DNA of 64,000 nt from Bacteroidota bacterium (GCA_043810345.1 JBDROF010000043.1:1112-65111), one strand, 5' to 3'; shown: positions 1 through 64,000, counted from the first letter of the stretch. Notes: generated from the letters alone by a model not told the origin. Translations and numbers: made by a program.

Positions 1-1
1 C

Positions 2-448
2 CTTGATTCTGACACGGAAGCAGTTTTTGATATCACCCATGATTTTCTATTGAAATCGAAACCTGCCTTTCTCCAAGCATGTCTGATGACACCTTACCCT
101 GGTACACAGGTGTTTGAACATCTTAAAAGCGAAGGAAGGATTTTAACCGATGACTGGAGTAAATATGATACCAAAAAGGTCGTTGTGTCTCCCAAAAATA
201 TCTCTACTGAAAGGCTGGAGCAGGGCTATGCAGAGATAAGAAAATCCACCTACACAATGAGTTCTATTTTTAACCGTGCCTTACCTCATATCCTAATGGG
301 TATTCCAGAAACCCTTTTGTACTTTTCTTTAAATATTGGAGCCCGTATCACCTATAAAAAAAGTGATAAAACCAATATTTACAGGAACCCCGGTGATCTC
401 CCAATCGATTTTGATACCGCGAAGTACATAAAACCATTTAAAAAGTAA
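2..448 (+). CDS. C-terminal part of a radical SAM enzyme (B12-binding radical SAM / DUF4070-type tail); 5' end lies upstream of the window
   Basis: Frame is open from nt 2. The tail LMTPYPGTQVFEHLKSEGRILTDDWSKYD resembles the conserved C-terminal region of B12-binding radical SAM proteins as I recall it. Confidence 0.5.
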   Translation, partial: LDSDTEAVFDITHDFLLKSKPAFLQACLMTPYPGTQVFEHLKSEGRILTDDWSKYDTKKVVVSPKNISTERLEQGYAEIRKSTYTMSSIFNRALPHILMGIPETLLYFSLNIGARITYKKSDKTNIYRNPGDLPIDFDTAKYIKPFKK

Positions 449-477
449 ATGGGAAATCATGAGTGGGGAGTTTTTCC

Positions 478-1014
478 TCAATGAACTGAAAGTATGATAT
501 CCTTTTCATCGGAATTGCGTTTTGCATTGTGCATCAGGTACATCGAAAGGTAATAAGCTCCGATAGTCAAAGGTATACCAAGGATCAGTCCACCGAGAAG
601 GAGGCTGTAGAAAATGGAGATGTTTCCACAAAAGATATCCAACAGGGCTTTCACACTGACTTTTTCAGGATAAGAAAAGTCGATTTGGGCTCCCAGCACT
701 TGTTTCCCCACCAGAAAAGAAAATCCATAAAAGAGGGGTGCCGTTAAGATGTTAATGTGGTACACCCCGATTACGGCTGCAACCTTGCTCCATTTAAACA
801 CTTTGGTGAAGAGCAGGGCAATGAAAACCTTGATCCCTACAAAAGGGGTGGTTGCCAGGAAAACTCCAAATGCATACCCCAGGCAGATCTTCTTCGGGTC
901 TGACTTTATTTGAACCAGTTTTTCTTTTAAAATAGTCAGCCATTTAACCGTTTTTTCCTTAATTGGTGACATAATCAATATTTTTTTCTGAAACAGTTTT
1001 TTTAACTTCATCAT
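478..1014 (-). CDS. DUF2062-family membrane protein
   Basis: 178-aa ORF. GYAFGVFLATTPFVGIKVFIALLF plus further TM helices is typical of DUF2062. The start is uncertain; the internal MSPIKEK at 972 would reduce overlap with the upstream gene. Confidence 0.55.
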   Translation of the reverse strand: MMKLKKLFQKKILIMSPIKEKTVKWLTILKEKLVQIKSDPKKICLGYAFGVFLATTPFVGIKVFIALLFTKVFKWSKVAAVIGVYHINILTAPLFYGFSFLVGKQVLGAQIDFSYPEKVSVKALLDIFCGNISIFYSLLLGGLILGIPLTIGAYYLSMYLMHNAKRNSDEKDIILSVH

Positions 1015-1651
1015 GAAATGCTGCCATTGTCTTTAACAGATTGTTCTGTATAATTGGATCGGTAATCCATCGGGGAAATGAAGGCTTCTGGTTGGAAAAC
1101 ATACTATATTCAACCTTTACCTTATTATGTCCAAGGTTCGTGATGATCCAGGACCCCTCCATGTGTGGGATTCTGGTAACCCCTTCAAAATGTCTGATGT
1201 ATGAAGGAGTGCCTGTTAACCGGATCATGGTTTTTCCACCCGGAGGATCCTCACTTACCTCATATTTTATGATGCAGTCCTGGTTATTGAGCGGCCAGGG
1301 AATAGAGAACTGAACATAAGAATACCATTGGCTGGAATCAATCGTCTTTACCCGGTAATAATCTTTGGTCCCATTCATCCATTTTGTGAAAGACCTGTCA
1401 TTACGAAGCACGGATAACACCGTTGCAATGGTTCCTTTCATGACTAATTCAGATTTTATCTGCCTGGCAGAACGGCTTTCGGTGACCGGAATCCAGCGGG
1501 TAAAAATTTGGATACCGGAAACATCCTTCACGAGTACGAATCCCGGATCGTTGTCATTATCTACCTTTTCTGCGACATTTTTACCGGTTGCATTGTTCCA
1601 TAATAATGTGCTTAAGAGAAGCATCATCAGCAATAGATTGTTTGTTTTCAT
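959..1651 (-). CDS. secreted START/SRPBCC lipid-binding domain protein
   Basis: The internal ATG at 1651 gives the signal peptide MKTNNLLLMMLLLSTLLW. The body (FVLVKDVSGIQIFTRW...WPLNNQDCII...SFPRWITDPII) follows the START-domain pattern. Confidence 0.6.
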   Translation of the reverse strand: MKTNNLLLMMLLLSTLLWNNATGKNVAEKVDNDNDPGFVLVKDVSGIQIFTRWIPVTESRSARQIKSELVMKGTIATVLSVLRNDRSFTKWMNGTKDYYRVKTIDSSQWYSYVQFSIPWPLNNQDCIIKYEVSEDPPGGKTMIRLTGTPSYIRHFEGVTRIPHMEGSWIITNLGHNKVKVEYSMFSNQKPSFPRWITDPIIQNNLLKTMAAFHDEVKKTVSEKNIDYVTN

Positions 1652-2140
1652 GGCATCTGTGGTTTTAATAGTTAATGAAACAAATGTATGGTCAGTGAAA
1701 CCGTGGAGGAAATTGATAATCGCGAAAGCCTTTTCCTGTTCCTTAAAAATTCTGCAGAACATACCTCATCCCGGTAAAAAACCGGTGAGTTTGGTGTAAA
1801 ATGCCATTTTGAAGAGCCGAAAGAGGAATATTCGGAAACGATGCAAAATTCAAATGAGCGATTATCGGAATGTCAGAATAATGACGTTTCTGATTTCCTG
1901 TAGTATAAAAAATTAGCACAAATAGCAAATCCCGGATTAATTTTTATGATTTTCTGCAAATCCTGTGTCGTTTTCCGTTCTTACTAGACAAAAAAACGGT
2001 CAATTCAGGTTTCCTTGGTTTAAACAGCTCAAAATCCCTGAATTTCCACAAACCGTTCCGGAGTGGTAGTAGTAATCCATTTCATTACAGGTATTTCCAA
2101 TTGTATGTTTGCTGTGATTTGTTACGAATAACAAGAAATC

Positions 2141-2941
2141 ATGGAAAACAACCGACCGACTGCCTTCATTACCGGAGCCACGAGTGGTATCGGAAAAGAG
2201 TTTGCCTGCAGGTTCGCCAAAAAAGGGTATAATTTGATTATAACAGGCAGACGTAAATTGGAATTGAAAAAAGTTGCCAAATCGATTTCAACTGATTACA
2301 GGGTCGACGTAAAGGTTATTATCGGGGATCTGGCTGACCAGCGGTACCGCCAGGAACTTTGCAACAGAATAGAAGAAGCAGGCGATATCGATGCACTGGT
2401 GAACAATGCCGGGTTCGGGATCGATCAATCTTTTTACACCATAGGCATTGATGAGATCCGGTCGATGATCTTAACACATACCCTGGCCACCGTTGAATTA
2501 ATTCATGCCGTTCTGCCCGGAATGATTGAACGGAGAAGGGGAACGATCATTAATGTTTCTTCACTCGGTGCATTCATACCGGGATTGACCCGGAGCTTAT
2601 ACCTGGGGACAAAATCATTCGTCCATTATTTCACCGAAGCCCTCAGCACAGAGGTCGGACCATTGGGAATAAAGATCCAGAGTCTTTGTCCGGGAATAAC
2701 CCGATCAGATTTCCACCGGAACACATGTAATGAAAAATTGGAGAAAAAACTGCGACTTATACCCTTTATGAGTCCAAAAGAGGTTGTCAACACATCATTG
2801 ATGTCCATGGAAAGGGGACGGATCTTCTGCATCCCGGGAGCCATTAACAAATTGTTTTATTTTATTGCAAAAGTTCTTCCTGTCAGGGTATTGATGCAAA
2901 TAGCCGGATTTCATCGGGCCCCAGACCTCCCTATTGGCTAG
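2141..2941 (+). CDS. SDR-family oxidoreductase
   Basis: 266 aa with the TGATSGIGKE Rossmann motif, NNAG, and the YLGTK catalytic YxxxK. Confidence 0.85.
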   Translation: MENNRPTAFITGATSGIGKEFACRFAKKGYNLIITGRRKLELKKVAKSISTDYRVDVKVIIGDLADQRYRQELCNRIEEAGDIDALVNNAGFGIDQSFYTIGIDEIRSMILTHTLATVELIHAVLPGMIERRRGTIINVSSLGAFIPGLTRSLYLGTKSFVHYFTEALSTEVGPLGIKIQSLCPGITRSDFHRNTCNEKLEKKLRLIPFMSPKEVVNTSLMSMERGRIFCIPGAINKLFYFIAKVLPVRVLMQIAGFHRAPDLPIG

Positions 2942-2953
2942 TTTTGGGAATAG

Positions 2954-3328
2954 CGAACCGATTCTCAAAGAAAAATTATTAATAATGCAAAAAAGAAAGA
3001 GGCCAATCTTCGGGCAATTCAACTGCTTGAAAGGTTTGGCATTGGCCATCTGGCAAAGGCCTGTCCGCGAACCATGAGCCAGGGAGAGAAGCAGCGTGTA
3101 GCCGTTGCACGTGCCTTAGCCAACAATGCAACGTTGATCATTGCTGATGAACCTACCGGCAGTTTGGCCACCGGGCAGGGTATGAATATCGTGAGCCTGC
3201 TGAGGGATTCAGCAATAACCGAAAACCGCTGCATCATCATCGCCAGCCACGACCAGCGTATTGCCGGTTATGCCGACCGTGTATTCTATCTAAAGGATGG
3301 CGAGCTTTCAAAAAAAGGTGAAAAGTGA
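2954..3328 (+). pseudogene. 5'-truncated ABC-transporter ATPase (LolD/MacB-like). Only the signature, Walker B and H-loop half remains.
   Basis: The frame opens right after the TAG at 2951-2953 and reads ...LLERFGIGHLAKACPRTMSQGEKQRVAVARAL..LIIADEPTGSL..ASHD. No Walker A or Q-loop is present, because the SDR gene ends at 2941. Confidence 0.6.
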
Positions 3329-4171
3329 CGCGTCACATGCGCCCGTTTTGCTCAGTGAATTATAATCCTTCCATTGCTCCAGGTGGGACTGGATGTAATC
3401 AATGACCGTCTGATGCTCTTTTTTCCCCGAGCCTGTAACCGGGAATGGTTTACCGAAAGCTATATGGATGGGTTTTTGACGTTGGATGGGTCCAAGATAT
3501 TTAGTGTACTTGCCGTTCCCCCAGAAATCGGTTTTTATTGCTACCGGAATTACCGGAATACCGGCACGGACGGCGAGTTTTATCCCAAGTGAATTGAACT
3601 CCTCAGGAATGAATTCCGTCCGGCGAGTATGCTGAGGGAAAATAAGTACCGAGATTCCCTTGGATATCCTCTCCAATCCCTGTTCCATCACCATCCTGAA
3701 ATCTTCCCTCGGATTGCTCCGGCTTAACACGATTGGATTCCGTGAACGCATCACCGCACCGAAAACCCAATGGTTGACCAGGGCATCCTTAACAATAAAG
3801 GTGACATCCTTTAACGGTTGTATGATTCCGGGAAAGATCATGGTTTCAAGCGTACTCATGTGGTTGCTGATGAATACCACCGGTCCCTGGCTGTTCCTGA
3901 TATTTTCCAACCCACTGATTTGGAAACGTCCTCCGCAACCCTCGATAAGTCTGAAAACATCATGGGAGGAGGACACCCAATAGGCAGTATCATAAAGACC
4001 CTTTATGGCAGCGCTGCGGGTTGAAAAACAAAGAACGACGTACCGGCTCATGAAATAGATTCGTGTATTCAATGCAAGCCGGTCATACAGATGACGGTGG
4101 GTATTCCCTGGGGTACAATAACCGTCGGAAGTCAACAAAAATTGAGTTATTTCATCTTTTTCTTCCTTCAT
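3308..4171 (-). CDS. lysophospholipid acyltransferase (PlsC/LPLAT family)
   Basis: 287 aa. Contains the FISNHMSTLE (HX4D/E-like) motif and IFPQHTRR and PVIPVAI blocks typical of 1-acyl-glycerol-3-phosphate acyltransferase-like enzymes. Confidence 0.7.
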   Translation of the reverse strand: MKEEKDEITQFLLTSDGYCTPGNTHRHLYDRLALNTRIYFMSRYVVLCFSTRSAAIKGLYDTAYWVSSSHDVFRLIEGCGGRFQISGLENIRNSQGPVVFISNHMSTLETMIFPGIIQPLKDVTFIVKDALVNHWVFGAVMRSRNPIVLSRSNPREDFRMVMEQGLERISKGISVLIFPQHTRRTEFIPEEFNSLGIKLAVRAGIPVIPVAIKTDFWGNGKYTKYLGPIQRQKPIHIAFGKPFPVTGSGKKEHQTVIDYIQSHLEQWKDYNSLSKTGACDASLFTFF

Positions 4172-4317
4172 CTCAGTCGCAGAACATTGCCAAAAATACT
4201 AAAATTTCAAGGATTGGTGAGGGCATCAGAAAACTACCCGGAATACACAGGTTTAACAGATCTTTCCAAGAGGGTGTAACAGGTATTATCCGGTTTATAG
4301 AGAAGGAATTTCCAAAG

Positions 4318-4482
4318 ATGAATCAGAAAAACCAATCCAATTCCGATAAAATCTTAACCGTTGAAGAAGTCGCTCAGATTTTAAAAGTTACACCCCAAAC
4401 CGTTTACAAACTGATTAAGAAGGGTAAGATGCAGGAACCCGTATTTACTTCTCAGGCAAGGGGTGTACATAAATTAGAGTAG
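4318..4482 (+). CDS. small excisionase/MerR-type helix-turn-helix protein (HTH_17-like), possibly C-terminally degraded
   Basis: ATG at 4318. ILTVEEVAQILKVTPQTVYKLIKKGKM is the classic HTH_17 core. The listed 139-aa ORF upstream of it looks like a non-coding extension. Confidence 0.45.
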   Translation: MNQKNQSNSDKILTVEEVAQILKVTPQTVYKLIKKGKMQEPVFTSQARGVHKLE

Positions 4483-4629
4483 CGTTGTCGAAAAACTAAA
4501 AAAGAATAACTTTACAGGCACAAAAAGCCATTGACCGTTCTTTACAATTTTGTCCTCAGAAAATCCCTCTCAACAGAGGAGGGGTCAGTAAGGCCGGAAT
4601 AGACAAAAGGAGAAATATAAAATAGAAGC

Positions 4630-5043
4630 ATGAAAAACCTGATAGTATTTATACTTATCATTTGTCCCATTCTGATTTGTTCATGCAAGCGGGACAAGAT
4701 TATCATTTGTACAGAAGAGTATAGTATGCTGACGGTTTCGATTAAGGATACAGCATCAAACCCCGTCATCCTGAGTCAATATTTTGTTAAGAAAACAAGT
4801 ACGGGCGAGATCATTGATTTTTCTCAAGAAGACCCCTATTTTGATAGTATTAACAGAATACAGGGAATCTATTTTGTATTTACTGACGGGAAGATGGGAA
4901 TGACCTCAAAAAATGGGACTGAATTTGAGTTTCATGGAATATTGGGGACTACGGAAATAGTAAATGAAAAGTATATTATAGGTAATGATGACTGCCATGT
5001 TATCATGCTATCTGGGAAAACTGAGATCGTTATTTCAAAATGA
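4630..5043 (+). CDS. hypothetical lipoprotein
   Basis: 137 aa. The N-terminus MKNLIVFILIICPILICSC looks like a lipoprotein signal. No family recognised. Confidence 0.45.
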   Translation: MKNLIVFILIICPILICSCKRDKIIICTEEYSMLTVSIKDTASNPVILSQYFVKKTSTGEIIDFSQEDPYFDSINRIQGIYFVFTDGKMGMTSKNGTEFEFHGILGTTEIVNEKYIIGNDDCHVIMLSGKTEIVISK

Positions 5044-5054
5044 ATGATGGATTG

Positions 5055-5318
5055 TCACCTTTTTACCCTCCTGATCTCCTCCGATTCCACTTTCTGATCC
5101 AGTTGCCCGATCCCACTCTCGCAATTTGGTTGCAGGTCGATGATCTTCATCTTGTTACTGACGTACCCATGATACCGAAATTCATTGATGAACCCCAGTT
5201 CTGGTCTCACTGTACAATCTGCTAACCACCATTTCGAGAGACCTTCTTGAGTGGTAATCACTTTGAAAACGTTTTCTGGCGAGGATTTTATTAGTATTTG
5301 GTGGAAGATGGTTTCCAT
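5055..5318 (-). pseudogene. truncated SRPBCC/AHSA1-like protein
   Basis: The N-terminal 60 aa (IKSSPENVFKVITTQEGLSKWWLADCTVRPELGFINEFRY) match the Aha1/SRPBCC pattern. The ORF ends at 87 aa where homologues run to about 140 aa, and the neighbouring lipoprotein gene occupies the missing part. Confidence 0.4.
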
Positions 5319-5327
5319 TGATGTCTA

Positions 5328-5798
5328 TTACTTCTTTCCTGTCCTCCAAGGGCAAACCTTCCGACATTCATTACAAGTGTAAATATCCCACCCTCTTGCA
5401 TGCTGGGGACAGGAAATCTCCCTAAAGGCAGCATGTCGAAGGGAGATGATCCCCATCCCATGTTTATTCTCAGCATCCCAGTAAAGATAAGGAACATCCG
5501 TTGGTACTGGAACTGTATGGATGTTTTGTTGTTCGAGATGGGAACATAGATTCAGTCCGATCTGATCCAGTGCAGAATAGAGGAGGTATGCGGTATGGGA
5601 ATAGGGAACTGGATTCTCTGCAATGATTACATCAGAGGGCAATCGCTTGAGAAAAACAACAACAGACTTACATTTTGAATAGACATCTGTTGGGAGAAAC
5701 CCTGACGGAGCAGAAGAAAATCTATCGATGCTGGCAATCCTGCATTTGTCGGCACCAAGATTGAGGGCAATTGATCTTATTTCTTCTGAGGAGAGCAT
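5328..5798 (-). pseudogene. epoxyqueuosine-reductase-like (DUF1730 / 4Fe-4S) protein, apparently deleted or frameshifted near the C-terminus
   Basis: The first ~125 aa look like the QueG-type N-terminal domain. After ISLRHAAF the expected GLG..GKN block is missing, and only a partial CxxCxxxCP motif precedes an early stop. Confidence 0.35.
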
Positions 5799-5815
5799 GA
5801 AATAAAAGATGGGTT

Positions 5816-6106
5816 TTATTTCACTTTCACCTTGGATTTTACCTCACCAATGAACTCCTTGGCTGGTTTAAAAGCTGGAACCATATGAGCTGGAATTTTT
5901 ACTGCTGTGTTTTTTGTGATATTCCTCCCGATCTTCTCAGCTCTTTTCTTCAGGAGGAATGTTCCGAAGCCACGGAGATAGATATTTTCACCTTTCGCCA
6001 TTGAGGTCTTGATGGTTGCCATAATGGCTTCAACAGTTGCTTCTACAACAACCTTTTCGATTCCTGTATTTTTTACGATTTCAGTTACTATTTCAGCTTT
6101 TGTCAT
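5816..6106 (-). CDS. hup: HU-family DNA-binding protein
   Basis: 96 aa. MTKAEIV...GENIYLRGFGTF..KKRAEKIGRNITKNTAVKIPAHMVPAFKPAKEF is a canonical HU/IHF fold sequence. Confidence 0.9.
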   Translation of the reverse strand: MTKAEIVTEIVKNTGIEKVVVEATVEAIMATIKTSMAKGENIYLRGFGTFLLKKRAEKIGRNITKNTAVKIPAHMVPAFKPAKEFIGEVKSKVKVK

Positions 6107-6309
6107 ATTCTGAAAAGTTTTAGGGTTAATGTGTTGATTTCGACCCGAAATTAGGAATTATCATGATACTAAAACATGTGAAGAAGAAATATCTTTTTCA
6201 GATCGGGGTATTTAAAGAAGTTTTGGGCTGGGCATTTAAAGAATGAGGTGGTTCTGGAGATGAAAAAGGGTGTTCGATGGCACCCCCTTTTCAATGTCAT
6301 GCATTTTTT

Positions 6310-6580
6310 TCAAGCCGCATGCTGCAATAAACGTTTCAACAGGTTCTTCAGAAAGTTTCGTTTAGTGACGTAATCCCTTGGTGGGTTGATACCGTTTTCT
6401 AACCGGTATTGATAGACGATATCCCGTAATTTCTTGACCAATGAGTCGATTATATTCTGGTTCTCGGGTTGATTTTGTTGTTTGAAATCAATTCCGGTGG
6501 GATACCGGAACACCAATTCCCTTATTGGAATAATATAGAAATACTTTACCGTGCAATTGGACTACCTCTTTATCTTTCAT
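6310..6580 (-). pseudogene. possible remnant of the N-terminal (arm-binding/SAM-like) part of a tyrosine integrase, frameshifted
   Basis: The 68-aa ORF (6310-6516) is preceded, in another frame, by an ATG-initiated fragment MKDKEVVQLHGKVFLYYSNKGI (from 6580). Together they resemble a Bacteroidota integrase N-terminus. This is a weak assignment from memory only. Confidence 0.2.
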
Positions 6581-6738
6581 TGTCAGCGTATTAGAACGTG
6601 GACACGAAAGTAAGGAACATGGGTGGTCAAAAAAAACTGGAGGTCAAATTACCTGAGAATATTTCACTTTTTGATGGAAAGTTAAAGATTTATAAGTTAA
6701 GTCCCCGTAAACATTAGAATGAACTCTCTTTTGTTCTG

Positions 6739-6746
6739 TACTTTTG
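6739..6746 (+). promoter_or_regulatory. candidate Bacteroidota -7 promoter box TActTTTG
   Basis: Matches TAnnTTTG and lies 14 nt upstream of the ATG at 6760. Confidence 0.3.
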
Positions 6747-6759
6747 TTAAAAAAATGAT

Positions 6760-7281
6760 ATGGGTAGAAACAGGGAGTCCTACTATTTTTCTAAACTCGG
6801 CGAACACTTTCCAGAATTGACCAATGGTGAAGTTATTCATTTATCAAATCCAGATGACCCACCCGATTTTTTAGTCAAACAAAAAGATATTGTTTTAGGG
6901 ATAGAAATTACTGAATTGATGAATATTTTACCGGGTGAGTATGATCTACAACAACAATTAAAGTTTCTTCAAGAAATTGTCGATTCAACAAAAGACAAAT
7001 TTGAGAAAGGAAATGATAGACTTTTAATGGTGGAGTTTCTTTTTCATGATCACATTAAACTGAGAAGGTCAGAAATTGATAATTATTCAAATACATTATC
7101 CGAATACATAGTTAAAAAAATTGAGGGTAAGAAACTTAAGAAGGATGAAGTTACCCAATTAGGTTCTGACTACCCTTATTATGTTCGGAAAATATTGGTA
7201 AGAAGAATAAATCCACCAGAAAATCCGGAGATTTGGAGTAAAGATGGGTGGTCCATTCAAAAAACCATTAGACAAGTCTAG
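6760..7281 (+). CDS. orphan hypothetical protein in an AT-rich islet (possible PD-(D/E)xK-like motif)
   Basis: 173 aa, AT-rich codon usage. PPDFLV...LGIEITE is spaced like a PD...ExK-type nuclease core, but with T in place of K. No family recognised. Confidence 0.4.
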   Translation: MGRNRESYYFSKLGEHFPELTNGEVIHLSNPDDPPDFLVKQKDIVLGIEITELMNILPGEYDLQQQLKFLQEIVDSTKDKFEKGNDRLLMVEFLFHDHIKLRRSEIDNYSNTLSEYIVKKIEGKKLKKDEVTQLGSDYPYYVRKILVRRINPPENPEIWSKDGWSIQKTIRQV

Positions 7282-7944
7282 TTGCTGATCTTTCTGGTAA
7301 TACATTTAAATGAATGGATTTTTTATTGCCATGAGCCAATTTCTCTTTAAGGAGCTTAAGAAACATTTCATTTCTGATCAAAGACGATTCCATATCATGA
7401 GCATCTTAAGATATAAAACTTTAACTTTGTGTTATAAAAGTAATGTGATCAAGTCTTATATAGTCTCAAAGATAGAAAGATAATACGTTCTGGACGATAT
7501 CTTTGATCAAAATCATTCAATACTGAGAGAAAATCTTGTAACACAATGTCATTCAGTATAGTAAATGGGATGTGTTCTTAACTTCTGTTTGACTTTGACC
7601 GAAAAAGTCACCGAATTTCGGTGGAAGTGATTGAATCAACATCAGAATCTTCCTTCTTCCAGTTTTCTTTTCCTGAAACACTTCCTGACAGTATTCTTCA
7701 ATTTCGGATAAGATGTCCGGATAAAATCTATTTCATTACACGAAGTTTTTAGACATCTTCCTCATCTAAGATAGTTTAGGGAAATATCCAAGAAATATAC
7801 TTCCCGGATAACCGGAATTATCGATTCTTTAAAAGTACGGACAAGTTTTGCCGGGGGATATAAAGTAATCATACCAAATGATTCTTCTCTGAGTTATAGC
7901 AACAATACGTCGTAACATTTTATGAAAAATACCCTGCCCGGAAA

Positions 7945-8508
7945 TTAAAATGATATGGTGTATTCATACGGTTCAGGATCGCTGTCTTTTTTCTCCTGCT
8001 TAACGTTAGGCTTATCCGGTTTATGGGTATATAAAACAGTATAGTTGATGCTTACTTTTGGGAGCCTGAAGTTGATCCTGGTTTTTGATGTCATTTTCAC
8101 CCGTACGCCCCTGTTCTTCACCTTTTCGAACTGGAGCAGATGGACCACCCGGATGGCCTCTTCATCGCAATCATAACCAAGTCCTTTCAATACGCGTGGA
8201 TTACTCACAGCGCCATTGTCGTTTATGTCGTATTCAACAATTACAAAGCCCTCCACCTTTGCTTCAAGCGCGGTTTCAGGGTAACGCAGGTTTTCCGCAA
8301 TAAATTCCCTGAAAGCCTTACTCCCGCCAGTATATTTTGGCAGGTTCAGAAAACGCTTTTTGTGATGGTGATCAATCATGGTCGTTATTTGGGCGGGAAC
8401 AGATACAAAGATACCAGGAAAAATAATGAATCCTATGTACTTGACGAAGTCCAAAGGAGGGACCAGTACATCCTGACTTTGGCACCACGGCACCACGGCA
8501 CCATTCAC
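7945..8508 (-). CDS. TonB C-terminal domain protein
   Basis: FREFIAENLRYPETALEAKVEGFVIVEYDINDNGAVSNPRVLKGLG matches TonB_C. The first 10 codons of the listed ORF are the translation of a GGCACCAC repeat, so the true start may be TTG 8454 (MDFVKYIGFIIFPGIF TM anchor) or ATG 8379. Confidence 0.65.
   Translation of the reverse strand: MNGAVVPWCQSQDVLVPPLDFVKYIGFIIFPGIFVSVPAQITTMIDHHHKKRFLNLPKYTGGSKAFREFIAENLRYPETALEAKVEGFVIVEYDINDNGAVSNPRVLKGLGYDCDEEAIRVVHLLQFEKVKNRGVRVKMTSKTRINFRLPKVSINYTVLYTHKPDKPNVKQEKKDSDPEPYEYTISF
8481..8504. repeat. tandem octamer GGCACCAC x3
   Basis: ggcaccac ggcaccac ggcaccat, between the HTH-regulator stop (8513) and the TonB-like gene. Same CACCAC family as 11027 and 61450. 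Confidence 0.8.
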
Positions 8509-8512
8509 CAGT

Positions 8513-9511
8513 TCACAAAATCCTTCCTTTTAACTCATTGATTTTGGTAGTAAGGATGTGAAAAAACCGCTGCCGCTCTTTTTCAGAAGTGCTGCTGATC
8601 AGGGTCGATTTCTTGATGAGGTTAATCAGGGAGGATTCAATCTGATGGCAAAATTGGGGATTCTCCGTCACCAACAGATTGATGACGTTGTAAGTCAGGA
8701 AGGTCTTTAGCTGACCATCTTTCGACACGAAGATGGTATTATCTCCCAGCAGGACTTCATTGCAGTACAACCGGTAATTCCCTTCAACTCCTTCAGGCGT
8801 TTCACCATATAAGTACCGGAACCCGGCTGCGGCTTGTTGCTCCAGGTGATTGACCATGACCTCAACCTTGTCCAGTACCATCAGGGCATCTGTCTTGTCT
8901 GAAAAGTAGCCGCATACACAGCAGAATTCAATCTGCCGGATCAGGCTGTTGAAGGTCTCTTCATTCCATAGCTCAACGGTAGGGATCCTGTTGTAAGTTA
9001 ATAAAATAGTTCTGACCAGCTCCATGATCTGGTCGGGGACATCAACCGTGAACTTTTTCTGCTCATACCCGGGTGTGGTAAAAAGGACCTTGTTCCAGAA
9101 GAAAGTCTTGAAAGCGAAGAGTTCAGGGAACTCAAAAAAATGAAAGATGGGTATGTCTTTCGCTGAGTAAAAGACCTCCTTTTGTTTGCATGCATGGGCA
9201 TACTTTATCTCGGAAAGGATGTTCTGCAGCCACTGCAGAAAGCTGAGCCCCTGTTCGCCGATAGCCATGGAATTGAACACAATCTGGTGGCTGTCGATAC
9301 AGAACAAAGTATCCAGCGAGACCTGGTAATGGGAACAGAGAACCTGTAATTCCGAGATTGTTAATTCCTTCTCTCCCCGGATTCGCCGGTAAGCGCTGTC
9401 GTAACTGATCTCCAGTAAATCGGAGATGTCATGCACGAAGGAAACATGGTTCGGGATACGTTCTTTAATTGACTGAAAAAGAACCTGCTGGATAGAAATT
9501 TCCGGTTCCAT
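8513..9511 (-). CDS. helix-turn-helix transcriptional regulator (N-terminal XRE/BetR-like HTH, ~270-aa uncharacterised C-terminal domain)
   Basis: ATG at 9511 (MEPEISIQQ). The segment FVHDISDLLEISYDSAYRRIRGEKELTISELQVLCSHYQVSLDTLF is HTH-like. The 12-codon upstream extension in the ORF track is probably spurious. Confidence 0.55.
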   Translation of the reverse strand: MEPEISIQQVLFQSIKERIPNHVSFVHDISDLLEISYDSAYRRIRGEKELTISELQVLCSHYQVSLDTLFCIDSHQIVFNSMAIGEQGLSFLQWLQNILSEIKYAHACKQKEVFYSAKDIPIFHFFEFPELFAFKTFFWNKVLFTTPGYEQKKFTVDVPDQIMELVRTILLTYNRIPTVELWNEETFNSLIRQIEFCCVCGYFSDKTDALMVLDKVEVMVNHLEQQAAAGFRYLYGETPEGVEGNYRLYCNEVLLGDNTIFVSKDGQLKTFLTYNVINLLVTENPQFCHQIESSLINLIKKSTLISSTSEKERQRFFHILTTKINELKGRIL

Positions 9512-9528
9512 CCTGCAATTTACAACGA

Positions 9529-9622
9529 AAATTTGCAAAACATACAAACGGCGTCAATTTATTTTGCAAAAATGCAAATTCAGAGAGTTTTTACATGGTA
9601 TAATTGCATTATTTGCAAATAA
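9529..9622. promoter_or_regulatory. cluster of ATTTGCAAA(T) palindromic motifs (candidate operator sites)
   Basis: aaaatttgcaaaac (9529-), ttattttgcaaaaatgcaaatt (9559-9580), taattgcatt (9601-9610), and a perfect 14-bp palindrome ttatttgcaaataa (9609-9622). Confidence 0.35.
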
Positions 9623-9629
9623 ATCTCTA

Positions 9630-10814
9630 TTAATCCCTGATGCACCTTACCGAAAGGCCGGAAGTATTACCTGAAACGGAAAATAGTACATGGATGTTCT
9701 GGTTGTTCAGGTAAAGACTGTGAACATAAGCGCTATCCTGAGGTGTTGATGTCCACCATTGACATATTTCACCCTGAGCATTAAAGGATCCCGAATAATC
9801 ACGGTATCCACCCGGCAGAGCAAAGATGCTCCCAGGATTAACTCCCTTATTGGGTTCGTGCCAATTAACTGTCCCGGCCTCCTTCAATTTGCTTCCTGCC
9901 TGGGTTGCACCTCCCATGCAATTTACCAGCGACAACCATTCGCTTTGTGACGGAACGTGCCAACCCACCGGACAAAGATGATGGCTATCCCGAATAGCGA
10001 AACCATTATACAACCTGCCATAAATCCGGCTGAAAGCAGTGTCATTCTGGTAATCGCTATAAGCGCTGCTGTTGAGGTTGCTCCATTCGGCATCATCGGT
10101 TACCCTTGGAATAATATCTCCGTTTCGGTACCGGGTTACTTGTAAATTCTCAGCCATCCACACCTGTCCCCCAAGAGCAAGGGTATGATACACATTCCCG
10201 TCAATATCAAAAACCGAATCCTGTAGAATCGAAAACGAACTTCCCATGAAAATTCTCAGGGAAGGATCAGGGTTCAAAGCGTATTGTTCCAGCTTTGTTT
10301 TATTCCTTTCATATTCTTTCTGGCTTCCTTTAATGGGAATTTTGGTTTTTGCACTGAAAATCGCTCCGACCCCCAGGCCTATACCTGTTGAAACCATAAT
10401 CGGAATGACCGGGAGCAAGAAACCACCAAACAGAAACCTTACAGGATGAATATTTTCCGCAAGATTTTTCGAATAAACAGCACTCACAACACCTCCAACA
10501 ACAAGTCCCGACACCCCACCAACCAGCAATGCAAACCCCTTCCCCTGCCTTCGTACTTTTATAACATCTATGTTCTTGATGTCAAATTCTGAAACATCAT
10601 AATCACCGGTGTAATAATCATTTTTCCACGGCGAATCTGATACCATGACCGATGAGTCCTTCACTTCAAATAAGATACCTGACATTCCTCTCAACCCCGG
10701 TTTCGGGATGATCCAGGTGTGGTAAAATTTATTGAGGGCGACCGAATCGGTTTGTGCCTGTGATGTCTGAATGACGCACAGGATAAAAATTGGGACTAAA
10801 ACAAATGTTTTCAT
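9630..10814 (-). CDS. membrane-anchored FISUMP (Fibrobacter succinogenes major paralogous) domain protein
   Basis: Signal peptide, Gly-rich TM segments, then DIDGNVYHTLALGGQVWMAENL...CPVGWHVPSQSEW...LPGGYR...WWTST...GLSVRCIRD, which is the TIGR02145-type domain. Confidence 0.8.
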   Translation of the reverse strand: MKTFVLVPIFILCVIQTSQAQTDSVALNKFYHTWIIPKPGLRGMSGILFEVKDSSVMVSDSPWKNDYYTGDYDVSEFDIKNIDVIKVRRQGKGFALLVGGVSGLVVGGVVSAVYSKNLAENIHPVRFLFGGFLLPVIPIMVSTGIGLGVGAIFSAKTKIPIKGSQKEYERNKTKLEQYALNPDPSLRIFMGSSFSILQDSVFDIDGNVYHTLALGGQVWMAENLQVTRYRNGDIIPRVTDDAEWSNLNSSAYSDYQNDTAFSRIYGRLYNGFAIRDSHHLCPVGWHVPSQSEWLSLVNCMGGATQAGSKLKEAGTVNWHEPNKGVNPGSIFALPGGYRDYSGSFNAQGEICQWWTSTPQDSAYVHSLYLNNQNIHVLFSVSGNTSGLSVRCIRD

Positions 10815-10842
10815 GAACGGATTATTTTTGGATTTTTCAAAT

Positions 10843-10850
10843 CAAAAGTA
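10843..10850 (-). promoter_or_regulatory. candidate -7 box TActTTTG for the FISUMP gene
   Basis: The reverse complement of caaaagta matches TAnnTTTG, about 29 nt upstream of the start at 10814. Confidence 0.3.
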
Positions 10851-10898
10851 ATACAGGAAAAAGGGCATTCAAAACTGATTTTCACGAAGGGAGATCTT

Positions 10899-10990
10899 CA
10901 ATTTGCAGAAAATATAAAATCAGGAGCCGGACGGGAAAGAATTAGTAAAATTTGCAAAATCCGCTATGAATGTTGAGATTATTTGCATAG
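10899..10990. promoter_or_regulatory. second cluster of ATTTGCA(A/N) motifs
   Basis: caatttgcagaaa (10899-), aaaatttgcaaaat (10946-10960) and ttatttgcatag (10979-10990), upstream of the FISUMP gene. Confidence 0.3.
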
Positions 10991-11026
10991 AATAAGAAAA
11001 ATAACCCGACACATTCGCAGGAACCT

Positions 11027-11074
11027 CACCACTGCACCACTGCACCACTGCACCACTGCACCACTGCACCACGG
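11027..11074. repeat. tandem octamer CACCACTG x6
   Basis: Five perfect units plus caccacgg. Ends 1 nt from the stop codon (11076-11078) of the DUF5686 gene. Confidence 0.95.
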
Positions 11075-11075
11075 G

Positions 11076-13580
11076 TCAAAACGGAAAGACCACACTCACC
11101 TTGTACGCAAAATTATCCCCGACCTTATCAAATGAGTAAGGCCCCCAGCGGTAAAAAGCGCCGACCCCGATGGTATACACCCGTAGGTTTACCAGGTTGT
11201 TGATCAACAGGCCGGTTTCGTAATAACCAAGGTTCATCTCGCGTAGGTTATCTGTGGAGTAGCTGTACCGGTCCTTATGCTCCAGCCAGCCAAAGCCGAT
11301 GTTCTGGGAGATGGCAGGTTCGGGATGGAACCACTTCTTTCCCTTGAAGAGAAGGTATTTGAAATCGTGATAGAGATAAAGCGCTACATAGGCGTTGGAG
11401 AGGAATTCAGTGGACCGCATGGTGGCAAAGGTGTTTGGTGCGAACAGGGTGATCAGTCGGTAGGTACCGTTGCCATTGTAAAGGTTACAGGCCGGGATCG
11501 GCTGGTCGACATAGCCTGCATTGACCTGCATGGTAAAATCACCCAGGTACTTCAACTTGAAGGTTTTCCTGACCTTCAGATCCACGCGGTTATAATTGTA
11601 TTCCCCGCCAAGTAACCCCCGGATCCCCCGGGTATAATTGAGCCATATGATCGGGTATTTAGTGCCGAGCGAGAGTTTGGTCTCCACGGTTTGCAGGAAT
11701 TTCTCCTTGTAAGCCCATTTGAATCCGGCCGAAACCTCCGTGAAGACAAACTCATTCTCCAGCAGGGTGGCAGTGCCCTCATACGTGGCCAGATCATAGG
11801 TCGTGCTCTTTTTGAACTGGCGGGAGAGGCTTACCTCCCATAACAGGTACTTCAGGGTGCGGAAAGTGATCCCGGCGCTGACCGACTGGGTCCGGTCCAG
11901 TTTGGTGATGAGAAGCGTAGACCAGTTGCCTGTCAGGGTAGGGCGTGTATCATCAAAGAACCTCACCCCCCCCGATTCGATCAGGTCATAGAAGTAAGCG
12001 GCATGGATATTCACGTCGTTTCGCCGGTTGATCAGGAAGTTCACATCGGCTCCGTACTTGCTGGTGGAGATGGCGAAGGAGTACTGATAAAAACCACCTA
12101 TCTTGAACCATCTCGATAACCGGTCGCTAGTATGGATCCCTAGTCCCAGCATCAACCCTTCATACCGGTTATACCCAAGGATCTTATCCAGATCGAAATC
12201 AACCGGTCCCCAGGGGATCCGTCCCGACATGAGGGTCTGGAACGACTTGGCCAGCTTATCAAGGTTATGCTCCTCTCCAATACTATCCAGCGTGTGGTAA
12301 GTTCTCCGGTCCCGGTTAGAAAGAGTATCTACCCGGTATAAATTCCAGTACTCCTCATTCCGTTTGGTCGCATCCTTGTCCACCTCGATGTCGAGATGAT
12401 TGAACTCACGGCGGATGAGTTCTGGATTCAGCACGATATCCCGGATATAACTCCGGCCGCTGCCGATCGCCTTGTACTTCCCAATCTGGAGATTGGTAAA
12501 GACGACATCCGTATTTAACTGTACCGGGAACCAGTGTTCCCCGTCTACCAGTTTATACATCTGCTGAATCCTGATCTGGAGTCCTTCCTTACCTGCCGGT
12601 TCGGCAATCACATTCTGGATCCCCCACTTGTGTGAGTTGATCGAGAGGGTCCCTTTCAGTCCGTCGAAGTTGGTTCCTTTCCTGGGGCGGAAGGAGATGA
12701 TAAATACGGTATCCCGCTCCGTGTAGGTGGTATCCTCGATCTTGAAGAAATACTTGCCCAGGCTTCCCCCGCTGATTGGGTTTACATAACTACTTTGAAA
12801 TATCGTTATGAATGGCTTGTAGAAGGAGAAAGACTGGATCTGGGTGGTGAGGAAGACAAAGATCGGATCCTTGAAACCCGACATTTTCGTGGCTACCACG
12901 TCGTTATAACTCCTGTCGGGATAGAGGAATTTCCGTTTGGTCACATTCTCCATCAGGAACAGATACTGCTGGCTGATCAGTTTCTCGATTCCAGTCATCA
13001 GTGAATCCATCACGGCACTATCCTGCATCAGGCTATCCTGGGCCTCATCAAACCGGAATTCCAACCCTGCAAATGCTGTAGACCGGGTTGAATCGGTAAA
13101 ACGGCTCCCCACACTGGTGTCGGCATCAATGGTGAAGATGGTCTTCTCGTACATGGTGTAGGAGAATGATTTCAGCTTTTCCGGGTCGTTGAGATCCCGG
13201 TTATCCACGGCGTTTTTGATGATCCGGTGAGCCGGGTTGATCCCCGGGAGGATCTCCACCTCCTGGAGTTCAATCTCTTTACGTTCCAGATAGATGATCA
13301 GATTTTGCGTTTTCTGACCAACGGGACAAAGCAGTTGATCGTACCCGACATAAGAAAATTTCAGGCTGCGGATGGGTTGCGAATAACTGAACCTGAACTT
13401 GCCATCAATGTCAGAGGTCCCGCCATAATTGCTTTGATTGATGACGATATTGACAAACGCCAGCGGTTCTTTTGTTTTTGAGTCAAACACCCTGCCGGAA
13501 ACGACAAAGGTATCCTGTGAAAAAAGCCCCAATGGGAATACAAACAAGAGAAGGTAAAATAAACAGAACCGAACACACAT
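11076..13580 (-). CDS. DUF5686 / carboxypeptidase-regulatory-like domain outer-membrane protein
   Basis: Signal peptide MCVRFCLFYLLLFVFPLGLFSQ, then the CarboxypepD_reg-like block VSGRVFDSKTKEPLAFVNIV...GGTSDIDGKFRF. It is a large beta-rich body ending in ...VVFPF. The alternative start at 13607 lies inside the repeat. Confidence 0.7.
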   Translation of the reverse strand: MCVRFCLFYLLLFVFPLGLFSQDTFVVSGRVFDSKTKEPLAFVNIVINQSNYGGTSDIDGKFRFSYSQPIRSLKFSYVGYDQLLCPVGQKTQNLIIYLERKEIELQEVEILPGINPAHRIIKNAVDNRDLNDPEKLKSFSYTMYEKTIFTIDADTSVGSRFTDSTRSTAFAGLEFRFDEAQDSLMQDSAVMDSLMTGIEKLISQQYLFLMENVTKRKFLYPDRSYNDVVATKMSGFKDPIFVFLTTQIQSFSFYKPFITIFQSSYVNPISGGSLGKYFFKIEDTTYTERDTVFIISFRPRKGTNFDGLKGTLSINSHKWGIQNVIAEPAGKEGLQIRIQQMYKLVDGEHWFPVQLNTDVVFTNLQIGKYKAIGSGRSYIRDIVLNPELIRREFNHLDIEVDKDATKRNEEYWNLYRVDTLSNRDRRTYHTLDSIGEEHNLDKLAKSFQTLMSGRIPWGPVDFDLDKILGYNRYEGLMLGLGIHTSDRLSRWFKIGGFYQYSFAISTSKYGADVNFLINRRNDVNIHAAYFYDLIESGGVRFFDDTRPTLTGNWSTLLITKLDRTQSVSAGITFRTLKYLLWEVSLSRQFKKSTTYDLATYEGTATLLENEFVFTEVSAGFKWAYKEKFLQTVETKLSLGTKYPIIWLNYTRGIRGLLGGEYNYNRVDLKVRKTFKLKYLGDFTMQVNAGYVDQPIPACNLYNGNGTYRLITLFAPNTFATMRSTEFLSNAYVALYLYHDFKYLLFKGKKWFHPEPAISQNIGFGWLEHKDRYSYSTDNLREMNLGYYETGLLINNLVNLRVYTIGVGAFYRWGPYSFDKVGDNFAYKVSVVFPF

Positions 13581-13602
13581 AACCTGGAATTTGTCAAATT
13601 TA

Positions 13603-13668
13603 CACATTTCACCATTTCACTATTTCGCTATTTCACTATTTCGCTATTTCGCTATTTCACTATTTTAT
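13603..13668. repeat. tandem octamer (A/G)CTATTTC x8
   Basis: cacatttc accatttc actatttc gctatttc actatttc gctatttc gctatttc actatttt, in the divergent spacer between 13580 (-) and 13708 (+). Confidence 0.95.
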
Positions 13669-13707
13669 CTATTCAATCCTTACCTTTGCAAAAACTCCCC
13701 GCCCCCC

Positions 13708-14862
13708 ATGCCCACCCCCTTCCCCGTTATCGCAAAAACCCTCTCCGGACTCGAAGAATCTCTGGCCTCTGAACTGCAGGAAATGGGCATCCGGGCCGAA
13801 TTGCTTCACCGGGCAGTCAGGTTTGAAAGCGATAATGAAATCCTCTATAAGATAAATTACTGCTCCCGTCTTGCGCTCCGCTTCCTGAAATTTATCACCT
13901 CGTTTGAAGTAACAAAACAGCAGGATCTCTACGACCAGATCCATGCCATCCCTTGGGAGGAGTTCATCACCGAATATCACACCTTCGCCATCGATGCCGT
14001 GATCAGTCAATCTGCCTTTACCAACACCCTCTTTGTTGCCCAGAAAGCAAAAGATGCCATAGCCGACCGGTTCAGGTTACTGTATGGGAAACGTCCCTCG
14101 GTGGACCTTGACCATCCCGATCTGCGCATCAACATCCACCTGTACAAAGAACAGTGTACGGTATCCCTGGATAGCTCGGGTCCCTCTTTGCATAAACGAG
14201 GGTACCGGAAACGGACCTGGGAAGCGCCTATCAGTGAGGTGTTGGCGGCAGGACTGATCCGCTTGTCCGGATGGAATCAGCAAATCCCGATGTATGATCC
14301 GATGTGCGGTTCGGGAACCATTCCGATGGAAGCTGCCATGCTGGCTTCAGAAACCCCGGCAGGATTTTTCCGCCAGGAATTTGGATTCATGAAGTGGCGC
14401 GACTTTGATGCAACCCTCTGGGAACGTGTCAAAGCGGAAGCCAACGCACATATCCGGCCGGTGACAGTCCCTATCCGTGGCTCCGACAAAGCCCGTCAGG
14501 CGATCCATGCAGCCAAGATAAATACGCAGAAAACACATCTTGGATCCGCAGTCCGGTTTACCGCTTCCAATTTTCACGCCACCAAACCCCCGTTCGAATC
14601 GGGACTGATGCTGATGAATCCTCCCTATGACGAACGGATCCAGCTCGACGATGCAATTGCATTCTACCGTAGCCTGGGCGACTCCCTGAAACACCTCTAT
14701 CCCGGATGGCAGGTCTGGATCATCTCCTCCGACCTGAAGGCACTGAAGTTTTTCGGTCTGAAACACTCCTGCAAAATTCCCCTCTTCAACGGACCCCTTG
14801 AATGCCGGTTCGTGAAGTTCGATTTATACGAAGGGACGAAGGATGAAGAACGTAAGACGTAA
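13708..14862 (+). CDS. THUMP-domain class I SAM-dependent RNA methyltransferase (RlmL/UPF0020-like)
   Basis: ATG at 13708 (MPTPFPVIAKTLSGLE). Carries MCGSGTIPMEAAM and the NPPY motif LMNPPYDERI. The 39 codons upstream in the ORF track are a translated repeat. Confidence 0.8.
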   Translation: MPTPFPVIAKTLSGLEESLASELQEMGIRAELLHRAVRFESDNEILYKINYCSRLALRFLKFITSFEVTKQQDLYDQIHAIPWEEFITEYHTFAIDAVISQSAFTNTLFVAQKAKDAIADRFRLLYGKRPSVDLDHPDLRINIHLYKEQCTVSLDSSGPSLHKRGYRKRTWEAPISEVLAAGLIRLSGWNQQIPMYDPMCGSGTIPMEAAMLASETPAGFFRQEFGFMKWRDFDATLWERVKAEANAHIRPVTVPIRGSDKARQAIHAAKINTQKTHLGSAVRFTASNFHATKPPFESGLMLMNPPYDERIQLDDAIAFYRSLGDSLKHLYPGWQVWIISSDLKALKFFGLKHSCKIPLFNGPLECRFVKFDLYEGTKDEERKT

Positions 14863-14890
14863 GACGTAAGACGTAAGACGTGAGACGTAC
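14851..14890. repeat. tandem heptamer CGTAAGA x5.7
   Basis: cgtaaga x4, cgtgaga, cgtac. The methyltransferase stop codon TAA (14860-14862) lies inside unit 2. Confidence 0.95.
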
Positions 14891-14913
14891 AATATCCTAG
14901 TTATATCTCTGAT

Positions 14914-15057
14914 TGGCAATGCTGGCAATGGTGGCAATGATGGCAATGATGGCAATGATGGCAATGCTGGCAATGATGGCAATGGTGGCAATGATGGCAA
15001 TGGTGGCAATGATGACAATGATGGCAATGCTGGCAATGGTGGCAATGATGGCAATAA
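14914..15057. repeat. tandem nonamer TGGCAATGN x16
   Basis: 16 head-to-tail units that vary almost only at position 9 (order c g a a a c a g a g a a c g a a). One unit carries G3->A and the last is tggcaataa. Confidence 0.97.
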
Positions 15058-15062
15058 ATCAA

Positions 15063-15070
15063 TACCTTTG
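15063..15070 (+). promoter_or_regulatory. candidate -7 box TAccTTTG for pfkA
   Basis: Matches TAnnTTTG. Lies 6 nt after the nonamer array and 22 nt before the ATG at 15092. Confidence 0.35.
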
Positions 15071-15091
15071 ATGTATTAAACTTTTGCTTTT

Positions 15092-16072
15092 ATGAAACGA
15101 ATCGAAAACATCGGAGTTTTCACCTCAGGTGGAGATTCCCCGGGCATGAATGCAGCCATCAGAGCTGTAGTCCGGACCGGCATCTGGGAAGGTTATGACA
15201 TGTTTGGGATCTACCGGGGGTATGAAGGATTGATCGACGATCAGATTGAACCCCTTTACAGCCATTCGGTCTCCAATATCATACAGCGGGGTGGAACCAT
15301 CCTGAAAACATCCCGGAGCAAGCGTTTTATGACTCTCGAAGGGAGGGCGAAAGCTTATGAGAACCTTATGAAGCACAACATCAATGCACTGGTGGCTATA
15401 GGGGGAAACGGGACCTTTACCGGGGCTGCCGAGTTTACGAAAGAGTTTGATATTCCGGTGATCGGACTACCGGGAACCATCGATAACGACCTCTATGGCA
15501 CCGACTATACCATCGGTTTCGATACCGCCATCAACACCGTGGTCGAGGCTACCGACAAGATCCGCGATACCGCAACTGCCCACGACCGCCTGTTCTTCAT
15601 CCAGGTGATGGGCAGGGATTCCGGGTACATCGCTCTCTGGAGCGGCGTGGCTTGCGGGGCTGAATTCATCCTGGTACCCGAAACCAAGACCTACATCGAT
15701 AACCTGACCCGGCTGGTGAAACACGATATCAGGAAAAACAAAACCTCCGGGATCGTGATCGTAGCAGAGGGAGATGATGCCGGAGATGCCGAAGCAATCG
15801 CAGCCAGGGTAAAGGAACAGCTTCCTGACCTGCAGACACGGGTCACCATCCTGGGGCATATCCAGCGGGGAGGTTCTCCCTCCGCCTGGGACCGGATGCT
15901 GGCCAGCATGCTGGGATATGCTTCCATCACAGCGCTGAAGGAGGGTCAGCAGGGGGTCATGGTCGGACTGATCAACAAGCAGATCGTCTATACCCCCTTT
16001 GAAGAGGCTATTAAAAGCAGAAAAGGAATGATCCTCGATCTGCTGGAGATGTCGCGGGTACTGGCTTTGTAG
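15092..16072 (+). CDS. pfkA: ATP-dependent 6-phosphofructokinase
   Basis: 326 aa with GVFTSGGDSPGMNAAIR, GGNGT, PGTIDND and MGR motifs. Confidence 0.93.
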   Translation: MKRIENIGVFTSGGDSPGMNAAIRAVVRTGIWEGYDMFGIYRGYEGLIDDQIEPLYSHSVSNIIQRGGTILKTSRSKRFMTLEGRAKAYENLMKHNINALVAIGGNGTFTGAAEFTKEFDIPVIGLPGTIDNDLYGTDYTIGFDTAINTVVEATDKIRDTATAHDRLFFIQVMGRDSGYIALWSGVACGAEFILVPETKTYIDNLTRLVKHDIRKNKTSGIVIVAEGDDAGDAEAIAARVKEQLPDLQTRVTILGHIQRGGSPSAWDRMLASMLGYASITALKEGQQGVMVGLINKQIVYTPFEEAIKSRKGMILDLLEMSRVLAL

Positions 16073-16075
16073 AAA

Positions 16076-16107
16076 TAGTGAGGTAGTGAGGTAGCGAGGA
16101 AGCGAAA
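16076..16107. repeat. tandem octamer TAGTGAGG/TAGCGAGG x4 (reverse complement of the CTACCTCG family)
   Basis: tagtgagg tagtgagg tagcgagg aagcgaaa. Starts 4 nt after the pfkA stop. Confidence 0.9.
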
Positions 16108-16118
16108 CGGCAAGAAAT

Positions 16119-16170
16119 TGCAATTCATGTGCAATATATGGCAATCCATGGCAATTCATGTGCAATTAAT
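16119..16170. repeat. imperfect 10-11-nt tandem repeat with GCAAT core x5
   Basis: tgcaattcatg tgcaatatatg gcaatccatg gcaattcatg tgcaattaat. The core is related to the TGGCAATG nonamer. Confidence 0.8.
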
Positions 16171-16198
16171 TCGTAATTCTTAAATCGTAATTCGTAAT
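16171..16198. repeat. tandem heptamer TCGTAAT x4
   Basis: tcgtaat tcttaaa tcgtaat tcgtaat. The last T is the first base of the priA TTG start codon. Confidence 0.9.
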
Positions 16199-18672
16199 TG
16201 GAAAGAACTACCCTCTTCGCTGATGTCGTCCTCCCACTGCCGGTCAGCGGTACCTTCACCTACCGGGTGCCGTATGAGCTGAACGATGCGGTGAAAGTGG
16301 GAACGAGGGTGGTGATCCAGTTTGGCTCCCGGAAGATCTATACCGCCCTGGTCCGGAACATCCATGAACGACCTCCCCCGGGACGGTTACCTAAATATAT
16401 CCTCTCTGTCCTGGATGAGATTCCGATTGTTTCCGATATCCAGTTTGCTTTCTGGGATTGGATTGCCTTCTATTACCTGTGCCACCTTGGAGAGGTGATG
16501 AATACCGCGTTACCCTCCGTTTTTAAATTGGCCAGCGAATCGAAAGTGGTGCTGAATCCCTCTTTTTCAGGCGATGCCGGTGAGTTGAATGAGAAGGAGT
16601 TGCTCTTGTTAGAGGCGCTGGGTCACAGGAAGACGATCGCTATCTCGGATGTGGTCCGTATCCTCGACCAGCAGAAGGTCATCCCCATCATTAAGACCAT
16701 GATCGACAAGGGGATTGTCCTGCTGGAAGAGGAACTGAAAGATAAATACCGCCCCAGGATGGAGAAATTCCTGGTTCTCTCAGAAGAGCTTGCCACCAGC
16801 GAAGAGAAGCTCCGGAACCTGTTTGATGTACTTGAAAAGCGAGCGACAAAACAGCTGGAGGTGCTGATGACCTTTGTTCACCTCACTAAATATAAACCCG
16901 GTCACCCTGTCCCGATCTCCCGGGCTGCGCTGATGAAAGAGCTTGACAGGGGAGACGGAACCCTGAATGCCCTCATTAAAAAAGGGATTCTCTTGCAAAC
17001 AGAACAACAGGTTAGCAGAATGGATCCCGGAGGTCAACGGATCCCTGTCGACAGCATCAGGTTAACCGAAATTCAGCAACAGGCGCTCGATGATATGAAG
17101 AAAGAGTGGGTCCAGAAAGAGGTGGTCCTGCTTCATGGGATTACGTCCAGTGGTAAAACTGAGCTCTACATCAACTTGATCCAGGAGGTCCTTAATGACG
17201 GGAAACAGGCGCTCTACCTGCTTCCGGAAATTGCCCTGACCACTCAGATCATCAGCCGTCTGAAGAGGTATTTCGGTGATCGGATTGGAGTCTATCACTC
17301 CCGTTTCAACGAGCAGGAGAAAGCGGAGATCTGGAACCGCACGGTGGATCATCAGTACGATGTGATCCTGGGGGCCCGGTCGGCAATCTTCGCTCCATTC
17401 ACCAACCTCGGGCTGGTGATTGTGGATGAAGAGCACGACTCCTCCTTCAAGCAGTTCGACCCGGCTCCCCGGTATCATGGAAGGGATGCAGGGATTCTCC
17501 TGGCCAGGCTGCATGGTGCCCGTGTGATCCTGGGTTCAGCAACCCCTTCAGTGGAGAGCTACTTCAATGCCAGGCAGGGGAAGTACGGCCTGGTTGAATT
17601 GATGATCCGGTATGGCGAGATGCAACTTCCGGAGATCGAAGTGGTGGATATCAAACAGGAGCTGCGCAGGGGAAAGATGAAGGCTTACTTCTCTTCGACC
17701 TTACTGAAAAAAATGGAAAAGGCCCTGAAGAACCAGGAGCAGATCATCCTCTTTCAAAACCGCAGGGGATTCTCCCTCCGGCTGGAGTGCGAAACATGCC
17801 ACTGGATGCCCACCTGTAAAAACTGCGACGTGACCCTGGTCTATCATAAGAAGATCAACCAGCTTCGGTGTCACTACTGCGGATTTGTATCACGGATTCC
17901 CGAAAAATGCCCTGAGTGTAATGGGGTTAAGATACGCATGAAGGGTTTTGGGACAGAGCGTGTGGAAGAGGATCTGCAGATCCTTCTGCCGGATGCCCGG
18001 ATAGCCCGTATGGACCTCGACACTACCCGGTCGAAACACGGACATCAGAAGATCATCACCGACTTTGAAGACCGCAAGGTCGACGTCCTGATCGGTACCC
18101 AGATGGTCACCAAAGGACTTGATTTCGACCATGTCAGCACTGTATGTATCCTGAATGCAGATAACATGCTCAGCTATCCCGACTTCCGTTCGGCCGAGCG
18201 GAGTTACCAGCTCATGGCACAGGTCGGAGGGCGTTCGGGTCGTAAAAAGAGACGGGGTGAGGTGATCATTCAGACCTGGCAGCCTTCCAATGCCATTATC
18301 CAAAACGTGGTTAACAATGATTATCAGTCGATGTACCTGGACCAGTTGAATGAACGCAAACGGTTCAAATATCCCCCGTTCCACCGCCTGATCATCCTGC
18401 GCCTCAAGCACAGGAAACCTGAAGTGTTGAACACAGCTGCCTCCATCCTGGCTTCCGACCTTCGGACCATCTTTGGAAAACGCATCCTCGGCCCCGAATA
18501 CCCGATGGTCTCCCGCATCATGAACCTTTACATCAAGCAGATCATGATCAAACTCGAGCGGGGAGGTGATATCGGTACCATGAAAGGAAAATTGCTTCAG
18601 GTCCTGGAAGAGTTCAACCGGAATAAGGAATTTTCGGGAGTACGGATAATTATTGATGTTGATCCTGTTTGA
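16198..18672 (+). CDS. priA: primosomal replication-restart helicase PriA
   Basis: 824 aa: FADVVLPLPVSGTFTYRVP N-terminus, GITSSGKTE Walker A, DEEHD, and Cys4 zinc motifs CETCHW..CKNC..CHYCG. TTG is the only possible start, because an in-frame TAA lies at 16195-16197. Confidence 0.93.
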   Translation: MERTTLFADVVLPLPVSGTFTYRVPYELNDAVKVGTRVVIQFGSRKIYTALVRNIHERPPPGRLPKYILSVLDEIPIVSDIQFAFWDWIAFYYLCHLGEVMNTALPSVFKLASESKVVLNPSFSGDAGELNEKELLLLEALGHRKTIAISDVVRILDQQKVIPIIKTMIDKGIVLLEEELKDKYRPRMEKFLVLSEELATSEEKLRNLFDVLEKRATKQLEVLMTFVHLTKYKPGHPVPISRAALMKELDRGDGTLNALIKKGILLQTEQQVSRMDPGGQRIPVDSIRLTEIQQQALDDMKKEWVQKEVVLLHGITSSGKTELYINLIQEVLNDGKQALYLLPEIALTTQIISRLKRYFGDRIGVYHSRFNEQEKAEIWNRTVDHQYDVILGARSAIFAPFTNLGLVIVDEEHDSSFKQFDPAPRYHGRDAGILLARLHGARVILGSATPSVESYFNARQGKYGLVELMIRYGEMQLPEIEVVDIKQELRRGKMKAYFSSTLLKKMEKALKNQEQIILFQNRRGFSLRLECETCHWMPTCKNCDVTLVYHKKINQLRCHYCGFVSRIPEKCPECNGVKIRMKGFGTERVEEDLQILLPDARIARMDLDTTRSKHGHQKIITDFEDRKVDVLIGTQMVTKGLDFDHVSTVCILNADNMLSYPDFRSAERSYQLMAQVGGRSGRKKRRGEVIIQTWQPSNAIIQNVVNNDYQSMYLDQLNERKRFKYPPFHRLIILRLKHRKPEVLNTAASILASDLRTIFGKRILGPEYPMVSRIMNLYIKQIMIKLERGGDIGTMKGKLLQVLEEFNRNKEFSGVRIIIDVDPV

Positions 18673-18693
18673 GGGAAGAGGGAAGAGGGAAGA
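18671..18693. repeat. tandem heptamer GAGGGAA x3
   Basis: gagggaa gagggaa gagggaa. Overlaps the priA stop TGA (18670-18672). Confidence 0.9.
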
Positions 18694-18699
18694 ATATTC

Positions 18700-18727
18700 A
18701 ATCGAAAATCGTAAATCGTAAATCTTA
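18700..18727. repeat. tandem heptamer AATCGTA x4
   Basis: aatcgaa aatcgta aatcgta aatctta. The last unit contains the stop codon (18725-18727, complement) of the FtsB-like gene. Confidence 0.9.
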
Positions 18728-19033
18728 CAAAGGGGATTTCTCCGCCGTATCCACCACCAGAAACACATCCTCCCCCTCCTTCTTCATCAGGTATTTTTCC
18801 CGGGCGAATCGCTCCAGTTCAGCAGTGTCGTGCAATAATTTATGGGTGAGGATGGAATCTTTGCGGATTTCGTCCAGGTAAAACTGCTTTTCCAGTCTCA
18901 ACTCATTCAGCTGATTCTTCAGCCGGAGCCGGAGAATGATGTTGTTACTGTCAAAAAAGAACAACCAAACCAGAAACGCCACCGAGGTCAGGAAATACTT
19001 GTTGAGGATAATATTCAGGATCTTCTTCCACAT
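18725..19033 (-). CDS. septum formation initiator (FtsB/DivIC family)
   Basis: 102 aa with an N-terminal TM helix followed by a coiled coil (LRLKNQLNELRLEKQFYLDEI) and the ERFAREKYLMKKEGEDVF motif. Confidence 0.7.
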   Translation of the reverse strand: MWKKILNIILNKYFLTSVAFLVWLFFFDSNNIILRLRLKNQLNELRLEKQFYLDEIRKDSILTHKLLHDTAELERFAREKYLMKKEGEDVFLVVDTAEKSPL

Positions 19034-19044
19034 ACTTTTTCAGG

Positions 19045-19072
19045 GTCGAGGTTCAACGGTCAAGGGTCGAAG
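19045..19072. repeat. degenerate tandem heptamer GGTCGAG x4 (reverse complement of the CCCTCGA family)
   Basis: ggtcgag gttcaac ggtcaag ggtcgaa, between the FtsB-like start and the ppk stop. Confidence 0.6.
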
Positions 19073-19188
19073 TATACGTATTTGGGATAACAAAGTTACA
19101 GTCAGTTCAATGAAATTCAAAATTCAAAATAATTTCGCTTCAGAAAGCTCATCTGGCGCCTCTTGCTTTTTCAAACCTGGATCAGCGA

Positions 19189-21237
19189 CTAGTGATGTAG
19201 ATGGTCGTAAATAGCCAACTGCGACCTCACCTGTGGTCCGCGTATTCTTCGGTAGGCATTGGGTTTCCCCTCCCCCAGGAGACGGGCTTTGGTGTTGTCG
19301 GACAACTGGATCTGCAACATTTGCCAGAGCTCTTCCTGTATTGCTTTGTCGTAGATCGGACAGGCAACCTCAATTCGGTTATCGAAATTGCGTACCATCC
19401 AGTCGGCCGAGGTGATGTAATATTTCGGGTTGTTTTCGTTGCAAAACACAAGCACCCTCGAGTGCTCCAGAAACCTGTCCACGATGCTGATTCCTGTCAT
19501 GTTTTCACTCAGACCCGGGATGCCGGGTATCGGAACGCAGATCCCCCGGATGATGAGTTTGATCTTTACTCCGGCCTGGCTGGCTTTGTATAGCTTCTTT
19601 ACAATGGCTTCATCCACGAGGTTGTTCAGCTTGATTACCACCCAGGCCTCTTTGCCGGCTTTGACCTGCTTGATCTCGTTGTTCAGGAGCCGGATGAAGT
19701 GGTTTCGCATGGAGAATGGAGAGAGGATCAGGGATTTGTACCGGAATGGTTTGTACGCCGATTCCATCTGATGAAAAGCGTTGACCACATCTATGCAGAT
19801 ACGGCCATCCGAAGTGAGCAGACAATCATCGGCATAGACACGCGCAGTGTCCTCGTTGAAATTCCCGGTGTTGATCATGGAATAGAATACATTCCTGTTG
19901 GCCTCTTTCCGGCGGATGAGCAACAGTTTGGAATGGACCTTGAAACCCGGGATGCTGTGGATCACCTTGACCCCCTCCTCCTGCAAGCGTTGGGTCCAGT
20001 AGATGTTAGCCTCCTCGTCGAACCGCGCCTGCAGTTCCATGTATACCGTAACGTATTTCCCGTTTCGGGCCGCATTGATTAGAGCATTGATGACACTGGA
20101 ATTTTTTGCCGCCCGGTAGATGGTCATCTTGATCGACCGTACTTTCGGATCAATGGAGGCTTCACGGAGAAGGTCGATCACATGCCGGAAGGTCTGATAG
20201 GGGAAATGCAGCATGATATCCTTCTGCTTCACCAGAGCAATGATGCTGATGTTCGGTGTGATCTCCGGATGACGCTGCGGCGGCATCGACATGAACTCCA
20301 GATCCGGACGGACCAGATCGGGGAAACTCATAAAATCTTTGAAATTATGGTACCGGCCACCACCCCGGATGGGATCGTCCTTCCGGATGGTAAGTTTTTT
20401 AGTGAGCACTTTCAGCAGCTCTTTTGGTATGGAATTATCATATACAAACCGGACGGGATTTCCTCGCTTGCGCTGCTTGACACTTTCGGCCATCACTTCC
20501 AGGAAACTTTTCGAAACATCGGTATCCACATCGATCTCGGCGTCCCGTGTTACCTTCACGGTGTAAGCCGAGTACCGGTCGAACCCGAAAATAGAGAAGA
20601 TCTCGCCCAAACAGAACCGGATGACATCATCCAGCAACATAACAAATTGCTTTTTCCCCTCCTTGGGAAGGATCAGAAAACGGGAAACCGCTTTCGTAGG
20701 GACTTCGATGAGGGCGAAATCCGGCTTTACCTGGGGATCACTGCTATCCAAAGAAACCGCCAGGTAAATCGATTTGTCAACCAGCGAGGAGATGTCTTTG
20801 AAACTACTGATCATCAGGGGGAAGAGAAAGACACGCACCTGCTCCTGAAAATATTTTGTGACAAATTCCCCTTGCTTCGAAGTGAGCTGTTTTTCGTTTA
20901 CCAGGAAAATGTTTTGCAGGGCAAATTCATCCACAAGTGATTCGTAAATCTGCTGGAATTCCCTCTCCTGGGAAGCCACAATCTCCCCGATCTGATGAAG
21001 GATCTTTTTTGGATTGATGGGCGTGTCGTAGAGCACCTTCTCCACCGTAATCATTCGGTTCAGAGTAGCCACTCTGACGCGGAAAAACTCGTCGCGGTTA
21101 TTGGAAAAGATTCCCAGGAACTTTAGCCGTTCAACAAGTGGATTTTGCTTATCTGCCGCCTCCTGCAATACCCGGCCGTTGAAATAGAGCCAGCTAATTT
21201 CTCGGTTTAACATCTGGGGTGTGTTCCTGGTTGACAT
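19189..21237 (-). CDS. ppk1: polyphosphate kinase 1
   Basis: 682 aa. N-terminus NREISWLYFNGRVLQEA and both PLD-like HKD regions (HSKLLLIRR, EHSRVLVF). Confidence 0.93.
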   Translation of the reverse strand: MSTRNTPQMLNREISWLYFNGRVLQEAADKQNPLVERLKFLGIFSNNRDEFFRVRVATLNRMITVEKVLYDTPINPKKILHQIGEIVASQEREFQQIYESLVDEFALQNIFLVNEKQLTSKQGEFVTKYFQEQVRVFLFPLMISSFKDISSLVDKSIYLAVSLDSSDPQVKPDFALIEVPTKAVSRFLILPKEGKKQFVMLLDDVIRFCLGEIFSIFGFDRYSAYTVKVTRDAEIDVDTDVSKSFLEVMAESVKQRKRGNPVRFVYDNSIPKELLKVLTKKLTIRKDDPIRGGGRYHNFKDFMSFPDLVRPDLEFMSMPPQRHPEITPNISIIALVKQKDIMLHFPYQTFRHVIDLLREASIDPKVRSIKMTIYRAAKNSSVINALINAARNGKYVTVYMELQARFDEEANIYWTQRLQEEGVKVIHSIPGFKVHSKLLLIRRKEANRNVFYSMINTGNFNEDTARVYADDCLLTSDGRICIDVVNAFHQMESAYKPFRYKSLILSPFSMRNHFIRLLNNEIKQVKAGKEAWVVIKLNNLVDEAIVKKLYKASQAGVKIKLIIRGICVPIPGIPGLSENMTGISIVDRFLEHSRVLVFCNENNPKYYITSADWMVRNFDNRIEVACPIYDKAIQEELWQMLQIQLSDNTKARLLGEGKPNAYRRIRGPQVRSQLAIYDHLHH

Positions 21238-21241
21238 GGGG

Positions 21242-21736
21242 CTACTTCAGCATCTTGGGTGAAACAACAAAAAGTTGCCGGGTATCGGCGTTCGGAACCT
21301 TTTCCCATATCAAGGTTTCAAAACATATGCCAACCATGCTGGACGTAGGCATGTCGTCAATCCCTGGATGAAGGAAGAGGTTGGCCAGATTGGTGATGGT
21401 CGGGTTATGGCCAACTATCATCAAAGATCCGATGTGGTCCGGTGTGGCGTAAATAATATCCAGGATCCTGTCATAGTATCCGTCGTATATCTTTCGTTCC
21501 ACCACAACATCTCCCAGCGGATAGCCCAATCCAACGGCAAACAGATTGGCTGTTTCTATAGCTCTGACAGCCGGGCTGCTGAGGATCAGGTCAGGATGAA
21601 CCCCATGTCCCTTCAGATACTCAATCACCCGGTGACTTCTCGCAACTCCTTTCTCCATCAGGGGCCGTTCGATATCACTCAGCCCGGGATGATCCCAGGA
21701 AGATTTTGCATGCCGTACGAGATATAGAGTCTTCAT
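21242..21736 (-). CDS. sixA: histidine phosphatase family protein (SixA-like phosphohistidine phosphatase)
   Basis: ATG at 21736 gives MKTLYLVRHAKSSW (RHG motif). Also SSPAVRAIETA and VGHNP. Confidence 0.7.
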   Translation of the reverse strand: MKTLYLVRHAKSSWDHPGLSDIERPLMEKGVARSHRVIEYLKGHGVHPDLILSSPAVRAIETANLFAVGLGYPLGDVVVERKIYDGYYDRILDIIYATPDHIGSLMIVGHNPTITNLANLFLHPGIDDMPTSSMVGICFETLIWEKVPNADTRQLFVVSPKMLK

Positions 21737-21737
21737 G

Positions 21738-23018
21738 TCAATTAGCAAACAACGGAAACTCTGCCATCATCTTATTTACCTGTCTCTTCACTTTCAGGAT
21801 CTTATCCTCGTTCTCCAGATCACTGATCACTTCATCAATCAGATCGACAATAATTCCCATGTGCAATTCGGTCATCCCTCGGGTAGTGATCGCAGGGGTA
21901 CCCACACGCAAACCTGATGTCTGGAAGGGAGATCGGCTGTCGAACGGAACCATGTTTTTGTTAACCGTGATATCTGCTTTTTCCAGGGCATTCTCCACCT
22001 TTCGGCCGGTAATGCCGGGGAATTTCTTGCGCAGGTCGATCAGCATCAGGTGATTATCAGTACCTCCGGAGATTACATGATAGCCTTTGTCAACAAAGGC
22101 CTGAGCCATCACGGTAGCATTTCTCTTCACCTGGATGATGTAATCCATGTATTCATCGGTCAGGGCTTCATAGAAAGAGACAGCTTTGGAGGCTATCACA
22201 TGCTCGAGCGGTCCTCCCTGTATACCCGGGAAGAGAGCCGAATCAAGCATTTGAGAGAACATCTTGATCTCTCCCTTCAGGGAGGTAACTCCCCATGGAT
22301 TCGGAAAGTCTGTCCCGATCAGGATCATACCACCACGGGGTCCGCGCAGAGTCTTATGCGTGGTGGTTGTCACCACATGACACCAGGGCAGGGGATCATT
22401 CAGCAACCCGCGGGCAATCAACCCGGCAGGATGTGCAATATCAGCCATCAGGATGGCCCCGGTTTGATCGGCAATCTCCCGCATCCGTTGATAGTCCCAG
22501 TCGCGGGAATAGGCAGAAGCTCCGGCTATGATGAGCTTCGGCCGGATCTCCGTTGCCTGCGCCTCCATCTTGTCATAATTGATCATCCCGGTCGATTCCT
22601 CCACCTGATATCCAACGGCCTTGTAAAGGATCCCGGAGGAGTTTACCGGAGATCCGTGTGAAAGATGTCCTCCGTGGGCGAGGTCCAAACCCATAAAAGT
22701 ATCGCCCGGCCGCAAAACAGTCAACAACACAGCCATATTGGCCTGGGCTCCCGAGTGGGGCTGTACATTGACCCATTCGGCATGGAATAGCTCCCGGGCC
22801 CGTTCGATAGCCAGCGATTCTGATTCGTCCACGTGCTGGCAACCCCCATAATATCTTTTTCCGGGATATCCTTCCGCATATTTATTGGTCAAACAGGATC
22901 CCATCGCTTTCAACACCTGGTCGCTGACAAAATTCTCCGAAGCGATCAACTCCAGCCCACTGGTCTGACGATGTTTCTCTCGTCTGATGATGTTGAAGAT
23001 AGCCGTGTCTTTTTTCAT
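21738..23018 (-). CDS. glyA: serine hydroxymethyltransferase
   Basis: 426 aa with [18 protein letters not shown] and [14 protein letters not shown] (PLP lysine). Confidence 0.95.
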
Positions 23019-23076
23019 AGAGATCGAAAATTTATAGCTTTTTGTTTCGGTTTTCCGGAAAGAGGTAAAACACGAA

Positions 23077-23084
23077 CAAAATTA
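23077..23084 (-). promoter_or_regulatory. candidate -7 box TAatTTTG for glyA
   Basis: The reverse complement of caaaatta matches TAnnTTTG, about 59 nt upstream of the glyA ATG. Confidence 0.3.
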
Positions 23085-23223
23085 GCATATTTACCGGAAA
23101 TTCTGCAATTTTGTAATCCAGGGGAGTGTATTCCGCAACCAAAACTCCAAGGCACCAAAAAGCACCAAATTAGATCCCTGACACGTTGAAACACCTTTTG
23201 ACATCATATAACACTTCCGTTTT

Positions 23224-23342
23224 CAGTCCACAGTCCACAGTTCACAGTCCACAGTCCACAGTCCACAGTCCACAGTCCACAGTCCACAGTCCACAGTCCA
23301 CAGTCCACAGTCCACAGTCCACAGTCCACTGTCTTCAGTCAT
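23224..23342. repeat. tandem heptamer CAGTCCA x15 (+2 degenerate)
   Basis: 15 in-phase units from 23224 to 23328 (one is cagttca), then ctgtctt and cagtcat. All three forward frames are open (SPQSTVH). Confidence 0.97.
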
Positions 23343-23351
23343 CTCTTATAC

Positions 23352-23386
23352 CCTCGTCCCTCGTTCCTCGTCCTTCTCCTTTTCCT
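23352..23386. repeat. tandem heptamer CCTCGTC x3 (+2 degenerate)
   Basis: cctcgtc cctcgtt cctcgtc cttctcc ttttcct. Overlaps the signal-peptide-like coding segment of the downstream T9SS gene. Confidence 0.7.
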
Positions 23387-23453
23387 CCTGCCACTATCCC
23401 CCTTTGCCCAATTCGACGCCGGTCCAAACGACACCATTAATCCCGGTATTCCG

Positions 23454-24521
23454 GTGACCCTTACCGCCACCTACGGCTTAATAGGCAAAGGAGTTACTAT
23501 CGATGATAATGGCGTCGAAGGTCCTTTTCCGATCGGATTCAGTTTCAGTTTTTTTGGCAATATCTACAACCAGTTTTACATCGGAGCCAATGGCTGGGTC
23601 AGTTTCTCTCCGAATCAAAACGCCAAAGGCATCCGAAATGCTTTTGCAGTCCCCAATTCGGCAGATTATAACCCCAAAAATTGCATCCTTGCCCCTTTTC
23701 AGGATCTGAATCCACTCCAGGCAGGAGGACCGTTTATTTTCTACCGCACCATCGAGGTGGATTCGAACCAGCTGCTTGTTGTCATGTGGTGCCAGACTCC
23801 CCTTTACAGCGATGCTTGCAGAGATTCACTGGTGACCCTTCAGATTGTATTGAATGAAGAAAGCGGTACCATTGAAAATCATCTGATGAACAAACCCTCC
23901 TGCCTGGATTGGAATGATAACCTGGCCACAATGGGTGTACAGAATGAAACCGGTTTTGTCGGGTATGCCGTGCCAGGCCGAAATGCCACTTCATGGACCG
24001 CACAAATGGAAGGTTGGATGTACACCCCTACATCAGCTGATAGCTTTCAGATCGTGCAAATTCCTTATAACCTCCAACCGATCGTACCCGGAGAAAAGGT
24101 GGTGTACCGGTGGGTTCAGGGAACAGAGCAAATATCCTCCCAGCAAAGCATGGTGGTTACTCCCGGAGAGACCACCACCTATTATGCTTACATTACCCTG
24201 TGCGACGGTCAGGAGTTTATGGATAGTGTTACTGTTTATGTAATTCCCTATATTCCCAACGCCTTTACCCCCAACGGTGATGGATTGAATGATACATTCA
24301 GGATGGTGGGATTGCCCCCGGAAAACATCGCCGAGTTTCACTTACAGGTGTTCAATCGCTGGGGAGAGATGGTCTTTTCAACCCGGAATATTGAAGAGGG
24401 ATGGGATGGTACCCTGAAAGGGGAATCGTGTCCGGAGGGTCTCTACGTGTGGGCGGTTTATTATCAAGAGAATAACCGGTACAAAATAACAAACAAAGGG
24501 ACGGTCATCATGGTCAGATGA
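23454..24521 (+). CDS. T9SS type B (gliding-motility CHU_C-type) C-terminal sorting domain protein; true 5' end unresolved
   Basis: The C-terminus IPNAFTPNGDGLNDTF...WGEMVF...GWDGT...GLYVW...GTVIMVR is the type B sorting domain. The frame stays open upstream to 23202 and encodes FLVLLLFLLPLSPFAQ|FDAG (signal-peptide-like), with no ATG, GTG or TTG before the GTG at 23454. Confidence 0.7.
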   Translation: MTLTATYGLIGKGVTIDDNGVEGPFPIGFSFSFFGNIYNQFYIGANGWVSFSPNQNAKGIRNAFAVPNSADYNPKNCILAPFQDLNPLQAGGPFIFYRTIEVDSNQLLVVMWCQTPLYSDACRDSLVTLQIVLNEESGTIENHLMNKPSCLDWNDNLATMGVQNETGFVGYAVPGRNATSWTAQMEGWMYTPTSADSFQIVQIPYNLQPIVPGEKVVYRWVQGTEQISSQQSMVVTPGETTTYYAYITLCDGQEFMDSVTVYVIPYIPNAFTPNGDGLNDTFRMVGLPPENIAEFHLQVFNRWGEMVFSTRNIEEGWDGTLKGESCPEGLYVWAVYYQENNRYKITNKGTVIMVR

Positions 24522-24583
24522 CCTCCTTCAATACCCCCCAGTAGCTCTTACCTTATGAATGGTTTCTAGGGGTATAATGATAA

Positions 24584-25369
24584 ATGTTTTCTATGAGACG
24601 GATATTTTTATTATTCCCATTTATTATTTGTCTTTTGCAGTTGTCGCTGGTAGCTCAACAAGAGAATAAACCGGAGCTCACCAATCCGCCGGAGATAGTA
24701 GCTGACAATGATCTTTTTGTCGACCGCCTGAAAGTGGAGCTGGTTTCAGATCGCCCGAACATGGAAATCCGGTTTACAGGGGATGGAACCGATCCGGTCG
24801 GCACCTCGTTTCTCTATACAGAACCCCTGGAAATCCGTGGAGGTGCAACGGTCAAGGCACGCTGCTTCAGGGATGGAAAACCGGTCAGCGGAACCGCAAC
24901 CCGTACCTTTACCATGGTATTGCCAATGGCCTCTAAAAACGTGGAAAATCCAACTCCCGGCATCCGGTATCAGTATTTCGAAGGGGAGTGGGACTCGCTT
25001 CCCGATTTTTCCAGACTGACTCCTGTAAAGACGGGTATTCTTCCCTACTTTGGCTTTGATCCCGGGAACGAACAGGAGCGCTTTGGTTTTGTCTACACAG
25101 GTTATGTCCTCATCCCCAAACGGAATATCTATACCTTTTATACCGAATCCGATGATGGAAGCCGTCTCTATATAGGGCAGAAACTGGTGGTGGATAACGA
25201 TGGATTGCATGGGCTTCGCCAGAGAGAGGGTTCGATTGGGCTCACAGCAGGCTTCCATCCGATCCGGGTAACATTCTTTGAAAAGACAGGGAGTGATAAC
25301 CTTAAGATCTATATTAAGAGCCTGGAGATCCAGAAACAGATTATACCACAAGAATGGCTGGTCCATTAA
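24584..25369 (+). CDS. secreted PA14-domain protein with an N-terminal chitobiase/FN3-associated-like module
   Basis: Signal peptide. The block EIRFTGDGTDPVGTSFLYTEPLEIRGGATVKARCF is followed by GFVYTGYVLIPKRNIYTFYTESDDGSRLYIG...GFHPIRVTFFE, which matches the PA14 pattern. Confidence 0.65.
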   Translation: MFSMRRIFLLFPFIICLLQLSLVAQQENKPELTNPPEIVADNDLFVDRLKVELVSDRPNMEIRFTGDGTDPVGTSFLYTEPLEIRGGATVKARCFRDGKPVSGTATRTFTMVLPMASKNVENPTPGIRYQYFEGEWDSLPDFSRLTPVKTGILPYFGFDPGNEQERFGFVYTGYVLIPKRNIYTFYTESDDGSRLYIGQKLVVDNDGLHGLRQREGSIGLTAGFHPIRVTFFEKTGSDNLKIYIKSLEIQKQIIPQEWLVH

Positions 25370-25460
25370 ACGAACAACGATGGGCACAGATCAGCTCTTC
25401 ACTTTGCTACTCCTCCCTGGGTCCATGTTTGTGGGTCAATCCACCATCTTTACTTCCACT

Positions 25461-26063
25461 ATGAGAAAACCAGCCATCCTCCTGATCCTTGTCCTTGCCC
25501 TTTGTTCACTTCCGGCTTGCGATGTCGTCAACCAGGCCACACAGGCTGTAAACCTTATGAATTGCGATTTCCGGATTCAGTCGGTTACCAACATCAACCT
25601 TGCTGGGGTATCCGTAGAGCATATCAGCGATGTCAAGCAGTTAACATGGTCGGATGCTCAGAAGTTGATGGTAGCGCTAACCAAACCGGCCTTCCCTCTT
25701 ACATTTCAACTCAACATGGATGCGAAGAACCCGAATACAACAACTGCCGGACTGAACAACCTCGACTATATTGTATTTATCGATGATATACAGATGACAT
25801 CAGGGACCCTCAACCAGCCCATCTCTATTCCACCCAACAACGGAATTGCATCGATACCTATGCAATTGACCGTTGACCTGAAGCAGGTATTTCAGGGTAA
25901 ATCGGCTGACGCTATCCTGAATTTCGCGATGAACCTGATCGGTTCAGGCGGAGAACCAACCCGGTTTAAGGTGAAGCTGAAACCCTATATCCTGGTGAAT
26001 GGCTCCCCGCTTAGTTATCCGGGATATATCACTGTCAAAACCAAATTTTCCGGAAACAGTTAG
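25461..26063 (+). CDS. lipoprotein, possibly LEA_2/NDR1-like fold
   Basis: ATG at 25461 gives MRKPAILLILVLALCSLPAC (lipobox). Family assignment is weak. Confidence 0.4.
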   Translation: MRKPAILLILVLALCSLPACDVVNQATQAVNLMNCDFRIQSVTNINLAGVSVEHISDVKQLTWSDAQKLMVALTKPAFPLTFQLNMDAKNPNTTTAGLNNLDYIVFIDDIQMTSGTLNQPISIPPNNGIASIPMQLTVDLKQVFQGKSADAILNFAMNLIGSGGEPTRFKVKLKPYILVNGSPLSYPGYITVKTKFSGNS

Positions 26064-26410
26064 TTCTTCTTTTTCCCTTTGGTTTTCGCTTTCTTAATGC
26101 TATCGGTCTGAGCTTGGTTAGCTCCTGGATTCTTGACAGCTCCCGGATACTTCGCGGTAGTGCCGGGTGCTGTGGATTCTACCCGGGTCGACTGAGCCGC
26201 AACAGAATCTCCTTTGGCACGCAACGGTTGGACTGGTTCCCCGGTCACAGTCAGGATTGTATCCCGGGTCACAACCAGTGTCGAATCCGGTGTGGTGAGC
26301 GCTGCTGTATCTTCCGCTGCAGTTTCAGAGTTTGCCTGATTGCTGTATGAACAGGATACCATCAGGAACAGGATGGCTCCCAGTAAACTATTGAACAATA
26401 AATTTTTCAT
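26060..26410 (-). CDS. low-complexity lipoprotein, hypothetical
   Basis: MKNLLFNSLLGAILFLMVSC lipobox, an Ala/Thr/Pro-rich body and a Lys-rich tail. Confidence 0.4.
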   Translation of the reverse strand: MKNLLFNSLLGAILFLMVSCSYSNQANSETAAEDTAALTTPDSTLVVTRDTILTVTGEPVQPLRAKGDSVAAQSTRVESTAPGTTAKYPGAVKNPGANQAQTDSIKKAKTKGKKKN

Positions 26411-26926
26411 ACCGGATGGTGTTGTTAGACGATGAGACCTTCAGAAAATAAATGCCACTGGCTAACGCTCCCTTGTTAAATGAGAAGGCGTTCCGGCCGG
26501 CCGGAGCAGTATCCCGGAGCAACAGGTTCACCTCTTTCCCATTCAGGTCCAGAACCGTGATCTCAATTTCGGATCGCTCGCCAAGCGTGAATTCCACATG
26601 CATCATATCATACACCGGGTTAGGATAGATCTGTACCGGGTGGGTGATACGTTGCTCGGGGATCCCGATGGCCACGCCGTTCACCTGTGCAATCCAGGTG
26701 TCGAATGCGTGTTCATTCAAATTGCCATGGAGTTGTCGGGAGGAGTGGTCTCGTCGAAATAGTTCCCTTCAAAACTGGCCCCGATGGTCGGATTATCGGT
26801 CACGCTTTTCAGGGGAATCTCATCGGGATACGCATGATTTGACTGTGCCAGCTTCTCCTGTGTTTTCCGGATCTTTTCTGCCATGACATCAGGCGGGAGG
26901 GTGTGCTTCTTATCAAAGGAGATCAA
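26388..26926 (-). pseudogene. T9SS type A (Por_Secre_tail) C-terminal-domain protein, frameshifted and lacking a signal peptide
   Basis: The 110-aa ORF ends in VQIYPNPVYDMMHVEF...GIYFLKVSSS...KFIVQ (type A CTD). The adjacent 69-aa ORF (..GASFEGNYFDETTPPDNSMAI*) joins it by a 1-nt (-1) shift at aatTTGaat (26717-26722). Confidence 0.5.
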
Positions 26927-27078
26927 TTGCCGGTGCCACCTGGAAGTTAGTTGGCCGGCCAGATTTTACATATTTGAAAAACTAAATATACAAAATAAAA
27001 TCACCAGTTCGATAAAAATATTGGATTCGTTCCAGTTTTTTTTTGTTTACAGGATATGTTATTGTAATCGTTTAATCG

Positions 27079-27236
27079 GACGAGGCTGTCTCAAAAGAAA
27101 AAAATTGAACCACAAAGGGACACGAAGTGCAACACAAAGGAACCTAAGGATCTGAAAATCAGGCCATATTCCTTTGTGCGCCTTTGTATAATCCTTTGAG
27201 TCCTTCGTGGTTAAGTACTTTTGAGACAGCCTCGTC
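27079..27236. repeat. 158-nt hairpin/MITE-like element with perfect 19-bp terminal inverted repeats
   Basis: gacgaggctgtctcaaaag (27079-27097) is the exact reverse complement of cttttgagacagcctcgtc (27218-27236). The inner arms carry ACACAAAGG-like motifs x3 facing CCTTTGTG/CCTTCGTGG x4. Confidence 0.85.
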
Positions 27237-27247
27237 AAATAATTTCG

Positions 27248-27255
27248 TAATTTTG
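27248..27255 (+). promoter_or_regulatory. candidate -7 box TAatTTTG for guaB
   Basis: Matches TAnnTTTG. Lies 12 nt after the hairpin element and 25 nt before the ATG at 27280. Confidence 0.35.
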
Positions 27256-27279
27256 GCCTCTTAATTAAGGAGATCAGCT

Positions 27280-28746
27280 ATGTTACTGGATCCAAATAAA
27301 TTTCAGGGAGAAGGACTGACTTACGATGATGTGCTTCTGGTACCTAGTTACTCAACGGTTCTTCCCCGGGACGTCGATGTAACCACCCTGCTTTCCCGTC
27401 GCATTTCCATCAACATTCCCATTATTTCAGCGGCCATGGATACCGTCACGGAATCAACTATGGCAATCGCAATGGCACAGGAGGGTGGGATCGGAGTATT
27501 GCATAAGAATATGTCGATCGCGTCCCAGGCATTGCAGGTTCGCAAGGTGAAGCGCGCCGAGAATGGCATGATCCTCGATCCCGTTACCCTGGCTGAGAAC
27601 GCTCTGGTTGGCGATGCCCTTGCCATCATGAAAGAGCATAGCATTGGAGGGATCCCGGTGATCAATGAGAACATGGATCTGGTGGGGATTGTGACCAACC
27701 GTGATCTGCGATTTGAGCGGGATCCGATGAGACCTGTTGCTGAGGTAATGACCCGGAAGGTAATAACCATTTCGGAATTTACCGATTTTGAGAAAGCAGA
27801 AGCGATCCTCCAGCAGCATAAGATCGAGAAGTTGCCAGTGGTGGATAAAAATAACAAGTTAGTAGGCCTTATCACTTACAAGGACATTATCAAAGTGAAG
27901 GCTCGTCCCAATGCCAGCAAGGACAACCTGGGACGGTTGAGAGTGGCGGCGGCTGTCGGAATTACCTCCGATACCCTGGAACGGATTGAAGCGCTGGTTC
28001 GCGAAAGTGTCGATGCGATCGTAATCGATACGGCTCACGGACACACAAAAGGGGTGATGGAGATGACTAAACGGGTGCGGAAAGCCTTTCCTGGTATCGA
28101 TTTGATAGTAGGAAACATAGGTACCGCAGAAGCAGCCAGGGACCTGGCGAAACTAGATGTCGACGGCCTGAAAGTAGGCATTGGACCTGGCTCTATTTGT
28201 ACCACGAGGGTCATTGCCGGCATTGGCATCCCACAGCTCTCAGCGATTAATATAGTGGTAAAAGCATTGGAAGGTTCCGGGATCCCTGTGATCGCCGATG
28301 GCGGGATCCGGTATACAGGAGACATCGTGAAGGCCATTGCAGCAGGAGCTCACTCCATCATGGCAGGTTCACTCTTTGCCGGCGTGGAAGAGTCCCCGGG
28401 AGGGACTACCATCTTTGAAGGGCGGAAATACAAAACGTACCGCGGAATGGGCTCCATTGAGGCCATGCAGCAGGGATCTAAAGATCGCTATTTCCAGGAT
28501 GTGGAAGACGATATCAAGAAACTGGTACCCGAAGGCATTGTGGGCAGGGTCCCATTTAAAGGCTCTCTCTCCGAGGTAATCTACCAGATGGTAGGCGGAC
28601 TGCGTTCCGGAATGGGGTATACTGGCTCCAGTACTATAGAAGAGTTGCAAAAAGCCCGGTTCATCAAGATCACTTCGGCAGGAGTCATCGAGAGTCATCC
28701 ACACGACGTGAAAATAATCAGTGAAGCACCAAACTATAGCAGGTAA
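27280..28746 (+). CDS. guaB: IMP dehydrogenase
   Basis: 488 aa: [10 protein letters not shown], tandem CBS domains, [11 protein letters not shown] catalytic loop and GGIRYTGD. Confidence 0.95.
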
Positions 28747-28801
28747 AATTTTTCCAGATAAAATTCGTTAATAAAGTTCGAAACTAAATTTCAAAGAAGT
28801 G

Positions 28802-30793
28802 ATGAAACGTATTACATTCCGCTTACTGTTTTTATTGACTTTCTCAGGCCTGGTTTGTGGGACCTGGGCACAGGTCAGCAACGAGGAAGTGTTGATGACG
28901 ATTGCCGGTAGGAACGTCACGGTTGGGGATTTCATGTCCATCTACCAGAAGAACAATATGAAGAACCAACCCATCGACCAGGATGCACTCAACGAGTATC
29001 TCGACCTTTTTATCAATTTCAAACTGAAGGTTCGTGAGGCTGAAGATTTGGGGCTGGACACAGTCACCTCTTTTAAAACTGAACTGGCTGGATACCGGGA
29101 ACAACTGGCAAAGCCCTATTTTATTGATGAAGCAACCATTGATATGCTTGTTCAGGAAGCGTTCGACCGGTCGAAGCAAGACATCAGGGCAAGTCACATA
29201 TTTGTTCGTGTTAGCCCGGATGCCCTCCCCGAAGATACACTGGCAGCCTGGAATAAAATTAGGGGCATTCAGCAACGGGTTGTCAACGGAGATGACTTTG
29301 GGTACCTCGCTTTTGAATTCTCCGACGATCCGTCGGCGCGAGACCGGGAAGCTAACGCCCAACATCCCTTCCTCAAAGGAAACAAAGGTGACCTTGGTTA
29401 TTTTACCGTCTTCGACATGGTCTATCCCTTCGAATCAGCTACTTACTCCACCATGGAAAACCAGGTGGGCCAGCCCATCCGTACAGAATATGGCTACCAC
29501 CTGATCAAGGTAACAAAAAAACAACCTGCCATGGGAAAAGTAACCGTAGCTCATCTTTACAGAACACTTCCAAAAGAGGCTACAGCGAAAGACTCTCTGG
29601 AAGTGCAGCAAAAAATCGACAGTATCTACACCATGCTTCAGAACGGTGCCCGATGGGACTCTCTGGTAAAAATATTTTCAGATGACAAAGGGTCGGCAGC
29701 CCGTGGTGGTACCCTCCCAAGATTAGGTGTTAATAGATTAGTACCCGAATTCGTAGATGCCATCAATCAACTGCATGAAGTTGGTGATTATTCGAAACCC
29801 ATATTGACTTCCTATGGCTGGCATATTATCAGGCTGGAAGAACGTGAAAGGGTGGCCCCCTTTAACGAGATCAAGGGAGAGTTGAAGCAGAAAGTGATCA
29901 AAGACAGCAGGTCGCAATGGGGAAGAGATGTGGTCATCCGGAAAATCATTGATGAATATGGACTCAAACAGTACCTTCCGGCAAAGGAGGAGTTTTATAC
30001 CGTGGTAACCGACAGCATTTTTATGGGTAAATGGAATATCAGCCTGGCTTCCGCATTGAAAAAACCACTCTTTAAGATCGGCAACCAGGTGACCACCCAG
30101 CAGGATTTCGCCACCTATCTGGCATCCAAACAGAAGAAGGGCGAAAAACAGAACATTCAGTTCTATGTGAATAAACAGTATAAGGATTTTATGCAGGAGA
30201 AACTCCTGATGGTCGAAAACCGGAACCTGGAGAAGAAATATCCTGAATTCAAAGCCCTGATGAAAGAATACCGCGACGGAATACTACTCTTTGACCTGAC
30301 TGACAGAAATGTATGGTCAAAAGCCGTGAAAGATACTACCGGTCTGAAAACCTTCCACCAGAATAACAAATCAGATTATATGTGGGACCAGCGGATTGAT
30401 GCCAGTATCTATACTGTAAAGAATCCGGAATACGCAGTCACCGTCAGGAATTTCTTGTCCACTGGGTTGTCCGATGATGCAATCTTAAAGGAGATCAATA
30501 CTGATACATTGAAGATACTGACCATCCAGAGCGGTAAATTTACCAGGAAGGATCATCCTGTGATTGAGAAAATTACATGGGAAACCGGAATATCTGAAGA
30601 GGTAAAGACCGACGATGGAGTGGTGTTTGTGAATATCCGTGAGGTATTGCAACCTCGACCGAAAGAACTAAATGAAGCTCGTGGACTCATCACCGCCGAT
30701 TATCAGAATTTCCTGGAGGCTCAATGGATTAAGGACCTGAAAAAGAAATACCCGGTGGTGGTCCATAAAGAGGTCTTTGCAAAAATCAAGTAA
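28802..30793 (+). CDS. PpiC-type peptidyl-prolyl isomerase (PpiD/SurA-like periplasmic chaperone)
   Basis: Signal peptide and two parvulin-like regions (IRASHIFV...GYHLIKV; GGTLPRLGVNRLVPEFV...YGWHIIRLEE). Confidence 0.8.
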   Translation: MKRITFRLLFLLTFSGLVCGTWAQVSNEEVLMTIAGRNVTVGDFMSIYQKNNMKNQPIDQDALNEYLDLFINFKLKVREAEDLGLDTVTSFKTELAGYREQLAKPYFIDEATIDMLVQEAFDRSKQDIRASHIFVRVSPDALPEDTLAAWNKIRGIQQRVVNGDDFGYLAFEFSDDPSARDREANAQHPFLKGNKGDLGYFTVFDMVYPFESATYSTMENQVGQPIRTEYGYHLIKVTKKQPAMGKVTVAHLYRTLPKEATAKDSLEVQQKIDSIYTMLQNGARWDSLVKIFSDDKGSAARGGTLPRLGVNRLVPEFVDAINQLHEVGDYSKPILTSYGWHIIRLEERERVAPFNEIKGELKQKVIKDSRSQWGRDVVIRKIIDEYGLKQYLPAKEEFYTVVTDSIFMGKWNISLASALKKPLFKIGNQVTTQQDFATYLASKQKKGEKQNIQFYVNKQYKDFMQEKLLMVENRNLEKKYPEFKALMKEYRDGILLFDLTDRNVWSKAVKDTTGLKTFHQNNKSDYMWDQRIDASIYTVKNPEYAVTVRNFLSTGLSDDAILKEINTDTLKILTIQSGKFTRKDHPVIEKITWETGISEEVKTDDGVVFVNIREVLQPRPKELNEARGLITADYQNFLEAQWIKDLKKKYPVVVHKEVFAKIK

Positions 30794-30796
30794 CCA

Positions 30797-31633
30797 TTGA
30801 AAAACAGCCTGATCATCTTCCTGTTGGTTCTTACAGCCTGTTCCTATTTGCATAAAAATGGAGACAGACCGGTGGCCAGGGTGGATGATGATTATCTCTT
30901 TGAATCGGATCTCACCGATCTGGTTGCCCCGGGAACTTCTGCCACCGATAGCCTGAACCTGACCAGGAACTATATAGATGGATGGATCAAAAAGAAAATC
31001 CTGATTCATCAGGCGGAAAAGAACCTGACAGAAGATCAGCTGAATTTCTCTAAAGAGCTGGAGGATTACCGTAACTCCCTGGTTCTATTTGCTTATGAGA
31101 ACATGTTGGTCGCTCAACGCCTTGATACTGTTGTATCTGATGCTGAGATAGAGTCATATTATTTGGAAAACCAGAAGAATTTCCTGCTTAAAAACAACAT
31201 CGTTAGGTTATCTTATGTGAAGATTCCATCAGAGTCGAAACAGATCAGACAGATCCAACGGTTTTTTTACTCGGATGATCCTGATGATAAGGAGAGGCTG
31301 GCCGACCTGTGTGACAAGCACTCCGCTCAGTATTTTCTCGATGATGAAACATGGCTCATCTTTGACGATGTGATGAAAGAGATCCCGGTTCGCACATACA
31401 ACCAGGAGGAGTTTCTCCGGTACCGGCGATCTTTCGAGATACAGGATTCTCTCTACCTCTACCTGGTAAAATTCCTGGATTTCAAGATAAAGGAGAACAT
31501 TTCCCCATTGCAGTTTGAACGTATACGCGTCAAAAGCATCATCCTTAACAAACGGAAGATGAACCTGCTCAACACCATGCGGCAGGATGTTTATAACGAA
31601 GCACTTCAGGAGAACACAATAGAAATCTATTAA
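30797..31633 (+). CDS. lipoprotein with SurA-N-like chaperone features, hypothetical
   Basis: The TTG start gives MKNSLIIFLLVLTAC (lipobox). It sits between two PPIase genes, as in other Bacteroidota. Confidence 0.4.
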   Translation: MKNSLIIFLLVLTACSYLHKNGDRPVARVDDDYLFESDLTDLVAPGTSATDSLNLTRNYIDGWIKKKILIHQAEKNLTEDQLNFSKELEDYRNSLVLFAYENMLVAQRLDTVVSDAEIESYYLENQKNFLLKNNIVRLSYVKIPSESKQIRQIQRFFYSDDPDDKERLADLCDKHSAQYFLDDETWLIFDDVMKEIPVRTYNQEEFLRYRRSFEIQDSLYLYLVKFLDFKIKENISPLQFERIRVKSIILNKRKMNLLNTMRQDVYNEALQENTIEIY

Positions 31634-31658
31634 GCGAGTTATCCTAAAACGAATCCAC

Positions 31659-33002
31659 ATGAAACGATCCCGCATTATTTTCCTTTTCCTGATCATGGCG
31701 CTGTTTCAGATCCAGACCACGGCACAGGACTCCATCATTGATGGAATAGTGGCGATCGTTGGAGGACATATGATCCTTAAATCCGACGTGGAGTCGCAGT
31801 ACCTGCAGTATAGAGCACAAGGAAACATTACGGGCAGCCCGCAACGGGTCAAGTGCCAGATCTTTGAGAATATGCTGTTCATGAAACTGCTTTTTCACCA
31901 GGCTGAAGTCGATAGCCTCACGGTTACCGAATCCCAGGTGGAGAATGAGATGGACCGGCGGATGCGCTATTTCATTGCCCAGGCAGGATCTCCGGAGCGA
32001 CTGGAAGAGTATTATCATAAAAGCTTACTCGAGATCAAGGCCGATATGCGGGATGTGATTAAGGAACAGATGTTGGTGGAGCAGGAACAGCAGAAAATCA
32101 CGGAAAATGTCGAGGTAACACCTGCAGAAGTGAAAACCTACTACCGGAGAATTCCAAAGGATAGTATTCCTGAAATTGAATCGGAAGTGGAGATTGGCAT
32201 CATTACCAGGGAGCCGGCAATAGGAGATGCTGAACGGGCAGCTGCCAAAGAACTGCTGGCCGGATTCAAAGAGCGGATCACAAAAGGAGATGATTTTGCC
32301 ACCCTGGCCATCCTCTATTCTGAAGACCCCGGGTCAGCCAAACAAGGCGGGGAGCTCGGGATGTTTCAACGGGGTGATATGCGTTCGCAGTTTGAGGGTG
32401 CCGCATTCAAACTAAAGCCGGGAGAGGTGTCCGGTATTGTGGAAACGGAAGATGGATTTCACCTGATCCAGATGATCGAACGAAGAGGGGATTTCATCAA
32501 TGTCAGACATATCCTGGTACAACCAAAAGTTTCACCGATGGAACTGAATAACGCAAAGCTTTTCCTGGACAGCATTGCAAATATGATCCAGTCGAATGAG
32601 ATCTCGTTTGATCACGCGGTGATAAAATATTCTGACGACCCAACCAAAAACAATGGGGGGATGCTGATCAATCCTGTTAGTGGCAATACGAAATTCGAGA
32701 TTGACCAGGTCGATCCAAAGATCTTTTTTGTCATCGATAAGCTGAAAGAAGGGGAGATATCCTCACCCGTCAAATGGGAAGAGCGGGGGAAGCGTCACTT
32801 TCGGATCTACTACCTGAAGTCGCGATCTACTCCCCACTATGCTAGCCTGGAGGAGGACTATGCCCGCATCCAGCAATGGACACTCGATAAGAAGAAGCTG
32901 GGGGTCATTGAGAAATGGATCGATAAAAAGGCAGAAGAGTCCTACATCGAGATCATGCAGCCATATAGGGATTGTACTTTCGAAAGGCAATGGGTTAAAT
33001 AA
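31659..33002 (+). CDS. surA: SurA-like peptidyl-prolyl isomerase
   Basis: 447 aa: signal peptide, SurA_N-like region (IVAIVGGHMILKSDVE) and parvulin domains (GGELGMFQRGDMRSQFE...GFHLIQM; VRHILV). Confidence 0.75.
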   Translation: MKRSRIIFLFLIMALFQIQTTAQDSIIDGIVAIVGGHMILKSDVESQYLQYRAQGNITGSPQRVKCQIFENMLFMKLLFHQAEVDSLTVTESQVENEMDRRMRYFIAQAGSPERLEEYYHKSLLEIKADMRDVIKEQMLVEQEQQKITENVEVTPAEVKTYYRRIPKDSIPEIESEVEIGIITREPAIGDAERAAAKELLAGFKERITKGDDFATLAILYSEDPGSAKQGGELGMFQRGDMRSQFEGAAFKLKPGEVSGIVETEDGFHLIQMIERRGDFINVRHILVQPKVSPMELNNAKLFLDSIANMIQSNEISFDHAVIKYSDDPTKNNGGMLINPVSGNTKFEIDQVDPKIFFVIDKLKEGEISSPVKWEERGKRHFRIYYLKSRSTPHYASLEEDYARIQQWTLDKKKLGVIEKWIDKKAEESYIEIMQPYRDCTFERQWVK

Positions 33003-33032
33003 CTTTCCGGAAACATTGAAGAGACACTTATT

Positions 33033-34001
33033 ATGAACTACTCGTCGGATGTGGAAGCAGTGGATGCCATGGTTGGGAAATATTCCCTGCTGAAACAGGA
33101 GATTGCCAAAGTAATTGTCGGACAGGATGAAGTGATCAAGAATCTGCTGATCTCCATTTTTTGTAAAGGACACTGTTTGCTGGTTGGTGTTCCGGGCCTT
33201 GCTAAAACCTTGATGGTTAACACACTTTCAAAAGCACTGGGATTATCCTATAGCCGGATTCAGTTTACACCCGACTTGATGCCTTCTGATATCATCGGCA
33301 CCGAGATCCTGGATGAATCGCGCCATTTCCGGTTTATTAAGGGACCAGTCTTCGCCAATATCATCCTGGCCGATGAGATTAACAGAACTCCGCCTAAAAC
33401 ACAGTCGGCCCTCCTGGAAGCGATGCAGGAGAAAGCCGTCACTGTTGCGGGAATCTCGTATCGGCTGGAAGAACCGTTCTTTGTTCTGGCCACTCAGAAC
33501 CCCATCGAACAGGAGGGCACCTATCCGTTACCGGAAGCTCAGCTCGACCGCTTTATGTTCAACATCTGGCTCGACTACCCTTCATTTGAAGAGGAGATCA
33601 AGATTGTTCAGAGCACCACCACAGAGAAAACTGTTTCCCCTGAGGTGGTACTTTCGGCGGAGGAGATCCTCTATTTTCAGAACCTGGTCCGGAAGATCCC
33701 GGTACCCGAGAACGTCTATAACTATGCGGTATCACTGGTGACCAAAACACGGCCCCGAACCTCTCATGCCATTGATTGGACTTCCGAATACCTCACCTGG
33801 GGTGCCGGGCCACGTGCTTCCCAATACCTGATCATTGGTGCGAAATGCCACGCCATCCTGAGCGGGAAATACTCCCCGGATATCGAAGATGTTCAAGCCG
33901 TAACAACCGCCGTCATTCGCCACCGGATCGTCCGTAACTACAAAGCCGAAGCGGAAGGAATCACGGTAGAAGATATGGTCAAGAAGCTGCTGGAGAGTTA
34001 A
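33033..34001 (+). CDS. MoxR-family AAA+ ATPase
   Basis: 322 aa: GVPGLAKT Walker A, ILADEINR Walker B, ATQNPIEQEGTYPLPEAQLDRF. Confidence 0.9.
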   Translation: MNYSSDVEAVDAMVGKYSLLKQEIAKVIVGQDEVIKNLLISIFCKGHCLLVGVPGLAKTLMVNTLSKALGLSYSRIQFTPDLMPSDIIGTEILDESRHFRFIKGPVFANIILADEINRTPPKTQSALLEAMQEKAVTVAGISYRLEEPFFVLATQNPIEQEGTYPLPEAQLDRFMFNIWLDYPSFEEEIKIVQSTTTEKTVSPEVVLSAEEILYFQNLVRKIPVPENVYNYAVSLVTKTRPRTSHAIDWTSEYLTWGAGPRASQYLIIGAKCHAILSGKYSPDIEDVQAVTTAVIRHRIVRNYKAEAEGITVEDMVKKLLES

Positions 34002-34003
34002 AG

Positions 34004-34122
34004 GCCAGATGCCAGATGCCAGGCTTCAGTCCGCAGTCTTCAGTCCGCAGTTGGCAATTTATATTCCTTATTCTTCATTCCTCATTTTCCTCGACCCTCG
34101 ACCCTCGACCCTCTTCCCTTGG
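34004..34122. repeat. 119-nt block of 17 consecutive heptads in one phase with changing unit type
   Basis: gccagat x2, gccaggc, ttcagtc cgcagtc ttcagtc cgcagtt, ggcaatt tatattc, cttattc ttcattc ctcattt, tcctcga ccctcga x2 ccctctt cccttgg. Spans the convergent MoxR / radical SAM gene ends. Confidence 0.9.
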
Positions 34123-35039
34123 TAAGTATCCCTTCGCTCCAACTCTCTCTCAATCCGCTTGAGCACTTCGTCATATCTGATCAGATCCCAGCTTAAATGG
34201 TGAAGCATTTGTGGAGGAACCTCCCCGGCTAATCGTTCAACAACAATCGTTGGTGAGAGCCGTTCCAGAAACCGGATGATAAAATCGATGTATTCTTCCA
34301 GGCTGAACTGGTGAAATTGGGAGGGATCAGTGATGTACTCTTGTTCCATCCTGGTTCCCCTGATTAGCTGAAGTTGATGGAATTTTATCGTATCGACTGG
34401 TAAACACGAAATGATTTTAGCTTCAGCCATCATATCATTCAGATCTTCCCCCGGAAGGCCGAAAATGAAATGAGCACCCACTCGTATTCCCAATTCATGG
34501 GTACGTTGAATGACCTGTTGACTGATCTCGAAATCATGTCCGCGGTTGATTCGTTCCAGGGTCTTATCCGAGCATGACTCCACCCCATACTCCACCTGGA
34601 CAAAATGGCTCTCCGACAACTTAGCAAAGTAGTGAAGTTTTTCCTCATCCACACAATCTGGTCTGGTTCCGATCACAAGCCCCACTACATCCGGATAGAT
34701 CAGCGCCTCTTCATACAACTCCTTTAAGCGGGATAACGGTGCGTAGGTGTTGCTATAAGGCTGAAAATAGACCAGAAACTGAGAGGCCCGCCGGTAACGG
34801 ACCGAATGAAAATCAATCCCTTTGGCGATCTGCGTGCGAACCGGCTCAATCGGATTGCAATAAGAGGGATTAAAAGCGTCGTTGTTGCAATAGGTACACC
34901 CCCCGGTGCCTTTGGTGCCGTCGCGGTTTGGACAGGTAAATCCCGCGTCCACCACTACTTTCTGTACCCGCCCGCCGAATACACTTCGGATGTACTCAGT
35001 GTAGGAATTAAAACGCCGGTTATGATCCCAGGGATACAA
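34068..35039 (-). CDS. TIGR01212-family radical SAM protein
   Basis: CPNRDGTKGTGGCTYCNN cluster motif and conserved body. TTG start. The last ~17 codons (..KRVEGRGSRKMRNEE*) are encoded by the heptad block. Confidence 0.85.
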   Translation of the reverse strand: MYPWDHNRRFNSYTEYIRSVFGGRVQKVVVDAGFTCPNRDGTKGTGGCTYCNNDAFNPSYCNPIEPVRTQIAKGIDFHSVRYRRASQFLVYFQPYSNTYAPLSRLKELYEEALIYPDVVGLVIGTRPDCVDEEKLHYFAKLSESHFVQVEYGVESCSDKTLERINRGHDFEISQQVIQRTHELGIRVGAHFIFGLPGEDLNDMMAEAKIISCLPVDTIKFHQLQLIRGTRMEQEYITDPSQFHQFSLEEYIDFIIRFLERLSPTIVVERLAGEVPPQMLHHLSWDLIRYDEVLKRIERELERRDTYQGKRVEGRGSRKMRNEE

Positions 35040-35044
35040 TTATA

Positions 35045-35080
35045 ATTTACGATTAATTCGATTTACGATTTACGATTTTT
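35045..35080. repeat. tandem heptamer ATTTACG x5 (reverse complement of the AATCGTA family)
   Basis: atttacg attaattcg atttacg atttacg attttt. Begins 6 nt upstream of the radical SAM start codon. Confidence 0.85.
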
Positions 35081-35144
35081 CCATTTCGCTACCTCGCTAC
35101 CTCGCTACCTCGCTACCTCGCCACCTCACCACCTCACCACATTT
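35081..35144. repeat. tandem octamer CTACCTCG/CCACCTCA x8
   Basis: ccatttcg, ctacctcg x4, ccacctca x2, ccacattt. Confidence 0.95.
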
Positions 35145-35171
35145 GAATGATCAAAGGTAGGAAAACCTCTC

Positions 35172-36917
35172 TTAAAAGCTGATGGTTGCGGCAAGCCGTC
35201 CGCTCCAGGTTGGAAGCTGCCCGAGCTGCATTTCGCCGGAAGGTGAATGATAGGCAATGATGCCATCCAGTGAAAGCCACTGAACCGGTCTGAAGCCGAG
35301 TGAGCAGGTGAGAGTTAAGACTTCACGGGTCGGATTTTGGGTCAGGTAATTGCACCCTGCGGTGGCAGAAAACCAGGAAGTGGGAGATGCCTGGAGATCA
35401 AATCCTGTTGTGATGAGTTTTGTGAGGCCGGAAGGCTTCTCCTCTCCGGTCCAGGAAACATAGAACCGGGAATTGAAATACCGCATGATGCTCAGGGATT
35501 GATTAAGTCCGATGCTGACCGAAGTGGACAGTTCCCGGTCCTCATCCCGTCGCATCTGATTGTTAATATAGGTAAAACTGACAGATGTAAGACAGTTAAC
35601 CTGCAGGATTCGCCAGGGATAAGAGGATGACAAGCCGGTAATCAGACTTCGATAGGTCACCGGATGAACCGTGTTTCGCGAAGTTTGCCAGGACGGCATT
35701 GCCTGGATGGTAAAAACGGGCCATTTTTTAACCCGGATCGTAAGATTTCCTCCACAAAGCAACGACCGGAACCTCCGGGTGTCATGCCCCTCCGGATCAC
35801 GCCGGATATGTTTTCCAAAGACACTATAGGTAAGTATTTTTTTAATAAGGGTACCTTGAATCTTCCCTTCGATGGTTTGATTATTTTTCCGCAGGAAAGG
35901 GGAGCCCATGGTTTGATAGCCCGGTCCTGTACGGGTATAACTCCCTTTTATTTTGATATTAGAGAGGTTGACCGACAGGGTACTCCTGCAGGCCCAATCA
36001 GCGTGCGAGCCGAGGCGGGGATTCAGAAATGAAAAGAACTTAAGGGCATCATTGTCTGCTTCCGGCACCGGGGCTTCCATGTCTGGCGTGAAAAAGGAGG
36101 CGGTTGCTTCTGCTTCGAAACGGATCCTTTGCTTCCAGAAGGTCAGCGCAAGTTCCGCCCCTGTTATCCAGTTCTCAGCGGGCGTGATCTTCAACTGGGC
36201 AGTATCAGGAAGGATGATGATGGTATCATATCCTTGGATGAGGGTATCGGCCGGCCGGGGAAAGAGGAACGATTGTTCCAGCGAAGAGTCCGGCCGATCC
36301 CAGGCATGCATCAGCGAAAGGTAGAAATGGCTTCGTTCTACTTTTCCAAATCCTGTTTTTGCCATCCACAGATACCGCCGGTAGGGCTCCTTGTAAGGTC
36401 CGAAACCACTGAGAACCCGGTTCGTTTGCCCATAGGTGAAAGCAGCATAAACCGGCCCCGGATTGATGGCGATATTGACCCCCCTGACGGAAACACCCGC
36501 CAGGATGAGGGGAGAATACACCGGATTACAATCACCGGCTTCCAGCGTGACTATCCACCTTAACCGCCGCTGAAGGTGATGGAATCGCGAGAGGGTGTCA
36601 CGGATCAGGGCTGACAACATCCTGCTGTAATCAAAGCGTAAGGTTACTGCATTCATCCCCTGGAGGTTTTTCTGATTTCCGGTGGCGTAAAACAGGGAGA
36701 ATCCCAGCGGCAGCCCGGCCACCTTCAGCTCCAGGTTCAACGCCTGCCGGAAATAGTTCGCAGGAAGTAATGAGCCCGGGAAAGTGGCGCTGGCAAAATC
36801 AAAGCTGCTGACGCTGCTTCCGTGAAGCTCCACCCAACTCTCCTGCTGCTGGCCGTTTACATGACCGGCCGGCAGCAGGAAGAGCAGGGTGTAAACCAGT
36901 GGGATGATCCGTTTCAT
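35172..36917 (-). CDS. predicted outer-membrane beta-barrel protein, family unknown
   Basis: ATG at 36917 gives the signal peptide MKRIIPLVYTLLFLLPAGHVNGQ. The pattern is alternating and beta-rich, with a C-terminal ...LAATISF. The gene lies 12 nt downstream of the 1098-aa gene. Confidence 0.5.
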   Translation of the reverse strand: MKRIIPLVYTLLFLLPAGHVNGQQQESWVELHGSSVSSFDFASATFPGSLLPANYFRQALNLELKVAGLPLGFSLFYATGNQKNLQGMNAVTLRFDYSRMLSALIRDTLSRFHHLQRRLRWIVTLEAGDCNPVYSPLILAGVSVRGVNIAINPGPVYAAFTYGQTNRVLSGFGPYKEPYRRYLWMAKTGFGKVERSHFYLSLMHAWDRPDSSLEQSFLFPRPADTLIQGYDTIIILPDTAQLKITPAENWITGAELALTFWKQRIRFEAEATASFFTPDMEAPVPEADNDALKFFSFLNPRLGSHADWACRSTLSVNLSNIKIKGSYTRTGPGYQTMGSPFLRKNNQTIEGKIQGTLIKKILTYSVFGKHIRRDPEGHDTRRFRSLLCGGNLTIRVKKWPVFTIQAMPSWQTSRNTVHPVTYRSLITGLSSSYPWRILQVNCLTSVSFTYINNQMRRDEDRELSTSVSIGLNQSLSIMRYFNSRFYVSWTGEEKPSGLTKLITTGFDLQASPTSWFSATAGCNYLTQNPTREVLTLTCSLGFRPVQWLSLDGIIAYHSPSGEMQLGQLPTWSGRLAATISF

Positions 36918-36944
36918 AGAACCGGAATGCATGAAGGTTTCTAT

Positions 36945-39900
36945 TTACTCACAACCAAGTTTTATCAGGATAGCAGTCTGTAAGGTATTTTGAACACAAG
37001 CTCCATCAGTGACAATACAGGTGACGTTCACCATACAGTCTCCCGAAAGACCGGGAAAGAACCCCGTCAATGTGGTAACGGGAATGGTGACCAATAGCTC
37101 TCTTTCTGAGACAGGGGTGGTGGAGAAGTGAGTTACTACCTCCAATAATCCTGAATATCCGGAGGAAGTTGGCGAGAAATGGCGGCAATCTGTGGTGGCA
37201 GAAGGAACCGTTTGATATGACAGGATAAGTTGAACAGTTAAGATCCGGGTATCATCCGTGATGCGGAATTGAATAGACTCTTCCGGAACCAGAGGATAGG
37301 ACAGGCATGGGGCTGACCTGCAGATTAACCCGGTCATGTCGCACAGGTACAAAGGCCCGGAGGTGATGGGGTTCGTCAGGGTAATCACCGGCAGGTTTGT
37401 TTCATAGGCGCCATCCTCGCGCTGGATATGCAGGGCAAAGGCAAAGCCATAATAACCGGATGATGGGGAAGTTGAATAGTTAAAGAGCAACATATTATTC
37501 CCACCAGGATCGAAATAGGTATACGGAATGGTGAAAGAGGATAGGGAAGCACAACTGCCGTTATGACTTCCGATCACGTGTCCATTCAGATAGATATTGT
37601 ACCTTGCAGGCGAGATGATCTCGATGCAGGCATTGCGAATGCACCCATCCACGTTGAAGCAATGGATAAATTCATGGGGACTTGCGCTGATCCCGGATTC
37701 ATTTTCACCAATCCATTCCGCTCCTTCAGGAGTCAGCGGGCAGCCAGGCCTGTCAACCAACACGGCATGAGCGTCGCGCATAGTGCATAGTCTGTCATGA
37801 TCGGAATCTACCAGAATATCTGTACTGGATACAATGGTCCGGTTCCACTCCCCTTCGCAGGAACGGACAGAATGCGGTTCTCCTGAGAAAGATGTGCGGA
37901 AATACGGCCCATCATCATTTTGAAGAGCAATACAACCATATCCTGGTTTGCATATCCACACAACACTATATAGATATAAGTGATCCGGAAGCAACGGAGG
38001 ATCGAAAACCGGCCGGATGGTCAGCGACTCCTTGCCGGGATGCAATCTGACGGCCTCCACATATTCCCGTGGAGGATCATCATAAATGGTTATTTTTAAC
38101 GTAATACATGAGGTATCAGCACCTGCACCTGCATCCATAAACCCTCCCAGACTTTTCCAGCGTTCGTACTGGGATAATCCCTGTTTCTCCGTATCGTTTT
38201 CGTCGACAGGAACGAGGATCACGCTGAATTCCGGCTGCAATGTTGTGATGGCTTTATCCTTTGGAGAGATCACTTTGAGCCGGTATCCATAATTAAAGCA
38301 AGGGATGATATAATCCTCCACTTCGCCGGAAGTCACTTCCCCCCAATACGAGGTGCTGTTCCCCTGCGGGATATCTCCATCGAGATTGGGAGTAAGGCGA
38401 AATCTTGCAGGACGATCTGCAGTAACGTCAGGAGCTTTCCCACTGTAAAAATAAAAACGGTATCCCGCACAGGTCGTATCACCGCCCCATGTTTCCGGGT
38501 CTATCCAAGCTACATTCCCGCTCAGGAGAGGAGCTGTACTGGTATTGTAGAGAGGATCCACTCGGGTCCAGGATAATTTGTCACTCCCCAGACAGTCTTC
38601 GTAATCATCATCCCAGTCGCCATCAGCATTCCAGTCTACCCATCCGGTAAATAGAAGCTTGTTTGAACGGATGTATTCCTGATGAATCGACATCTCCACA
38701 TCAATGCTGTATAGCCGGCATTGATCGCAATAATCGACAGTTGGAGTAAAGAAGATACCATCGTCAAAATTATCTTCTCCGGCGGAAATAGATCTGGAAT
38801 CGCTTTCCAGATCAGGTTTGATTTCATCGCACAAATACCTGTTTTCAATGGTTCCCAGCCATGCCTGCTGTGTTTCGGGAATGTATCTGTCATACACACA
38901 TATAGGCCCAAATGCCGTACGGAATAAAGAGATGTCGGAACCCGGATTGGGAAGAACGTCCTGATCAATCACATAATTGCCCTTCATCATCCAGTAACAA
39001 CGGGCGCCGTCGTGACGTAAAAGAGTACGGTATCCGGCAGGGGTTACCGGGTCGTCAGGGGCATCTCCGAAATCAAACCGTTTATCGGGAAACGTGATGG
39101 GAAAGATCGAGTCCTGAAGAAAATAATGCTCTTTGGTCAACAGATAGACTAGCCAGACATATCCTTTTTCCGGGTTCCATTGCACCTCTTTCCGTGGAAT
39201 GATCAACTGGGTTTCCTTGAGTTCGCTTTTTGAAAAAACCAGGTTCTCTTTGCTGAATTTTCGCGGGTAACTTGTAAGATCATATTGGTAAACCTGGAAC
39301 AGATAGGTCGCCGGTTCTGTCAATTGACCTGAAACCCTCCATTTAAAGACCAGGTCTTCGTCTGGGGCCAGACTCTCTTTGACATGAGGGCCGTCGACAA
39401 TGCTGAGGGTGACTGGAACTTCGGTCTGGGATTCATCAGCCACCTGGAACCAGAAGGGCGACGAGGGAGGGGCCAGTTGCTCTCCGTTTTTAGTATAGGC
39501 GGTGACCTGCCAGGCGTACTTTTTGTCTTTTTCCAACAGTCGTGCATTACCCGGGTATTGAAATATGGTACCGGAAATGGTATTACTCTGGTACCAGGAG
39601 GGATTGGAAGCAAGCGCCTGGTCGACCGTTTGATGAGGAAGCAACTCAACCATCCTGAATACAAAAACCATGATTATCTTAAAAGACATCAGTGTGGGAG
39701 GCATCCAGGTGAAGATCGGGAGGAGTTGATCGACCTGTGACTCATTTTCAGGAAAGATCAACTCGGGTGCCAGCGGGAAAATAAGTTCAGTCTGGATACA
39801 ATCTTCCCCTACCTCTCTTTGAGTGGAAGCATCGATTACCCGGATGCAGATGGAATAGGTGCCGGGGGGTACCGTTCCCGTTCTCAACACATAGCTTTCC

Positions 39901-40241
39901 ACCTGCTTGTTGCTGTAATTGATCTTCACCGGTTCCAGCTGGGAAAAGGCAGGCAGCCCGTTGAAGCCGGCTTTCAGGGTAAATACGGCAGATTTTCCGT
40001 CAAAAAGCAATCCTTTGGTTTCTTCGGTTACGGTTCCCAGCAGGTAAACCTGCAGATCTTTCCCTGAGAGGTTGATCAGTTGGGCATTATACAGATCCTT
40101 GACCCCAAACTGGTCAATGGGAGGGAGGTTCAACCTGACCAGCACTTCCTGGGAGAAGGAGTTCAATCCGGTCAGCAGGAACACAACCAGCAGACACCTC
40201 CACTTCTGTGTTTTTTTTCGGTTCTTTTCTTTCGGTTTCAT
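36945..40241 (-). CDS. 1098-aa secreted protein with a central GEVED domain
   Basis: Signal peptide (..LLTGLNSFSQ|E). The central segment runs from FDFGDAPDD...DGARCYW to WGEVTSGEVEDYIIP, the GEVED-domain signature. N-terminal Ig-like modules are present. The ~450-aa Cys-rich C-terminal region is unrecognised. There is no T9SS CTD. Confidence 0.55.
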   Translation of the reverse strand: MKPKEKNRKKTQKWRCLLVVFLLTGLNSFSQEVLVRLNLPPIDQFGVKDLYNAQLINLSGKDLQVYLLGTVTEETKGLLFDGKSAVFTLKAGFNGLPAFSQLEPVKINYSNKQVESYVLRTGTVPPGTYSICIRVIDASTQREVGEDCIQTELIFPLAPELIFPENESQVDQLLPIFTWMPPTLMSFKIIMVFVFRMVELLPHQTVDQALASNPSWYQSNTISGTIFQYPGNARLLEKDKKYAWQVTAYTKNGEQLAPPSSPFWFQVADESQTEVPVTLSIVDGPHVKESLAPDEDLVFKWRVSGQLTEPATYLFQVYQYDLTSYPRKFSKENLVFSKSELKETQLIIPRKEVQWNPEKGYVWLVYLLTKEHYFLQDSIFPITFPDKRFDFGDAPDDPVTPAGYRTLLRHDGARCYWMMKGNYVIDQDVLPNPGSDISLFRTAFGPICVYDRYIPETQQAWLGTIENRYLCDEIKPDLESDSRSISAGEDNFDDGIFFTPTVDYCDQCRLYSIDVEMSIHQEYIRSNKLLFTGWVDWNADGDWDDDYEDCLGSDKLSWTRVDPLYNTSTAPLLSGNVAWIDPETWGGDTTCAGYRFYFYSGKAPDVTADRPARFRLTPNLDGDIPQGNSTSYWGEVTSGEVEDYIIPCFNYGYRLKVISPKDKAITTLQPEFSVILVPVDENDTEKQGLSQYERWKSLGGFMDAGAGADTSCITLKITIYDDPPREYVEAVRLHPGKESLTIRPVFDPPLLPDHLYLYSVVWICKPGYGCIALQNDDGPYFRTSFSGEPHSVRSCEGEWNRTIVSSTDILVDSDHDRLCTMRDAHAVLVDRPGCPLTPEGAEWIGENESGISASPHEFIHCFNVDGCIRNACIEIISPARYNIYLNGHVIGSHNGSCASLSSFTIPYTYFDPGGNNMLLFNYSTSPSSGYYGFAFALHIQREDGAYETNLPVITLTNPITSGPLYLCDMTGLICRSAPCLSYPLVPEESIQFRITDDTRILTVQLILSYQTVPSATTDCRHFSPTSSGYSGLLEVVTHFSTTPVSERELLVTIPVTTLTGFFPGLSGDCMVNVTCIVTDGACVQNTLQTAILIKLGCE

Positions 40242-40350
40242 GGGCGTTTAGATTTGAATTTTATGTGAAATTACGCCGCAGGATATGTTCGCACAATGAG
40301 GAATGAGCAGTCACCCGATCCGGATTAGCAATACAGGAAAAGCGTTGAGT

Positions 40351-40370
40351 GAAATGAAACGAAACGAAAT
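40351..40370. repeat. tandem pentamer GAAAY x4
   Basis: gaaat gaaac gaaac gaaat. Ends 3 nt from the response-regulator stop codon (40374-40376). Confidence 0.6.
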
Positions 40371-40373
40371 GGT

Positions 40374-41135
40374 TTAAACTCCCATGGCGTGATCTTTAAG
40401 CCGGCTGAGGAACTCTTTCTTGCGGCTTTCCGAAATATCGACTTCCGCTTGATCGGCCATGATCAGCGTGCCTCCCTTGCCTCTGACAAACTTCTGGATA
40501 TGATGCAGATTGACGATATGCTTATTGTGGACTCTGCAGAACTGGAGGTCGGTAAGCAGGTTATCGTAAAAATTGAGAGTCCTGGAAACCATGACTTTAC
40601 GTTGGTCCGTAAGAAAGAAAAGGGTGTAATTACTTTCGGCCTGGCAACGGATGATCTCGTCAAGAGTAATGATGGTAAAACCGGTTAGGGAGGGTAAAAC
40701 AATTTTATCGGGCTTGTTTCTGATCGACTCCTGGAGGATTTGGTGCCGCTGGACAGGATAGGTTGTCTCTCTCCTTTCCAGAAACCGTGATAAAGCTTCC
40801 TGAAACTCCAGGTGACTGACAGGTTTCAGGAGATAATGAATAGCGGCCAGCTCAAATGCCTTGATCGCATAATTGTCATGGGCAGTCACAAAAATCACCT
40901 CAAAAGAGACCTCCCTGCAACGATCCAGGATGAAAAACCCGTCACAATCGGGAAGGGTGATGTCCAGAAATACCAGCTCAGGTTCCAGCGCCTGGATTTT
41001 TTCTATGGCTTCAGTTCCTGTCATAGCGGTATCCACCACTTCAAAACCGGGTCCATATCGTTCCAGTAAATTCCGGATGACCTGAAGGCTGTTCAGCTCA
41101 TCATCGACCAAAAGGGTTTTTACTTTCCGAACCAT
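40374..41135 (-). CDS. LytR/AlgR-family response regulator (REC + LytTR)
   Basis: 253 aa. Receiver domain (LLVDDE...VFLDITLPDCDGF) and LytTR domain (IIRCQAESNYTLFF...FCRVHNKHIVNLHHI). Confidence 0.9.
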   Translation of the reverse strand: MVRKVKTLLVDDELNSLQVIRNLLERYGPGFEVVDTAMTGTEAIEKIQALEPELVFLDITLPDCDGFFILDRCREVSFEVIFVTAHDNYAIKAFELAAIHYLLKPVSHLEFQEALSRFLERRETTYPVQRHQILQESIRNKPDKIVLPSLTGFTIITLDEIIRCQAESNYTLFFLTDQRKVMVSRTLNFYDNLLTDLQFCRVHNKHIVNLHHIQKFVRGKGGTLIMADQAEVDISESRKKEFLSRLKDHAMGV

Positions 41136-43909
41136 CTGAATAAAGAGTTAAAAAAACGTGGTGGATCACTTTCGTGAAAAACAGGGATGAATAGCTCAAC
41201 CCGGGTTCCCGTTTGACCGGGACTTTGTTCATCCAGATCGGTAACCCTCAGGTCAATGGTACGGCTCAGAAGCTTGTTGAGCATTAGCATGCGTTCTTCG
41301 ATGTTTTTCATCCCGGTAGACTGATGACCCACGCGCCGGGTAGCGATCTCGGCAGCGGCTTTCATCCCGATACCGTCGTCTTCCACGTTGACCTTCACCA
41401 CTTGATCCGATTTGGATACCGTTAATGTAACCAGGCCTTTGCCAGCCTTATTGGCCAGACCATGACGGATGGCATTCTCTAGAAAGGGCTGAATCAACAT
41501 CGGAGGAATCATGATCTCCTCTGGCTCTATGTCGTTGTCAATATCAATCCGGTAGTCGAATTTATCCTCAAACCGCAACTTTTCGAGATCAAGGTAAAGC
41601 CGGATGGTGGACAGCTCTTCCTCCAGCGAAACGAGGTTGTGTTTGGAGTTTTCCAGCACCCTTCGCATCAGTTTCGAAAAATTGGAGAGGTACAGACCTG
41701 CGGTCTCCTCTTCATGATGGAAAATAAAATGTTGGACGGAATTTAACGAGTTGAAGATGAAATGCGGATTCATCTGTAACCGTAAGGCCTTCTGCTGCAT
41801 CCAGAGATAATCGGTCCGGAATTTCATCCGGTGTTCGATTCGTTTGATGACCAGGAAAACAGAGCCTGCTACCAGGAACGACACCAGGAGTCCAATAATC
41901 AGATAAAAATACCACGTTTCATAGAAATAGGGATCAATGGTGAATCCGAGCTGTGCGGAAGAGTTGGAGAAAATTTCATTGGCATCTTTTGACCGGACCA
42001 GGAAGCGGTAGGTTCCTGCAGGTAGCTGAAAATACCTGGCCGAGAGGTTGCGGGTGGGGATCCAGGCCGAGTCATGCGGTTCAAGCTTATATTCATAAGA
42101 TAGCTGCTCATGATTGGTAAAACAGACACCTTTGAAAAAGATGGTGAGTGTGCGTTGGTTGGCCGGCAGGGAGAACCGGTGGTCTGCAGGATCAAACCTG
42201 TCTTTGTCGTTAATCACGATATGGTCGAAAAAGATGGTGGGAGGAGGAGGGCTCTTTTTCAACTCTTCCGGAATAAACGAGACCATCCCGTTGGAAGTAG
42301 CCAGCCAAAGGTAGTCTCCCTGTCGCTGAATGGCATGAACTTCATTCGAAGGAAGCCCGTCCCAGATGGTCAACGTACGAAACTGCCAGGTCCGGTCCCC
42401 GAATAACAACGCCTGGATCAGACCCTGATCCGTGCCGATCCACAGTGTGGTGTCATTGTCACAAAAAATATCCTCCACCCGCTGGCTTTTCAGTCCGTTA
42501 GCCTGTGATAACTGGAAAGAAGATCCATCCGGGGAGAGAATGACAACACCCGAAGAGGCCGTCCCTGCCACGATTCGTGCACCCCATTGCCTGAGGACAT
42601 TGATCCGGTCGGATAAAAGGGGATATTGGCGCGCCATCTCCTGATAGAGGTTGCCGTTATAGAAGAAAAGCCCATTCAACGTGCCAAGGTAAAGGTTACC
42701 GTCAGAGCTCTTTAAAAGGGATACCGTATGCTCGTAAAAGGAGTCTTTCCGTGAATCATAAACAAGCTTCCCGCGGCGATACACTACATACCCTTCACGG
42801 GAAGGAATATAGATATCTTTATCCGGAGCTTCAAACAATTGATAATACTTCAAAAGAATGATATGGGAAGGGGGCATCTTTTCCCCGGAAAGGCTGTACC
42901 GTAAATATTTCGACTGGGTCAGCCAGAGTTCCCCTGAAGAAGAGATCAGGATACTCCGGATGAACTTGGACGATTCTCCGTTGAGAAGCTCCTGGAAACC
43001 GGAAATCTGACCCTCTGATAGTTCTGCCGAAAACAATTTACCATTAGCCGTGGAAAGAAAAACCTGATGGTCTGCTATGTCAAACGTGATGATGTTGGTA
43101 TTTCCGTTGGACCGGAGGGGGAAAAAGATGTTTTTTTGGATAGAAGGCAGGTAAAGCAGTCCATTCCCTTCAGTGGCCACCCAATAATGATGTTCCCGGT
43201 CTTTCAGAATCCGGGTGATTCTGGAGTTCTTCAGGAATTCGTGTCTGACATCCGATCCCGGATGAACCGTGGCAAATCCTCCGTGTTCATTCCGGATCCA
43301 CAATGTTCCTTCACCGGTCAGATGAAGATTCATTGAATCTTCAGGGACCGGACGGAAAGCCGAAGGAGTTGCGAAATCATAATAGAAAGAGGTAAAAATA
43401 TTCTTTGGAAAGCTGAGGCTGTCTATCCATGTAACCTGATGCTGTGGATCAATGTGGATCACCTTTCCGGTTTCCCTTGCAGGCAGGTAGATATCGTCTT
43501 CAGGAGAGATATAGGTGCCAGTCATGAAATACCGGTGACCCCACCGTTGCAGGGAATCATTTAACGGAAAAAGCGCTATCTTTCCGTTGACAAGGCAGGC
43601 CAGTCGTCCTGTGAATGTGATCAGCCATAGTTTTCCCCGGCTCCCCGGGTAGAGTTTGACGAATGTACGATCCAGCAGCTTTGGCGGGAGTGGGATCACC
43701 CGGAATTCATATCCGTCATAGCAGGCAACCCCGTTACCGGTCGCCAGCCAGATTCTCCCGGTGGTGTCCTGGTACAGGTCATAGATGTTTGAACTGGGGA
43801 GCCCGTCAATAGGAGTATAGTGAAAGTAGAAAGGATCCTGCGAACGGACCGGAGTATTCAGGAAAAGAAAAATAATAACAGAAAAGAGAACCCGCTTTAT
43901 CATGTTCAT
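41120..43909 (-). CDS. sensor histidine kinase: periplasmic two-component-regulator propeller/Y_Y_Y region, TM helix, LytS/YehU-type His_kinase, HATPase_c
   Basis: Signal/anchor MNMIKRVLFSVIIFLFL. Propeller repeats (IWLATGNGVACYDG, LWIGTDQGL, LWLATSNGM). Also MNPHFIFNSLNSVQHFI and NVEDDGIGM. Overlaps the RR gene by 16 nt. Confidence 0.85.
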   Translation of the reverse strand: MNMIKRVLFSVIIFLFLNTPVRSQDPFYFHYTPIDGLPSSNIYDLYQDTTGRIWLATGNGVACYDGYEFRVIPLPPKLLDRTFVKLYPGSRGKLWLITFTGRLACLVNGKIALFPLNDSLQRWGHRYFMTGTYISPEDDIYLPARETGKVIHIDPQHQVTWIDSLSFPKNIFTSFYYDFATPSAFRPVPEDSMNLHLTGEGTLWIRNEHGGFATVHPGSDVRHEFLKNSRITRILKDREHHYWVATEGNGLLYLPSIQKNIFFPLRSNGNTNIITFDIADHQVFLSTANGKLFSAELSEGQISGFQELLNGESSKFIRSILISSSGELWLTQSKYLRYSLSGEKMPPSHIILLKYYQLFEAPDKDIYIPSREGYVVYRRGKLVYDSRKDSFYEHTVSLLKSSDGNLYLGTLNGLFFYNGNLYQEMARQYPLLSDRINVLRQWGARIVAGTASSGVVILSPDGSSFQLSQANGLKSQRVEDIFCDNDTTLWIGTDQGLIQALLFGDRTWQFRTLTIWDGLPSNEVHAIQRQGDYLWLATSNGMVSFIPEELKKSPPPPTIFFDHIVINDKDRFDPADHRFSLPANQRTLTIFFKGVCFTNHEQLSYEYKLEPHDSAWIPTRNLSARYFQLPAGTYRFLVRSKDANEIFSNSSAQLGFTIDPYFYETWYFYLIIGLLVSFLVAGSVFLVIKRIEHRMKFRTDYLWMQQKALRLQMNPHFIFNSLNSVQHFIFHHEEETAGLYLSNFSKLMRRVLENSKHNLVSLEEELSTIRLYLDLEKLRFEDKFDYRIDIDNDIEPEEIMIPPMLIQPFLENAIRHGLANKAGKGLVTLTVSKSDQVVKVNVEDDGIGMKAAAEIATRRVGHQSTGMKNIEERMLMLNKLLSRTIDLRVTDLDEQSPGQTGTRVELFIPVFHESDPPRFFNSLFRWFGK

Positions 43910-43943
43910 TAATCTCATGAGCAAAGATACATACGAAATATAT

Positions 43944-43976
43944 AAAAAAAGAGGCCATCTGTTTAATGGCCTCTTT
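43944..43976 (-). terminator. Rho-independent terminator of the POT transporter gene
   Basis: Perfect 8-bp stem gaggccat/atggcctc (43951-58 and 43966-73), 7-nt loop. In the minus-strand RNA it is followed by U7. Lies 25 nt downstream of the stop at 44001. Confidence 0.8.
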
Positions 43977-44000
43977 CCCGCTGTAAGCATGCAGGTACCC

Positions 44001-45647
44001 TTACTTCGTCGCTGCTTCCAGTCGTTTCATGATAGAGAAGATGAACGCGGCAGAGACCAGACAGCAGACGACAAAGACCATCCATACCTGCCACAGTTCC
44101 AGCCTGACCCAAAGCGTCGTGCCAACGAACAGCAGCGCATTCCCAATAGCTGTAGCAGCAAGCCATCCGCCCTGCATGAGTCCCTGAAACCGCGGAGGTG
44201 CGACCTTCGACACAAACGAGAGCCCCATCGGGCTGAGGTACAATTCAGCTACTGTTAAAATAAAGTAAGTTCCCATCAGCCAGTAAGGAGATACCCGATC
44301 GGGCGCAGGGTTCCCCTGCAGATCAAGCGGTGAAACCACCGTAAAGGAGGCCAGCATCATCAGCACGAAACCCATTGCGGCCATGATCATGCCGCTCCCG
44401 ATCTTTCTGGGGGTTGAGGCCTCCTTATTCCGTTTCCGCTGCCAGGCAAACAATCCTACCACAATTGGAGTAAGGAAGACGATCAGAATGGGATTGAACT
44501 GCTGGAATGTTTCGGGCTCGATCATATTGGCATTGCTAAACGTACCATAGAAGTACCATAAAAGCAATGTTCCGGCAACCAGAACAGCAGCTCCCACCAC
44601 ACGCATAATCGCTTTCATTCCTTTTCGTACAAGCATGACAATTCCAACGATGACTCCGATCAGTGACAGTAAAGCGGGCAGATAGAAAAATATAAATGTG
44701 AGCGGACCTACTGTTTTATCCGTGTAATCCCTGGCAAAAAGTGTCAGGGTAAGTCCGTTCTGGTGGAACGACATCCAGAAGAAAATAACGACCAGAAATA
44801 CCAGGCCCAGCGCAATAAGTCTTTTCTTCTCCTGAGCCCAGGGCATCTGGATGATGGATGCATCCTTCTGCACCATTTTTTTCCGGTCGGGAAGATGCCG
44901 TTTGAATCCCAGGTAGATTAACAGGGATACAACCATGGCAAGAGAGGCAATCCCGAAGGCATAGTTGTAGCCGGTGGAGAACACATGAATATATTCCTGG
45001 GCAAATTGCATCAGGTCGGCCACAGGTTGTCCCGAAAGCATAACTTTATCAGCAAGAGGTTGCATGGCAGAAGTATCAACCATGTTCCCGTCAATCAGGC
45101 GATGACAAAGAGCCGGCAGGTCTGGATCATATCCGTAGCCATTGGTATGTAGCCACCAGGTCCGGATAGCCCGGGCTGCACTGGGGGCGAAAAAAGCTCC
45201 GATGTTAATACCCATGTAAAATACGCTGAATGCGGAGTCCCTGAGTTTTCCATATTTCTCATTATCATACAACTGGCCAACCAATGCCTGCAGGTTCCCT
45301 TTGAACAATCCATTCCCAAAGGCAATGGTGAATAAACCGAGGATGGTGAAGGCGAGACCCATGCCAGGAATGACCAGCAGTGCATATCCCAGAAACATAA
45401 CCACCTGTCCGACCATGATGGTCCCTTTGTAATTCTGGGTGCGGTCGGCTATGAATCCTCCCAATAAAGCCAGGGCATAAATCGAAAAATAAAATATAGC
45501 ATAGATAATTCCGGCCTCATCGGCTGGTAGTCCATATCTTGCTTGTAGAAACAGAACCAGGATCGCCATCATGGTGTAAAACCCGAATCGCTCTCCCATG
45601 TTAGCGAAGAAGGCTACGTAAAGTCCTTTAGGATGTCCTTTGAACAT
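44001..45647 (-). CDS. proton-dependent oligopeptide transporter (POT/PTR2 family MFS)
   Basis: ATG at 45647 gives MFKGHPKGLYVAFFANMGERFGFYTMMAIL (PTR2 signature), followed by about 14 TM helices. Confidence 0.9.
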   Translation of the reverse strand: MFKGHPKGLYVAFFANMGERFGFYTMMAILVLFLQARYGLPADEAGIIYAIFYFSIYALALLGGFIADRTQNYKGTIMVGQVVMFLGYALLVIPGMGLAFTILGLFTIAFGNGLFKGNLQALVGQLYDNEKYGKLRDSAFSVFYMGINIGAFFAPSAARAIRTWWLHTNGYGYDPDLPALCHRLIDGNMVDTSAMQPLADKVMLSGQPVADLMQFAQEYIHVFSTGYNYAFGIASLAMVVSLLIYLGFKRHLPDRKKMVQKDASIIQMPWAQEKKRLIALGLVFLVVIFFWMSFHQNGLTLTLFARDYTDKTVGPLTFIFFYLPALLSLIGVIVGIVMLVRKGMKAIMRVVGAAVLVAGTLLLWYFYGTFSNANMIEPETFQQFNPILIVFLTPIVVGLFAWQRKRNKEASTPRKIGSGMIMAAMGFVLMMLASFTVVSPLDLQGNPAPDRVSPYWLMGTYFILTVAELYLSPMGLSFVSKVAPPRFQGLMQGGWLAATAIGNALLFVGTTLWVRLELWQVWMVFVVCCLVSAAFIFSIMKRLEAATK

Positions 45648-45810
45648 GATAATACTGATGTTTGTGAATACTTTATTAATTCCTGAAAAAGGGATCTGCA
45701 AAAATAAACATTTTTGTATACCGGCAAGGGCTGCATTCCTTATTGGTATATTTTTAGCTAATTTTATTCTCTGCTGTAATATTTTATTGTCATCATCGTC
45801 TACCCCTCAC

Positions 45811-46326
45811 ATGAATCTCCAGGAATTTGTATCCCAGGTTGTTCCGCTGAAAAATAAACTATTCCGGTTCGCTAAACGATACCTGGAACAAAAAGAAGAA
45901 GCAGAGGATGTCGTTCAGGAGGTCTTTATCAAATTATGGACCCGCCGGGATAAACTGGATGAATACAGGAGCGTGGAGGCGCTGGCCATGATTACAACCA
46001 AAAATATGTGCCTGGATAGGATCAAAACCAAACGATTTCCGGTTGATCCGATCGATGACCACCAACGGTTTCTGGAAAACCTGCCGGAAGAACAGAAAAA
46101 AGACTACTCCGATGAGATCTACAAAGTAAGGCAAGTAATGAAGTCATTGCCCCGGCAACAACAGATGATTATGCAGCTGAGAGATATAGAAGGATATGAT
46201 TTTGAGTCGATTGCAGAGATCATGGAGATGAATGAAAACGCGGTTCGTGTGAACCTCTCGCGGGCACGGAAACACATAAGGGAATTGATAACAACAGCCA
46301 AGATATATGACTATCAAAGAAATTGA
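45811..46326 (+). CDS. ECF (sigma-70 family group IV) sigma factor
   Basis: ATG at 45811. Region 2 DVVQEVFIKLW and region 4 LPRQQQMIMQLRDIEGYDFESIAEIMEMNENAVRVNLSRARKHI. The upstream 57 codons in the ORF track are AT-rich non-coding sequence. Confidence 0.85.
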   Translation: MNLQEFVSQVVPLKNKLFRFAKRYLEQKEEAEDVVQEVFIKLWTRRDKLDEYRSVEALAMITTKNMCLDRIKTKRFPVDPIDDHQRFLENLPEEQKKDYSDEIYKVRQVMKSLPRQQQMIMQLRDIEGYDFESIAEIMEMNENAVRVNLSRARKHIRELITTAKIYDYQRN

Positions 46327-46888
46327 AGCCTTACTGGCAAAGTATTACGAAGGGGAGACCTCCCTCCTGGAAGAACATCTTTTGAAAGAGTACTTCCAGG
46401 GAGAGAATATCCCCATTCACCTTCTGGAGCACAAACCGATTTTCGGCTTCGTTTCGGTAGAGGCAAAAACAACACTCTCGCCGGAATTCGAAACATCCCT
46501 GCAGGAGAAACTCGGAAATAGTCGAGTTGTCTCCATGAATCCCACCAGAAAACGCTTCCTTTTCACCCTCTCACTGGCGGCAAGTATCATTCTGATTGCC
46601 GGTCTGATTACCCTATTCCGGTTGGGGATTTTCTCACCCTCCCAGCCCTATGGGACCATCACAGATCCTCAGATCGCCTATACCGAAACCAGGAATGCCC
46701 TCTACCTCGTGAGTTCCCGATTCAATATCGGTCTCAGCCAGATGCAACACCTCGAAGCATTCAATACCGGTCTAAGCCGGGCACAGCAACTGCAGAGGTT
46801 CAATTCCGGTTTGAAGGAAATAACTAAAATCAATCAACTTGAACAATATCAACCCATAATTATAAACCCCGGACGAATCCCGAAATAA
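46307..46888 (+). CDS. single-pass membrane protein, putative anti-sigma factor
   Basis: Overlaps the sigma gene by 20 nt. Cytoplasmic N-terminal segment, then one TM helix (FLFTLSLAASIILIAGLITLF). The role is inferred from position only. Confidence 0.4.
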   Translation: MTIKEIEALLAKYYEGETSLLEEHLLKEYFQGENIPIHLLEHKPIFGFVSVEAKTTLSPEFETSLQEKLGNSRVVSMNPTRKRFLFTLSLAASIILIAGLITLFRLGIFSPSQPYGTITDPQIAYTETRNALYLVSSRFNIGLSQMQHLEAFNTGLSRAQQLQRFNSGLKEITKINQLEQYQPIIINPGRIPK

Positions 46889-46910
46889 CCGTCCATAAAT
46901 CCCAGATCCG

Positions 46911-47483
46911 ATGAAAGCAATGACAATCAAAGCAGGTTTACTCATATGCATGGTCTTGCCGTTGATGAGCATGGCACAGTATAAAAGTCCGGTAGAGAAG
47001 GTGTATGAAAAATATGCCGGAAAAGAAGGATTCACCTCCGTGAACGTCACCAAAGAGCTTTTCCAGATGATCATGAATGTGGAGATCGAAGGTGAAGGCA
47101 CGGAAGAGGTCAAGGAATTGCAGAAGATGATGGAGCAGCTCGATGGCCTCAAAGTCATCACGTTCGAAAATAAAGAAGATCCGGAAAAAGCCAAAGCGCT
47201 ATACAAAGAGTTCAACGCCCTCTTTCCATCCTCCTCTTTCGCTGAAATAATGGTGATCAAAGAGAATGGAAGTAACATCAGGTTCCTGACCAAACAGGGC
47301 GAAAAAGGAAAAATACTGGAGCTGGTGATGCTGGCAGAAGAGAAAGGAGAGGTGACCGTTCTGAGTCTGGTCGGCAGAATCGACATGTCCACTGTCTCTA
47401 AACTATCTGGCAAAATGAAAATCCATGGCATGGATAAGCTGGATAAGATAGAAAAGGAGGGTCAGAAGCAAAAAACAAAGTGA
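46911..47483 (+). CDS. DUF4252-domain periplasmic protein
   Basis: Signal peptide. YEKYAGKEGFTSVNVTKELFQMI and the overall length fit DUF4252, which commonly follows ECF sigma/anti-sigma pairs in Bacteroidota. Confidence 0.6.
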   Translation: MKAMTIKAGLLICMVLPLMSMAQYKSPVEKVYEKYAGKEGFTSVNVTKELFQMIMNVEIEGEGTEEVKELQKMMEQLDGLKVITFENKEDPEKAKALYKEFNALFPSSSFAEIMVIKENGSNIRFLTKQGEKGKILELVMLAEEKGEVTVLSLVGRIDMSTVSKLSGKMKIHGMDKLDKIEKEGQKQKTK

Positions 47484-47485
47484 CC

Positions 47486-47513
47486 TCATTCTTCATTCCT
47501 CATTCCTCATTTA
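47486..47513. repeat. tandem heptamer CTCATTC x4
   Basis: ctcattc ttcattc ctcattc ctcattt. It fills the convergent gap, and the last unit contains the stop codon (47511-47513, complement) of the HhH-barrel gene. Same units as 34074-34087. Confidence 0.9.
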
Positions 47514-49574
47514 CAGCTTTACCCTCACCTGAACCTTCAACTCCGATTTCAGGTTCCCGTCGATCTGCTCCAGATCATTACCGATAGTGGTTCGATCGGT
47601 ATATCTGGTGACACCCAACCAACCCGAAAGCTCTATTCGCCTGGCTATAGCCGCCTGGATCAGCAATACGCACCGGATACCCTTTCCATAACAGACTGGC
47701 GACGACCAGCTGTAGAGCACATCAGGTTCATACGTATAGATCCTGGCGTTGTAATAGGGAATGTCGAAAAGGATGTATTTCACCCGTACTCCCTGAAATA
47801 CACCCGCCCTGCGGTATCTAATCTCCTGACTGGCAAGATACCCTGTCTCTCTTTTTTGATCCGTGATGCGATAGTTCCGTAATACGAGACAGCTTCTTAA
47901 GGAAACCGTGGGACTGGCGGTGATGTTGCATTCCACCTTCAGGTCACTTTTCCTCTCTTCTGTCAGGGGCGTGGTGTTCCCTACGGACAAGCGGCTGTTT
48001 ACCTCTCCTCTCTTCAGGCTGTACTTCAACGAGAGAGACCAGAAAGGGGATACCTGGTAATGTCCGAGCAAGCCCGCCTCCACGCCGTCAGAGGGTCCAT
48101 TGACCTGGTACCGGAGCCAGGGAAACCGGTAGAGATCAATATATCCGCTGACAGTTGTTTTTGGAATGAGTTGAGTTTGTAACCTGATGAAGAGCCCCTG
48201 CTCATTGGCAGTCGCACTGTTCTGTGAAATCGCTGTGGAAAACGGGTTTTGGAATTCAGGCTGATAGCTACGGCAGAGAAGTAACAGATCCACACCCGAC
48301 AGTGGAACCACTGAGACCCCAGCCAACCAGGCTTTTCCTCCGTTAAGACTGATACTATACTCTCCAAAAAACTGGGCAAAACCAATCCGGCAACGTCCGT
48401 CGAATCCCAGAGCACCAAACCTGGCACCCTGTAATCCAAAATATTTATATACTTCTGGTGTTGGTTGAAGGGAAGCACTCCACGTACCATAAAAACCGGT
48501 CAAACCAATGAGAAAAAACCGGCCACGGTAACTAATGTGTCCCCCATAGACCCACTCTCGGACCTGCTTTCTTCGATTCATCTCTTCCTGGGTACGGTGG
48601 TATCCGGTTTCCGTAAATGAGCTGATAACAGGAGACAACACCTCACTTGTATCAACCGGATGCACCAAAGCATCTTTGTAAGTATCGGAAACAAATCCCG
48701 ACCATTCCCACCTGCCGGTCCTGATTGTGACCGCTATACCTCGCAAAAATCCATTTTCACACACAGATTGTGAAGGGGCGAATCCGGCGTTGTATCGCAT
48801 CGCGCTCCCAAAATAGACCAACGATCCGAACGAATTGCCTCCCAGGGTCAATCCTTGTCCGAAGGAAACCCTGAAGTGCCCCACGGTCAGTTGTTTCAGC
48901 CAATGGAGGTTCTGTAATGAGAGGAATCCGGAGTAAAAATCCATTCCCATGGGCTGACCTCCCCGGAAGAACTCCTCTCCGGCATCCTTGTCGCCCGAAA
49001 TGCCCACCACCAGCCGGTCGGCAAAAGTATATCGGTACCGGAAGTAGTATCGCTGCGGACTCCCCAGATAATAGGTTCCCGGTTCCTCCTGCCGGGTGGA
49101 ATCATCGTCCTGGTATCCTGCCTGCGTTTGTAATACCTGCTGGTACCGGAGAATTAATTCATGGTGTCCGTGACGGATGAGATTCCGGGGAGTCAGGTGA
49201 ACCTTGTCAGGTGGAGCGCCAACCTCCAGGTAAGAAGTCAGCTGCCGTATGAGGGTGGAATCAAACCCCTCCACTGCTTGCAGTTCATACATGGAAAATA
49301 CTTCGCCATAGTTATTGAGGTAATCGATCAGGTTTTTAATTTGCTTGGGATTAAGAAAGGATATCCTGGAAAGGTCGTTTGGATCAAGCCGATTGATGTT
49401 GATCTTTTTTTGCAGGGCTGAATATGTGAGAACCTCCTCCTCGTCTGGTTCCAGATCACGGGATTCTGAATAGGATTCCAACATCTCGTCTAGAAACATA
49501 TTCTCCACTTCTTGCGATATCCCTTGAGTAAGGCCCGATAACAGGCAAATCAATAGTATGACTCTCGTTTTCAT
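47511..49574 (-). CDS. outer-membrane beta-barrel protein with an N-terminal ComEA-like helix-hairpin-helix domain
   Basis: Signal peptide. ININRLDPNDLSRISFLNPKQIKNLIDYLNNYGEVFSMYELQAVEGFDSTLIRQLTSYL follows the ComEA HhH pattern. The remaining ~550 aa are beta-rich and end in ..VQVRVKL. Confidence 0.6.
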   Translation of the reverse strand: MKTRVILLICLLSGLTQGISQEVENMFLDEMLESYSESRDLEPDEEEVLTYSALQKKININRLDPNDLSRISFLNPKQIKNLIDYLNNYGEVFSMYELQAVEGFDSTLIRQLTSYLEVGAPPDKVHLTPRNLIRHGHHELILRYQQVLQTQAGYQDDDSTRQEEPGTYYLGSPQRYYFRYRYTFADRLVVGISGDKDAGEEFFRGGQPMGMDFYSGFLSLQNLHWLKQLTVGHFRVSFGQGLTLGGNSFGSLVYFGSAMRYNAGFAPSQSVCENGFLRGIAVTIRTGRWEWSGFVSDTYKDALVHPVDTSEVLSPVISSFTETGYHRTQEEMNRRKQVREWVYGGHISYRGRFFLIGLTGFYGTWSASLQPTPEVYKYFGLQGARFGALGFDGRCRIGFAQFFGEYSISLNGGKAWLAGVSVVPLSGVDLLLLCRSYQPEFQNPFSTAISQNSATANEQGLFIRLQTQLIPKTTVSGYIDLYRFPWLRYQVNGPSDGVEAGLLGHYQVSPFWSLSLKYSLKRGEVNSRLSVGNTTPLTEERKSDLKVECNITASPTVSLRSCLVLRNYRITDQKRETGYLASQEIRYRRAGVFQGVRVKYILFDIPYYNARIYTYEPDVLYSWSSPVCYGKGIRCVLLIQAAIARRIELSGWLGVTRYTDRTTIGNDLEQIDGNLKSELKVQVRVKL

Positions 49575-50407
49575 TCTTCTGAAGAAAAATTCTTGCCAAA
49601 GGAATACCCTATTGAAATCGCCGGTGAAAATCCCAACACCATATGATACTCTGTCGCGATATCCACTACCAACCGCCCCAGGGTCACCCCGATACCCCCT
49701 GTTACCATAAAAGGACCCGTTAGCATACCAATCCTGCCATACACCGGTTTAGCCAGCCGAACCTCCAGGCCTGTTTTCAACACCAGCGGATGTTCCAGGT
49801 CCTTCTCTCCCTCCAACAGGATCAGCACCTTTCCCGATAGATCATACCCGACCCCAAGCCGAAAAAGTACCGGCAACCGTTCTTCCGGACCACTGGTGAG
49901 CTTCACCGGCACTGGATTGCAGACCTGCATTCCAATCGTCCAGAACCGGTCAGGTTTGTACATCCAACCGATCTCACAGGAGAGTACCCCCCGGCTGCCA
50001 TACCCTTCAGCAATCTGAAGCCGGAAGTACTGGAGCTGCACTCCCATACTGAACCGCTTCCCGAACTTCCGGGCATAGGAAATTCCTGCTTTGAACTCGT
50101 TGTATAACCGGAATCCATGGTAAGAGAGCACCAGCCCGAAAGCTCCCGGCTTGCCCGACCAGGATAATGCCAGCGCTTCAAAACAAAGCTCCTTCATAAG
50201 AAACCGGTTTTCTGCAAACAAACCAGCTTGCCACCCGTCCTGCCAGATCATACCGGCCTGGTTAGTGGATACTGACCAGATACCTGGCACTGCAACAGCA
50301 GCTCTTCCCATGGCTGCCGCTCTCCCTCCTGGGAGAGATTCTCCTTCCGAACCCAGTACACTGACTGCTATGGAAAGAGCGATCAATCCGATAAAAATCC
50401 ACTTCAT
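49571..50407 (-). CDS. PorV/PorQ-family-like outer-membrane beta-barrel protein
   Basis: Signal peptide. LPGGRAAAMGRAAVAVPGIWSVSTNQAGM resembles the PorQ/PorV N-terminal signature. Overlaps the downstream HhH-barrel gene by 4 nt. Confidence 0.4.
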   Translation of the reverse strand: MKWIFIGLIALSIAVSVLGSEGESLPGGRAAAMGRAAVAVPGIWSVSTNQAGMIWQDGWQAGLFAENRFLMKELCFEALALSWSGKPGAFGLVLSYHGFRLYNEFKAGISYARKFGKRFSMGVQLQYFRLQIAEGYGSRGVLSCEIGWMYKPDRFWTIGMQVCNPVPVKLTSGPEERLPVLFRLGVGYDLSGKVLILLEGEKDLEHPLVLKTGLEVRLAKPVYGRIGMLTGPFMVTGGIGVTLGRLVVDIATEYHMVLGFSPAISIGYSFGKNFSSEE

Positions 50408-50487
50408 GTTTTCGATTTCCCATTAATCCGGAAAAAGGGGAAAAGGTTATACCTCGATCCAGAGTTTTTTTCCTCTTTCATATCCTT

Positions 50488-50495
50488 TACTTTTG
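50488..50495 (+). promoter_or_regulatory. candidate -7 box TActTTTG
   Basis: Matches TAnnTTTG, 18 nt upstream of the ATG at 50513. Confidence 0.35.
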
Positions 50496-50512
50496 CAGGA
50501 AACATTTATCAT

Positions 50513-51172
50513 ATGACAGAACTGGTATTATCGTTCCTCGAAGAGCTGGAACAAAACAACACCCGCGACTGGTTTCATGCAAATAACGGGTGGTATAATG
50601 AAGCGAAACTTGAAGTGGAGAAACTGGTAAACACCTTGATCCCGGGAGTAGCCAGGTTTGACCCCTCCGTGAAATTTATCACCGCCAAAGAGTGCATGTT
50701 CAGGATTTTCCGGGATGTCCGCTTCTCTAAGGATAAAGTGCCATATAAAAATAATTTCGGAGCCTGGATCACGAAAACAGGAAGAAAAAGCTGTGGACCA
50801 GGATACTACATCCATATTCAACCCGGGGAGTCGTTCCTGGCAGCAGGAATCTATATGCCTGATCCTGAAAAGTTGAAAAAGATCCGGCAGGAAATCTATT
50901 TCAACATTGCCGAATTCAAAGCGATTCTGGAGAGGAGAGAGCTAAGGAAGTATGTAAAGGGGGTGGACGAAATGGACCGTTTAAAGAAACCACCCAAAGG
51001 TTTCCCTGCCGATTTTCCCGATATCGAGATCCTGAAGAACAAACACTTCACCGTCTCGTCCTACTTGTCAGAAAAACAACTTTCTGAACCCACATTTCCT
51101 GAATTTACATTGAAGGTCTTCCAGGCGATGCACCCGTTCAATGCCTTTCTGGGAAAAGCGATTGATGGATAA
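50513..51172 (+). CDS. DUF2461 (TIGR02453) family protein
   Basis: FLEELEQNNTRDWFHANNGWY, RIFRDVRFSKDKVPYK and GYYIHIQPGESFLAAG are the family hallmarks. Confidence 0.8.
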   Translation: MTELVLSFLEELEQNNTRDWFHANNGWYNEAKLEVEKLVNTLIPGVARFDPSVKFITAKECMFRIFRDVRFSKDKVPYKNNFGAWITKTGRKSCGPGYYIHIQPGESFLAAGIYMPDPEKLKKIRQEIYFNIAEFKAILERRELRKYVKGVDEMDRLKKPPKGFPADFPDIEILKNKHFTVSSYLSEKQLSEPTFPEFTLKVFQAMHPFNAFLGKAIDG

Positions 51173-51183
51173 TGGAGGAATGA

Positions 51184-51843
51184 TCAGGTCAAGTGTCCGA
51201 TCACGGTCTGTTTTCCAACCACCTCTTTCCCGATCCTGATATCGATTTCAGTATCAACTGGTAAAAGCAGGTCCACACGGGATCCGAATTTGATAAATCC
51301 CAGTTCGTCACCCTGGATCACCGGCTCCCCAACCACCGGATAGCACTTCACCCGGCGGGCAACGGCGCCCGCAATCTGCCGGATCAGGATCTCTTTGCCA
51401 TCTTCCGTTTCAATCACCGTAGTGGTACGTTCATTCTCCAACGAAGCCTTGGGAGAGAAAGCCACCATATGTTTCCCCGGATGGTAATGGTAATAGGTAA
51501 TATTTCCTGAGATTGGGAACCAGTTCACATGAACGTCCCGGGCCGACATGAAGATCGATACCTGGATGCGCTCCTCTTTAAAAAACTCCGGCTCCATGGT
51601 CAGTTCAATCACCACTACCTTGCCGTCAGCCGGGGAAATGATGACCTTTTTGCCTCTATTCACCTCCCGTTTCGGGGAGCGAAAAAAACGCACGATCATC
51701 AGGAAAAACCACAACCCCAACGCATAGAGAAAATAATGAAACCAGGTTTGCTCCGGAAAAATGTGGTTCAGCGTCAGCAGTACCACGGCTACAAAAAGGA
51801 ACACAATGAAAATGGTCTTGTATCCTTCGCGGTGTATGGTCAT
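51184..51843 (-). CDS. psd: phosphatidylserine decarboxylase (short Bacteroidota type)
   Basis: ATG at 51843. N-terminal TM helices, and GDELGFIKFGSRVDLLLP containing the G-S self-cleavage site. Confidence 0.85.
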   Translation of the reverse strand: MTIHREGYKTIFIVFLFVAVVLLTLNHIFPEQTWFHYFLYALGLWFFLMIVRFFRSPKREVNRGKKVIISPADGKVVVIELTMEPEFFKEERIQVSIFMSARDVHVNWFPISGNITYYHYHPGKHMVAFSPKASLENERTTTVIETEDGKEILIRQIAGAVARRVKCYPVVGEPVIQGDELGFIKFGSRVDLLLPVDTEIDIRIGKEVVGKQTVIGHLT

Positions 51844-51847
51844 GGGA

Positions 51848-52693
51848 TCAGAGCAGGTTGCGTAAAACGAGGTACAAAAATACAAAAGGAACGGAGATAA
51901 AGATCGTATCAAAGCGATCCAGGATGCCCCCGTGACCGGGCAGAATGGAACCTGACTCTTTGATGTTCAAACTGCGTTTGAAGAGTGATTCGGCCAGATC
52001 GCCAAAAGTTCCGAAGAGGATGATCAGGATGGCGATAGCCAGCCAGTCGCCCAGGGAGATTACCGGGGTAAGATAATCCAATCCGACCGCTGTAAGAAGT
52101 GCCACGATCACACCTGCGATGGTTCCTTCCCATGTCTTTTTTGGGGAGATCCGTTCAAAAAATTTATGCTTGCCAAACTGTTTTCCATATAGGTAAGCTC
52201 CGGTATCGTAAAACCAGGTCAGGATAAAGAATCCAGTAAGAATGACCGGGAACTGCCAGAAGCGGGCAACATCCTTTCCGTTCATCAGGGTTAGCAGAGC
52301 CAGGGGGAAGGAAATGTAAAGGAGACCGGTGATCGTAATGGCTACGTTGATTAAGGGTTGTGGTTGTTTTCTGAAGATCTCCAGAATAAACGGAATGAAG
52401 AAGAGTGGAATTGCCATCAACACCGGTACAAAAACCTGGTTGATGGTGGTAACGGGAAGTTCAAACCAGATCCCGCAGGTGATGATGAGGTAAAGCAGGC
52501 CGCCACCGATAGTTCCGTATATTCGTTGTGGTCGGATGGTTTCCGTGGTAAACAGGGAATAGAACTCCCACAATCCGAAGATGGTAACCAGGAAAAAGAA
52601 CCCGACCAGAAGCCAGTAGCTGAAAACCATGGCTGCAAACAGTACAAAGACCATGGAGAGTCCCGTTATGGTTCGTGCCCAGAAATTACTCAT
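51848..52693 (-). CDS. cdsA: phosphatidate cytidylyltransferase
   Basis: 281 aa, polytopic. C-terminal signature SLFKRSLNIKESGSILPGHGGILDRFD. Confidence 0.9.
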   Translation of the reverse strand: MSNFWARTITGLSMVFVLFAAMVFSYWLLVGFFFLVTIFGLWEFYSLFTTETIRPQRIYGTIGGGLLYLIITCGIWFELPVTTINQVFVPVLMAIPLFFIPFILEIFRKQPQPLINVAITITGLLYISFPLALLTLMNGKDVARFWQFPVILTGFFILTWFYDTGAYLYGKQFGKHKFFERISPKKTWEGTIAGVIVALLTAVGLDYLTPVISLGDWLAIAILIILFGTFGDLAESLFKRSLNIKESGSILPGHGGILDRFDTIFISVPFVFLYLVLRNLL

Positions 52694-52928
52694 CCGTCAG
52701 AAACTGTTTCAGGATCTGCTGCGCCCGAAGCACATGATCCAGTTTCACATACAATTCTATATCTCCAAATAAATAAGCCGAGTCCTGTTTATTAATGATC
52801 ACTACTGGAATATCACTCTCCTCCAGTAACCCTTTCAGGATCTCTACCTTGTAAAGGATCTTGTTGGCGAATAAACACACCCACCGTTCCTGGTTTTGTT
52901 CAGGTGCTGGCATGGGTGATGTTTTCAA
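52686..52928 (-). CDS. DUF2007-domain small protein
   Basis: 80 aa. The pattern VCLFANKILYKVEILKGLLEESDIPVVIINKQDS...ELYV fits DUF2007. Confidence 0.5.
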   Translation of the reverse strand: MKTSPMPAPEQNQERWVCLFANKILYKVEILKGLLEESDIPVVIINKQDSAYLFGDIELYVKLDHVLRAQQILKQFLTDE

Positions 52929-53556
52929 TCAGGAATACATACAACTCCCTGGGGCCGTGTGCACCCATCACCAGTGTCTTTTCAATGTCGGCTGTCCGGC
53001 TGGGACCTGTGATCAGGGAGATCATGGAGGGAAAATCATCACCATACTTTTTCCGGATCAGTTTGTAGGCCTGCTTCAGACCCGGAACCAGTTGCGAGGT
53101 AAATCCGACCACTACGTGAATTTCCGGAAAAACCACAATCTTCCGTCCCGGGTTTAGTTTTGATGATACCATGATACTCCCAAACCTGGCAATCAGGGAT
53201 TCACAGCGTGTAATCCCCATCCGTGCTTTCGTGATCATGGCCGGATCTGATTCAAACGGGATGCCGGCCTCTTTCAGATAATTCTGGAGGAGAGGATCCA
53301 GGCAATAAAGCAGGGGCCAATCCTTCTCCAGAATAAAGGATTTCAATACCCCCAGGAATTCATCCTCACTTTCGCAATAAACAAACTTTCCGGCCGCGCT
53401 CACCAGTGCCTGGGCAAAGGTTACATCCAGGGTGTCTGTGATCTCAGGATAAACATCCGATTCCTGATCCAGGATTGGGAAAGGAGGATCGCCTTTCTCG
53501 ATCAACGCATGCCGGATCTTTTTCAGGATCTTCTCCCGTGATGTGCTCTCTTCCAT
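52900..53556 (-). CDS. LUD-domain (LutC/YkgG-like) protein
   Basis: 218 aa. SREKILKKIRHAL N-terminus, GITRCESLIARFGSIMVSS and LITGPSRTADIE blocks. Confidence 0.65.
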   Translation of the reverse strand: MEESTSREKILKKIRHALIEKGDPPFPILDQESDVYPEITDTLDVTFAQALVSAAGKFVYCESEDEFLGVLKSFILEKDWPLLYCLDPLLQNYLKEAGIPFESDPAMITKARMGITRCESLIARFGSIMVSSKLNPGRKIVVFPEIHVVVGFTSQLVPGLKQAYKLIRKKYGDDFPSMISLITGPSRTADIEKTLVMGAHGPRELYVFLIENITHAST

Positions 53557-53571
53557 TACAGGAAATTGCGA

Positions 53572-63096: not shown

Positions 63097-63516
63097 CTTC
63101 CACGCCCTGAAAAACCTCACTGCCGAAAGCAGCAATGGGGCGGCCATGGTAATGAAGAAAAGGGAGACCCATTGCTCGTCCACCCACCCGGTTTTCCGGA
63201 CCAGGATTCCCGAGGTGATCATGATCGCCATCAGCAGATAGCTTCTCCAGTCGAAGAAGGAGAAGATGCATGGGCGAAGGATCTCCAGTGACCGGATGCG
63301 TGTGATATGCTTTAATGAAACACGGAGAAAGAGCAGATGGAAAAATATCAGTCCGGCCACAATAGCCAATGGGATTTTCACCCAAAGATAGGTTGTTTCA
63401 GGCAGCATCCGTATCCCCCGGTATAACAGGAATGCACCTGCAAACAACCACACCGCTGTCGCTACCAATAACAAATGCCGCTTAGGAATGCCGGGTTTAA
63501 ACTTTTTCTTCACCAC
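63073..63516 (-). CDS. hypothetical 4-TM membrane protein
   Basis: 147 aa with four hydrophobic helices. The last 6 codons (YSELVR*) are repeat-encoded. No family recognised. Confidence 0.4.
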   Translation of the reverse strand: MVKKKFKPGIPKRHLLLVATAVWLFAGAFLLYRGIRMLPETTYLWVKIPLAIVAGLIFFHLLFLRVSLKHITRIRSLEILRPCIFSFFDWRSYLLMAIMITSGILVRKTGWVDEQWVSLFFITMAAPLLLSAVRFFRAWKKYSELVR

Positions 63517-63660
63517 GGGGCACTAAGGCACAAAGATCACAATTTTTTTCTCAGGACATAAACCTTTAGACTATAAGGCGGATTAATATAGAAAAGAGAT
63601 ATGGAAAAATATCAGATTGAGTTCTTTGCTAAGGAGATTGTGGATTCCTTCGTGGTGAAG
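63508..63660. repeat. second, degenerate copy of the hairpin element (ACCACGAAGGA core)
   Basis: cttcaccacg (63508-63517) is the exact reverse complement of cgtggtgaag (63651-63660). The inner arms ggcacaaagatcacaat / attgtggattccttcg are partly complementary and share the core with the 27079 element. Confidence 0.5.
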
Positions 63661-63675
63661 CTGCTAACGAAGGAT

Positions 63676-64000
63676 TTACTTGATTTTCTCCAACAACAAC
63701 CCGTTAAACAACAACTTATAACTCCCCTGTGTTGAAGCCCGGAACTGCGGATTAAACCCATATAGTACGAGCTGTCCTTTCCCTTTCTGTAACCACACCA
63801 TCACGGTTTTGTCAGCCAGCTTCTCCGGTTTTTCGCAATAGTCACTCATCAGGATCTCTTCATCCGGGAATTTCGCGATCACACGGCGGTCCATATCAAA
63901 CCGGGGGATGGAGGTCGTGAAAACAGGCGTCCCCCGGAAAAAGACACCCGTACTCGATGGCATTCCTAAGGTTAACGGGTGTTCCTCTTTTAATTCAGTT
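63676..64000 (-). CDS. C-terminal part of a larger protein (5' end beyond the window), family uncertain
   Basis: The frame is open to nt 64000. The tail ..QLVLYGFNPQFRASTQGSYKLLFNGLLL resembles C-termini of some M14-like peptidase / amidotransferase-like proteins. This is weak recall. Confidence 0.35.
   Translation of the reverse strand, partial: TELKEEHPLTLGMPSSTGVFFRGTPVFTTSIPRFDMDRRVIAKFPDEEILMSDYCEKPEKLADKTVMVWLQKGKGQLVLYGFNPQFRASTQGSYKLLFNGLLLEKIK

Follow-up and report, generated by a model that had tools for sequence, protein, structure and literature searches.

How can a tandem repeat change its unit several times and still keep one 7-base phase? The question is raised by the gap between a MoxR gene and a convergent radical SAM gene in DNA of an uncultured Bacteroidales lineage, which we analysed as one stretch of 64,000 nucleotides (the window). 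The tract that fills it, at positions 34004 to 34122, consists of 119 bases of compound 7-base tandem repeat. An earlier note on this DNA had described it as seventeen heptads in one unbroken phase and had offered two explanations, namely, a single array that grows as its units are duplicated and progressively replaced or a process that adds 7 nt in each step whatever the sequence. The locus comprises the following features.

33033..34001, + strand: MoxR-type AAA+ ATPase of 322 aa (open reading frame; Pfam bpMoxR/AAA_3/AAA_5 on the identical protein; orthologs)
34004..34024, + strand: block A, GCCAGAT GCCAGAT GCCAGGC; in the rotation CAGATGC, an invariant CAG keeps phase with block B
34025..34052, + strand: block B, (TTCAGTC CGCAGTC) x2, a 14-nt super-unit of the form CAGT plus 3 variable nt
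34053..34066, + strand: transition, GGCAATT TATATTC, 14 nt, by which blocks B and C are in register
34067..34087, + strand: block C, CTTATTC TTCATTC CTCATTT; holds the radical SAM stop codon (34068-34070)
34088..34108, + strand: block D, TCCTCGA CCCTCGA CCCTCGA (TCGAGGG in the radical SAM sense); codes for non-homologous tail residues
34109..34122, + strand: terminal pair, CCCTCTT CCCTTGG; its reverse complement, CCAAGGG AAGAGGG, reads as the ancestral radical SAM codons Q-G-K-R
34095..34118, - strand: canonical G-quadruplex motif GGGAAGAGGGTCGAGGGTCGAGGG, block D on the radical SAM sense strand (a sequence motif only)
34068..35039, - strand: TIGR01212 (MnmL/YtqA-type) radical SAM protein of 323 aa, convergent to MoxR (NCBIfam profile)

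Anatomy of the tract and register of its blocks

Cutting the tract anew from 34004 yielded the heptads GCCAGAT, GCCAGAT, GCCAGGC, TTCAGTC, CGCAGTC, TTCAGTC, CGCAGTT, GGCAATT, TATATTC, CTTATTC, TTCATTC, CTCATTT, TCCTCGA, CCCTCGA, CCCTCGA, CCCTCTT, and CCCTTGG, the same units as those listed in the earlier note. Read in the radical SAM sense, the whole tract is CCAAGGG AAGAGGG TCGAGGG x2 TCGAGGA AAATGAG GAATGAA GAATAAG GAATATA AATTGCC AACTGCG GACTGAA GACTGCG GACTGAA GCCTGGC ATCTGGC x2. Self-identity amounted to 0.67 at a lag of 7, 0.59 at 14, 0.44 at 21, and 0.41 at 28, with values of ~0.25 at other lags, and TRF returned four 7-nt arrays in addition to the super-unit TTCAGTC CGCAGTC (period 14, 2.3 copies, 94% matches). 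An open reading frame of 48 aa on the + strand (34016-34162) is a low-complexity translation of the repeat and was considered spurious by inspection.

The tract is letter-identical in the window, in NCBI contig JBDRSY010000438.1 (GCA_043824395.1), and in the Logan assembly of SRR26275509; the absence of any polymorphism among these three assemblies is to be read with the possibility that they represent one population. An assembly artefact is unlikely, given the three identical assemblies, the read sets of which are possibly not independent, and the occurrence of arrays in the orthologous spacers of relatives.

Because a tandem repeat can be read from any base, two adjoining arrays whose units are unrelated can always be cut so as to agree in phase, and such agreement carries information only between similar units. 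Base matches between blocks were scored by distance modulo 7, for which chance is ~0.25. Offset 0 was the best offset for block A with block B (0.49), block B with the transition (0.50), the transition with block C (0.52), and block B with block C (0.61), TTCAGTC and TTCATTC agreeing at 6 of 7 positions. Block D behaved differently, since its match at offset 0 was at chance with both block C and block B (0.25 in each case) and was best at +2 (0.48 and 0.42, respectively). In the radical SAM sense, the C-D junction reads TCGAGGA|AA|ATGAGGA, homologous positions lying 2 nt apart; with a best offset of +2, the register in which block D was written is arbitrary. Thus, a single register runs through positions 34004-34087 (blocks A, B, and C and the transition; ~12 heptads), which form one array, and block D is a second, related array displaced by 2 nt. 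The single phase claimed for all seventeen heptads holds for the first of these segments and fails for block D. The count of seventeen also loses its last two members, which correspond to the Q-G-K-R codons of the radical SAM gene (QGRR in the ortholog L083).

Between dissimilar families, we found no phase rule, since the CAGTC and CCCTCG families stand at a relative phase of 2 in the tract and of 4 at 23224-23373 and since the phase of the AATTGC anchor, counted from the QG codons, is 1 in the window and 6 in the L167 ortholog. Across all loci analysed, 5 of 14 adjacent same-period junctions were in phase (P=0.039 versus 1/7); within this clade, the proportion was 4/8 (P=0.018). The junctions at which the units are most clearly alike (best-offset match of 0.53 to 0.71) are among the five in phase, and junction phase was arbitrary wherever the adjoining units were dissimilar.

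The radical SAM terminus and the orthologous spacers

MoxR is the last gene of a + strand run, and the array begins at 34004, 2 nt beyond its stop codon (33999-34001). The convergent radical SAM protein matches TIGR01212 with an E value of 3e-96 (residues 9-311 of the protein against positions 1-300 of the 302 of the profile), and its Pfam Radical_SAM_C match ends at residue 302. The stop codon (34068-34070) and the last 17 codons of the gene lie inside the tract, in agreement with the earlier statement that the tract supplies the stop codon and the last ~17 codons. Residues 313-323 (GRGSRKMRNEE; 34071-34103) are an array-encoded 11-residue extension. The profile ends at about residue 313 of 323, and the L083 ortholog, of 312 aa, ends in QGRRYQ, the Q-G-K-R of the window being QGRR there; the supposition that the tail is an extension is thereby borne out. 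By the same comparison, CCCTCTT CCCTTGG (34109-34122) are ancestral gene codons and not array-derived units, and these codons may have served as a proto-repeat or as a boundary for block D. Past the conserved QG, the C-termini of homologues were hypervariable in length and sequence (n=19), one of them consisting of TKDEGRG x3 encoded by nine heptads. Exact-protein look-ups with the radical SAM protein of the window and with the product of the gene at 15092-16069 gave no match.

In each of the three frames of the radical SAM sense, block C contains a stop codon. When block D was simulated with 0 to 6 units, the conserved protein stayed intact and the open reading frame always ended within block C. 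Slippage in block D would alter only a dispensable C-terminal tail of 16 to 30 residues after ERR, and it would be harmless to the enzyme core because no frame passes through block C without a stop.

The MoxR / radical SAM arrangement is kept in a clade of uncultured aquatic Bacteroidales, as revealed by a metagenome scan, from which L083 originates, and by radical SAM homologues, the contigs of which provided the other orthologs. Among GTDB species representatives, there was no syntenic close relative (best MoxR match, 77%), and a radical SAM gene was located nearby only in L006. Identity to the window at 4-fold sites of MoxR was 0.72 for L163, 0.47 for L167, 0.41 for L173, 0.40 for L174, 0.38 for L177, and 0.35 for L083. 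The arrays in the orthologous spacers of six lineages draw on the same unit families, in copy numbers and unit variants that are specific to each lineage; L083 has no array.

In the radical SAM sense, the L167 spacer consists of TTCAGGG, nine units of the ACGARGG type (one of them AAGAGGG), ACGTGAR x3, and AATTGCG AACTGCT TACTGCC x2 TACTGGG AACTAG. Its ACGARGG x9 run is the counterpart of block D, its ACTGCYT units, like those of L177, are the positional homologue of block B, and its AATTGCG retains the transition unit GGCAATT (reverse complement AATTGCC), so that AATTGCC AACTGCG GACTG... of the window is positionally homologous to the matching L167 segment. The L177 spacer is composed of a short GAGG-rich stretch followed by ACTGCCT x4, ACTGCCA, ACTGGGA, and ACTAG. 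The spacers of L163 and L173 carry YTCAAGR x4-5 beginning in YQG codons, and L163, the closest relative, has neither block A nor block B and a different, much shorter array. L174 has a long mixed array, and its MoxR is also lengthened, to 336 aa, by (CATCNCG) x7. The L083 spacer has no array, for which reason direct DNA alignment with the window was uninformative, and contains two terminator-like hairpins, GCCGCCATGAATGGCGGC and GAGCCGCAATTTATTGCGGCTC. The conserved QG codons mark the start of the 3' array in each relative that has one (L163, L167, L173, L174, and L177). Block A, which has kin units in CCGGATG/CCGGATA at 62959-62991 and in GATGCCG of L174, seems to have arisen in the window alone, by amplification of the last ...CTGG... 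unit (ATCTGGC in the radical SAM sense).

The type of array is incongruent with relatedness, the window resembling L167 and L177 and its closest relative, L163, resembling L173. L167 and L177 share a 47-nt stretch that comprises the ACTG block, the MoxR stop codon, and the last five MoxR codons and that is identical at 45 of 47 positions, their 4-fold identity being 0.36 (saturated synonymous sites). On the other side of the radical SAM gene, the 5' spacer has the same block order in all seven lineages, namely, GTGA/GAGG octamers, ..GAAAT octamers, AATCGTA heptamers, and the TTG start codon; this order persists though synonymous sites are near saturation. Each octamer variant occurs about once in L163, where the window has runs of two to three (GGTGAGGT x2 and AGCGAGGT x3), and ATCGAATTAATCG is present in exact form in both.

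Together, the orthologs show that arrays can replace terminator hairpins and fill spacers to the last constrained codon, that they have overwritten a stop codon and given rise to hypervariable tails in the protein, and that array turnover outpaces synonymous sites in some lineages.

Copy-number change and the origin of the array

Changes by whole units were observed between close relatives. The radical SAM proteins of L177 and L178 are identical, but the orthologous spacer of L178 has exactly one additional ACTGCCT heptad. In the L167 lineage (six assemblies; 10 to 31 SNPs per ~20 kb), the array indels were -8 nt (one GGTGAAAT) and -56 nt (eight ACGARGG); only two other indels were detected, a 1-nt change in a T run and a scaffold gap. 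The 56-nt difference may reflect collapse in short-read assembly.

The tract is most probably (we would say about 0.7) a compound heptanucleotide simple-sequence repeat that changes by whole-unit slippage or unequal exchange and fills the whole 3'-3' spacer. Slipped-strand mispairing or unequal exchange would add or remove whole units, and register would then be kept automatically, which resolves the phase puzzle trivially. Point mutations in single units, followed by amplification of the mutated units into sub-blocks, would have produced the in-phase series CAGATGC, CAGTCYK, transition, and block C units. Block D would be a second, related array that abuts the conserved QG codons and meets block C at a 2-nt offset. 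Array growth would be bounded only by selection on the flanking genes, halting 2 nt past the MoxR stop codon on one side and, on the other, overrunning the original radical SAM stop codon to create the dispensable 11-residue tail, an event made harmless by the three-frame stops of block C. The 8-nt arrays of the window display the same gradual in-phase unit change as the tract, as in the octamer series at 61420-61514 (ATTTCGCT ATTTCACC ATTTCACC ACATCACC ACCGCACC ... ACTGCACC). Of the two explanations offered at the outset, growth of one array by unit duplication and progressive replacement holds for blocks A to C, on the basis of their in-phase similarity and of the whole-unit polymorphism of relatives. 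We infer that slippage is the molecular cause and that the array of the tract has no sequence-specific function.

Several observations are not predicted by purely neutral slippage in situ: the sharing of units between spacers, the G-richness of the sense strand, the recurrence of block order at 23224-23400, the conserved 47-nt stretch of L167 and L177, and the incongruence of array type with relatedness. The first three come from the other arrays of the window. Of the 37 spacers that are 20 nt or longer, 14 carry arrays, and some are 50 to 99% array; in all, arrays occupy 12% of the intergenic bases and 0.5% of the genic ones. The array density of the clade is far above that of ~1.4 Mb of other Bacteroidota loci. 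Cross-spacer pairs with at most one mismatch numbered 15 for 7-mers (3.05 expected) and 11 for 8-mers (0.54 expected; P<0.0005). The block B family CAGTCNN recurs at 23224-23333 (x15.7), 60808-60827, and 62535-62553; the block C family, as CCTCATT x4, fills the spacer at 47484-47511; the block D family CCCTCGN recurs at 23351-23373 and, as the reverse complement, at 19042-19068 and 18671-18693; and a GATGCCN-like family of the block A type is present at 62959. The earlier interpretation had overlooked this recurrence of all four unit families at other loci of the genome. At 23224-23400, the block order CGAGGG, A-rich, GACTG is repeated, and GACTGAAGACNGNGGACTG is shared at 17 of 19 positions. 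In co-directional spacers, the sense strand of the arrays had a GC skew of +0.435, the corresponding values being -0.07 for the remaining intergenic bases and +0.03 for coding DNA, and 10 of the 11 clearly skewed arrays were G-rich in the sense strand (P=0.012). Unit sharing and strand polarity would be compatible with selection on short cores or with exchange from array to array.

Exchange between arrays is a possible, though tentative, explanation. Ectopic recombination, gene conversion, or template switching may have brought in copies of blocks from other arrays, in the manner of a satellite-style unit library, which would be compatible with local slippage. The recurrence of each of the four families in the window, the shared block order with its 17/19 match at 23224-23400, and the incongruence of array type with phylogeny all point in this direction, as do the presence of octamer ATTTCACC in both L083 and the window at non-orthologous sites and that of octamers AGTGAGTT/GGTGAGTT in a Spirosoma genome. 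Against it, neither conserved non-repeat flanks nor terminal inverted repeats nor target duplications were found, and the sequences gave no direct demonstration of a conversion tract. The in-phase likeness of blocks A, B, and C is also more simply explained by local descent, and a local boundary or seed is suggested by the QG codons, at which the array begins in each lineage that has one.

Selection on short cores is the basis of a further reading, which we consider unlikely. Cores CAGT/ACTG, GAGG, and GTGA at 7- to 8-nt spacing would be landing pads, on single-stranded RNA or DNA, for an OB-fold, S1, cold-shock, or similar protein, or orientation-specific sites suited to Rho loading, the antisense transcript being C-rich, G-poor, and unstructured, with selection retaining the array and slippage tuning its copy number. 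Sites used by Rho in termination (rut sites) are C-rich, G-poor, unstructured RNA segments of ~70 to 80 nt downstream of a gene, and positions 34053-34122 in the MoxR sense are C-rich (26 C and 7 G in 70 nt) and unstructured. The CAG(T) core is constant over seven in-phase units of the tract, the other positions being variable, and CAGT occurs with other 3-nt tails at 23224, 60808, and 62535 and in L167 and L177. The argument from invariance is not statistically compelling, since the chance that the three invariant positions of the tract are contiguous is ~0.2. Functional sites would also accord with the sharing of units among loci, with the strong G excess of the sense strand, with the block order of the radical SAM 5' spacer in seven lineages, with the greater conservation of the L167/L177 ACTG block than of flanking coding DNA, and with the binding of S1, Csp, or Csr proposed for TAACTGA heptamers (MacGregor 2015, PMC4679880). 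They fit poorly, however, with a spacer devoid of array in L083 and a different, much shorter array in L163, with polymorphic copy numbers and fast turnover of array types, with the mixing of 7-, 8-, 9-, and 10-11-nt periods in single spacers, and with the lack of orientation bias in the arrays of other Bacteroidota loci (10 versus 12 once the window and L083 were removed).

In its broadest form, the selective reading would be a clade-wide, transcription-oriented system, in which spacers are assembled from a small 7-8-nt vocabulary whose CAGT/ACTG, GAGG, and GTGA cores are held by selection at fixed spacing as the remainder drifts. Such spacers would offer sites for a single-strand nucleic-acid-binding protein or polar sites with a G-rich sense strand and an antisense strand accessible to Rho. 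We regard this form as distinctly doubtful; if it were true, other phyla would show the same phenomenon in the CAGT-plus-3 heptamers of cyanobacterial STRRs and in TAACTGA repeats.

The position of the tract between convergent genes, where a terminator is expected, and the two hairpins of the L083 ortholog would suit a bidirectional intrinsic (hairpin) terminator, a structured non-coding RNA, or a miniature transposon, but these are very improbable. Neither strand folds better than shuffled controls (z = +0.90 and +0.83), indicating no excess structure; positions 34002-34122 contain no terminator-like site, that is, no G+C-rich hairpin followed by a T run; and the Rfam search of the tract gave no match at E<=1. 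Inverted repeats in the tract are weak (arms of 9 to 14 nt, 79 to 89% complementary) and are located away from the array ends. A MITE or REP-like element was likewise rejected, element-like ends being absent and the flanks of other array loci being unrelated to those of the tract. Finally, a dedicated process that adds 7 nt blindly, by a telomerase-like or templated mechanism, has in its favour solely the 7-nt register over 119 nt and is scarcely credible, since block D is 2 nt out of register, arrays of 8, 9, and 10-11 nt directly adjoin 7-nt arrays in the same genome and are mixed with them in single spacers, the polymorphisms are gains or losses of existing units (one of them an octamer), and junction phase between dissimilar units is arbitrary; the second of the earlier explanations is disfavoured on these grounds.

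Relation to known repeat systems

The tract is a prokaryotic long SSR of the 5-11-nt class, which is already known; it is a good example of a poorly understood class of repeats and calls for no new mechanism, being in itself a textbook case of a compound microsatellite. It resembles the STRRs of heterocystous cyanobacteria, a few families of tandem heptamers at dispersed intergenic sites. Mazel et al. are said to have described, in 1990, the STRR families CCCCAGT, TTGGTCA, and CAACAGT. As in the STRRs, the tandem heptamers of the window belong to a few families present at many intergenic loci of one genome. The rotation CAGTCCC of STRR1 would be one base away from CAGTCCA, CAGTCCG, and CAGTCCT of the present arrays, and STRR3 also contains CAGT; this likeness of units may be a coincidence. 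The differences lie in the phylum, in the set of units (at best 6/7 identical to STRR1), and in the admixture of octamers and nonamers. To judge from its units, the tract would work like an STRR and fall outside families STRR1-3.

Contingency loci of Haemophilus, Neisseria, and others are SSRs within or upstream of genes in which repeat number switches the gene on or off. The tract resembles them in having a unit length that is not a multiple of 3, in overlapping an open reading frame, and in that slippage shifts the downstream frame. Unlike these loci, it provides no on/off switch (0 to 6 units simulated), and the gene encodes a housekeeping tRNA-modification enzyme instead of a surface determinant. 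In eukaryotes, compound or interrupted microsatellites and the satellite-DNA library model involve mutated units amplified in register and a shared library of variants that are differentially amplified; the present arrays differ in being bacterial, in spanning tens to ~140 bases, and in residing in operon spacers, and their library-like behaviour is our interpretation.

According to the summary given in PMC4679880, Mrazek, Guo and Shah (2007) reported prokaryotic long SSRs of 5 to 11 nt, among which heptamers are the commonest, and proposed slippage; Bacteroidales are not among the repeat-rich genomes of that study as summarised there. Reports of 6-9-nt SSRs are otherwise rare in the account of PMC4692102. 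Insofar as these summaries describe the class, it shares with the tract head-to-tail units of 7 to 9 nt, lengths beyond chance, an overwhelmingly intergenic location, and an abundance that varies by genome, reaching here ~12% of intergenic bases. The tract has tandem 5-11-nt units beyond chance (TRF periods of 7 and 14; lag-7 identity of 0.67 versus ~0.25), is mostly non-coding, overlapping only the dispensable 3' tail of an open reading frame in a window with arrays in 12% of intergenic and 0.5% of genic bases, and belongs to a set of spacers that change length by whole units in L177/L178 and the L167 lineage, the three assemblies of the window being invariant. Relative to the class as summarised in those sources, the clade is distinguished by compound arrays, a small shared vocabulary of units, and a G-rich sense strand.

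Arrays of TAACTGA and other heptamers are present in Beggiatoaceae, Cyanobacteria, and five Bacteroidetes; in Gramella and Aequorivita, the TAACTGA spacers also hold other heptamer repeats, and relatives with the same gene neighbourhood as multi-heptamer intergenic regions of Bacteroidetes are repeat-free (MacGregor 2015, PMC4679880). The tract has in common with these systems intergenic heptamers, repeat-free relatives such as L083, and an ACTGA core, found in GACTGAA, which is the nearest unit in the TRF table of the window, where no TAACTGA array was listed. TAACTGA repeats are mostly located just upstream of start codons in the forward orientation (PMC4679880), whereas the tract lies 3'-3' between two stop codons and extends into the end of a gene.

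Heptamer arrays (STRR, TAACTGA, and long SSRs) have posed the question of their function for decades. Orthologs from seven lineages, combined with strain-level polymorphisms, make the present locus a well-documented case of bacterial array behaviour. The clade offers a tractable comparative system for deciding between selection and a mutational by-product because its arrays are dense, share a vocabulary, are polar with respect to the strand, and have a conserved block order upstream of the radical SAM gene. The residual interest of these arrays resides in their shared vocabulary, strand polarity, and core conservation. The G-quadruplex motif of block D is one of only three G3N1-7 x4 motifs detected on both strands of the 64-kb window.

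Conservation of the radical SAM 5′ spacer

The blocks lying upstream of the TTG start codon of the radical SAM gene were compared between the window and six relatives' loci carrying orthologous MoxR and radical SAM genes.

Window 35040-35171, radical SAM 5′ spacer
L083 5953-6093, orthologous spacer
L163 9827-10000, orthologous spacer
L167 9833-10000, orthologous spacer
L173 5884-6000, orthologous spacer
L174 1015-1153, orthologous spacer
L177 5867-6000, orthologous spacer

Block order was identical in all seven lineages: an ACCTTTR motif was followed by octamers with a GTGA/GAGG core, octamers of the ..GAAAT type, AATCGTA-type heptamers (degenerate ATTCGTA/ATTCTTA in L177), ATTGTA, and the TTG start. 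A terminator hairpin preceded the ACCTTTR motif in five of the seven. Unit variants and copy numbers varied among the lineages; the block order remained constant despite near-saturated synonymous sites. The spacer looks like a conserved leader made of arrays.

In the window, four genes (35172-43990) separate the radical SAM gene from a PTR2 transporter gene (44001-45701). They encode a LytTR response regulator, a Reg_prop/Y_Y_Y histidine kinase, and two large proteins without a Pfam match. A PTR2-sized open reading frame (ORF) is located immediately upstream of the radical SAM gene in L163, L167, L173, L177, and L083, with a Pfam PTR2 match in four of these five loci. The corresponding gene of L174 is cut and carries no annotation.

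Arrays at the ends of MoxR and other genes

L167 11010-11060 and L177 6970-7020, 47-nt stretch comprising an ACTGCCT block, the MoxR stop codon, and the last five codons
L174 2123-2235, array lengthening the MoxR ORF
Window 34095-34118, minus strand (radical SAM sense), canonical G3N4G3N4G3N4G3 quadruplex motif in block D

The 47-nt stretch displayed 45/47 identity between L167 and L177, versus saturated 4-fold sites (0.36), indicating that it is conserved above the adjacent coding DNA. In L174, and likewise in L175 and L176 of the same lineage, a (CATCNCG) x7 array (GATGCGN in the MoxR sense) extends the MoxR ORF to 336 aa, versus 322. Thus, an array-encoded tail is possible for either flanking gene. 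The quadruplex motif of block D, the CCCTCGA heptads of the main tract (34004-34122), is one of only three in the 64 kb.

Downstream of a 685-aa gene, ten ACGARGG heptads were present in L167 (6224-6295), versus two in the near-identical assembly L169; this 56-nt difference reflects either polymorphism or assembly collapse. The orthologous spacer is filled by (AATGAGG) x4 in the window (47484-47511) and comprises just 9 nt in L163.

Arrays of 7- to 8-nt units also adjoin MoxR in distant Bacteroidota.

L039 (Spirosoma utsteinense) 4309-4445 and 5905-5981, (AGTGAGTT) x8, then its near reverse complement x9; same octamers as in L083
L015 (Saprospiraceae MAG) 5494-5672 and 6964-7131, AAATGTA and TTTTACA arrays flanking the gene on both sides
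L009 1969-2012 and 5916-5997, octamers TAACTGAC and CAACTGAA

Arrays across the window

Window 23224-23400, (CAGTCCA) x15.7, then CTGTCTT CAGTCAT CTCTTAT, then CCCTCGT x3
Window 14914-15055, (TGGCAATGA) x15.8, 142 nt, between two plus-strand genes
Other arrays: 11027, 13606, 14850, 16076-16199, 18671-18724, 19042, 35045-35135, 47484, 56866-56941, 60808-60868, 61420-61514, 62959-63091

The locus at 23224-23400 shows the same family order as the main tract and matches GACTGAAGACTGCGGACTG at 17/19 positions; the phase between its CAGTC and CCCTCG families (offset 4) differs from that of the main tract. Between 10985 and 63100, arrays of 7-, 8-, 9-, or 10- to 11-nt units largely make up 14 of the 37 window spacers of ≥20 nt. 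These arrays share a small unit vocabulary, and G is strongly enriched in the array strand that is sense for the neighboring genes, with one clear exception (AAATAGCG at 56866). The TGGCAATGA nonamer array is the longest in the window and is resembled by a GGCAAGGAT pair in the MoxR / radical SAM spacer of L163.
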